A DNA stretch of 63,464 bases, filler included, from Folioceros fuciformis (taxonomy: Eukaryota), in the NCBI GenBank assembly GCA_049999805.1. It is 7 parts of 7 records of this genome, joined end to end, with 100 filler letters (N's around TTAATTAATTAA, not from the genome) between each part and the next. Parts side by side here need not be neighbours in the genome. Positions count along the whole stretch, not along the records: positions 1 to 26,166 come from JBNGIO010005351.1; 6 more parts are not named here. One strand, written 5' to 3'. Under the pieces are notes generated by a model. That model made no database searches. It saw only the letters and a list, made by a program, of their open reading frames with translations, and was not told the DNA's origin. Positions 1-63,464 of the stretch are shown here, one piece after another (position 1 is the first letter of the stretch; the number at the start of each line of letters is the position of its first letter). The position numbers and the translations under genes were made by a program.

Positions 1-470
1 GCAGACTCTTCTTCCACATCTTGCTTCTCGTTCTCTAACCATTTCCAACCACGTCTCTTCTTCTCTTTCTCATCCTCCTTCTCGTGCTTCTCATCCTCCT
101 TTTTCTCCTCCTTTTTCTCTTCCTTCTTCTCCTCCTTCTTACTTTCTCTCTTCTCCTCGTTCTTATCTTCATGCTTTTCCTCATTTTTCTCCTCCTTCTT
201 CTCTTCCTTCTTCTCCTCCTTCGAGCTTGCCGGCTTGAATGCAGACTCTTCTTCCACATCTTGCTTCTCGTTCTCTAACCATTTCCACCCTCTTCTCTTC
301 TTCTTCTCTTTCTCATCCTCCTTCTCGTGCTTCTCATCCTCCTTCTTCTCCTCCTTTTTCTCTTCCTTCTTCTCCTCCTTCTTACTCTCCCTCTTCTCCT
401 CATTCTTATCCTCATGCTTTTCCTCATTCTTCTCCTCCTTCTTCTCTTCCTTCTGCTCCTCCTTCTTGTA
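1..470. repeat. Coding tandem repeat, 240-bp (80-aa) unit with internal CTT/CTC low complexity
   Basis: gcagactcttcttccacatcttgcttctcgttctctaaccatttcca occurs at positions 1 and 241. Confidence 0.9.
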
Positions 471-1086
471 GTGCTTGGAACTGGCCACCTCGTGCTTGTA
501 TGTAGACTCCTCCACATCTTCTTCAACAGCCGTCTCCAGCTTCAAGAATCGAGGACTGGCAACCTTGTCGACGTAGACCGGACTGAAGCAGCGAATGTTT
601 CTCTCCTCGTCCTCCACCACAACAATCTTGGAAACCACTGGATTCTGCAAATTAAGCTTGGCGTCGTCGTAGCAACTCATCTGTTGGCCCCGTGCACCAG
701 TCGACAAGGACTGCCAGTCCCACAAGCACACACATTTCAATTCACAGCATCTAGTCACCCTGACTCCAAACCAGAAATCACAAGCCACGACATTGCACTA
801 CAGTATCCATCATAGACAATCTGCCGTCAACAAATTTCAATTCTTCCTCCAAAAGATGTTACCACTGCGGAGCTCCGTACAGCAGTCGCCACAACCTGCA
901 CAGAACACCATCACCGTACCGTCATCTCAAACTGCAACCCGATCAACTGGCGTCAAATCCACATCAAACCATTCGGAATCCACTTCAGCTCCAAAACCCG
1001 CACTGACAATCACTCACAGCAATCAGGAGCAGCCAGGCTCCCGCCATTGCCGCTCCCTTGAATGCCACAGGTCTGCAGGACACCAT
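1..1086 (-). CDS. Putative secreted Glu/Lys-rich tandem-repeat protein (3' end runs off the window)
   Basis: Manual splice model: exon 1086-1018 (MVSCRPVAFKGAAMAGAWLLLIA|gtgagt), exon 895-863 (VVATAVRSSAV|gtaaca), then an exon from 710 that is stop-free to position 1 (SLSTGARGQQMSCYDD...KKEEQKEEKKEEKNEEKHEDK...KKRRGWKWLENEKQDVEEESA). All introns are phase-0 GT-AG. The N-terminus is hydrophobic and signal-like. Confidence 0.65.
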
Positions 1087-1160
1087 CGCTCCACCGACTC
1101 TCCAACTCCTTCAAACCTCAACTACCCAATGCCGATGGTCTCATTGTGAGCTCGCCAGCG

Positions 1161-1170
1161 CCTTCTTATA
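1161..1170 (-). promoter_or_regulatory. Candidate TATA box of the E/K-rich gene
   Basis: TATAAGAAGG on the minus strand, about 80 nt upstream of ATG 1086. Confidence 0.35.
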
Positions 1171-2041
1171 CCGCCAGGCCTCAGCATCCTTCCCGCAGCA
1201 GCTCCGCCTGTCCACAAGCACCTGCAAGGCTCCCGCATCCCATTCGAGATTCACCAAAGAAGAAGGCTGCGCCTGGAGCCGGCAGTCCTTCAGGCCTCGG
1301 ACTGCCAAGCGCTTTCCAGGACGCCCCGTCCGACCCCGCTCAAACCTGGCCTTCCTTGCCGCCATTCGAGAAAACGTACCATCGTTTTTTCGCGGGAACT
1401 TGTCCAATAGCACTTTCCCCTGCTCCGTAACGACTGGGGAAGTTAGACGAATCCTCCTTTGCACAGGTTCTACTGAGGACAGCGTCGAGCATCAACCTTC
1501 ACGACCGGAATATTTTCATATGTTTATGAGCCATGTTAGTTGAGCAAACATGCACTTGTTTTATCTGTAAGAGAGTTCTGCCGAAACTGGGCCAAATCCA
1601 CAAATATTGTTTAGCCACGTTATGAATGGCAGCATTTTTTGTTCCATAGACAGAAACAAGACGTATTCTATAATATTATAATAAAATAATTTTTATAATT
1701 TTTAGTTTTATTTACTTTATTTCAATTATAAATATGATTAAAGATTATATATATATACATATATATAACATTGAATTCCAATGAGCTCTTGTCATGTCAT
1801 GTTCAAAGAGGAGATAAAAGATTTGCGACTTTTATGCTTATCTTGAACATAATAAAATCACCTTTCTAAGGAACAGCAAAGACCTTCATGACAAACCCTA
1901 ATTTAACCTTATTCTAATGCAGTGTTGATGGGGTTTGATTAAACATCTTATTATGAGATTTTATTTTAATATTTTTGAAAAATTATTATAAAAATCCATC
2001 TTGAAAAACTTCATTACAAAGAGTTATGTCAAAAGAGGAAC

Positions 2042-3619
2042 TATGGAATACCAATACGGTCAAGGGTTGTTTGATAGAATGTTTTGCCCCTTTCGTACGG
2101 TCCAAATGTTTGGGCATCACAAACCTGCCCACATCGTTAGTCGGTAGCCATTTGGGCGTCCCGATAGAGACAATTCAGCGTGTACTAAGGGTTTTCCTAA
2201 ACTTTTGAGCAGCTGTCAGATGTTTTTCTTTCTGACACGTCCGTGTCCCATACGCTGGAAGCTCGCAAGACCTAGCTGTGGAAGGGAAGAACGCCGTGTT
2301 TTGCAAATGGAGCTCGATGCGGTGGAGGCGAGTATTGCGAGACACATAGCAATTGGCGAAGGAGGGTCCCTGGGGGACCGCAGCAGTGGTGGAGGCAGGA
2401 TGGCTAGGGAGGGCGGGGGGGTGTTGTGGATCGAAGTTCCAGGTCCAGCATCCCGCCAACAAGGAGGGTGCGGACGTGGGGGGGGCGCGAGCTCTCCTAC
2501 TCTGAGCTGTGCTCCTCTGAAGAGGAGGAGGATGACACTCCTGTGAGTCCACGGCAAGGTGCCGCTCGTGGCAGATAAGGGCGACGCACAACAAAAGGAG
2601 GCAGCAACAGAGGCAATGTCACGGACACCCTAGTGGACACGGTGCATGCTTTGCACAACAGCCTAGGCTTGGTGGAGTCCCTAGAATTTGTGCAAGCTGA
2701 GGGCAAACATACATGACTGTGCAGCAGATGTGGATGCTGCCTCTCTTGCTAGGGATCGCGAGGTTTAGGGATGCATGTGGCGTGGAGGGTCTGGAGGTGT
2801 AGGCAGGTTAGAGGCACTAGCCTTGGTGCTACAGAGATGGTGAACCTTTGGAGTTTTTCCTCAATCTACTGCTGATAGACTGATATTGTAGCAGCAGCGC
2901 TGGTAGTCTGCAAATGTTTTGTGGAAGGTTCTGTAGGTTGCCTTCTTGCCTCTGTGGTCCAGTTTAGTGAACTTGATGTTTTTGTGAACCCTGTAAGAAC
3001 AAATGTAATTGCTGCTGCTGTGGCTTCTTTTACCTGCAATTCTTAAGCTATCATTTGCAGTAGAACGAGCAACCTCAAGCTGCAGTATGATGGAAATGCA
3101 GGCTTGAAAATGATTGTTCAGTGGGGATGGTAGAGGCCTGAAATCCTTGGACATCTCGAAACTCGTGAGAGTTTTTCCATGCATGAAGTGGATTTTGAGA
3201 AGCACCTGAAGCAGAAAGTTTGTGTTGGTAGTTTCGCAAGAAAGACCATATGAGGCTGGTTCCGTAGGAATGCAGGATCTAGGTTTTTCAAGTAGATGCA
3301 CATTAGATTGAATGGGGTAGTTGTATAAAGGAACCGTGTTGCTGCAGTAAGTGTGTCAATGTGCACGTTGTGGACTAGACCCAAACCCGAAACTGTAAAC
3401 AACCCCTCTGAAACACTACCAAACCCTAACCCCCTCGAACCTCGAACCCTAACCCCCTCGGAAAAACAGTACCTCTACGGTGTATAGGTACGTCCCATGA
3501 CGTGGTTATGTTCCGTACGAGAATTTGTGGTAGATTTTACCATATATTCCCGTATAAAATATGTATACCAGAAAAAAAAATAATTGGTATCTAGGGTGTG
3601 TCCGAATTGGTATTCCATA
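2042..3619. mobile_element. Non-autonomous TIR DNA transposon, 1578 bp, 21-bp TIRs, 6-bp TSD AGGAAC (IS3EU-like termini)
   Basis: Left end TATGGAATACCAATACGGTCA (2042-2062) matches the reverse-complemented right end TATGGAATACCAATTCGGACA (3619-3599) at 19/21. AGGAAC sits at 2036-2041 and 3620-3625. No recognisable transposase inside. Confidence 0.8.
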
Positions 3620-3965
3620 AGGAACAACCACTTACATAGGTTAAGTAGTTTCAAAATATTTGATTATTTCTTATTATTAAAAAAATATAGAAAGTCTTAT
3701 TACTCCAATGATAAGGAAAAATCCAAACATTTCAAACATAGGAGGAACAACTTGAGAGTTCATGTAGACATGTTCTTCCTTTGTCAAAGGAGATCAAAGC
3801 AACAGCAAATAGCTTCTATTTACCTCTCCGTTCGAAACTGGAAAGATAATATGATGAATTGATTAAATATGTAATTTCTGTAAATAAAAAAAATGTAAAA
3901 AAAATTTTTATGTAAGAGAAAAGAAATTCCCAGCTACTGGGATGGGGTGGAGGGAGTATGGTGCT

Positions 3966-6630
3966 TCACACTGCGGGATGGTGGGCAGTGGTGTATTGGG
4001 GGGCCAGCCGGCGAGCTGGAGCTGGAGCAGGAACTTCTCTGGTTCTCTTGTACTGGTAGGACCTGGCAGCGATGAGGAAGAAGAAGGTGTTAGCAATGGA
4101 GATGACGGCAAGCAGGCCGTAGAAGTTCTCCAGGTTGCCTTGGTTGATGTTGAGAGGGAGCCAGCCCTGGTGGGATCCGGTTCTGGTGAGTTGACAGACG
4201 AGGGTGGTGAGGAACGATGTGAGGAAGTAGCCCACTCCCATGGCTGCACAGAAGAAGGCCTCCCCCGTGGACCTCATCTTGTCTGGCATCTCGTCGTAGA
4301 AGAACTCCATCTGCCCCACCAGGAAGAAGGCTTCGGTTATGCCCAGAATGCTCACTTGGGGAATCAGCCAGAAAGCACTCATGGGCAGGAGCATGGTTGG
4401 GCTCTCCAGCTGCTGCCCGACGGTGGCTGCTGCTATGGCCTTCCTCTTCACCTCCACCACACTGGCTGCCACCATGGCGAATACTGATGTCACCATGCCG
4501 ATCCCCATCCTCTGCAGCGTGGTGATGCCTCTTGGGTTCCCTGCATCGTGTGGTGGAGTGGTTAGAGGGTAGGGTGTGGTGGGAGTGAAGGTTTGAGATG
4601 GCACAGAAGGGCACAGGGTCTTGCAAATTCCCACACACGGTAGCAGAAGGTGAGGTTGTTGTTCATGACATGATCCGTGTCCTGGGTATTGTGTTTCTTA
4701 CCTGAGACGAGGCGGGTGAGGGGCACCAGGACAGGGTTGAAGAGGAGTAGGATGATGGCTGCTGTGATGACGGTGAAGATGCTGAAGGTGGCATGTGGGA
4801 TGGTGAAGCTCCCGATGTGGCGGTCCAGGGAGAGGGTCTGGACGACGGTGTAGCTGCTCACCTGGGCGAGGAGGCAGTAAGGGATGACGCTGGTGATCCA
4901 GATGGGGACGATTCTCAGCACCTGCTTCACCTCCTCCACTTGTGTCACAGGGCACAGCTTCCAGGGGCTTATGGGCATGATGCCTTCGTCCCTGAGGTGG
5001 ATGGTGCTTGCTTCCGTGACGATGGCTGCTCGGTCCAAGAACCTGCATTGAATGGGTCACGGATGTCAACAACAGTGAAGAATCTGATGCATTTCTTGTC
5101 GATCGGCATGCCCACATTGCTTGCGATGGAGTGATATCGATGTTGTGAACCTGAAGCTGGTGGTGTGGGGAAGCTGTCGTCTTCTCACGTCTGAGGTCAG
5201 ATACTTGTCCGGGATGACAAAGAGGCGGTGGTGGTGGTCAGGGAACGGCTCAGAACGCTTCCTCGTAGCAGCACAAACCACCTGTGCGATTCGAGTGACC
5301 CCGCTTCCGGCAGGCTTCTTGTACCTGTAAATCGGCGTGCCCAGAAAGAAGAACACCACACAGCCCAGAAATACAGCCCCAGGAATCCCGAATCCAACAG
5401 TTGTGCTCACGTTGTCCTGCCCAAGAAATTTCCGGAAGCTTCCAATGCTGAGATCACTTGCTACCTGGAGGCATCCATGCGCGTACGAATTCATGCAGAA
5501 AATTTACTGGTGATACCTGAACGTAGATGATCAACGTGAGCACGACCAAAGATCCCAGCTGCAGAGACAGGAAGAGGAGATTGAAGAAGAGAGGCCTCTC
5601 CCTCTTCTCTTCTAGGTGACAATCGTCGAATTGGTCTCCTCCAAACGAGGGTGTGCACGGCTTGATCCCTCCCGACCCGATGCAGATCATGTACAGCCCA
5701 GCATAGAAGACGGCCATGGATTTGCCCTGTGCTGGCCGGCAGGGCAGGGATGGCACACAAGGGGGAGGCTTCAGACTCTCCAGCGATGTCGACATGGATA
5801 GCACCAACATCCCCTGTCACCCACCCACACAATGATCCAAACATTTCAATCCTTGACATTCACGCTGGGTTCCCTAGAGAGATCGTGTGTACCACGAGCT
5901 TGCAAGACTGCATTGCTGCGTCCTGCATCCATCGAATCACCAGCCAGCTCTAGATCTTTACCCAGATGAGGACCAGCGAGGAGAGCCCCAGTGTTCGATA
6001 CCGCCCAAGGTACGAGTCAGCCAGGAATCCCCAGACCAAGGGCACCATGTACAAAGCTCCCATGAAGTTGGTGTAAGTTGTGGACGCCTTCTGGGAGCTC
6101 TGATGCAGCGACAGCAGCATGTAGGGCACCAGATTCGAGGCAACAGAGATGGAGGCAACAGCGTCTCCAAAATGCAGAACTGGGCACCAAGGACGATCCC
6201 AATCAATCACCACATGTACAGCAGCAGTGCTCGCAAACTGCAATCTCCAGGCCGGTGGACTTCCATGATATTCTGCAGAATCCCAACAAACTTACCGAAA
6301 ATGAACGGAGACGACTTCCATGTACCCGACTGGCTCCTCTCGGCAGGCAGCCCGGTCCAGTCCATGGACTGATCGTCTATGCACCGAACCGACAACTGAT
6401 CCTGCCATCACAAAAGCACGAATTCTTTCACCTCCAAATCGACTTCATCCACAGAACGGGCACTTCCTCCGTGCTTCTAATGTGCTTCCAACCGGTACGG
6501 GACCTGGGCTAGCAGTCCATACCTCCGGTGTCATGGTGTTGGACATGTCGATCTTGGTCCACTTGAACTGGGCCGCCGGGAGTACCGTCGTCCTGCAGCT
6601 CTCTGAAGCCTGGCAATGCGTGCCAGGCAT
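3966..6630 (-). CDS. NRT1/PTR family (NPF) transporter, copy A, multi-exon
   Basis: Exons encode GTWKSSPFIF, NLVPYM..NFMGALYMVPLVWGFLADSYLGRYRT, GGIKPCTPSFGGDQFD, YRYKKPAGS, WKLCPVTQVEEVK, GITTLQRMGIG, FWLIPQ, GQMEFFYDEMPDKMRS, GWLPLNINQGNLENFY. The start codon is uncertain. Confidence 0.93.
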
Positions 6631-7420
6631 ACACGAACCTGCTGCAAATTCCTGCACTCAGACAAAATGAAAGACCGCGCCGTCAGACAAATCCAGACCT
6701 CCCTATCTCAAACCAGGGAACCTGCCCTGCCCTGGACTGCAGTTCGTGTAACCTCCATCTCTTCTCGTCGCCCAACAATGTTTACCGTCTAACCACAAGA
6801 CCCACAATCCAATTCCCTCACTCCGTTGCGTGCTGTAAGACGCCACTTACAACCCACAACGCGTTCTGCACGCCAGACCTCCCTCTCTTCAACACAGGAT
6901 GCTTGCAAGGCACACAATCACTCACGTTCTCCACCTTCAAACATCGGTCCCCTTCCTTCAATCTTCTCAATGTCTGCCAGCTCCAAGACCCCCTCACACA
7001 CCATCAAGCTTTCTCCTTCTTTCTCCTTCCGTTTGCCAGGGTACAAACACCTCACCCGACTCTCCTTTCCCGTCCAGTCCAGTCCAGTCCCGTCCATTCT
7101 ACTCTCAACAACCGAGCACCACGACTCACCTTCTCCCCCTCCCCTTCCGAGCTTCAAGTCCCTGGAGCGTGGAAATCCCTGCTGCACGCGCACAGCATCT
7201 CCAGCCAGCTCCTTCGTCTCGGACCGGACACGATCCACGGAAAAACGCTGGGCAGCCAGCAGAGGTCGGAGACGTCTCAACTTGTTGCCTCACATGGCCA
7301 ACGGTCCGGGGACCTGTACATTCGCAATGCGGGAAGCTCGGAGCCGCAAGCTGGCCTCAGACCCACACTGGATTCTGGGTTCCAGCCCCAAAGAAGGCGG
7401 GAGAAGGGGGAGGACGAGGC

Positions 7421-7430
7421 CTTTTATAGC
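7421..7430 (-). promoter_or_regulatory. Candidate TATA box of NPF copy A (implies a long intron-containing 5' leader)
   Basis: GCTATAAAAG on the minus strand, followed by a pyrimidine-rich stretch and a gtgag donor near 7055. Confidence 0.35.
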
Positions 7431-7821
7431 CTTCTAGGGCATTCGGAGCCTTCGATTCCCATGTCGCTACGTACTTGCTGGGCCTGGTCCGCGCGATCCA
7501 GCCAGCGTCCCACGCTTCCTTGCCATTTCAAATGACGGCTACACGTACCATTATGATGTATTATATTTTGAATTATATAATCCAATTATCTAACACTGTA
7601 CGGAACTGCGTGGGGAAGAAAGGGGTTGTGAACGGAACGGGACGGAGATGTTTTGTCCCGGGACGAGGAAGATATGGAGCAGGTACCGAAACTTGGCAGC
7701 GCTGGGATGTTGAAGTCTCTGCATCACAGTAGAGAAATAGTGTTGGATAAATAATTCATGCGCGCATTTTTCTCTTTCTTCTTCGGTTTGTGCGTTCACT
7801 GGACACTTGGCGGGGCTGTAG

Positions 7822-10471
7822 CTAGCGCTGTGGAGTGACGGGAAGCCAGGGGCTGGAGCTACCGTCCGACTGCAACTGCGGGTTCTTGAGCAGCTGGACG
7901 TCGGAAGTTCTGGGAGCAGTGGCGATGGAAGACGTGGAATCGACGGAGTCCCGGGCTGGATCGAAGCGAACCGCCTCCAGCCGGGGGACGGAGTCCACCC
8001 TCTTGTAGGAGTAGAGCTTGGCGGCCAGCAGGAAGAAGGCGAGGTTGACGACGGACATGACGGCCAGGGTCCAGTAGAAGTTCTGGAGGTCGCCCCGGTT
8101 CAGGTTCTGCGCCAGCCAGCCCCCGTAGCTGCCGTGCCGGGTGGCGCGCGTCACCGTGGTCACCATGAAGCTGGAGATGAAGTAGCCCACGGAGACGCTG
8201 GAGCAGAAGAAGGCGGTGCCCATGGCTCGCATCCCGTCCGGCATCTCCTCGTAGAAGAAATCCAGCTGCCCGACGGAGAGAAACACCTCCGTTGCCCCCA
8301 GGAGCACCACCTGAGGGACCAGCCAGAAGGCGCTGATAGGCACGGGAAGCAGCGGGTTGTCCAGAAGGCTTGCCCGACGCGCCTGGTCTTTACGCTTGTT
8401 CTCGACCAGGGCGGCCGATATCATGGAGAAGATGGAGATGAAGAGCCCCACGGCCATTCGGGTCAGTGTGCTTATGCCCTTCGGGTTGCCTGCGCCATGA
8501 GCCAAACGAACGAGCAGGGTTTATTAGGGTTTTTCGACTTGTATGGGAGTGTGGAAGGGAAGACAAGCAAGCGTTGGAGGACGGAATGACAGATGCCAAG
8601 ACACACTCGTGAAGCACACAGCTCAGGAGATGGAAGACGATTTTGGTAGAGGACTGACTACGAAGCGTGGTGGAAACAGAGTTGGAAAGGAAGGTGGTGG
8701 TACCTGTGAATTTTCGGAGGAAGGGCATGAGCACTGGGTCGTAGATTGGGAGGAGTATGCTGGCGAAGATGAAGCTGAAGGCGCTGAAGGAGGCGTAGGG
8801 GACCTGGAAGTTGGGGCCCAAGTGGCGGTCCATGGTGATGCTCTGGATCACGGTGTAGCTGAAGATCTGGGCGAAGAGGCAGTACGGGATGATGGTGGTT
8901 AGCCAGATGGGTAGGACGTGGAGCACCCGCTTGGTTTCCTCTACTTGGGACACGGAGCACAGCTTCCATGGGCTCGTCGGTGTTCCGTCTGGGTTGAAGT
9001 CACCGCTTCTCACGACTGCTGCGTTGTCGAGAAACCTGCGACAGGAGGGACGTGAGGAGGAGGGGAAAGGGAGGTGGAAATGATGAGGACGGCAAGGGAT
9101 TGGGGAGGGGTGGTGGTCGATCTGACCTGAATCCGCGTGTGTGGGCGAGTTTTCTACCCTTCAGGGCTACGTTCTTGTCGGTGCTGTCGTAGAGGGCATT
9201 TGTGTCGGCAGGGCGGGTCACAAAGGCCTTTCGGAGGGACGCCACGAACACTTGGGCCATTCTGGTGAATCCGCTGCCTGCAGGCTTTTTGTGTCTGTAG
9301 AATGGTGTTCCTGCGAAGAAAATGAGGACGGTGATGACGAAGATGACGCTGGGGACTCCGAAGCCCCAAGTCCTGCCCTGGTTGTCCTGTAAGACAAGGC
9401 GTGCAGGAGGGGAAGCAGTGATCAATGTCGACATTGCAGAATTGTAGAGCGAAGCAGAGGTTTGAAGCTGTGTATGAGGTGATTCACTGGGGCAGTGGCC
9501 GTGGTGGATAGAAGAAAGTACCTGGATGTAGACGATGACGGTCAGGACAAGCAGGGAGCCAGCCTGCAAAGCCCAGAAGAGGAGGTTGAAGTACTTAGGC
9601 CTTTGGATCTTCTCTTCAGGAATGGACTCGTCGAACTGGTCACCACCCATGGATGGCACACAAGGCTTCACGCCAGCAGCTCCCACCGTCACCAGATAGA
9701 TGGCAGCGAAGAACACTGCTATGACCTTGCCGTGTGCTGGTTGGCAAGGCTGTGTCAGAGTTGGTGTGCACTCTTGGGGCTTCAGGGATGTGATGGCTGT
9801 TGATAGAGTGAGCAGTAAGAGCCCCTGCCATGATACAAAATTACGGCCTTTGAGATGGTCACCTCTGGCCGACACATTGTGCGCCCATGGATGAATCTTT
9901 AGAGGTCGTCCTTACCGCGGCGTAGATGACAGAGCCCACTGCAATGGTCCAATACCGGCCCAAGTAGGAGTCTGCAATGAATGCTCCGATGGTCGGAAGG
10001 ATGTAGGAAGTGCCCATGAAGTTCTGAAATGTCGTGGCGGCATACGCATTGCTTTGATGAAGGTTGATCACTAGATAGGGCACCAGGTTGAAGGCAATGG
10101 CCAAGTGCCCAACAGTATCTCCGAATTCTATGCCTGCATTTTTCAACAAGTGTTGCCAGGTTCAAACAAGAGCTGAAACACAGGTGAAGAACGGAGTCAC
10201 ATGAACCAGGTGAAAGCCATGGACAGGTCGTTGTGCAGTATTGAGCTCACCGAAGAAGAATGGAGCGGCTCTCCATGCCCCAGTCTTTTTTATGTCGGAA
10301 GGGGATCCTTTCAAATCATAAGATTCATCCCCTCTGATTTCTGTATGCGGCTCTGTGCTCAGCAGGTGACGGGGTGTCTCAGCCTGTTAAGAGACAAGGA
10401 AGGCAAGCAAGTGCTCAGAATTCAGGACAGCCTGCTCAGGCTCAGGATATTGGAAAGCAAGTACTGACCAT
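7822..10471 (-). CDS. NRT1/PTR family (NPF) transporter, copy B, multi-exon
   Basis: Exons encode KKTGAWRAAPFFF, NLVPYL..GAFIADSYLGRYWTI, GVKPCVPSMGGDQFDE, YRHKKPAGS, WKLCSVSQVEETK, GQLDFFYEEMPDGMRA, GWLAQNLNRGDLQNFY. The intron layout matches copy A. The inferred start is ATG|gtcagt at 10471. Confidence 0.93.
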
Positions 10472-12753
10472 CTTCGGGACCTCGACGCCCTGGAGTCTGA
10501 AGTCCTCAGTTCCTTCCCTTACGTCCTACCGAAACGCAAGACCAGAATCCATTTGCTGAGATTCATTCCGCACCCTTTCTTTCGAGAGAGCTCCACACCA
10601 TGGAAACAACGTCTTCTCTGTGCGAGAGAGTTATCAGGGGCATGACATGTGGCAGCCCAGGGCTTCACAGCCTGAAATTTTCATCGCAATATGCTCCTCG
10701 CTGTTCCCTGTCAGATTCAGTGGTGCCTTCCAAGGACTTCATGGGAAGCGACGGACACCAGAGGACAAAATGAGCTTTCGCTGTAGCTATCTTCCAACAA
10801 CGGCAGATATCTCACAAGCTGTTGGGAAGAATCAATCCAAAAGTCTCCTGAATACTAGTAAGATCCGACTCCGAGAAGAGAGGAATAGAAAGACTGCAAG
10901 AGCAAGAGCAGGACATAAAAAGCCAAATGCTATTTCCGATTATAAAATGGCGCACATAATAACGACTGTGAATGAGCGTCCGGTGGGGCAACCACGTCCG
11001 TTGTCCTTTAGTCTGTTGAACATGCTAGCAGTTGATCCCGTTCCTCGGCACATGCGCCGTGCCGGCAGCCGTGTGTCTCCTTCAGGGCCCGATCGACTGT
11101 CCGGCACGAATCATTCTAGAACGTTTCTGTCCCAATGCGAACAGCATTCGCTTTTTTCATCCATCCAGCTGGTGGGAAGACTTGCCGTCGATCGTGATGC
11201 GACGATCTTCCAAGGTTCAACTGATAAGAGCAACGGGCAACATAGCTGCAGCTGAGCGTGTGCTTGCAAGTCTCTATTCCTACAAGATACTTCAGATGCA
11301 AAGGCAACTCTGCCGTCTCGTCGCCACACAGCACCAATCAGACTATGCGCACTAGCGAAGAGCCTGATGAAACCTGAGACTCCCAGCGTGCCGGCTCGCA
11401 AGGTTGCACAATTCAAGCATCCGGCTCAAGATATGGCACGTTGTTGACACAATGCTGAGCAGCAATCGCTAACCTCACACCCGGAATGCCAGTAACGGCA
11501 TTGAATTCAGGAAATCCATAGTCTCCCGAAGATTACAACGAACGATGACGGATCAGACGAGAACTATCCAGTTACAACGAGCATGATGGCGGACCAGACG
11601 AGAACTATGCAGTAACGGCCTCTGAGTAGGCATGAAGCCACGAAGGCCCGTCCGACCGAGGTCACGAATCATGTTCCCTTGAAATTGTCAAGGCCATCGA
11701 GGCCTTGAAATTGGTAAGGACGCGGCCTTCAAGCTGCTTTGTGCATCCTGATGACCAGGCACCAGCAGATTCAATGCGATTTCCGGATGGCCAGTGCTAT
11801 CGGCTGAGTCCATCGTTTGCTCGTAAACGCAGGGTTACAATCCGAGGTCAGCCATCGTATTCTTTCGTTCAATCAAGACTGGGAATACCGGTGCAAATCA
11901 GTGCGAATTTCTTGCAGAATTCACAGGGTTTCCATCCTCTACTGTTGCTCTTGTACGCAGGGAGGCCGCGCAGTGCATGAAGGACTCGCCCGCGACAGAC
12001 TGGGGACTGTCTTCAGATCGGACAGGACCACAACCGGATCTCTTCTGTGGTCCTGACGGACACAGCAATGCTCGAGATACGTAGCAGCAGATTATTGTCC
12101 CTCCTCTCCGGGATAGAATTTTTTCGAGCAAGAGTAGTCCAAAGATGACGGCCGAACTTGTCACCTCCTTGGTGCTGATTTCGCGCGTCTTCGTAAGGTT
12201 CTCTCTCAACAGCAAGTAGACGCAAGGCTCTTTAGCCTACTGACGCAAGCCGAGAGCTGGCGTGCTTCGGAAGATGTCGACTCAGAGCTCTGTCCTGGAT
12301 GTCCTGCATCCATCACTCCACGGCTCTTTCCCAAGATCAATGTAGCCTTAAGCAGTGCTATATCTCAATCAGGATGAACATAAACCCACTCTTTGGAGGA
12401 ATAACTCGAGTAGGGCCAAAGGCCAAAAGGTTCTAGCCTCTTCCAACGTAGATAGCCTGTGGTGGCCTTAATGCAAGGAACAAGGCTCACGGAACTGCTG
12501 GCTGATATACACATTCGCCTCGGCTGGCCAGTAATGTTCTGTGCTGTAATGAACTAGGGCTATGACATACCAACATTGTACAGCTCATTATTTAAGCGCT
12601 ACCATCATCATAAGTAAGTACACTTGAGAGAATGCCAGAGGTCGTCTGGTACATAGAAATACAAGATCAAATAATAAATTGGACGAGCATTACAAGTGTA
12701 TCCTCCCTGTCAATTGTCAGGCGATGAAATATTCAACAGATCACTCCCGGAGC

Positions 12754-14776
12754 TTAAGAACTCGAAGAACTTTCAGTCCTTCGCTGAGAAAGAGGCACTT
12801 TCTCCAGCCCTTCCTCGGTGGGACGAAGTTCATCTTCAGGTTTGTCACCCAGATACTCCCGACATGTATGGAATAGAGCGGCATGAAATCCAGGTGCGTT
12901 ATCCAGAAACACGAAATGGCCTCCCTGCAAAGTGACAACATTCATGAATAAGAACGGAGTGACGGGTGCTCAGACTGTTTAGTGCTGAAAAAGAAGGTTG
13001 CAGACGTACATTGGGCACCCGGATCATCTCTGTTGGGACGTTCATCTGCTTCCGAGCTTCTTGAGCATCTTTGTAATTCATCCAATCATCGACACCATAA
13101 ATAAAAGTGGTCGGTACCTTCCAATCCCTAGCCCTGCTCGTACGCCATCGTTAAGAGCTTAGAACCGATATCGTGTCGAAACAGCCAAACCAAATATTTC
13201 AAGACAGACAGGCACAAACCTCTTAAACAAGGGCGATCGGGCAAATGCTCCCAGGGAAAAAATGTACTTGAGGCATAGCTCCCCACTTGCTCTGGCCGCA
13301 AGCGTATGGAAAATATAGTCTGCACAGAGGGCGACAAGGTCGCTTGGTCCACGGTCTGGAATGGTTCACCTGAACAGAAGCAATGCAGACATCTTCAACA
13401 ACCAACCTGAGAAATATGCTGCTTCCTTGTCGTCCAGCCCAGTGCCAGTCGTATACAGCCCGAATCGTGCTCCTGTGTATTTACGGACAAGATTTGGCCC
13501 AAAAGGACCCAAACTCCTGCACGGTCACATGGAGTCAGGTCGTCTTCCTTATTTTGTTTGATCAATACACTGCAAGAATCTTGATCTGAGCCAAGACCTT
13601 TACCTCACAACCTTTTGTGGAGTCATATTGGAGTCCCAGAAGAAGTTGAGAATGGCTCCACGCCATGTAGACCTGAATTGGGCAATGCGATCTGATTCTG
13701 GGGACATTCCAGCTGGTCCCACCAATATCAGATGTTTCACGTGTTCCGGATGCTGCCAACCATCAGATGAGCTCGCGAAGTCAAACTAAGTAAGTTCATC
13801 CAAACCAGTAGCAGAATTACTGCAATTAAAGATCAAATCGGACCTTCAGAGCATATCGGGCTGCAACATAGCCTCCAAGCGAATGTCCAAGCAGAATAAA
13901 ATTGTCCAGATTCTTTGCCTTGCGCCACTCTTCAAATGAATCCACGAACCAAGCTTCTGTCTCTGTTGCACAAACACTATTCTTCCTCAGAATCCATTGG
14001 ACACATTGATCCAAATCAAGAACCTCGTCGCTGCCCTACACAGAGGATATTCTTCATAAGAGCTGATGTGCTGTCGCTTAAGAGACTTACCTTCGGTGCT
14101 CGTGCAGGTGAAATCAGGACGACTAGAAGCACCCCATCTGCATAAATTCATGAACAGATTTTGATACCACTGATACACAGTGAGCATCAAACGCAACCAA
14201 CTGCAAAGCAAAGGCAACAGGAAGGAAGAGCCAAACGAGTGACGAGAGAGACAACCCACACTCACCCGAGCTGATCAATTGCAACCACACGAAACCGCTC
14301 CGCAAGAGCATCGAAATTGCGGAAGAAGAAACCTTGTGATGCACCATAGCCATGCACCAGCACAATTGTGGGGGCATCTGGTGGAGCAGATTGGTCAAAA
14401 GTGACAGTGTTTATGAACCGGGGCTCATTGCTAGCTGATCGGAACCATCTCACATTCGATCCGGGCGGGCCAGACCCAATGTTCACTTGCTCTTGAACGT
14501 AAGGTGACCTGCCATGCCAGGGGAACATAACATCCAGATCTCCGAAAGGACTAGCAAACGAATGCAAAAAAACAAACACTCCAGCAACTTTCTGTACCGC
14601 AAGAGGGAAAGAAGTTGCTTTTCAGACTGAATAATCTCCTTCCTCGAGGTCGGACTCCATCGCAACCGCCGTTGCCAGCTGGTAACCCATTGCCATTTAT
14701 TGTTGTGCAAAACAACAGCTTCAGCTGACTTCGAGGAAGACTCACCAGCGCTGGTTTTGGACGCCGCTTCAACCAT
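12754..14776 (-). CDS. CGI-58: CGI-58/ABHD5-like alpha/beta hydrolase (lipase / LPA acyltransferase), multi-exon
   Basis: [21 protein letters not shown], nucleophile elbow [48 protein letters not shown], and C-terminal HX4D motif GGHFVFLDN. All expected exons are present. An alternative ATG lies at 14800. Confidence 0.92.
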
Positions 14777-15596
14777 TTTCTTCAGCGCAAATTTGCGCAT
14801 GCTCCGCTGGAAAACCCTATAGTGCTCCTCCCTACACACCTAAAACCCAAACGCCCCCTCCTCCAATATGGCCAGTCCAATCAAGACTCACAACCTCCAA
14901 TGTCCTTCAACCGACACACGAGCTCTCCTGCCCGTCTCCGGCCACATCATAGCCACACCATCCTCGAAAGCTGAGGTTTGATACCAATCCCAAGACAACA
15001 GCAACCCTCTGTAAGTCACCCCAGCTTCTCACAACCAACCTTCAACATCAGCACACAGCAACACGAAATAAATCCACTATCTGTTTGCTCCCAGGTGTCC
15101 CCGATTCAATCTAAACTGCAACTTGTCGATCCCAGACAACCGAAATCCCACACGATCGGAGGGACATTGCCAGATTGGCCTGAATTGCGTGACCTGAGGA
15201 CACATTAAATACTTACACCGTAAAGAGACGCTGCCTCTGTACCGCAACGAGGAAGAATCGGGTGGCGTTCGCAGGAAGGCCGAGCCGATCTTGCTTCGCG
15301 GCTGCAGGAAGCGGTCCTTCCTGTCCCCTTCGCGCTAACCTCAGGTTTATCTCAAGTTCGAACTGTGCTTCTTTCTGTCCCATAGAGGCCAGTTCAACTT
15401 GTCTTTTCGTCGGATCGGCTTACTGAAATTGAGAAACGCGATATGCTTCTCTGGAAACCGTCGTCCAATCGGATGGATCTGCGCTCCGTCCATCCTCAAG
15501 AGCGGAACGAATGCATGCGAGAAGCGGCTAATGCAGGACGGTGCCGACTTTTATTTGTGGAATGGAGGAAGACGAAGCTATGGCAAGGAGCTTCCG

Positions 15597-16147
15597 CGGT
15601 ACGAGCTTGAGTATTGCAAATGCTGTCTCCGGCTCCGGAGCAGCTTGAATCTTCCAAGTTCCAATTTGCAAAGATTCGTAAGAGCTCGTCGAGAGGTCTC
15701 ATGTGATGTGAGGGACTTGTTGGGAGGATGTTCTGGTCCGTGGCAATTTTGAAGAATCGTGCAGTGTGTAACATCGAGCTCTCTTGTCAGTCAGACGAAG
15801 AAGTCTATTAGAAGACGGCTATTAGAGGCTACTCGGATGGATTTAATCCTACATTGGACTTGTTGTACTTCACAACTTGGATCATGGTGTGCCAGCGATC
15901 CAAAGCCCTTTCTGAGCCCCGCATGTAACTATACATCCAAGCCGCAGATATCAGCAAAACCGTTCTTCCATAAGACTAACTCACTTGAGGCCGCAGTGTG
16001 CAGGGGAGCTAAATGGAGTAACCAGGGGAGAAAGCCATTTGAGTGAAGGGCAGCCGCGATATCCATGCTACTGAGGCGATAGCTGTAGGGGCGGCACAAC
16101 CGCGCAACGGGCTGGAGACAGCGTTTGTAACAGTCAAGCTCGTACCG
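15597..16147. repeat. Imperfect inverted repeat, 37-bp arms about 477 nt apart
   Basis: 15597-15633 matches the reverse complement of 16111-16147 at 32/37. Confidence 0.8.
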
Positions 16148-17597
16148 TGAGAATGGGCCGTGTGTGACATGCCTACTTCCTTCCCCTTCTCTGCAACTAT
16201 GCTTATGCAGTGGCTTCAGCAGCAACTTTTGTTAGTGGTACGTGGCCCCTTCCCGACTTGAGACTCCGGGTTTGTTGTTCTCTCTAAGACGAGAACAATT
16301 CCTGTTCGTTCCATTCCTCCAAAATTGTATGTACCTAGGTGCCTTTAACCTTACGGCCCACGTATGCCTACCTACCACTGCCTGACTCCTGTTGGCTCCA
16401 GATGCCCTTCTCTTCCTGTGTATTCCAATCCTTTCTACACCGGCCTACCTACCTGCATCTGCATGGTGCGTAGCTGTGGTCACGTAGGAAGAGGCTGCGG
16501 TCTGATCACACTTTCAACGTGCAGTCTGGCCTTGTGTGTCCCCGTACTTGTGCAGGCATTCGCCAGAGATGTGAGTGAGAACTGCCAGTATGTTGTGTAG
16601 CTATCTGTCCTCCTTCCACCATCAGGGTGACTAGTTCTCTCTCCTTCTACAACGCACCAGTGGTTGCACAAGCCTCCATTCAGTGCGTGCCTGCTGAATG
16701 CCTTGTTGCGCTGCCCTTTGTCTCCTGGCGTCCTCCTGAGCTCTTTGTAAAGTCCTGCCTGTTCCTCCTAGAACTATGCTTGCTCCAGTCCAAACCGCCA
16801 GCCCGTCGCAGAGACTGCCCGTTCACTTTGCATAGACGTCTGGCTGTGTCTTCCTGCATCTGGGAATGAAGCTCTCTGCCCCCTAACTGTAAGTTCAGTG
16901 GCCTGTCCTCCTTGCTGCAAAGGCAACATTGGTTGCACAAGTCTGTGAGTGCAGCTGGCTACTGCCATTGAGACCTCAAACTGACTCATCGCCCCGTAAC
17001 CCTATCCTTCAATGGAGAGCAGCTCCCTTCCTTGGAACCGGGAAGGAAACGAGAGGCGAAGGACTGAACCCTGGGAATAAAGAAGGAAAATATTAAAAGT
17101 ATTTAAGATTTCTTTTCCAACTCAAAGAATATCTTTCGAAAGTAGTAGCCCCGTACAAAGAGAATTTGGTGACAGGAAGCATGGAGAGCTGACACAGCCA
17201 GCCCGTAGGGGCGTAGGGCCTTCCTTGCTCCAACATAAAGGCAGGGGTTGCGAGTTCCAGACAACTTCGGCCCAGTTGCCGACCCGTTCGGGTTCCCGCG
17301 AGTCCGAGTTATCCCGAGGATGCGTCACACGGCCGCGTGGGAGTTAAATTAACGGGGCGTTTTCGTCAGCCTTTTGCCCTGAGCGACTGGCCTAGTCTAC
17401 TATCCAGTACCTTCGGCCCCCAAGGTAAAGGCCGAATACTGAGTCATCGTGAATGGAATCGGGGCCTCTGGACGCCCCGTGCGCGTACTCCGAAACCGGG
17501 AATTCGTCTCACGTCTCGGATCTGTGTTGCAGCGATCTACGCACGAGGCTCGCTCCGCCGACGGGACTGTGTGCGGCTTGCCGGAGGAGCAGGAGCG

Positions 17598-19885
<2,288 letters not shown>

Positions 19886-21343
19886 AGCCTCTGCTCTATT
19901 AGTGAATGTGTTTATGGAGTTGATTTATTGAAATCTACAGCACCTACAACGTCTCACCAGTAGTGGCGAAAGGGGCTATCAACTACCTTTTTCGGTAACG
20001 AGGCCGCCCTTTTCTTTGTTACCTCACATCGTTCTTCTAACCTGCACCTTGCCACGGGCCTTCAGTGAGCTCCGTTCACATAATTGCTGAGATGATCAGC
20101 TGTCTACTTTACTAGCCACGGGGCTCAGTTGTACAAACCTGATTCTTATGGGGTAGTTTCTTTTTATAAGATTGCTTGAAGCTTGGGATCTGTTCATTGT
20201 AATTTCGAGTAGCGGCCAGTTTTTGCTTCATGACTGTTAATAAGTTGATGTGTTTCTCTGATCTGTTTGCATCTTGCAACCAGTCCTCGAACGCAGTGCT
20301 CGGCTTATCTATTAAGGATAGCCTAGGCCAGCATCCAAGAATCACAGTCCGCCATATTGGTAACTTTTGTTCCATCAACTTCCTCCCCGCAATTGTATAG
20401 GCCTCGTAACTCTTCTTCACCCATTACATATAAGACATCCTCACTTCCGCAACAGTGTCCTTCACGAAAAGGAATGGTTGTTAGCAACTGCCTTCACGAT
20501 GTGATTGTGGAGGCGGTTGAAACTACTGGGGTACATGGGTCCATGGCTCCTAAACCGCTCACGTCTTACGTATATATGTACGGGGACAGGCTTCACCTGC
20601 ATTCTTGAAGCGACAGAAGTCAAAGTATCTTCGGATTCTCCTTACGTACCCAGACAGACAGTTGTCGTAAGCCGCATGTCGCTGGGTCGTGAAATGAAGT
20701 TACTCCGCCATTGTGGCGCTACAGGCATTGCAGTAAAGCACAGTAAATTCAAATCGGCTACACTCTGGCGCCGGTCTCTCCCTCCCATGGATTACGAAGC
20801 TCCCCGAGCTCCTTCTCCGATCCCCGTGTGCGCTCGAATTGAAGGCGGCCCTTCCCTCTCGTCGCCCGAGACGAGTGACATTGCGGAGGGAGGCGAAGCT
20901 TCCATGGTGGCCTGCTCTCAGAGACGAGTCGAGATGGATGCCGCAGCAGGTGCGAAAGCGCTCACCGTTTTCTGCACAGTCCACCGCAATTCAGAAGTGC
21001 AGCGGAGAAGCGTCAATGCAAATGCTGTGTTCACGGTCTGCCGGTTTGCGTGTTGGATGACGCCTTGCATGCATTTTGGGCGACAGATTGGAGGTGCGGG
21101 ACGGCGGTGATGCGGAAAGCGTGTGATGGAGGCCAGCGAGAAGGATGAACGGTGCAGAGGAGAGGAGCTTCGTGTCAGAAACGCCGAGGGCTGCATCAGG
21201 GAGCCATGGCACCGGCTGGAGCTGTCTCTGATATCAAGAGCAGGTCGTCCAGGCGACGGTCGAGCTTGAGGTCGTGCGTCAGACTTTCTGTGCTTGTTGT
21301 GGATGGTGTGGAGGGTGAATGAGCCGGTTTTTGTGGCCTGACA

Positions 21344-24300
21344 GCGATTTGGAGCAGTTGATGATCCTGTTTTTGTCCGCAACAGACGCTCCAACAGCAA
21401 ATTGGATGAGACGGTCCCCGGTGATGGATTTGAGGTTACCATTCCGGAAGTGGCTGATCCTGATAACAGGCTCTCCCGAGCTGTTACGAAGTCTCGCCGT
21501 CTTGTCATCTCCAACTCTGGCCAATGCTCTACGCTGCCGCAGGATGATGTAGCGGAAACTGATCTCAAGACGGAAACTGCTAGAACGGACCGTGAGAGCA
21601 CGGATTCCGAGGCATCCCTTTCTCCTTCCCTGTTCGCACGGTTTTCTACTAGTTTTGAAAGCAGGTTTTTGGATGGCCTTTGGTGGCTCAAGGGGCAGTC
21701 CAAGGATAAGGATATTGATGCGCCAGAGGTATGAGAATGCAACACAGGCGGTGGTTCCGCTAAATGTGCGTGCACTGCTCACTCGTTGGATTGGGAGTTT
21801 CAGGATGTGTTAACGACGTATCACGATTCCTACCTGTACGGAGAAGTCCCTCTCGAGACGAAGGTCAGGGCAGCTCTACGTGGGGGAAAATGGACACCTT
21901 TGCTGACCTGGGTAAGGCTTATTGGATTGTCCATCGTGTTGTAAGTTTGGGGGTGCAAGCGATTTCACACCTGTCGGGGTGTGCTTTGTGCAGCTGGAAT
22001 TCGTTGCGGCGATCGTACTGGTAGCTCTCTACGTGCGATCCACGTATGTGATATCTTGAATGGCTTTTCGTTTCTACCTGAGCTGGTGGCTACCGGTTTG
22101 TAATGTCTGGTTTGCTCCTGAAGGTACACGTCTGGGAGGCGACATTGGACCACACTAGTCGAGTATTGGTGTGCAGTGTTCTTTACTGTCGATTACCTTG
22201 TGAAGCTTTACAGGTGAGAATCTTAGAGCTCCCAAAGTTCAGAAAGTAACCCGGTTCTGTCCAGTATCCTATGCTGAAAGTTGCTTGAGATGTCTTTGCA
22301 GTGCTCCTGTGCGGCTCTACTACGTCTTCTCCATCACTGGGCTTATCGACCTTGTAACTGCTCTTACGATAGCCTCTGTCCAGAAGTATGTCCTTCTCCC
22401 CCTGTTATTTGATACATGTGCACTCGACAGGGGCGTAAATTAACAACTCAGTCCTCTTGTTCCTTTCATTCGTCAGGTATCTCTGTTGACTTTTGAAGCG
22501 TGTGATCCTGCAGTAGTGATATGGGCTCGCCATTTGCATGGTTCCAAATCTTGCTGGTGCTACGGATTTTAAGGTACCGCAAGTTGTGCACGACCTTTGA
22601 GACCAATGTTTGTTTGTTGAAATCTGCTGCTACTTGGAGACAGTCCCATTTTACTGACAGCGTTTGTTACTCGTTTAACAAGAGTTATGCCGGTTCTGAC
22701 ATCATGGCTCGTTTTCACGAGCGCAATCGGGCATAAGATATTCCTATTGATTGTCAACACATTTGGTGCAGGTAAACTTTCCCACGTGAGTAACCATAGG
22801 AGTTTATTGCAAAGATGTTTCAAACAACATTCTGATTCTGGCCACTCTGTCTGCAGTTTTTATAGCTGCCGGCGTGTTCCAGTGGGTGGAGTTCAAAGCT
22901 ACTTCACAAAGTGTGAAGGATGCAAACAACTGCGGTCGTATGGGTTGCCTGACCTACTATGAAGCCTTGTATTTGATGATCGTGACGGTACATTGACAGC
23001 AAGTTTTCCTTGATTGTTAACATCTTTCCATGGAGTGGTCACTAAGTTGTGGTCTATTTTATTAATAGATCTCAACCGTGGGCTATGGAGACTTCACTGC
23101 AAAGTCGGACTGGGGAAGGGTGGTGATTGGCTGCACCATATTGACAGCTCTAGTAGTTCTTCCCGTACAGATTGGGAAGATTTTGCAGCTTGCGTCGCGC
23201 AGGTACCTGATCGTGTAAAGATCTGAAAGCTCTTGCCTCAAAGGGATTTTGACAAGGTATTCTCGATCTTCTCAGGCCTTATGGAGGAACTTTCGCTGTG
23301 AAGAAAGTTATTGGTTCTCGGCTTATCATCATAAGTGGGAACCTTTCGTTCAGGATGGTGCAGGACTTTCTGTCCGAGTTCTATCATCCGAGCCACTCCA
23401 AAGGTCGGGACCATGATCCACACAAGCTCCACTTTAGTTGTAAGTGTGTGCACACAGGTACCGGAACTGCTGATGGTCTACTGATGGTAACACTGGACTC
23501 TTACAGACATGCCAGCATATCCTATTCGGGTGGTCATTCTCGCTCCCTATAAGCCCTCGTACGTTCACATGCTCTGCGAAAAGAAACGCTGCAAGATTCC
23601 TGAACTTCCAAGATATGTAGCTACGAATGCAATGAAGGCATACATATGACTAACCTCCTGTCTGACTATGCTGTTTGACGACCGAGTAGATTTGAGTTGA
23701 AGAGTCTGCTGTTTCATTACGAAGGTCTCGTTGAGTTCATTGAAGGGACGCCCACTAAGGACACGGATCTTGATCGTGTCAGTGCTAAGGTTGCCTCGGC
23801 TTTCTTCTTGCTCGCAGATCAACATGCCAAGGTGAACCTCAACCGTGTGCCACAGAGCAGACCAGTTTGGAGACTTTGATCACCTTCCTGACACTGTGTT
23901 CCTGTATTCAGGATCCAGACACAGAGGATGCCGCCCAGATCGTACGGACGTTGACGGTGCACCGTTATTGTGGCTCAGGCGTCAGAGTCATTGTGGAGAT
24001 GTTAAAACCGGAGAGACAAACAAGTGCCATTTGGGATGATGCAGAAAGCGAAATAGAGATAATCTGTCCTGAAGAGATCCGATTCAAACTCCTGGCGCGC
24101 GGGTAAAGGCTCGCACTGAATCACCTATGTCCGTTTTTTCCGTTTGATAGAGATTGTCAACGTGCGAAGATCTGTATACTTTCGAGTGAGCATTTTATTT
24201 CTCCAGTTAATGACCCTCTACTTCAATTTTACAGTTGCTACATCAAAGGGCTCTCCACTTTCGTAACCAATCTGTTCCGTTCAGGGTTGCGAATCACAAA

Positions 24301-26166
24301 TTGGCCACATGCTGAGCCAGCGCACTGGATGAACCAATATAGCCACGGAATGCAGCAAGGAGTGTTTCCCGTAATCTTGCCCCCATATTTTGCCGAAACA
24401 TTGGTATTCGAGAAGGTGAGAAAAATTTGACCACCTGGTTTGCTTGTAGGCGCACGAGGATGCTAGTAAAAAGCCGGAGATTGTTTTACAGTTCTGTCCC
24501 TGTTTTGGGCATGCAGGCAGTTGAACTTGTGTACTCGCGGTACCGAGTCATATTATTTGGGCTGGATGCTGTCTCAAAGGATGGCCTGTACCGAGAGGTC
24601 CTTCTTTATCCCAGAGGACGGATGCTGAAATCTTCGGATGTTGGATTAGTTATTGCCAAAAATTTGGCGCAAGCTGAGCAGGTGTCGCAATTTGGTCGTC
24701 ATCAGAGTCTTACGACCTGCACCTCCCTACTGTCATGGATGTTGAGGAGGCCTTCCAGAGAAAAGCTAGACAACGATCTCCTGAACGAGGTGGGGGTTTT
24801 GAGGCATCTGCATTACCAAAAGAGTGGCTTATTGTAGCTGATTTCAGATTGTTATCTATACTTGACGGCTAACATCTATGTGATGAGCAGGTTGTGAAAA
24901 AGCATTACTACTCGGATGATGATGAAGCGGCCAGCCAAGAGTACGCTATCTCCTTCGATCATGCAGAAGAGATGAACCACCAGTCGGGCAGAAAAAGGGG
25001 ATCAGGTTCTGGAGGCAAAAGTACGAAGGGGAAAGAGAGTGTGATGGAACCCATATTGTTTGTTGCAAAGCATGGCCAGGATTGCCGGGCTTGTCCAAAT
25101 TCAGCGAGGTCTTCATGTCTTACACTCGAGGATGCCGTAGACAGAGCTATGAGTTGGCCTCCTCTGAATAAATCCCGTCAGCCAGAACCTCCTGTACTGG
25201 AGAGGAGAGAGGACGCTATTTCAGTGAACTTGAGGAACAGCACACTGAAGGTGGTTTCTCTTGAGAAGCCACACATTCTGGTTTGCATCAAAGGGGATTG
25301 GCCCTCCAACCTCTTCATTTTCGTGTCACATTTGAGGACGTCTGTGCAGCCAAACCCTCCTATCGTTATCTTGCACCCTGAGGTGCCAAGTGTGGCAAAA
25401 TGGGGTTCCGTTGGCATGTTTGATAATGTGTATTTTGTCAAGGGCTCTCCAGTGTACGAGCTTGATCTTGTTCGGGCTGGCGTGCTACAAGCAGGTACGT
25501 CGCGGGTTTGAAAGCGAGCTCTGAATGAAGCTGTGGGTTTCCGTACTTATTAGAAAAGTTGACTTCTTAAAAAAATGATGTGTTCCTGCAGAGAAAGTGG
25601 TTATTCTGACTCAGAGCAACAACAACCAATACCAGCCTGGACAAGAGCCTGTCGACGACGGTGATGTCGCAGCTTCTCTTTCCTTCACCTCCGATGTTGA
25701 GAACGTCCTCATTGCAGCAACGGTTGAAAGGCTTCAACAGCCGACGGGGCACCGGCTCATCACTGAACTGCAGGATGATGTGAGCATCCAGTATTTAAGG
25801 CCAAAGTTTCACATCAAGCGCCAACAATTTGATCACGAAATGTATCAGAGAAATCGACATGCGTCCTTCCAATACGTGCCGTCTTACATCGAGGGGAAGG
25901 GCTTTTGTCCCTCGGCTCTGACGTTTCTCTTGTAAGCTTTTTCAGAACCATTTCACTTTCATGGTTGCTACGTTGTCTGTCATTTGCAGGGCCGTGTCAG
26001 ATTTGGGTGCAACTTGAGTGTCGAGATATGTTTTGGCAGGTATTCTTCGTTTTTCAACAGAAATACCGTGAACATAGTCGAGAGCTTTATATCAGGTGGG
26101 CAGGCGTCCAATTCTCTTGTCGACGGGCAGAAGGTCCCAGCTCTAGACCAGATTGAGATGCCCAAG
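21344..26166 (+). CDS. BK/Slo-like large-conductance K+ channel (6TM-1P plus two RCK domains), multi-exon; N-terminus uncertain, C-terminus cut by an assembly gap
   Basis: S4-like LVLRILRYRK; pore ALYLMIVT|ISTVGYGD (filter at 23075-23092); PYGGTF..RLIIISGNLS..FLSEFYH; DPDTEDAAQIVR; IICPEEIRFKLLARGCYIKGLSTFVTNLF; RCK2 PHILVC, YFVKGSP..DLVRAGV, LITEL. Confidence 0.9.
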
Positions 26167-26266
26167 NNNNNNNNNNNNNNNNNNNNNNNNNNNNNNNNNN
26201 NNNNNNNNNNTTAATTAATTAANNNNNNNNNNNNNNNNNNNNNNNNNNNNNNNNNNNNNNNNNNNN
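26167..26266. other. Assembly gap with artificial TTAATTAATTAA linker (repeated at about 38705, 45114, 48690, 53227, 57309)
   Basis: The identical 12-mer is centred in 100-nt N runs and places stop codons in all six frames. Confidence 0.95.
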
Positions 26267-27295
26267 ATGTGTGAATGATCTGATGACTAGGAACTCCCTT
26301 ATGAGGTGTGTGTTGGAGTGATTTTTTGTCTTTTTTGGCTCAGTTTGGTATGAAATAGAGTCAGGTTGTGAGTAGGCTAAGGTATTCATACTTCAAAGTT
26401 CCTTGGCCTATGAGTTTTTAGTCTTGGGCTTGGTCTGACCAATAACTACTCCTTGGACCGGAGGGGCTGATTGTTCTTTCGCCTTTGGCCTTTGGACAAT
26501 TCACAAAAGCCTATACAAAGGGGGAAACTCCTTAGACATAAAGTCATTTTGTGATTGAGGTCGAACCAAGAGTAGAGTGTCATGGTCTGTGGACTTAGTT
26601 TGAGAAGGGAGGTAGCCGAAGCCCAACGACGGTCGTGGAATGAGGAAAGCAGCCGTAGAAGGAGCAACCGATAGTGGAAGCCGGTAGTGGTTGTGGAAAC
26701 ATGACAAGATGGAAACCCTAAGGGGAAGTCAAAGTGTTTGGAGGGCTTTTCAAAGTGTTTGGAGGGCTTTTCAAAGTGGAGCGCAACCACGACTGAAGCA
26801 ATGTTGGGGAGCGGACTCTGGGCAAACGAAAGTGCGGGTGTAAAGGCTAAACAGGGTGACCAGGGAGGAGGCAATGGGCGCGGCGACATTGGCCATCTCC
26901 TGACAGGCTCGAGGAAACACGAGGCTTTGAGGAGAGGGTGAGGTGGTGGTGGTAGCACGCAAGCAAACCTTGGAGCGCTAACGGATGGCAGAAGCGGCGG
27001 TTGATTCTTGTAGGAATGTAACATCCAGACCTATGGCGCAGGTCGAGATTGCTCTCTTGCCCAATATGGACCACTGGAGGGTTTGGGTAGGTGATTTGGT
27101 AGACAAATTAGGTCTCGGGTTCATGTCAAAACGCTAGAACTATGCGAACCCCGACCTGGTGCAGGAGTGTGCATAGCAGTTACAGGCCAAGGCACCAAGA
27201 GGAGGAATCAGGGATAGGGTTTAGGGTTTAACACACCCATCCCGTCTTAGCGTGGATGAATACCACCTTTTGAACATGGCTGAGCGCCTTCCCAA

Positions 27296-28926
27296 TGTTG
27301 ATATAAATGGAGAGCAAGAGAGATGAACAACCATAAGGCAATAGAATAAAACAACAATAATACAAAGTCATGTAAAGAGTTTATATATCTATGCTAGGCA
27401 CCCCTTCGCTAAAGTGATCCTTGAATAATTAAACTAAACTTAACTAACCATAACTAACCAGGGGTAAACCCTAAGCGAGTGAGGTTACCCCGTGAACACC
27501 CTCCCTTAAGCGAGACGAGCTTAAAAGTTATGACGGGACTGAGCAAGGGTCTAGCGAAGCAAGTGAGGACGACCATGAGGAGAAGATGGGCACGCGAGGC
27601 GTAATGAGCGACACTCATCACTCAGAGAGGACGTGTGAGCTGGAGCAGAGAATAAATCTCGCATCAGCCTACGCAGTGCTCCTCACAGCCATCTTCCTGT
27701 GCGCCCAGATCGTAAGGGCAATACTGCCTTATACGATGCCTAGGAGTCGTTCATCGAAGCGGAGTAAGAGTAGCAGTGGGGCTAGGAGAGCTCGTCTTGC
27801 TAAGCGTCCAGCAGTGGAGAAAGAGTGGGGTGAAACCCATGTGGTGGAGACCAGCTTAAGGGTTGGCGGCTGGAAAGTGTTGTTCAACGTGACCTTGTGC
27901 TGGACAAAACCTGGGAGAGAAGAAGCACTCCCAGCAAATACTGGCGATGAAACCAGCTTGATGAGGCCGCTATAGGAGGCACATGGATTACTTGGGTTGC
28001 TGAAGATACTGCAAGAAGAAGAGATAGCAGTCAGGGGAAACCAGCGTGCAGGTGATTAGGTTAACGTCGCATTTCATCCACCTGACTTGTGTTTCATACT
28101 GTTGCTTCCAGAGTGTTCAGACTATTGTTGTGTTGTAGTGGCTAACCCTCCCTGTCGCCTGATGACAGGCACATAAGAACACAAAAGGAAAAGCTATACT
28201 CCACAATACTGAGGACTCGGGCCTCACCCGTAAGTCCTGTTTGCAGTATGTTAACCTGTAGGCTTGAAATAGGGCTGAAAGTTGATCAGCCTAAGTGCCT
28301 GCATGTGCTTCTTGTGCTTATCCTTTGGTAGGGCCTTTGTTAGGATGTCTGCTCTGTTATTCTCAGTAGGCACATAGAGAATTTTAACTAACCCCCTCGC
28401 AGCAGCATCTCTAACATAGTGGTGATGGAAGTCAATATGTTTCGTTCAAGCGTGGAATCGGGGGTTGGCAACAAGGGCGATGGCAGATTGATTGTCACAG
28501 TAGAGGTGAGTGGGGCCATCTTGTGTCTGCCCGAGGTCATGTAAGAAAGACCGCTCCCATTCCACTTCCTTAGTAGCATCTGTGAAGGATTTGTACTCAA
28601 CTTCAGTGCTTGACAGGGCGATACTGGTCTGCTTCTTGCAGCTCCAGTTGATGGAAGCATGAGTGAGGAGAAAAGCATAAGTGGACAAACTCTTACGGGA
28701 GTCACTATCTGAGGCCCAATCAGCGTCGGTATATTCTTCAAGAATAAGCGGAGTGGTCTGGTGTGCTCCTCGTCGATAGCAGAGTCCAATATAAGGCGAG
28801 CCTTTGAGGTAACGCAGAATACGTTTCACGGGAGTCCAATGAGCACGACCAGGGTTATCCAAAAACTGGGACACTATATTGATTGAATGTTGGATGTCAA
28901 GCGCATCCAATTGCTGACAAAAAGCA
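27296..28926 (-). mobile_element. Ty1/Copia element D, 3' part: RT/RNase H end, ~750-bp extra region, PPT and 203-bp 3' LTR
   Basis: YTDADWASD..RKS, SIALSSTEVEY, LYCDNQSAIAL..NPRFHA*TKHID, pol stop at 28251-28253. PPT gcttaagggaggg at 27511-27499. LTR TGTT..AACA at 27296-27498. Confidence 0.8.
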
Positions 28927-31900
28927 TGGAAAATTACATACTAGGATCGAGAGAACAAGATTGCAAAAAAGAAAGAATTAAATTGTGCACGGCCGGGATC
29001 GGCCTTAAGGNNNNNNNNNNNNNNNNNNNNNNNNNNNNNNNNNNNNNNNNNNNNNNNNNNNNNNNNNNNNNNNNNNNNNNNNNNNNNNNNNNNNNNNNNN
29101 NNNNNNNNNNGGATCGGCCTTAAGGCAAGAAGTGGGTGCGTCGGTTACCGGGGTCGTGAATGACGGTTAGTTAGGTCACGACTCTATGAAAGGCCGGAGC
29201 GTTTCATATCCCGGCATTTCACACCTAATGAATAAATTAATTAATTAAATAAGGCTGACTAATTAAAATGATAATCACTACGTATTCGCATTTTCCATAC
29301 TCCCACTTAGACAGATCTTCATTACTTTCGACTCGCCGTTAGGTTTGCTCCCCCTTACGGCAGCTGCGATGGATTGCGCCGCCGAGGGCCAGGTTGAGTT
29401 TGCAGTCGTGTTGTTGTTGGCTGGCGTGCTGATCCTTCTTGCGCTCCGCCAGAGGAAGACCTGTTCCTTGTGCGTTGAGTTTGCGAAGCTGCACAGTGCT
29501 GAGGCTGAGCTGGAGACAGCACATGCTCGATGGAGGCGGCTGCAAGGTTTTTCCTCGCCTGGTACCATATGCGCCATTCAGAATGCTTCCAAATTGCATG
29601 GACAGATTCTTGTACGCCGGGTCTGAGTTCACAGAAGAAGGACGGCTCATCATTCGCTATGGTGAGGCCATAGGCTTCGTGAGATGACGCCTCACTGATG
29701 TCTTTCCATTCTCTCTGCTGACCCGCTCTTGCCTTGCGCACAACCCTGGTACACGTGCTCCACTGTGATGCTTACTTGCCGCTTCAAGAGCAGCTATTCC
29801 TGGAACAGGATTTTGAGCTAGTGCTATTGCTAACTGGTTGTCACACAAGAGCAATGTAGGTGCATTTTGGGTTTCACCTAGTGAGGAGAGCAGCTCCCTT
29901 GTATAAACTATGTCCTGAGCAGCAGTAGTTGTAGCAGCTTACTCTGTTTCTGTAGAAGATAGGGCCACGACCTGCTATTTCTTGCTATACCAGGAGATGA
30001 TTGTAGCATCATACTCGTGTGCTCCTAGTAGCAGGTAATTAGCTGATATTCACCTGCGAGTGTCGGCATCAGCTACCCAGTCCGCGTCACAGAAATAGGT
30101 CATCAGCAGACTCTTGGGCCTCTGCTTGTACGGCAAGCCAAGTCTTGGAGTGCCTTTCAGGTATCTCATCACTCTGTACTACAGTCCAGTGTGTTGTTCC
30201 ATAGCAGGTTAGGAATTGGGAGGTTACTCCCACTGCGTATGACAAGTCTGGACGTGTCCAGTTTCTCCAGTAGATCAACGAGCATATTGCTGACCGATAG
30301 GGGACCCTCTCCATCTGCTGCCTTTCTGCTTCTATTTTAGGTGACTGTTCTGTACTAAGTTTTTCGCCAACAGCCATAGGTGTTCCAACAGGTTTGCTAT
30401 CTACCATTCTGTACCTAGCCAGTACTTGACTTATGTACTGTGCTTGATGTATGAACACCGTGTGTGTTGCCATGTTCTGCAGGATCTCTATGCCAAGGAA
30501 CCACGTGAGCTTACCCAAGTCAGTCATACAAAACTCAGAGGTAAGTATGGTTTTGACCTTAGCCATGATTTTTGGGTTGCTGGCAATAAGGACTATGTCG
30601 TCCACGTAGAGGGCCAGGAAGACCACTCCATTCTTCTCCTCCAGCTTGTATACGTTGGAGTCAGACTTTAACTGCAGGAAGCCCGACTGCTTGAGGTATG
30701 TGTCAATACGTTTGTAACAAGCTCGAGGGGACTGCTTCGGTCCATAGATGGTCTTAATTAGTCTGCACACCTTTCCTGGATGTTTGGGATCCACAAACCC
30801 CTCCGGCTGACTCATGAATATTGTTTCCTCCAGAGTCCCATTCAGGAAGGCTGTTTTGACGTCCATGTGTTCCATGGCGTAGTCCCTTTGTGCTGCTATT
30901 GCGAATAGTGTACGGACAGAGGTGGCCCTGACTATAGGAGAAAAGGTTTTTGTATAGTCCAGGCCTTCAACTTGGCTACACCCTCTTGTTACGAGACGAG
31001 CCTTGAAATGTGCTATGCTCCCATTAGCTGCAAGCTTTTTCTTAAATACCCACTTGCAGGTTACTGGCTTTCTACCAGGAGGTAGGTCCACCAGTTCCCA
31101 TGTATCGTTGTCCAGCAGTGACTGGTACTCTGAATCAATTGCCGCTGACCACTTTGACGCCTCTTGCCCGCTGATAGCCTCTTTGTAGGATAGGGGCCAT
31201 CCCAAGCTGTCAGGTGCGCTATCATCCTGCACAAGGAATGAGCTGTAGGTGAGGGGTGGTGTTACCCACTCATCGAGCGAAGCTGTGTGTCTCCTACTGC
31301 TTCGTATTGGCAGTTCAGCTTCTGGAGCTGATTCCTCCTCCGTCTCTGAGGCTTGTCCTTGTTCACGTTCCGTGACAGCTGCTTTCTCTTGGCTGCCAAT
31401 GTGGCTGCCTTCTGTATCCGCTTCATTCTCGTTGGTGTCAGCAGTTCTAGCTTGGGTGTCACCAGTGGTTTCCGCATCTTCGTCATCTGGGAACACACTT
31501 GCGGTCTGGTCGACAGTAGCTACAAGCACGTGAGCAAAGTGGGTTGTGGTGCTGGTATGTCTCCTCACTGCTTTGCTCTTCAGTGGTCCCACTTGTGAAT
31601 GCTTCCTGTTCAAGTACCAGCTCCGGGAGCTCAAGAGGAGGTGTGAGGAGTGACAGCTCGTCGAACACCACACTCCAGCAATGGGTGGTGCTTCTAGTGT
31701 TAGGATCCAGCAATTTATACCCCTTAACACCTTTTGTGTAACCCACGAATATGTACTTGTGTGCCTTATAGTCGAGCTTGACCCTTTGGTCCTCGGACAA
31801 GTGTGTGTATGCTGGAGCATCGAAAATCCTCAGGTGATTTATTCGGGGCTTGTGGGTTGTCCAGCAACCCTAAACCCTTGCTCCTGTGAACATGCTGGTA

Positions 31901-34900
31901 GGTACCCTGTTCCTGATGTATACAGCCGTACTAACTGCTTCTGCCCAGTACCCACGTGAAAGATGTGCTTGCTGCTGTTGAAATAGCACCACAGGCTTAG
32001 AAGGACTCCACAGTTCCTTACTTATGGTGCACAGGATGCTACATATATAGCCTTCAGACGGGGCAACCCTCGATAAGGTAAGCCTTAGTCTCGAGGGTGC
32101 AATATCCTAGTATATCCTGATATACCCTGATAACACTTAGGTGATAAATAACTACGAGTTCAATATAGGATAATCTACACTATCCTAAGTGTTGTATGCT
32201 CTTAATAACAATTCAGTTAGAGCTTGATTTCTAACACTCCCCCTCAAGCTCAGACTATTTGTAACACTCCAAATAGTTCACGAAAGTGTAAGAACTTATC
32301 TCTACCTAGCGACTTAGTAAAGATATCTGCTACCTGGTCTTCAGTCTTCACGTGCCGAAGCTCTCTCTTCTCAGATAATACCACTTCCCTGATGAAATGA
32401 TAATGTACTTCTATGTGCTTCGAATGAGCATGAAACACAGGATTAGTAGCCAACCTCATGCTACTCATGTTGTCACAGTAGATTGTAACCTTGCTATTCA
32501 CTATATTTCCAAGATCATGTAGCAACTTCTGCAACCAAGCTGCTTCACAGGCTGCCTCTGCAGCTCCTCGATACTCTGCTTCTGTGCTTGACAAAGCAAC
32601 TTTCGGTTGTTTCTTGCTTTGCCATCTGATCATACTACTTCCCAGATTAAATGCATATCCACTGGTTGATCTTCTGTCATACGCACAACCAGCCCAATCA
32701 GCATCTGTATATCCTGTCAGTTCAAGATGCTTCCTATGCTCATAGAGCAATCCAAACTCAGTAGTTCCTTTCACATATCTCATGATTCTTCTAACTGCAT
32801 CCAAGTGCGGTTTTCTTGGGTTCTGCATGAATTGACTAATAAGTCCCATTGCATAACTTAAGTCAGGACGTGTGATAGTCAAGTAGATCAAACTTCCGAC
32901 CATTTGTCGATACATAGTCACATTTTCCAGCTCAGCTCCTACATCCATTTGCAGCTTGACGTTCTGCTCCAATGGTATATCCATCGCTTTGCAATCTGCC
33001 ATGCCATACTTCTGCAACATATCCTTAGCATATTGTTTTTGGAATAGCCAGATTCCTTGAGGTGTAGATACAACCTCAATTCCTAAGAAGTATCTGAGTT
33101 CACCAAGATCCTTCACCTTGAACTCTTTTTGCAGATTCACCTTGACATCTGCAATACCATCTGCATCATCTCCTGTGATGATCAGGTCGTCAACATAAAC
33201 GACAAGACACACTTGTCCTACCTTGGTCTGTTTTACAAACAGACTGTGATCTGCGTCTCCAATCACAAACCCTCGCTCCTTCAAATAGCTTGTGATACAA
33301 GCATTCCATGCTCTAGGTGCGTGTTTGAGTCCATACAATGCCTTCTTCAGTTTGCAGACGTACGTTGGAAACTTAGGATGAACATAGCCTTCAGGCTGTT
33401 CCACGTACACTTCCTCCTGCAACTCACCATTCAAGAAGGCATTCTTGACATCAATTTGCCATAACTTCCATCCTTTAGCTGCTGCTAATGCTATGACTAT
33501 CCTTACAGTTGTCATCTTGGCTACTGGACTAAAGGTTTCCTCATAATCAAGACCATACTGTTGTGCATATCCCTTTGCAACCAACCTGGCTTTGTAACGC
33601 TCCAGCGTTCCATCTGACTTGAACTTCAGCTTGTACACCCACTTAGAACCAATAGGAACCTTGCCATCAGGCAATTGAACCAAATCCCACGTTCCGTTCT
33701 CAACTAATGCTGAGTATTCTTCATCCATGGCTTGACACCACTTATCATATGTCACTAAGCTACAATGCGCAACATTATGCGTATACGACAAGGGTCATGG
33801 CTTGTAAGGAGCCAACCAAGTTTGCTGATAGGTGTACCTGTCAATGGGTTTCCTAACCCTCTCATATCTCCTTGGTCTTGGTTCATTTTGAACCTGCCTT
33901 GCATATTGTTGCTCCTTAGCACCTGGCGTTTCCTCAGACGGAATGCCAAACTCATTGTCAATGCTCTCACTACTTGAGGATTCATATCCCTCATTTCCAG
34001 TTTTGCTGCTTTCTACTCTCCTCCTCACTGACATATCCGAGTCAGTCGTCTTCGGTTTACCATTCCGCAGTCTTCCAGACCATGGATTCACCGTTGGTGA
34101 TCCACCATTGGTCACATCCTCACTCTTTGCTGGAGTACTCTTAACAGTACTCTCCCCTGTGGGTTCGTCATAGGGTAGTGCAATTGAGTTGCTATACCAG
34201 GAGGCTAACTCATCAAATACCACATCCCTGCTTATCAAGATCTCATGTGTGGATGGCACATAACACTGATATGCCTTCCTATTTCATGCATACCCCAGAA
34301 AAACACTCTTTACTGCTTTATGATCCAGCTTCCTACGCTTCTCATCAGGTACATGCACATATACAATGCACCCAAACACTTTCAAGTGCCTAATATCCAG
34401 CTTATAGCTATACAGTCTCTCAATTGGTGTAGCATCATGAATTCCTGTCGTAGGAGTTCCATTCAGCACATACACTGCTGTCATCACTGCTTCTGCCCAA
34501 TAATCATTCGGTAAGCACTTCTCATTCAGCATTGCCCTTGCTGTTTCCATGACTACCCTGTTCTTCCTCTCTACAACGCCATTCTGCTGTGGTGTGTATC
34601 TACAAGTCAGCTATCTTCGTATACCATGATCTGCAAGATACCTGTCAAAACTCATTTGAGACATATTCTCCCCCTCCATCTGATCTTAGACAAGAGATGG
34701 AGCAACTGAATTCATTTTCAGCATGCTTTTTGAAGTCCTTGAAAGACTCGAACACTTCATCCTTATGCTTCAGTATGTACAGCCACGTGTACCTGCTGAA
34801 ATCATCAATGAAGGAGACATAGTAGTGGGCTCCTCCAAACGATGCATTTTGTGAAGGACCCCATACATCAGAGTGTATCAATTGCAAAGGTCTCGAGCTG

Positions 34901-37866
34901 TTCTGCACGTGTCGCACAAATGGAAACCTTGACTGTTTTCCAAATTGCCATGTAAAACACACATGACCAAGATCAGCATACTTGAACTTGGGCAATCCTT
35001 CCACCACGCTTTTCCGTTGCATAGATTTCAGCTTCTCTATGTTCACATGCCCAATCCTCTTATGCCATATTTCAACATCACGTATGGCACCTGCATCATT
35101 TGCAAACATTGCTGCATTTAGCTCTGGAATGGATGCATCCAGAGTGAACATCCGTCCATTCCGACTACCTTTAGTAATCAGTTTGTGCCCTCTGTTATAT
35201 TCTTCAATAAAGCATCCATCTTTATTGAATCGAACCTGCAGACTTTGTTCAGCCATCTGCCCAACAGACAACAGGTTCTTCGTAATGGTTGGAACATGCA
35301 ACACATCTTGCAGACTCTTCTGCTGACCATTCGGCATCCTAAGAGGAACAATTCCTTTGTGCTTTATGTCATGTTGTGTGTCATCTCCTGTACACACATG
35401 GCCATGGGGACCTGCATCCATCTTGTTAAACCACTCGCCATGCGGAGTCATGTGGTTTGATGCTCTTGAATCAATGTACCATCTCTCATCATTCTACCCA
35501 TCCTGTTCAGAGAGATGTTGCATGGCAAACAACCTATCCTGGTCATTTCCAGCATTACTAGAGGAGGCATAGTTCACATGCTGCCTTCCTTTTCCTCTCA
35601 TGTCTGCTTGCTGCTTATAGCAGTCCTTAGCAATATGACCAACCTTACCACAGTAGTAACACTCCTTGTCTCTATTGGAATCGTCATGAGATTGAAAAGA
35701 ACCATCTCTTCCTCTTGTGGCTCTACTTGCGCCTCTAAAACTTCCAGATTCTCTCTGGCCTTGCGCATTTCCTCCACGCCAATTGTCTTGCTGATTCTGA
35801 GTGTTCTGAGCATCACCCCATCCTTGGAATGAACCACGACCTCTGTGGCCTCTCCCACGCTGGTTAGAAAACAAAACAGTCTCTCCCTTGAGATATACAT
35901 GAACCTGTGTTCAGACCAAGCTTAACTTCCTCATGCAGCAACAAAGCAACCAATTCATCCCAACTTGGGAACTCAACTCTCACAGAGATTGATGTGTCAA
36001 AGGACTTGTACTCCTTGCCAAGTCCGTTCAGAGTAACTGCAACCATGCCATCTTCCATCACACTTGCACCGATTGTAGCAAGCTGATCAGCTATGGTCTT
36101 CACCTCTGTTGTATACACGCGTATGGATCTACTACCTCGTGACAAGTTGTTGAACTGCTGCTTCAACCGGATTTTCCTAGCATGTGTGACATTTCCATAG
36201 TTCCTCATGAGTATGTCCCATGCATCCTTCGGAGACTCACATCCCGTGATCTATGTGACCATAGCATCTGAAATGCTTAAGGAGAGCCAGTGTAACACTT
36301 TACATGCTCTCTCAGTCCAATGCTTGTGAGCAGTCTTTTGCTCCTATGATGGAGTACGATCCATCTCTGGTTCACTCTCATCACCTGTGCAGAGGTCCCA
36401 ATAACCTCTACCTACCAAGAAGTTCTTCATCCTGAACTTCCACAAAGCAAAATTCTTGTTATCCAACTTCTCTCCCACGACTTGAGAGATATTGTCTGAT
36501 CCCTGCACATTAGCCATGACTCGGGCTCCTTTACGCTCCTCCTGAGTCTCTCTCCCTCTTGCGCCTCTCGCGGGCTCTTGTGCCTATTGCGGCTTCCTAC
36601 GCCGCCTAAGCCGCTACGCCTCCTGCGCCTCTCAATGACTTGCGTTGCCAGCCACCTTCACAGTCACGGCCATAGCCTTTAACCCCCGCCATAGCTGCAA
36701 TGGCCGCCGACGCTCTCTCTGGCTCTGATACCATGTTGAAGTAGCACCACAGGCTTAGAAGGACTCCACAGTTCCTTACTTATGGTGCACAAGATGCTAC
36801 ATATATAGCCTTTAGACGGGGCAACCCTCGATAAGGTAAGCCTTAGTCTCGAGGGTGCAATATCCTAGTATATCCTGATAACACTTAGGTGATAGATAAC
36901 TACGAGTTCAATATGGGATAATCTACACTATCCTAAGTGTTGTATGCTCTTAATAACAATTCAATTAGAGTTTGATTTCTAACAGCTGCAGCATTGCTTT
37001 TGCACCTTCTTGTGTGTGCCAGTTACTGATCTCTGCTATGGGGTTCTGTGCAGATGTGTACGGGGTGGTTAGCTGCCTGGCTATGCCCTATCCCTTGTAG
37101 AAGTTGGCAAAGGCATCCGAGGTATATTTGCCCCCGTTATCGCTCCTCAAGGTTTTCAACAGTTCACCAGTTTGCCTTTGTGCAAACATCACAAATTCCA
37201 TGAAGCATTCCAGGGTTTGGCTCTTCTACGTACACCACAGTGTATCGGCTCCAATCGTCTATAAAAGACAGAAAGTATCTAGCTCCGCCAAGGGAGGTTG
37301 TAAACATGGGTCCACATAGGTCTGTATGTACCACCTCCAAGAGCTTGGTAGCCCAAGTAGGGTTGCTATCTTTGTAGGGAGCACGGTGGTGTTTGCCGAA
37401 CACACATGCCTCGCAGAAGGGCTTCTCAGCACGCTTCATGAGGAACTTCTCACGGCAAAATTTGTTACTTTTAACCATTGTGTTTAGCTTGTCAAAGTTT
37501 GTGTGACCTAGCCGGCAATGCCACAGCTTGGTGTCACGCTCTTCTTGTTGTGCTCGTGTTAGGTTTGCCACTAGTCTACCAAGCTCATACTGGATGTCTA
37601 GTTTGTACAGGTTATGCACAGGAGTCCCTAGTGCAACTATTTCACCTTTGTTTAGCTAGTTAACTACATGACATTGCTCGTTAGTGAACATAGTGCTCAA
37701 GTTGTGTTGCGTGTCTAGTAAGTAGATTGACACCAGGTTTTTGACCAAGGCTAGTACGTGCAGGACTTCGAGCATGGTTTCAACCCTTCCACTTGTTGAA
37801 AGGACAGGGACCTTGCCGACTCCTACAACTAGAAGGCCACAATTGTCACCAAGCAGAATGACCTGA
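28927..37866 (-). mobile_element. Decayed Ty1/Copia element A, inserted in element D and itself interrupted by element B and by an element at 37867
   Basis: 3' LTR TGGAAAA..TTTTCCA at 28927-29297 with PPT gtctaagtgggag. RT (CKWVFKKK, HMDVKTAFLNG, LYVDD) lies in 30087-31820. Integrase is split by B and rejoins as GAKAMLQQAHLSRGYWAEAV. LWHCRLGH and VHTDLCGP lie at 37164-37619. Confidence 0.85.
31976..36984 (-). mobile_element. Full-length Ty1/Copia element B (5009 bp), 5-bp TSD GCTGC, gag-pol broken by stops and frameshifts
   Basis: LTRs at 31976-32236 and 36734-36984 (TGTT..AACA; 7 substitutions and one 10-bp indel). tRNA-iMet PBS TGGTATCAGAGCC at 36733-36721. PPT from 32237. GCTGC at 31971-31975 and 36985-36989. 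Gag CCHC, integrase and RT YVDD, RNase H are in Copia order. Confidence 0.97.
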
Positions 37867-38660
37867 TGTGGAGGCAAAACCCCGGGCACTGATTGCCAAT
37901 GGGTTCCACCTTTAGTGCCCACACTTATCCCACTGTCGTTGAGACATTGGGTTTCGTTCCCACGAAGGAGCGATGGGGTTCCTTGCTGCTGTGGATGGAG
38001 GGTCGGACTTGATCGACTCGATGATGGATTCGAGGGCTCCCCTCTAGCTCTGATTAGGCGTAGGACAGGCCTCGCTGTCCGGCGGTTAGCTGCACCTCTC
38101 TCGGTGCCCACAAACTCACTCCAGTCACTACAACGACTCTAACCTCTCATATCTGCGACTTCCCTCACACACTTCACTCACTCTCTCGCTCCAGCACCAA
38201 CACCAACAACTACCAGCAACCAACAACGACACCACTACCTTCTACACTTCCCTACGGACTCCTCCTACCCGGCAAGAGTCACTAGACTAACCCCAAACAA
38301 AAGGAAGAGGGGAACACACTCCCCTCTTGGGTATCTCCTCCCCACAACCTTACCAGACGCCATGAGACATGGCCGGCCTACAGCACTTGACCAAGCAAGG
38401 AACAAGAGTGGACAGGTTGAGAGAAAGACACACCCTTTACAATCAAGAGCTAGGGGCAAGCCCCTACACCCTGGTCATTACACCTTGTGATCCTACCAGA
38501 CACTATACAACCGGCAACACGCTGCCCGCGATCCTACCAGACACTGTACAGCCAGCAACACACGGCTTGCGATCCTACCAGACGTTGCATAGCTGGCAAC
38601 ACACTGCAAGTCCTAAACCAAGCAGGGACAGACCACAAGAGCTCAGGAAGAGAGGACCTC
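37867..38660 (+). mobile_element. Terminus of a high-copy element (probable LTR, family E) inserted into element A
   Basis: Starts TGTGGAGGCAAAACCCCGGGCACTGATTGCC. The same terminus occurs at 44935 (+) and 38922 (-), and an internal part recurs at 57365-57537. Three ~41-bp internal repeats lie at 38489-38610. Confidence 0.7.
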
Positions 38661-38760
38661 NNNNNNNNNNNNNNNNNNNNNNNNNNNNNNNNNNNNNNNN
38701 NNNNTTAATTAATTAANNNNNNNNNNNNNNNNNNNNNNNNNNNNNNNNNNNNNNNNNNNN

Positions 38761-38922
38761 TCCATCATCGAGTTCATCAAGTCCGACCCTCCATCCACAG
38801 CAGCAAGGAACCCCATCGCTCCTTCGTGGGAACGAAACCCAATGTCTCAACGACAGTGGGATAAGTGTGGCCACTAAAGGTGGAATCCGTCGGCAATCAG
38901 TGCCCGGGGTTTTGCCTCCACA
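38761..38922 (-). mobile_element. Family E terminus, inverted copy
   Basis: Reverse complement of 37867-38028, beginning at the same TG. Confidence 0.8.
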
Positions 38923-39117
38923 GTTTGAATGATGGAGCTTCAACTACTAGACGAAATTTGGGACATTCTCAAATCATGTACAATGGTTTGAATGATGGAG
39001 CTTCAACTACTAGACGAAATTTGGGACATTCTCAAATCATGTACAATGGTTTGAATCATGGAGCTTCAACTACTAGACGAAATTTGGGACATTCTCAAAT
39101 CATGTACAATGGTTTGA
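38923..39117. repeat. Tandem repeat, 63-bp unit x3
   Basis: gtttgaatgatggagcttcaactactagacgaaatttgggacattctcaaatcatgtacaatg at 38923, 38986 and 39049. Confidence 0.95.
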
Positions 39118-40379
39118 AGCGCTCAATCTTTGTCACTTATCTCACCAATCTTTTCGCTTTGAAGAATTGGATCGGTTCCTGGATCATCTACAACAAGGTT
39201 TTCAAATGTTAATTGACATAGTTGACAAGTTGTGAGTATCATCTATAGGCTAAATTTCAAATTGTGCAACCTATTGCAACTTGCTTTTTGACGTCAATGG
39301 ATTCTACAGGGAGAATTAGGGCCATGCTCATCCTGAGGTTCCCCAAATTTGAAAGGACATCGTTTAATTGTGTTAACCGTTGTTTTTTAGGGTTTCCAAG
39401 AACTCATGAGTGCATTCATTCTGGTGGTGCTCATGATTGTTCAAATCCTTCCCAACTTGTTGCCGACATTCAAAGGCATATGCAAGCATGCTCTTTCAGT
39501 TACTACATTAAAAAGCATGTGCTGGCATTCTCTCCCACCTACTGTTGGTGTCTTCTTGGAATTTGTTGGTCTTTTCTCTAGAATGTCTCTTGGTATGTCG
39601 TCTTGGGGTTTTTCCCACACATCTCCTGGTTCACTTGAAAGAGACATGAACTTTCTTTTGTTGTGTCTCCTTCTGCAATGATGCACATGTTTGTACATGT
39701 CTGCATCAACTGGGATTAGCAACTCTAAAGCTTCTTCACCTAGGTTGTCCTCGTGTAACATTTCAAACTTTGAGATAGAGCAACAAGTTAGAATAATTAA
39801 GCTCTTGACAAACTATCTACACTCTCTTGGACAAGCTAGTCTAGTTTCTCAATACATAGTTCCTATTTTCGAAACGTTATAACGACACCAGCTATTACCT
39901 CTACTTCTATTGGTGCAACCTACTCAAGAGATTTTAAGGAAACATACCAATTTGATGGAACCCTAAACCTATTGGTTGAAATCATGTAAGCCTAACTTCA
40001 TCCAGAGAGACATCTTCGACTTGGTTTGTTAACTCAAGTGCAACCTCCCATGTCTACAACAATCATGATCTTTTCCCAACGTTTCACAAACAGAGCACTC
40101 CTCTATCAGTATTTGTTAGAGACTGTCATGGAGTTGAGGTCAAAGGAATAGGTTTAGTTTGTATACCTTTGCTAAATGCCTCATCTCTTGTGTTCAAGAA
40201 CATGTTGTGTCTCCCCAACATGAGTAAAAATCTACTTTCTATATGTGCTGTTGCTCTTAAGTCATAGGTATGGATTTCAATTTGAGCATAGCACATGTCT
40301 TGTCTATGACTTAGTAGATCCACTTAGCTATGTTACAAAGATTGTGTTAGTAAACAACTTGTATAAGCTTGTGCCAGTT

Positions 40380-40700
40380 TCTTAGGGAAGTGCACACTAT
40401 TCTTTGGCACACTCGGTTAGGACATGTAAATTAGGCCAAGATTGATTTTATGTCTTTCTCTAGTTGTTATTGGGAGAAGCTAGCATGTTTTAAACATCTT
40501 GCTTTGTGTAGTTCGAAAGAGTTACCTTTCAAGAACAAAACCTACACATGCCAAGGTAGTTTTAGAGCTTATCTACGAAGATGAATCAAGTAGACTTCCT
40601 GTTAAATCCCTTGGAGGTGCTCAATATTACATGACTTTGACTGATGATTTCTCTAAGATATATGTAGACCTTTCCCTTGAGGTGAAGAGTGATGTCTCCG
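40380..40700 (+). pseudogene. Heavily decayed Copia pre-integrase/integrase remnant
   Basis: LWHTRLGHVN near 40403 and VKSLGGAQYYMTLTDDFSK at 40600-40660, with many stops. Confidence 0.7.
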
Positions 40701-41176
40701 ACACTATTGTAGCCTTAAGGTGAAGAGTGATGTCTTCAACTCTATTCTAACCTTAAGGTGAAGAGTGATGTCTTTGGTGTAGGGTTATTAAAGCCCAATG
40801 TGCTTAGGCTAATGTGTTTAGTCTAAGATTAGTGTCTAGTTAATGTGCTTAGACTNNNNNNNNNNAATGTGCTTAGACTAATGTGTTTAGTCTAAGATTA
40901 GTGTCTAGTTAAGTATCATTAGTTTAGATTAGCTTAAGCTAATCTGTAGGAAGCTTCTTGCGCAGCTTCCTGTGAGCTTCTTGTGAAGCTTCCTAGGGAG
41001 CTCTTCTAGAGGGTATAAATACCCCCTTGAGCTCCCTTGCCAACCACTCTCAATGTGACCTCTTTTTCTCTTCTCCTCTCTGCCTCCTCTTCTCCTCTCC
41101 TCCACCATGCTCCTCTAGTGGTCCTACATTTGGCACTATTGTAACCTTAAGGTGAAGAGTGATGTCTTCGGCACTT
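40675..41176. repeat. 38-bp minisatellite, interrupted by a solo LTR; further copies at 43401-43472
   Basis: Unit ccttaaggtgaagagtgatgtcttcggcactattgtaa, about 4 copies here. Confidence 0.85.
40778..41128 (-). mobile_element. Solo LTR with 5-bp TSD TTTGG; related copy at about 57538-57966
   Basis: TGTAGG..CCTACA termini; TTTGG at 40773-40777 and 41129-41133; internal TATAAATA. Confidence 0.85.
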
Positions 41177-41183
41177 TCGCTCG

Positions 41184-41400
41184 AAAGTATACAATATGGG
41201 AAGAAGGTGATGGTAAAAGAAGAAACCAACAACTCTCCTTCAAAGTATACTCTATGGGAAGAAGTGGATGACGAAAGAGGAAACCAATATTTCTTCTTGA
41301 AAGTATAAACTATGGGAAGAAGCGGATGGAGAAAGAAGAAACCAACAACTCTTCTTGAACGTATATACTGTGAGAAGAAGCCGATAGAGAAAGAAAAAAA
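41184..41400. repeat. Degenerate ~58-bp purine-rich tandem repeat x4
   Basis: Recurring aagtatac..tatgggaagaag..gaaaccaacaactct. Confidence 0.7.
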
Positions 41401-41607
41401 GCAACATAGTAATAAGAAAAATGTGTTCATTGTTAAGAGCCAATAATAAGAATAGTGCCGTGATTGTTGAAAGTATAGATGATGGAAGAAGTTGATGCAA
41501 AGAATGAAGACCAAAAGAATACTAGAGCCTCAACGTCATCACACGTATGGATAAGTAAAGAACTCAAATCTCATGATAAACATTAGCCTAACTATACTTT
41601 ATAAAAC

Positions 41608-42603
41608 TTGAGGCCCATTGGCTCCTCATATACTCAAAGTTATGTACCCTAAACTATAAGACTTATGGCTTATCCATGGGCTCCTTGTATACTAAAAGTT
41701 AGGTACCCTAAATTATAAGACTTATGGCTTATCCATGGGCTCCTTGTAAACTCAAAGTTATGTACCATGAATTATAAGACTTGAGGCTTATCCATGGGCT
41801 CCTTCTATACTCAAAGTTATGTACCCTGAATTATAAGACTTGAGGCTTATCCATGGGCTCCTTTTATACTCAAAGTTTTTTTTATCATGAAGAAAAGAAA
41901 TCAAATTAAAATAGCATGAGACTGCAACAAGGGTTGCTACACACCGCAACCAAGCTATGAGTTAGCGTTTAAAGCTAGGTCCTGGACTGAATCAACAAAT
42001 GACTCTTTACCTATCTGATTATCTAGGCTGCTCCCTACGGTCCAAGTGGGGAGGTAACCTTACCCTAAACCCAAGGCAAGAATGAATCCGTTGGTTGTTG
42101 TGACCGGCTGATTTCCACTCTTTCCACTTGAACTTGGTAGGAGTAGATTTTCGTATACTGTCAGCAACCACCAGCACCTGTTCCCAAATACACCATAGCA
42201 TAGCTTTGCTTAACATTGGATCTCTCCCTCCATAGATCACTGACGTCCATTTCAGCTAGAGGGAAAAGAGTGAGGGGGACCATACCACACCCCACCATTG
42301 ACTCTGGAGCAGTGGCCTTCCCGAAGCCTCATTGAGCCCGAATAGAGGTGTTTGCTCAAAAGCGACGAGGTTACTCTTGGGAAGGAGTACTTGTAGCCAC
42401 CTGTCAACTTCACTCCAGACACCTTGCGCATAATCTATACTCAAAGTTAGGTACCCTAAATTATAAGACTTGAGGCTTATCCATGGGCTCTTTATATACT
42501 CACAGTTATATACCCTAAATCATAAGACTTGAGGCATATCTATGGGCTCCTTATATACTCAAAGTTATATACCCTAAATCATAAATTTGAGGCTTATCCA
42601 TGT
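41608..42603. repeat. 59-bp minisatellite array split by a LINE fragment
   Basis: Unit gaggcttatccatgggctccttatatactcaaagttatgtaccctaaattataagactt, e.g. at 41783 and 41842; the array resumes at 42436. Confidence 0.9.
41876..42435 (-). mobile_element. 5'-truncated non-LTR retrotransposon (L1-like 3' end)
   Basis: A8 tail on the minus strand (T run at 41876-41883). TSD tatactcaaag at 41865-41875 and 42436-42446. The Trp-rich minus frame (VWSEVDRWL..LFG..WWGVVW) resembles an L1 ORF2 C-terminus. Confidence 0.65.
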
Positions 42604-43558
42604 GCTGTGAGGATGTATGTGACATAGGCAGGACTGTGGCTCCATGGCTCCACATGTTTATGTGTTTGCTATGTGCCCACGTGTTTATGTGTCTGTAGAC
42701 TCGGTGAGCTCAATTTACAAGGGGAGGTTGTTTGATGATGCCGTTGATTATGGTGTGCAAATGCTTGTGAAGTGAGCAAGTGCTTTTTCTCTCTCCTTTC
42801 TTAATGCTTTTCATGCATGTGAGGTTGGTCATGCATGTATGCATGCTAGCAAGTAAACTTCCTACAATGCTACCTCTTCTCGTATCAGCATGTGATTGAT
42901 AGATAGGTGGCCCTTAGTCGTAGAAATTCATGGCCGACCAAATGCCCTCCGTGTCTTTGTCTTCTCTTTGTAATTCCGTGTTAGCCTAAGGTTGTATTAA
43001 TATGATTTTCCCGTAAAACAAAAAAAAAAACTTGTTTTCTATTAGTGTTTCTAATTTAGTTTATTTCAATGTATTTTTTTCCCTCCTAGACATGGACATC
43101 CTTTATTTTAAGCTAGATGGGTGCCTTTCATCGGAGGTTGTGTGTTGCACATGTTCTTGTCACTATTCTCCTTCTTTTGTGTTCCTAGAGTGAGCATAGG
43201 TCCATGTGGTTAAGAATTGTTATGTTGGGCAATTGGTCAATATGTTAAACTTTGCCCTTGCTTCATTTAATGGCTAGAGCTTTCATTTTGTTCAACTTAT
43301 CCTTGCCCTTGTTGGAACCATTTGTGTCTTGCATTGTGTGGATAATGAAACAAGTGTGTATGAGTAACTTAGGTTTCAAGTGTTCCTTCATGCTCAAAGG
43401 CTTAAGGTGAAGAGTGATGTCTTCGGCACTATTGTAACCTTAATTTGAAGAGTGATGTCTTTGACACTATTGCAGCCATATGGTGCAACGCCAAATAGGG
43501 CATGTGGTCAAGTGCTTTTGAATAAGAAATGGAGGAGAATTCACAGGAGACAAGTTTG

Positions 43559-44934
43559 TGACGTGTTCTGGCTTGAGTGGCTGCTGCATCTCCTTTTCAA
43601 GGCTTCGAGTCCCCACCCCAATGCCCCCCCCCCCTTCCTCCACCAAGGAACTTGTCTGATTGTAAAGGGCGAGATTTGTCAAGGGCCCCATTCAAGAAGA
43701 ATAGAGCCCGAAAGGTACGGTCACCAAATCTCCCAGGCCGCCCAAGCACTCGTTGAGAAAGGACCAAGGAAATTATAGCTACATTGGCCGTAGGGTAGTG
43801 TTGCCACATTGGTGGCTAGTCTCTGCCCTTGCCCATCATAGGGAACCAAGCAGCTAGCACAAACGGCCTGTTGTTAAACTCCATAGTTAAATATAGTAAC
43901 CACGGTCACTATGTTACCTAGACTAGGGTTAGATATATTTTGAAGGGTTACATAGTTAACACTTAGGGTTTAGTATTTAAGACCAACTCTTTGTAATCAT
44001 TGTTATCTCATTCATTATTCAAGTTTGTTGTTCTCTCTAAGCAATATCGTCATGGTATCAGAGCAAGGTATCATCTATCTTCCGCTGCATTGCTAAGAGA
44101 GACATGCAGACACTCCCTATGATAGAAAACGCCTCGCCGCAATAGGAATCATGTGCCTGCAAACAGGGGCTTCTTTAATCTCATCACTAATAGATGTATC
44201 AGAGAGAGGGATCGTCTAAGGCACAGAGGCCGACTATCATGATCATCTTCATTAAACAAAACTCCATCTTTGCACCAGGGTTTCGCATTTCTATGCGCAC
44301 TTAGGAACGGGATTGCACGCAGATAAAGCCAGGATCCGCCAACTTGCGGAAGGACCAGGTTTAGTTCCAACTAGATTCCCGTACTCACCAGGGTTGAACA
44401 TTTGCATTAGGCGCAAGGTGCATGGCAGGACCAGCCATAGGACTTTTTTCAACACTGCAAGATCTCTGCCTCCTGGCCGCACGACCTCACGTACATAGGA
44501 TCTACCGCACTGCCTGTGGATCGGGATAAGCACTACAACGCACGAAGCGATCAGGTTTAGCCGCACAGAGTATGGTGATCGCACTTAGGATCTACCGCAC
44601 GGCCCTTGGTAATACATCTAGTGCCCATCACACAGCCCGTAGCCACAGGCTGCACCACATAGAGTTCTCGATGAGCCGAAGCCAGCATGCACAGATCTGC
44701 TAGCCTCGTACTCACAGGATCAGGCGCACGGAGTGAAGATCATCCCATATTTCTCTTGCACGTCATAGCCTACTAAGAGCGCTTGGAAATTTCTTGCACA
44801 TACCACTCCACACACACTTCTCGTGCACCTGTTAACTTCACATGGCTGGAAATTCAGGTAGCCAAGGCTCGGATGGCGAGGATGTCGGCGTTGATCCCAA
44901 ATTCCTTGCAGGAGGCCATGCTACAGATGCGGGT
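43559..44934 (+). mobile_element. 5' LTR, tRNA-iMet PBS and leader of an LTR retrotransposon
   Basis: ..atcgtCA at 44052 directly followed by TGGTATCAGAGC (44053-44064). The LTR start TGACG at 43559 is tentative. Confidence 0.65.
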
Positions 44935-45069
44935 TGTGGAGGCAAAACCCCGGGCACTGATTGCCGACGGATTCCACCTTTAGTGGCCACACTTATCCCA
45001 CTGTCGTTGAGACATTGGGTTTCGTTCCCACGAAGGAGCGATGGGGTTCCTTGTTGCTGTGGATGGAGG
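44935..45069 (+). mobile_element. Family E terminus, third copy
   Basis: Near-identical to the sequence from 37867, ending in a gap. Confidence 0.8.
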
Positions 45070-45169
45070 NNNNNNNNNNNNNNNNNNNNNNNNNNNNNNN
45101 NNNNNNNNNNNNNTTAATTAATTAANNNNNNNNNNNNNNNNNNNNNNNNNNNNNNNNNNNNNNNNNNNN

Positions 45170-47307
45170 AACTTGAAATACCACTCCCTGGGTGCCTGCT
45201 TCAAACCATAAAGGCTTTTCTTTAACCTGCACACTAGATTCTCTTTGCCCTTCTCAATGAAACCCTCTGGTTGCTGCATGTATACCTCTTCCTGGAGATC
45301 ACCATGCAAAAATGCCGACTTCACATCCATCTGGACAAGTTCCATGTCGAGCCTCGCAACCAGACCAAGAACACATCGCAAGGTGGTCATTTTGACAACC
45401 GGTGAGAAAATCTCATCAAAGTCAATACCTTGCTGTTGCTTAAAACCCTTCGCAACCAATCGTGCCTTGTACTTGGGTTTGCCATAATGGGGTATGTCCT
45501 TCATCTTATACACCCATTTGCATGGCAGCGCCTTTTTGCCCTTAGGTAACCGAACCAATTCCCAAGTTTGGTTCTTGTGGAGTGAATCCATTTGCGACTG
45601 CATTGCCTTCTCCCACTTGTCCTTGTCAGTCACTGACATGGCTTCTTGGCAACAAGAGGGCTCCCCACAATCCGTCAGCATGACATAATCAAGAGATGCA
45701 ACATACCTGTCAGGAAGACGTGAAATCCTTCCTAACCTGCGAAGTACTGGCGCCTCGACCGGAGCTGGTTGCACTCTCTCCTCTTGTACAAGTGGAGGAA
45801 CTTGTTCTTGCACATCACGACGTTCAACCTGCGCAGGACGGTCAAATCCGTCTTCTTGGAAGACCACCCGTCGCACCTCCACAGTTGGAGTAGGTTTCTT
45901 GTGCATCTTGGTCTTATTGAAGAATACGTCATTGTTGTGAACCATCCTCTTGGCTACTGGATCCCATAGACGGTATCCCATCTCACCAGATTCACCATAG
46001 CCAAGAAAAATACATTTCTTGGACTTGGGGGCCAACTTGTCCCGAAACTCCTTCGGAACATGGTAGTATGCCTCGCAGCCAAATACTCGTAGATGCTTGT
46101 ATGACGGCTTCTTTCCCGACCACATCTCCTCTGGAGCGTGTTCATCCACAGCCCTATTAGGAGATCTGTTAATAAGATGCATTGCAGTAACCACTGCTTC
46201 TGCCCAAAATCCGTTAGTCAATCCAGAGTTTGACAACAAACTACGCATCCTTTCCTGGATGGTCCTGTTCATCCGTTCGGCCACACCATTCTGGGGAGGA
46301 GTATACGGGGCAGTCAATTCTCTCCTGATTCCCTTGGAATCACAGAATGACTGGAAAGCCTTAGAAACATACTCTCCCCCATTGTCTGTCCTTAGACATT
46401 TCAGTCGCAGGCCAGACTGATTCTCCACAAGGGTGACGAACTTCTGAAACACTGTCAGAACATCATCCTTTTTCCTCAAAGGATAAACCCACACCTTGCA
46501 TGAGAAATCATTTATGAAAGTGACAAAATAGGATGCACTGCCTAACGATACAGTGGGCATAGGTCCACAAACGTCACTATGAACCAACTCAAGAGGTTTA
46601 CTTTTGTGTTTACCTCTTGCTCCATGTGGTGACTTCGTCTGTTTCCCATACAAACAGTGCTCACACATGGAGAAATCGGAGAAGTCAAAAGCAGGGACGT
46701 AACCAAAACGAGATAGTATCTTCATTCCTTTTTGAGACATATGTCCTAACCGACTATGCCACAAGGAAACACTTGGCTGTTCTGTTACACAAATCACATG
46801 ATCCTTGACAGTGGTTACCTGAAGTGAGTACAAAGTGCCACACTTCGATCCACGAGCTAACACAAGAGAACCTTTGGAGATCTTCCAAGAACGATCTCCA
46901 AACCAACAGTGGTAGCCAGCGTCATCCAACTGCCCTGCAATAATCATGCTCTTAGCCAACTTGGGAACATGCCTAACATCCTTTAGTACGAATAAAGATC
47001 CGTTGTCGAACTTCAACTGCACATCACCAACGCCTGCAATCTTGCATGCGTAGTTATTTCCCAGCCGTACACATCCTTTCCTAGTAGCATCATACGTGCT
47101 AAACCACTCCCTATGCGGAGTAACATGGAAAGATGCTCCATAGTCAATTATCCGACTAGAGAATAAGTGACTCTCAACAGCTGTCAGTTGTGCAGAATCG
47201 AAGGAAGAAAAGATAAGAACATCTCCATCGTCAACAGAATTCACCTCATTAGGCTTGGTGCTCGGACTTGCTTTGTTATCGCTTTGCTTCTTCTCCTTTC
47301 CTTTGTC
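45170..47307 (-). mobile_element. Ty1/Copia (Tnt1/Tork-like) pol: protease, integrase and start of RT in one open frame
   Basis: [85 protein letters not shown]. Confidence 0.95.
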
Positions 47308-47407
47308 NNNNNNNNNNNNNNNNNNNNNNNNNNNNNNNNNNNNNNNNNNNNNNNNNNNNNNNNNNNNNNNNNNNNNNNNNNNNNNNNNNNNNNNNNNNNN
47401 NNNNNNN

Positions 47408-48243
47408 TGGGCATAGGTCCACAGACGTCACTGTGAACCAACTCAAGAGGTTTACTTTTGTATTTACCTCTTGCTCCATGTGGTGACTTGGTCTGTTTCT
47501 CATACAGACAATGCTCACACACGGAGAAATCGGAGAAGTCAAAGGCAGGAACTAATATAAACGAGATAGTATCTTCATTCCTTTTTGAGACATATGTCCT
47601 AACCGACCATGCCACAAGGAAACACTTGCCTGTTCCGTGACACAAATCACATGATCCTTGACAGTGGTTACCTGAAGCGAGTACAAAGTGCCACACTTCA
47701 ATCCACGAGCTAACACAAGAGAACCTTTGGAGATCTTCCAAGAACGATCTCCAAACCAACAGTGGTAGCCAGCGTCATCCAACTGCCCTGCACTAATCAT
47801 GCTCTTAGCCAACTTGGGAACATGCCTAACATCCTTTAGTACGAATGAGGATCCGTTGTCGAACTTCAACTGCACATCACCAACGCCTGCAATCTCGCAT
47901 TAGTAGTTATTTCCAAGCCGTACACATCCTTTCCTAGTAGCATCATATGTGCTAAACCACTCTCTATGCGGAGTAACATGGAAAGATGCTCCAGAGTCAA
48001 TTATCCAATTACAAAATAAGTGACTCTCCACGGCTGTCAGTTGTGCAGAATCGAAGGAAGAAGGGATAAGTACATCTCCATCGTCAACAGAATTCACCTC
48101 GTTAGGCTTGGTACTCGGACTTGCTTTGTTGTCGCTTTGCTTCTTCTCCTTTCCTTTGTCCTTTTTGAACTTCTCGCAGTCCTTCCTGATGTGACCCTTC
48201 TTGTGACAATGGTAACACTCAACATTGTTACGACTACGAGATT
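47408..48243 (-). mobile_element. Second, slightly diverged copy of the same Tnt1-like Copia (gag CCHC to integrase start)
   Basis: Near-duplicate of about 46555-47307 with substitutions and a stop; CYHCHKKGHIRKDC, WIIDSGAS. Confidence 0.9.
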
Positions 48244-48645
48244 TGTTAAGCATGATTAACGTTGATATTAATTAGTGCTAATCCAGCTTATTGAGTTTGT
48301 ACTAATTAGTGGTAAGAGTGATTAAGGTTATGATATATATATATATATATATATATAGCTTATTAGACTTTGCTATGTTGGGCAAAAGAAGTATTGTAGG
48401 GTCATTTATCCCATATTGGGCACGAAATGAGAGTGCCACCCATAGGTCCATAAAAGAAGGGATGAACCCACTTAGTATAGGCAGTCTAACTCCCTCTTCA
48501 CTTGTATTGTGTTGTTTTTGTAATTCTCCTTTTTTATTTGAGTTTAAGAGCCTTGTTATAGTGCTCTTAGTTTTGGGATTCTGCATCTTGCTTCAACTAA
48601 CTTGTTTTAACCTCCTTTGAGTATGGCGGGGGTGACATCTCAACA
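48244..48645. mobile_element. LTR (402 bp) inserted in Copia gag; second partial copy at 57084-57264
   Basis: TGTTAAG..CTCAACA termini. Both copies start at the same TG. Contains an (AT)n tract. Confidence 0.75.
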
Positions 48646-48745
48646 NNNNNNNNNNNNNNNNNNNNNNNNNNNNNNNNNNNNNNNNNNNNTTAATTAATTA
48701 ANNNNNNNNNNNNNNNNNNNNNNNNNNNNNNNNNNNNNNNNNNNN

Positions 48746-51700
48746 TAACAACTTACAAACTTTGTTTGGGTGATTTTTATCTACATACCCTTTAGGTTGG
48801 CGCATGTAGATAGTCTCCTTTAAAGTGCCATTCAAGAATGCGGTCTTCACATCCATGTGATGCATGGCATAGTCATGTTGTGCAGCAACCGCCAGTAGGG
48901 TCCGCACAGATGTTGCTCGTACAACAGGTGAGAATGTTTCAGTATAGTCCAGACCTGCTACCTGGCTGTAGCCTCGTGCAACCAAGCGTGCTTTGTATCT
49001 AGCAATTGAACCATCTGAGTTTAGTTTCTTTTTAAACACCCATTTGCATGTGACCGCTTTGCGTCCGGGAGGAAGGTCCTCCAACACCTAAGTTTTATTA
49101 TCAATAATTGATTGGTACTCGGACTGAATTGCAGCAGTCCACTTCTCCTTGTCTACTGAATTGATTGCCTCCTGATATGATTGAGGTTCTTCCAGGTCTA
49201 GTGGTTCATTCCCATCTTGCACTAGAAATGACTGGTAGGTCAAAGGTGGTTCCTTCCAGACAGCTGGAGATGATGTGTGCCTCCGAGAGCTTCGTCTTGG
49301 AGCTGCTACCTCTTCAGGTTCAGGTATATTGTCATGCAGTCCCTCTATTCCAGAGTTATCTTCCACAGATGATTCCCTAATTTCAGTGTCTACTGCAAGT
49401 GTGTCAATTGGAAATCCGACATAGTCATCATCCGGGAAGTCTGAGGGTTCCTCTTCTGTGTTACTATCAGACTGCTGTAGGGTAGAACTTGTTTGGTTCT
49501 GGTTAGCTGGAACGTAAGGGTGAACAGCTGAAGTCTGATTAACTGGAAAGGAAGGAGGACTGTCTGACTGAGTTGTAACGCCTTCATGGTCATCATCAAG
49601 GTCAGGTTGGGGTACAGCAGAATTCAGGAGTAGCTGCTCATTAAATACCACACTGCGTGCATGTGTTGTTGTTCTAGTAGAGGGATCAAACAGCTTATAG
49701 CCCTTTATACCTTCTGTATAGCCAATAAAGATGTACTTTCGGGCTTTGTAATCTAACTTAACCCTTTGCTGTTCTGACAGGTGTGCATAAGCTGGAGACC
49801 CAAATATTCTCAAGTGGTTAATTCGGGGCCTATGTTTTGTCCATCTCTGGAAGGGAGTGGCACCCGAGAATGCACTAGTGGGTACTCTATTTCTGACATA
49901 GACTGCAGTTGCTATGGCTTCTGCCCAGTAATCACGGGAAAGACCAGACAGCTTTAGCATAGACTTAGCAGATTCCTGAAGATGCTTATTACTCAACTCT
50001 GCTAGAGGATTTTGCGAGGAAGTATAGGGTACGGTGAGTTGCCTGACTATCCCCAGCTCCTTGCAATAATCCTTGAAGGCATTTGAAGTGAACTCACCCC
50101 CGTTGTCGCTGCGCAGGGCAATCAGAGTTTCTCCAGTCTGCCATTGTGCATATGGTACATACTCCTGAAAACAACCCAAGGTCTGGCTTTTCTCCTTGAT
50201 CAGGTATACCACAGCATATCTACTCCAGTCATCCAAGAATGTAAGAAAATAGAGTGCTTCTCCTAGGGAAGTTGTAGACATAGGGCCGCACAGGTCAGTG
50301 TGGACCAGCTCAAGTGCCTTGGTGGCCCGAGTAGGATTCACATCCTTGTATGGTAGCCGATGGTGTTTGCCAAACACACACGACTCGCAGAACTGTCTTT
50401 CTACAAACTGAAGCACAAATGGCTCTCTATAAAGGTTGGTGTTGGCCACCATTGCCTTTAGCTTGTCAAAGTTTACATGGGCAAGTCTGCAGTGCCACAA
50501 CATAACTGCCTCCCTCCTTTTGGTTTCACGGCTGACATTGGCGTGTGCTTGTGCAGGTTTGAGACCAAACTTGGAGGAAATGTTCAGCTAATACAGGTCA
50601 TGGAAAGGTGCACCTGTGGCTAAGACTTTATTTTTATGTTGGGGATCTATAACAGTGCATTGCAGACCTCTAAAAGAGACATCCAGGGTGTTATGTGCTG
50701 TTAACTTACGGACAGATACCAGATTCTTGACCATGGCTGGCACATGGAGGACATTTGTAAGAACAAGTGTTGTTCTATCTGGAAGTAGGACAGGTACTGC
50801 TCCTATGCCTACAATCTGTAGACCACTATCATCCCCAAGAAGTACAAACTGACCAGGTGTAACATTCTTGTATTCAGAGAAAGACCTCTTGCAGTGGCAG
50901 ATGTGGGATGAAGCCCCGGAGTCTATGAACCATACATGCTTGTTAGATGTTGTTGACACCATACAGACTGCTAGGATGGTACTAGATTTGCGGTGAACAA
51001 CATTAGACTCAGGTGGTGCTGTCCGATGGGGTTCATTGGCCTTTTTCTTACGACATTCAGCCTCCCAGTGGCCTGGGATTAGGCACCAGTTGCATGGACC
51101 TTTTTTCTTTGCTGAAGGTGCTGCTTGTCGCTTCTTGTAATTGCCACTGCTGCTATTATTTGGCCAAGGCTGACGAGGTGGTTGCTTCTTTGAGCCTTTG
51201 TGTGTGAAGAGCGCCCGGTTTGAAGTCTCTCCTCGGAGAGAGTTGCCACCTTTGCTTGCCTTACGAGTGGACTCCTCTTCAAAGAGTGCTCCAATCACGT
51301 CGGACAGAGTGACTGCAGGTGCTTGGCCTGCTGGAGTTGCCTGAGCAAGATTCCTTAGCGACGAACTTTGGTTGCTGACGAAGGTCCAGTAACTTTCTGG
51401 TAAGGATAACAGCAACGCAATAGCAGCCTGCATCTCAGTTATTTTGGTGCCACTAGAAGAAAGCTTGGATCTGAGCATCCTGAATTTGATGACATGTTGT
51501 TCAACTGATTCATGTTCTTTCATTTTCAGGTTGTAAAAGTCCCTTGTAGTGCTGACCATTGATGTTCCATTAGTCACTTGGTATACTTGAGTAAGTGAAT
51601 CCCAAACAGCCTTGGTAGAGTCCACATCTCTTGTATGGTACATCATGGTTCCATCCAGCGCTGACTGAATCACTCCCAAAGCTCTCAAATCCAATTTTGT

Positions 51701-53182
51701 CCAAGCATCAATGTCAGCCTGTGCTGATCCAGCTGCAGGTTTGGGTACAGCCCCTGTGACTACTCCCCAGAGGTCATGTTCCTTGAGAATGGTTTGTACC
51801 CGTAATGACCAGATGTCAAATTGTGTTCCATTAAATCTGTCTTTTTCTTTAAAATCTACCTTTAAATAGTGTACGGTAGTATTGTTAGTCACTGTGTTGG
51901 GCTGTTGTGTACCCATATTTAAAACAGCTGCGTGTGCAGCAAGTGCAACTCTTCCTAATTGGGCTGCGTGACTATTTACAGATTCTGATGTAGTTGAGCT
52001 TGACTGCGAGGACGTGGGTTGCTGATTAAAGGACAAAGGATCAACAACAAAATTTGGATTGGCATTTTGTTGGCGACCCCTGCCTCTACCTCTACCCCTA
52101 TGGTTTGGGTTATGTAATCTTCGCCCTCGGCTGTTATATGACATGTGCCCCCTGATCATGAGATGCCTCAGCCTCCAAGGCCTGAATTTGTTCAAGCTGG
52201 GTTGGAAAAGAAGCTAGGTAGGCCTGAGACATCTTTATGAAATCAGAAGTTGGATTTTGCACAATTGGAGATTTCTCTGAGGTCCTGACAGCAGGTTGTG
52301 TGTGCTGTGTTGTGTTCAGGTCATAGACTTGTCCTGATAGCGACTCAACGTGACGGCTGAGTGAGTGGACCTGGTTCTTTATGGACGAAATGTGTTCTTT
52401 GGTACTATTTGATTGTGCCTTGACCAGATCCTGAATTTTTGAGTGAAGTTTATCAATTGTGCATGAAGAGGTGTCAAGCTTGCGTGAACAAGAACTACAC
52501 AAATTGGTGCGTGCTAGTAGCTGTGCTCTTTGTTCTGAAATTGAGAGTGTAGCTACAATTTCTTGTCTAATTTGGTTTCTCAAATTTGCTAGTGGGTCAG
52601 GTGTCACTGAGTGCATGTCCTGACTTATGTTTGAACCTGATCTGGATTGTGCAAGGGAACGACAGCAAGTTGGGAAGAAATGCTGCAGATTATGATGTTG
52701 ATCAGCCACACTTTGTCCAGGCCTGCCTGCAAAAGGGTCACAAGAAGGGGCGTTGCGCCTTCCTCTTTGTCTAGGCATTGCGCAGGGCTCAAGAGTAGTA
52801 GTGCTCAACTGCGCTTGCTAGAAAGATTTCTGCCATGCTCCCAAACCTGCTGAGAGAATTCTTTAATGCAGCAATTACTGCCCTGAAATGCTCATGGGGA
52901 AGGTTCTTGATGCAACAGGTGCTCTTGCAAATTTTGTAGGTGCTAGGGGTCGTAGCAGGATCCATCTAACTTCTTATCTAATTGACTGATGTGCAGGGTG
53001 TCGGACATGTCCATGTGCCTTCTGTCTAGGCGACAGAGAAGCTGCTCCTAGGCAGAAGGCTCTGTGGATGTCTTCGATGCCCGCTACACTAGCTCTGATA
53101 CCATAAAGGTTAGATTAGGATCGAGCAAGAGAAAGATTAGAAGAAGAGATAATTTGCATTAGGCCGTGGGCCTTAAAAAAGC
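48746..53182 (-). mobile_element. Ty1/Copia element C (related to A): part of 5' LTR, PBS, extra 5' coding region, gag-pol with stops
   Basis: PBS TGGTATCAGAGCT at 53103-53091. Gag DRFNGTQFDIWSLRV, CNWCLIPGHWEAEC, WFIDSGAS, VHTDLCGP, LRSDNGGEF, HMDVKTAFLNG. The LTR shares taggatcgag..ggccttaa with the LTR at 28927. Confidence 0.93.
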
Positions 53183-54805
53183 NNNNNNNNNNNNNNNNNN
53201 NNNNNNNNNNNNNNNNNNNNNNNNNNTTAATTAATTAANNNNNNNNNNNNNNNNNNNNNNNNNNNNNNNNNNNNNNNNNNNNTCTCGACAGACTATATGT
53301 GCTAGGTAGCTATGCCTAACAAATTACATACCCGCTCACGTCCGTATGTGAACCCCTTTCCTACGATAAAACCAACCTACCCAGCCTTCCGTGTGGTCTG
53401 TGTTGGTACGAAGTCAGGGAGAGGCTTGGCGGCGTGGGGTATTAGCTGCGAGATTCGGGCGCCATTGGAGTTAGCGGTGGTCGGCTCGCGGAATCGAGCG
53501 CTTCTCTGGTGAGACGTGCTGTTGCTGACTCGCAGCGCCGGCGCTGGGCTTCCAACTTGCAAGGTATAGCGTGTTGTGCTCTGCTTTGTCTTCCTTCTAC
53601 TTGCTGCTCCAGAGCCATTTCCTCTCTTGCCTCCTAGTCTGCGCCTTCCTTTTGTCCTCTTGAATGATGTCGCATTTTACACCGTGGGATGGTATCCTCT
53701 TACGCGACCTAGGGTTCCGTGTATCGGCCCCCCCTTTCCTTGCTCCTCCACCCGATGGTGAATGGTTTTGGTCCCCCTAGTATCCCATTGGTGTATAGCT
53801 CGTTATTTCTTAGCGGGAGCTGATGCTGAGCGCCTTGCGTCTGCCCTAGTCCCGCCTCCTCGCAGCCTTCGGATTTGGATTCTGATCCTCTATCGTCTTT
53901 GACGCGGTCGGTTTCTTGGCTCCTTGTAAGTTTCGGATGGAATGAGGAGATTAGTCTGGTGTTTTTGATATCTAGCTCTGGAACACGGGTAACCGTGTTT
54001 ACTCACTTGTCTTGGCTGTTAGTGGGAAGGGGATGTCCTTGGGCGGATTAGTTTTCCTACTCCGTGCTTCATGTTGTGTACCTGATGCTACCGCTACCCC
54101 TTGTCCCATCGCGCACTGTTGTATGTTGGTCCGCTGCAGCTTTGATACTGATGGGTTATTTGGATCAAGTCTTTGCAGGGGGAAACAGGTCTCGTGCCTC
54201 ACGTAGAACGGGTGCACGTGTTGTGCAAGATCCAGGTGCGTATTTCTATCTGCAGAACTTGCAGACAGGATGACTCTTTCCTTTCCTCATGTAGGAGCTG
54301 CTGTTAACATATATTTTGTCGTGAAAACCTAGGTTGCATGCCGGAATGGCATCTGGCACTGCAGATTTGGTTGTAACTGATGTTGGTAGCTTTGTGTTGC
54401 CTGTAGTAGGTCGTTTCCATTTCTCAAGTGTGGCTGCGCCATTTTACTGCAGTGTACTTTTTCTGAATGACTGTAGTACACAAATGTCTTGGGTCATAAT
54501 GTTGGAGTCACCATTCTGTGTAAAGGGATGTGCTGTAGTTCTTAGAGAATCGGTTGTGGGAGAACAGAGGAGGAGAGCGGAGGAGGGTGAAGGGCCGAAG
54601 AAGGAGGTGGAGGTGACGTGCCTTGTTGGGTTTGGAGGAAGAAGGTTGGAGAAACTTGAAAGCTGTGCGCAGTTTGGATGAATCTGTAGTCAGGACGGAC
54701 GTATTTAAACCGTTCTACTTCTCTGGGATAAAGCACTCCATCAGGGGTTAACACAGGGCACGTCACCGGATAACTTATTGAAGGTGCCTCTATAGAGCAG
54801 GCTGG

Positions 54806-55908
54806 ATGTCGGTTGTCCTGGATACTCAGGCTAAGCTCGGTATGAGCCTGGATGACCTGACTCGAGGCTCTGGTCGTCGTATCCAAAGTGGAATTGTCAG
54901 CAAACGGGCCTTCCGTCGTAGTACTCCTTACAAAATGTTTCCTAGGGAGAAAAATGGTAATGGTGGAGGTGGCAGCGGTGGTTTTCCTCGGCCAAATGGA
55001 AGGTACCAGTTAACTTACAGACGTTGTTGTTGTTGGTCTTCCGTTGTTGTTGTCCTTGGTCTTCCGATGTTGTGAGTTTCCCTCTTTTCATTAGCATGCG
55101 ACTGGTCGTGTCTTGTCGTTTTTTGTTCTAGCTGTGTTGTTGTGTGTCTCTCTCATGTTTCTTCCTTTGTGTGTAGGCCGCTTGTTGAGCTCTGCAACAA
55201 CTGCAGGAGGTCTGGACATTTTGCTAGGGACTGCCCAAACGCAGCAGTCTGCAACAACTGTGGTTTGTCTGGGTATAACTACTACCTTTTGACTCTGATT
55301 CGCAGGGGGCAGCTGGATGTCGTTGGTTTGCTTTCAGAAGTTTGGCATTTTATGTGCTGATTGTGTCTGTTGCCTTGTCCCACAGGCACATTGCCGCAGC
55401 ATGCCCAACTGAGCCGCTGTGCCGAAATTGTAAGAAGCCTGGACATATTGCGAGTGAATGTCATAATGAGCCTGTGTGCAACGTTTGTGGAAAGCCAGGC
55501 CACATTGCTAAAGGATGTGCGGCCCAAGAAGTTGGATTACCGAAGTCGAGGCTCTGCAACAACTGCTACAGACCTGGCCATGTTTCAGTGGATTGTCCCA
55601 ACGAGAAGGCTTGTAACAACTGCCGCCAGTCTGGTCATCTGGCCCGAGACTGCATCAACAGCCCAGTATGCAATGGGTGTAGCCAGGCCGGACATATAGC
55701 CCGCGACTGCCCCCGACTTGGCAGTGCAACAAGAGGAGCAGCTGTGCCTGCTTTTGTGGATATCGTCTGCCGGAATTGTAAGCTCCCCGGCCACAAGAGC
55801 AAGGATTGCTTGCAGGTTGTGGTATGTAACAACTGTGGTGGTCGAGGGCACATGGCGGTCGAGTGTCCCTCAGACCCTGGGCTCTCCCGAAGCATCCGCC
55901 GCCGGTGA
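54806..55908 (+). CDS. CNBP/GIS2-like protein with nine CCHC zinc knuckles and an ALY/REF-like N-terminus
   Basis: Exons 54806-55002, 55177-55272 and 55386-55908 join in frame (GT-AG, both phase 2). Nine CX2CX4HX4C motifs. The N-terminus carries KLGMSLDDL and RRSTPY. Confidence 0.9.
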
Positions 55909-56223
55909 TACATCGTGGTAAGATGCAATTGTTTGATGGGATTGCGCCTGACTTTGCGACAGGAGAGCGAACCGGAACAATTTTGTACCTGGAGCGTGTT
56001 GCAACGGAGTTGATCATCACCACTGTCTCGATATCAGTGCGTCGTCCAAGCTTTTTGGATAGTGTGAGAAACCGGGGCCTTACTGGTTTTTACTGGCTTT
56101 ACTGGGGATAATTGATCTCAAGATTGAGCACTGGTGTTGGACGAGCTGGGCTCTTGAATGGAATGAACAATGTGAATCAGCAACGTTGTTGCCAGCAATG
56201 TAATGAGTCGGGCTGTTGAATGC

Positions 56224-56349
56224 GACGAGCATTCAATATTAACAAGTTGTCAACAATATATTGTGTAAGACGAGCATTCAATATTAACAACGTTGTCAAC
56301 AATATATTGTGTAAGACGAGCATTCAATATTAACAACGTTGTCAACAAT
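56224..56349. repeat. Tandem repeat, 45-46-bp unit x3
   Basis: gacgagcattcaatattaacaacgttgtcaacaatatattgtgtaa at 56224, 56269 and 56315. Confidence 0.9.
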
Positions 56350-56393
56350 GTATTTTACTCCCGAGTAATACACGTGATTCGAAGGAGTGTCAT

Positions 56394-56860
56394 CACTAAG
56401 TAACTAATGTCTCTAAGTAACTAATATCCCTAAGTAATTAATTTCGCTAAGTAATTAATATCGCTAAGTAACTAATGTGGCTAAGTAATTAACTCGTTTG
56501 TCTATTAGCCTGTTCCAAGTAACTTGTTGTCCACAAGATAACTTTTGCCTCTAAGTAACTCTTGTCTGCCTACTAGCCTATTCCAAGTAACTTGTTGTAT
56601 GCCAAGTAGCCTGTTGTACACCAAGTCGCGCAAAGTATTATGTTTACTAAGTAACATGTTGTCTGTCAATTAACTTGTTTGAAGTAACTTGTCATCTACT
56701 ACATAGCTTGTTGTCTGCGAACTGACCTATTCCAAGTAACTTGTCGTCTACCACATAGCACTAACTAACCAGTAACNNNNNNNNNNACTAACTAACCAGT
56801 AACTTGTCATCTACTACATAGCTTGTTGTCTGCGAACTCACCTATTCCAAGTAACTGTTG
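56394..56860. repeat. Array of AAGTAAC-core short repeats (17-bp period, then looser ccaagtaacttgttgtc units)
   Basis: ctaagtaa(c/t)taat x6 at 56396-56492, then many aagtaacttg copies. Confidence 0.8.
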
Positions 56861-59299
56861 GATAATATGTGCTAATTAATAATTGCGGCTAGTTATTATA
56901 GTTTAAAATAATTTAACTTACCCGTTCGCTAGGGTTACACCGCTTAGCAAAAGGGTGTACCGTTTTGTAAGTAGCTGTAGTTTAAGTTGGGCTTATTTAT
57001 CAAGAATACATACACATGACAAGCATGAATGTAATGTAATATAGCCAATTAATGTAAATATGTTTCCGCATGAATGTAATGTATGTTAAGCATGATTAAT
57101 GTTGATATTAATTAGTGCTAATCCAGCTTATTGAGTTTGTACTAATTAGTGGTAAGAGTGATTAAGGTTATGATTAATATATATATATTTAGCTTATTAG
57201 ACTTTGCTATGTTATGCAAAAAAAATATTGTAGGGTTTGGGGTCATTTATCCCATATTGGGCACNNNNNNNNNNNNNNNNNNNNNNNNNNNNNNNNNNNN
57301 NNNNNNNNTTAATTAATTAANNNNNNNNNNNNNNNNNNNNNNNNNNNNNNNNNNNNNNNNNNNNCCCCCTCGAATATCTCCTCCCCACAACCTTACCAGA
57401 CGCCATGAAACATGGCCGGCCTACAGCACTTGTCCAAACAGGGAACAAGAGTGGACAGGTCGAGAGAAAGACACATCCTTTACAATCAAGAGCTAGGGGC
57501 AAACCCCTTCACCTTGGTCATTACACCTTGTGATCCTTGAAGGATCAGAAAAGGAGCCACATGATGGAGGAGAAGAGGAGAGGAGAGGAAGAGAGGAGAA
57601 GAGGAGAAAGAGAGGTCTCACAATGTTTCTCACAGCTCTCTTCCATCTCTCTCATCTCTCTCATCTCCCTTGAAAAGGGAGCTCAAGAGGGTATTTATAC
57701 CCTCTAGAAAAGCTCCCAAGGAAGCTTCATAAGAAGATCACAAGAAGATCACAAGAAGCTTCACAAGAAGCTCACAGGAAGCTTCATAAGAAGCTCACAG
57801 GAAGCTATGCAAGAAGCTTCCTAAAAATTAGCTTAAGCTAATCTAAACTAATGATACTTAACTAGACACTAATCTTAGACTAATTACATTAGCCTAATTA
57901 AACTAATCACATTAGCCTAATTAGACTAATTACATTAGCCTAAGCACATTGGGCTTTAATAACCCTATGGCCCGGTACCGGACCTAAACTTTCCCAGGTC
58001 TGGAACCAAACCTATACCCACTCTTATAACCAAACCAACTATTTCCTGGTCAATTAACCTAATTAGCACAAAGAAAAATAGGAAAAATGACCAGAAAATC
58101 AAGGAAAATTAAGAAAAATAAGTAGAAAAAGAAAACCAAACCATACCATTTTTAACCCTTTTTCAACCAAAACAAACTACTACCCCAAACTTTGGAGGTT
58201 CACAATAGNNNNNNNNNNNNNNNNNNNNNNNNNNNNNNNNNNNNNNNNNNNNNNNNNNNNNNNNNNNNNNNNNNNNNNNNNNNNNNNNNNNNNNNNNNNN
58301 NNNNNNNNTATATAGACCTCCTAGTACCCTTCCTCTCCGCCAAAGGCCAAGGACAACCAGCCACCCCCAGACACTTGGTCTGGCCACCGATTCGCCCAAA
58401 GTACCATGGTCCAAGGAGACTTTGGGTATAAATACTCAAGTCTTATTCACAAGCTAAGCCATTTCACTCGCACTTCCACAAAAGAAATCACAACCTGCGT
58501 ATTTTGTCTCTCAAAATGGGAGTTCCGAAAGTTTTTTTCCTCTATACATGGTATGTCCGCCTTCATGACATACCACTGAGGAGAGAGTTGGAGGGCTAGG
58601 GTCCTTGCTGGCTAGCGTCTTGTGCCCCATACTAAACCCTTGGTGACATCTTGATTTGTTAAAACCCCTCTATCTAGTAGGAGACCGCTCTTCCCACAAA
58701 TGCATAGCAGCAAAAAACTTACCCCATGTGATCTTGATTTGCATAAGCATCATTGGCTCTAGGCATTACATTCAAGAAACATTAGGTTATGCTCAATAAT
58801 CACCTACAACCATGATGTGGTGCACCCTTCCTTATCCATGCAAATCATGGAATGTTGAAGTCTGAGCCACCCCCTTGTCTATAGGACAATGCACAGTAGA
58901 GTAGTGGCATGTGTTTGTATACAACATTTTTTCCTCGACCTACTTTCTCAAATTGTAGCAAGGCACCTTGTTGGGACCCATTTTGGCCCCTCTTCCACGT
59001 TTAAAAAGTGGATTGACCTCTTTGCATATATTGGCCTCCTTACAACTTTCTTGTATTTCACGCACCAGCACGCTTATGATGGAAAACAAGGTCTAATCAA
59101 AACGGTCGAATTCCACAAAGCCTGTTTGGAGCATTCTACCATTGGTACGATCCTAGCTTTGTATCCGCTTTTTATCAATTTTTGAAAAAGTTACATGTAT
59201 GGACATGTCTACACTAATTATTTATCACCTTTTTTTATTTATCTATACAAACCAGTGCTTCAACTCCTTAATTCAAAAATAGAAAAACAAGTAGTGTAG

Positions 59300-60740
59300 G
59301 TACGCCGGTCTACCGGTACACTCCTGCAGTCCAAGTGCGCCGGTCTACCAGCGCTCTCCTATAGTGTGGGTGCGCCGGTAGACCGGCGCACTCCTATAGT
59401 TAAGAAGGTATATTTAAGAAGTTTCAAACACTTAGGACTAAACATGAAATCGGACAAAACAAGAACAACGTGATACCCGCCAGAATATTGCGTTCAATGA
59501 TAGATTTGTATTTATGAACACCCGCAAATCCGCATATACTGACACAATACATGATGTTTGAGGTGTTACCCGACACATTTTTTCTGAATGTTAACGCATC
59601 GCTGAAAATAAACGCACATACATGTGGATACATGACACGAATTTCAAACGTTCAAATCCGACGAAGCCCGAAATGGCAGAATCTAAGCATTTTGATTAGA
59701 CCTTGTTTGGAAGTATCTTAAGATACAAGGCTTGTCTTATGGCAGAGGGGGATGTCCTACTTCCCGATGTGGATGATGGGCAAACATTTGCCCCAATTGC
59801 CCAATTCCAAGATTTCTTCTTGCTTAAAGCCTTATATGGCTTGAAATAGTGGAGATGCAAGTGATACATATTAAATAATGATGAGCATATGCATACTTAG
59901 ATTACACAAGCTAGGAAAGGATTCTGAACAGATTAGAAACCACAGCATGTGTGTGTGATTTGCCTATGTGTGTGGGCACACATAGGCAAATCAAATTGAT
60001 TCTTTGCATGTTCTCTATTGCTGCCATCCTTAACCACAAAGCCCCCCGCAAAGAAACTCGCAATTAAATCAGCCATGACCTCTTCTGTCCCTAACCCCAC
60101 TTCTACGGTGATTAACACCACCAAAGTAGAATTTAGAGACCGTGATCGCTTCAACAGAAGCGATTACGATATCTGGCAAATGAGAATCACATCCCTGTTA
60201 GAAGAACATGACCTAATGTCAATCACAGACGGCACTCTGCCACAGCCCTCACTCACCTCTACCACACTAGCTACCCTTGACCAGATAGCTGCATGGGACA
60301 AGAAAGACAAGAGGGCTCGCAAACATCCTGATATCTGCGATTGACAAAACAATGCTATAGCACACCCAAGGTCAGACGACCTCACATGATGTGTGGAAAG
60401 CTTTTAATGACATGTTCCTCTACAAAAAACAGCAAAGACCTACACATGAGAATAAGGAAAAAGTTTGTGAATTGGTGGGTGTGCGGCGGTAAACCGGCGC
60501 ACATCGGCCATAGAGCAGTCAGTCCCTTCATTTTGTGAGAAGAAGTGGAAGCAATGCGTTGGTATATCGGCGCACACCCAGCAATGCGCGGTCACAAGTA
60601 ATACTGAGTGATGCGACACGGGGGGAGTGCGCCGGTCTATTGGCGCACTCTCAACATCGAATGGGAAGAAAAAGTGCGACGGTCAACCGGCGCACTTATC
60701 CGGGAAGGATGGTGCGAAGTGCGCCGGTTGACCGGCGCAC
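59300..60740. repeat. Eight copies of a 22-bp palindrome GTGCGCCGGT-nn-ACCGGCGCAC in two clusters
   Basis: Copies start at 59300, 59335, 59370, 60481, 60554, 60627, 60674 and 60719. Confidence 0.88.
59700..60400 (+). pseudogene. Rearranged Copia fragments (RT piece, then a gag N-terminus related to element C)
   Basis: LLKALYGLK* near 59820-59850. TKVEFRDRDRFNRSDYDIWQMRITSLLEEHDL matches element C gag KVDFKEKDRFNGTQFDIWSLRVQTILKEHDL. Confidence 0.7.
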
Positions 60741-60786
60741 TTCCAATGCCTACATGAAATGTACCTACAAAAACACGCTCACATAC

Positions 60787-62000
60787 CTTGTTTCTTCTTA
60801 CCAGACTCGGCTCTGATGTTCCTTTTCAAGTAATCGCAGGTTGTACAGATCGAAAACCTATTGGTCTTCGGAATTCGCACCTTGTAGAAATGTGAAGCCC
60901 ACAATTGACAAATAAGAGTTAGACACACGGTACCGTTCCGCTCGTTGCATTTGCTGCTTGTACTCCATAAAAATTTCCTCTTTTGTGTACGAGTCGGGAA
61001 GATGGTACACTTCAATGTTTGGCATGCGTTCTGTAAGGAGGCAAAATAATCCAAGCACATGCAGCCATAGCGTGGTCTCGGGTGCGCTTTTCTACATGGA
61101 CAGAGCCCACCCACATAATGTTATCCAAAGCTCTTTCTTTTGTTGCCTCGTACCTGTTCGCACTGATACAGAAAACTCGTCTAAATGCGTCCCGACAACA
61201 GAGTATCTTGGCAGATCCAATGAGAAAAGCCACCGCTGTAGAGCGTCCATCCGAAGTACGCTTGACATCGAACAAGGTTTGCAAAAACATTTCTTGCTCT
61301 GTCCTACACACGTTTAGACATCGGTATTTCAAATCCCGAAAGCCTACTTTACCTAAGGATCTAAGACACTGCTTTGCACAACATAGTCTGCGGTAATCTG
61401 TAGAAATGCCGATCTCAGAGCACTTTTCCTTAGGTACAGTGGAGATTTTTTTCTTCCGACTGCGTCGATGATCACCAGGAACTTCAATCAAGGATTCAGA
61501 TGATGGTTTCAGATTGTATGTTTTTCGCGATGATGTGCCCGTTGTCTTGACAGCATCTACAGCCATGACATCCGCTTCTTCGCCTTCGGGTTGGAAGCGC
61601 TCCCCGCTCGATTATCCAGGTACTCAGTGTCCACTTGCAATTCCTTCCACATCCAGATAATCAAAGTTCCCATCCAAGATTGTGCAATCCGCATTCCACT
61701 TCAGAGGTGTTGTTTTCCTGATCGCAGGCATGAAAGGATATTGGGTTCGCAATGGGCTTGTTGGAGTATGGATGCCATCCAGAAGACTAAGACGTACAGG
61801 CGACGTTCGGAAGTCGATGTCGGGACCTTCTGAATCATCGGAAACAAAGCATCAAGACGCGAATAGAGAAGATCAGACTTTCAACTTCAACAAACAAATG
61901 CACGTCTTCAACCGAAGTTGTCGCCTACCTTGAGAGTTGAACTCCAATGTTTTCGTCGGCACCATGTCACATGAGGAAGAAGCCTGCCAATCCATACCAA
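60787..62000 (-). pseudogene. Decayed Sola-like DNA transposase, N-terminal Cys-rich half
   Basis: CCAKQC, CCRDAFRRVFCISANR, ERMP..HLPDSYTKEEIFMEY and LWASHFYKVRIPKTNRFSICTTC across three frames; stops upstream; catalytic domain not seen. Confidence 0.6.
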
Positions 62001-62352
62001 TGTCGCACTGATTAACCGCAAAGGAGCTTCCTTGCAGGATGCATTCTACCGTCACTCACCGATTCATTGAATACAGGTTACGCTGGCATAATTAAGCCGC
62101 CTTTTTGATATGAACGTTTGATCACCATAACAAATAGCTGTTGTTTGTTGGGAATGGTGCCTATAATCATTGTTCTAGCATAAATGCTGAGGACGTTGTT
62201 CAAACACTCTTCCTATTTCAGGCAACACAAATTCAACTTCACAGTTGACTTCAAATCTGTTCGTTGAATGCTTAAGCCATTCCTCAGTGCTTCTGCATCA
62301 ACCCAGGTGTTTTGAAGTTTTCTCGTTCGCTTCCTCTCATGCGCAGTCGAAG

Positions 62353-63464
62353 ATGGCAGTTGGCCGGTGTAGCAACAAGCAACTGAATGCCGCCATTGAT
62401 AAGGAAGTATTGGAGGCACCATCAAGGTTGAAGAAACCACGACAGGGGACGAAAGCTTTAGCTCGCGCCACATCTGGCCCCATTGTTGAAAGAGAAAACC
62501 AGAGGCGACCAGTGATCACAGTAGGCGATGTTACACCACAGCCACCAGCTCTCACATTGAAGAAAGACAATTCAGGAGGGAGCGTCCGTGCCTCGAACAG
62601 CAAAGCTAGCGAGGTTCATATTAACCATGTGCCTGTGAATGTGACTTAGGGTAGGGTGGCAGCAATTGTGGTAGTCAGAACCACAATATTCCAAATGCGT
62701 ACAACTTTGTTGAGCGTTTGAAGCTAAAAAAACTTGAAGACACACTTGCCAAAAGGTTCAACATAGACAAAGAGTGGTTTTTGGTCATCGAAGAGGAGCC
62801 AGAAGACTACAATTTGCCCTAGGTGCTGCTTGTGGCTCTATGGATTAATGGTTTCCAAGGCTTGCAAGACGAGGAGGCAGGGAGGCCTGGGTGGATTCTC
62901 TGAGCTCCCGTTGACGGCGTGGAAGACGAAACACACATCAATTTCATCTGCACGCGGCACCCACAAAGCCATATCACCGATGACTACGATAGCCACAGCC
63001 TGATTGTGGTCAATGTTGCGAAAGCTGTGCCACGGCACTGTGAACCGATGTGGCTAAAAACGGCTTTGAAAGATTGTCTGAATGTACAAGATGTTAGTAT
63101 ATGATTAGGTGAATGATTTTTTTAAGTTTATTAACCCAGCAAACCCTAAACCCTAATTACTTGCATCATGTGGGTCGAACAGGAAGGCGAACAGTTCTGT
63201 CGAACTGTCTTGCGCTTTGTTGCCGATTGCATCCTGAAGAACCGAGCCCTTGCATCCAGGATTGCCGGAGTACACCAATGGATTTCCACCCAAGCAGATT
63301 TCAGCGGCAGCGCAGGAGAGACCGGTGGAGATGCCGCGCATGCAGCCAGAGTTGTCGGAAGACAAGCTGCGTGAGGTGGAGGAGCTGAGCAGTGACCAAG
63401 ATAAGGAGATGGGTGGTTACTCCTCCACCAAAAACAGCCTAAATGAGGCTTTGGATGCTGCACG
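62353..63464 (+). pseudogene. Decayed ORF of unknown function, divergent from the transposase; possible accessory gene
   Basis: Protein-like frames (MAVGRCSNKQLN.., AYNFVERLKLKKLEDTLAKRFNIDKEWFLVIEEEP.., HINFICTRHPQSH) interrupted by TAG/TGA. Confidence 0.35.

Follow-up and report, generated by a model that had tools for sequence, protein, structure and literature searches.

The element at positions 2042-3619 of the window, the whole 63,464-nucleotide stretch of Folioceros fuciformis DNA analysed here, is almost certainly an old hornwort member of the IS3EU/GingerRoot DNA transposons that is non-autonomous and arose by internal deletion. This copy has decayed since its insertion and is probably inert. 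It is 1578 bp long and is bounded by a left terminal inverted repeat (TIR) beginning TATGG (TATGGAATACCAATACGGTCA; 2042-2062, plus strand) and a right TIR ending CCATA (3599-3619, minus strand); the terminal 21-mers agree at 19 of 21 positions and are thus 90% complementary. Immediately outside lie the two copies of the target-site duplication (TSD), AGGAAC, at 2036-2041 and 3620-3625 (both plus strand). Direct reading confirmed these features, which the earlier note had described, as did a search of the full window for inverted 21-mers that agree at 19 or more positions and have an exact flanking 6-bp repeat; it gave two matches, the element included. The stretch 38874-44983 was rejected as a second element with a 6-bp TSD, its 6-mer being palindromic and lying within a longer inverted repeat.

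The left terminal segment (2042-2249, about 208 bp) is conserved in the family, and many matches begin or end at element position 208-220, which may mark a deletion junction. In one longer relative, L072 (L-numbers denote loci fetched from G000, the 87-Mb F. fuciformis assembly), about 1.5 kb of extra sequence containing a transposase exon lies between the matches to element positions 208 and 256. At the other end, the right subterminal segment (3463-3619) closes with 144 bp that are 84% identical to the end of L071, an 8077-bp transposase-bearing element, and is preceded by two subterminal copies of a 16-nt direct repeat (3422-3460, plus strand). A second inverted motif, with halves at 2091-2100 and 3513-3523, is present as previously noted; its standing as a conserved family feature in that form did not hold up. 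Only its 6-bp CCGTAC core is common to both ends of the family, and among the 26 TSD-bounded copies described below the window copy alone has CGTACG at both ends. Of 32 rows aligned at the right end, 30 read A at the first C of the window's CGTACG, so that the second half is partly a private mutation and the motif is mostly private to this copy. Evenly spaced CGTACG words were likewise rejected as a family feature, as they are absent from 24 of the 26 elements.

The element is one of a dispersed family. The assembly holds at least 31 matches to the left end and at least 33 to the right end, and the terminal 11-mer TATGGMATRCC occurs 647 times in the genome versus 55 times for the reversed control, which suggests a few hundred copies. 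The TSD was tested on all 93 inward-facing end pairs within 12.5 kb, from 193 ends on 68 contigs. The 6-bp flanks agree perfectly in 23 of these candidate pairs and with one mismatch in 15, compared with 0.05% and 1.1%, respectively, of 8218 cross-contig control trials. Perfect duplications of 4, 5, 7, 8, 9, or 10 bp are found in none of the 93, while four pairs have one of 2 bp and two have one of 3 bp. The 6-bp match is absent from 55 of the candidate pairs, and many join ends of different or nested elements. The 38 matching pairs collapse to 26 distinct elements of 0.4-8.1 kb, 14 with a perfect duplication and 12 with one mismatch. The cleanest proof of the 6-bp duplication is provided by a 411-bp copy nested in the left end of another copy: empty paralogous sites on 15 contigs, the window included, have continuous flanks and a single 6-mer with no TA. 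Nested or abutting family members are present at C6178:232278-233700, C2044:5804-6923, and C4556:308-396 of G000, one of which gave this proof.

Across the 26 elements, the TIRs are about 10-22 bp long, and GG occupies element positions 4-5 in about 49 of the 52 ends (the TAT at positions 1-3 was demanded by the search). The TSDs are 55% GC versus 42% in the adjacent 6 bp, and their first position is C or G in 38 of 52 symmetrised cases. Element ends are tandemly copied 3-8 times at L016, L054/L130, L059, and L060, often together with the TSD and a little flanking sequence. As an enriched feature, however, such tandem duplication was rejected, since 8 of 116 end clusters (6.9%) fall within tandem repeats, versus 5.5% of the bases in the loci that hold these clusters.

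Three siblings of 1.2-1.7 kb have the deleted structure of the window copy, each at another site and with its own 6-bp TSD. These nearest siblings are 84-85% identical to the window copy (K2P 0.13-0.14, about 14% divergence), and because they share the deleted structure at this distance, the short form itself was mobilised and is old. The read contigs hint at relatives closer than the assembled copies. By depth in those contigs, a rough measure, the flanks (about 11) look single-copy and the interior (up to 197) multicopy. No joint skipping 2042-3625, as an empty allele would give, was found in the contigs of four runs, which represent at most two samples. Contigs of run X1 span both element junctions and one contig of run X2 spans the right junction; these contigs may derive from the source sample and are thus uninformative on polymorphism of the insertion.

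The window copy contains no transposase sequence, so that it is assigned to the family by the ends and interior it has in common with other members. Its longer relatives do carry an IS3-like DDE transposase, as the earlier note had anticipated: Pfam rva_4 has 31 matches in G000, and rva_4 exons lie inside two elements bounded by family ends and TSDs. The first, L071, has family-type ends and the TSD AGGGAG, is 84% identical to the window copy at the right end and 82% over part of the interior, and holds the first and last transposase exons without the middle one. The second, L082, is a bounded 5154-bp element of a second subfamily, with TATGGCATGCC ends and all three exons. At L072, L074, L119, and L123, sequence matching the window copy's interior (69-83%) adjoins the last transposase exon, always on the left-end side, and the rva_4 exons are oriented alike relative to the ends at all four of these loci as well as in L071 and L079. 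Relative to the transposase of L072, L119, and L071, the left TIR lies on the 3' side and the right TIR on the 5' side.

Along the gene, the motif order is WHMD, intron, SYDK...HAAIDG...RSD...GPSVHNQ, intron, RIEHFW, and the two introns keep constant positions in most of the 12 transposase copies examined. The gene encodes a DD35E core with catalytic motifs WHMD, RSD, and RIE, in which 35 residues separate the second D from the E. The middle exon scores better with rva_4 (E = 1.3e-12) than with rve (8e-5), and its top three Atlas clusters are rva_4. Neither an HHCC motif nor any Pfam match is found in the 101 residues preceding the first D. None of the copies examined is a complete, intact autonomous element; they are interrupted by stops, frameshifts, contig ends, or runs of N.

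The ends and the transposase also bear on whether the family could instead be hAT, from a subgroup with 6-bp TSDs (hAT6-like), the integrase pieces having simply been acquired by its longer copies. The hAT families hAT5, hAT6, and hAT7 do have unusual TSD lengths (PMC12730594), and the window copy itself supplies no coding proof. Against this stand the constant orientation of the rva_4 exons to the ends in six loci and the lack of any hAT domain among 72 open frames from L071, L075, L082, and L119. In addition, the ends fit TAYGG..CCRTA, as reported for IS3EU (PMC12730594). A hAT origin has thus been largely refuted already and is now very improbable.

The transposase of the longer relatives, by its sequence, is almost certainly a member of the IS3EU/GingerRoot lineage. 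IS3EU elements have TA..TA ends and mostly 6-bp TSDs, and form one lineage with GingerRoot at 99% bootstrap (PMC10045372). GingerRoot was described in Selaginella lepidophylla, with matches in 18 mosses and 3 lycophytes, and likewise has 6-bp TSDs and TA..TA ends (Cerbin et al. 2019, PMC6839031), while IS3EU families of rust fungi have TAYGG..CCRTA ends (Kojima 2025, PMC12730594). Hand counts gave 45 of 89 identical residues between the middle exon of L090 and SL_GR-020 and 41 of 87 with Sl-GR-005, and the spliced WHMDSYDK of the F. fuciformis transposase is also the SL_GR-020 motif. A HMMER profile search of 1.84 billion proteins gave 490 transposase relatives; a word-indexed homologue search with a transposase exon gave nothing among 95 candidates. 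A quick tree was made from the best 150 of the 490 and 10 copies from the hornwort (88 columns, no outgroup or reference transposases). In it, the 10 copies form one clade with support of 99. The branch linking this clade to P0003, a GingerRoot-like protein, has support of 88, and the one linking it to three proteins of S. moellendorffii has 90; both fall below 95 and so have moderate support. P0003 is itself identical to Sl-GR-005 at 66 of 87 positions (hand count).

This placement bears out the earlier note's reading of a non-autonomous, IS3EU-like element in a land plant: the family has 6-bp TSDs throughout, TATGG..CCATA ends, and an rva_4 partner sharing both ends and interior. The genome-wide check of the termini proposed there found them to be multicopy rather than single-copy, with TSDs of 6 bp and none perfect at 8-9 bp; no divergent set of ends or TSDs came to light, and no hAT, MULE, or P partner among the longer loci analysed. 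Where the note went astray was in treating the superfamily as one of animals and fungi, which implied that an occurrence in plants was new. GingerRoot, of the same lineage, has been published from lycophytes and mosses (PMC6839031, PMC10045372); thus, the assignment to IS3EU was right and the surprise was not.

A separate, unnamed integrase-type superfamily that merely resembles IS3EU/GingerRoot would account for the short TIRs, the unclassified second gene discussed below, the tree support of 88-90, and the fact that the nearest proteins are mostly unnamed. Such a superfamily would nevertheless have to share about 50% identity with the published GingerRoot cores, including the WHMDSYDK variant, and to equal IS3EU/GingerRoot in TSD length and end motif, and we consider it highly unlikely. 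As the TIRs are about 10-22 bp rather than 100-150 bp, the family is filed under the superfamily and not with the Selaginella GingerRoot families. Finally, a Tc1/mariner-type element with TGG..CCA ends, a TA duplication, and AGGAAC by chance, although it fits the TA that flanks TGG..CCA on both sides, is the least credible alternative of all, with next to no probability left to it: in 26 elements the duplication consists of the six bases outside the TA, whose sequence varies from one element to the next, and a TA duplication is excluded because the empty sites carry a single 6-mer and no TA.

An internal-deletion derivative of an IS3EU/GingerRoot transposon suggests the following history. A full-size ancestor, probably larger than 8 kb, would have carried the transposase, a divergently oriented HECT-ligase gene, and a further small gene; loss of its middle would have left a short form that kept both ends and could be spread in trans by the family's transposase. 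By DDE chemistry, from which these transposition steps are inferred, the transposase would bind the roughly 20-bp TIRs of the short copy and join them to the target at cuts 6 nt apart, and gap repair by the host would then double AGGAAC. The donor may be either excised or copied out, the latter being the route of bacterial IS3 elements.

Part of the interior of the window copy appears to be the remnant of such a small gene. Positions 2255-2768 (plus strand, antisense to the transposase) would be a 3' exon, now decayed, from a second gene of the element, with one stop and two frameshifts; the relative at L119:5411-6103 (minus strand) keeps a 231-aa frame open across the window copy's stop and frameshifts. 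The evidence for derivation from a coding exon is statistical only. Among 19 copies, variability at the third codon position is 0.31 versus 0.22 and 0.21 at the other two (permutation p = 0.0009); the transposase, used as a control, gives a stronger signal (0.48 versus 0.24 and 0.19). The proposed frame also has the fewest stops, 13 in 1261 codons compared with 22-60 in the other frames. The protein has no Pfam match and no usable Atlas match (recognition 1767, below the mark of 2300).

A HECT ubiquitin ligase may also be part of the element. HECT has 25 matches in G000, among which a distinct group with the catalytic Cys motif occurs in 4 of 26 transposase loci, encoded in the direction of the transposase and some 0.9-1.6 kb upstream of it (L090:2382-2792, L081:4798-5208, L077:2645-3055, and L168:5000-5410). 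Members of a second HECT group, at L129:4094-4498 and L167:2246-2650, lie beside pieces of the window copy's subfamily. The two groups are about 40% identical to each other, and the transposases likewise fall into two groups. At L129, the HECT domain precedes both the second gene and a right end; at L167, the start of the HECT reading frame lies in a stretch that matches the interior of bounded L071 at 86% identity. Three further HECT copies are on contigs of 1-3 kb with no transposase match. No HECT domain is present in the bounded transposase elements L071 and L082 or in the fetched span of 22 of the 26 transposase loci. Because no HECT locus is bounded by paired ends (none in all four loci with both HECT and transposase, where some stretches hit contig edges or N), we infer rather than observe that the ligase is element-borne. 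We found no published paper that reports IS3EU together with HECT; the C-terminal part of the S. moellendorffii protein P0047, HECT-like by eye, was rejected as it gave no HECT match. On balance we lean, by a small margin, toward the view that the hornwort elements are multi-gene, with their own HECT E3 ligase, arranged in tandem or divergently depending on the subfamily, and a small coiled-coil-type gene whose remnant fills the window copy. Such a ligase would perhaps degrade a host silencing factor or control transposase levels.

Alpha-kinase was also considered as an element partner and rejected: its two matches are on one contig, with no transposase match in the 10 kb fetched. These two strong domains, at C5673:10180-10773 and 12677-13252 of G000 (L151 and L152), include one within a 661-aa open frame. 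The alpha-kinase family is unusual in land plants, and the domains could reflect a transfer or a foreign contig.

Outside the element, the 3' exons of an NPF/PTR transporter (Pfam PTR2) occupy 3966-5600 on the minus strand, and the stop of this gene is some 340 bp away from the element. Contigs of run X3 lack three CT..AC stretches within this interval and extend to 3931. A second, tandem NPF/PTR transporter gene (PTR2) is located at 7822-9911, also on the minus strand. A BK-type potassium channel gene is represented at 24873-25508 (plus strand) by a Slo-like RCK domain (E = 2e-13); flowering plants are not known to have such a gene. Elsewhere in the window, several frames of Copia-type retrotransposons (RVT_2, rve, gag_pre-integrs) lie at 28446-38138 and 45118-52213, interrupted by stops and contig gaps. 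Between these two stretches, 38761-45069 is a contig of 6.3 kb with a near-perfect inverted repeat at its two ends. The repeat is at least 119 bp long, seems to reach both contig edges, and has arms covering at least 38804-38922 and 44935-45053. A 49-bp part of this repeat has 100% matches on many other contigs (40 of 734 candidates were scored), and the contig probably represents a long-TIR element that is young and present in many copies. At 55279-55908 (plus strand), a frame containing seven or more CCHC zinc knuckles probably encodes a cellular nucleic-acid-binding protein. A 199-aa frame at 61012-61611 (minus strand) contains Cys-rich motifs and has no Pfam match; presumably it resembles the N-terminal part of Sola-type transposases. 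Of 160 residues in the first exon of VPS4 in the window, 158 are identical in a protein labelled Nothoceros aenigmaticus and 152 in the next, from Ginkgo; in a small tree the N. aenigmaticus protein groups with mosses and liverworts. This single gene thus identifies the host as a hornwort.

Since the superfamily is already published in non-seed land plants, what is new here is its occurrence in a hornwort and its possible HECT partner. We found no published report of a hornwort IS3EU, GingerRoot, or Ginger element, a statement to be read with the proviso that Repbase and the GingerRoot tables S5/S6 could list one. The hornwort occurrence provides a second bryophyte lineage alongside the mosses and agrees with a published proposal that GingerRoot existed in early land plants, with loss at a later stage. 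A few hundred copies of this kind would presumably escape, or be misfiled by, TIR pipelines built for the superfamilies of flowering plants. Should plant elements really carry the HECT ligase themselves, one could test whether such a transposon-encoded enzyme serves to counter silencing or to regulate the element itself.

Among known systems, GingerRoot of S. lepidophylla (PMC6839031) shares with the hornwort family the 6-bp TSD, the TA..TA ends, and the integrase-related DDE core. Both have GC-rich TSDs (61.2% versus 49.6% for the genome in GingerRoot, 55% versus 42% for adjacent sequence here), and both reside, with many truncated copies, in a compact non-seed plant genome. The two differ in TIR length (about 10-22 bp in the hornwort, 100-150 bp in GingerRoot), in copy length (bounded hornwort copies are mostly 0.4-2.7 kb, GingerRoots 3.9-12.9 kb), and in age, the window copy being older, with 84-85% identity to its nearest siblings compared with a GingerRoot mean of 98%. 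About 340 bp separate the window copy from a gene, while the S. lepidophylla GingerRoots tend to be far from genes. The hosts listed in the GingerRoot paper are Bryopsida and Lycopodiopsida, and it mentions neither hornworts nor, in contrast to the HECT neighbour seen here, HECT or ubiquitin (PMC6839031).

The IS3EU elements of Kojima and Bao (2023, PMC10045372) also share the TA..TA ends, the 6-bp TSD, and an IS3/IS481-like core, and like the hornwort core have WHxD, HGxID, RSD, and SxHNQRIE motifs and no upstream HHCC; the host differs, the IS3EU rows examined in that paper's supplement coming from animals. The IS3EU families of rust fungi (PMC12730594) share the TAYGG..CCRTA ends, the 6-bp TSD, and the presence of a second gene opposite to the transposase. 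They differ in having TIRs longer than 30 bp and, as partner genes, alpha-kinase and TET/JBP.
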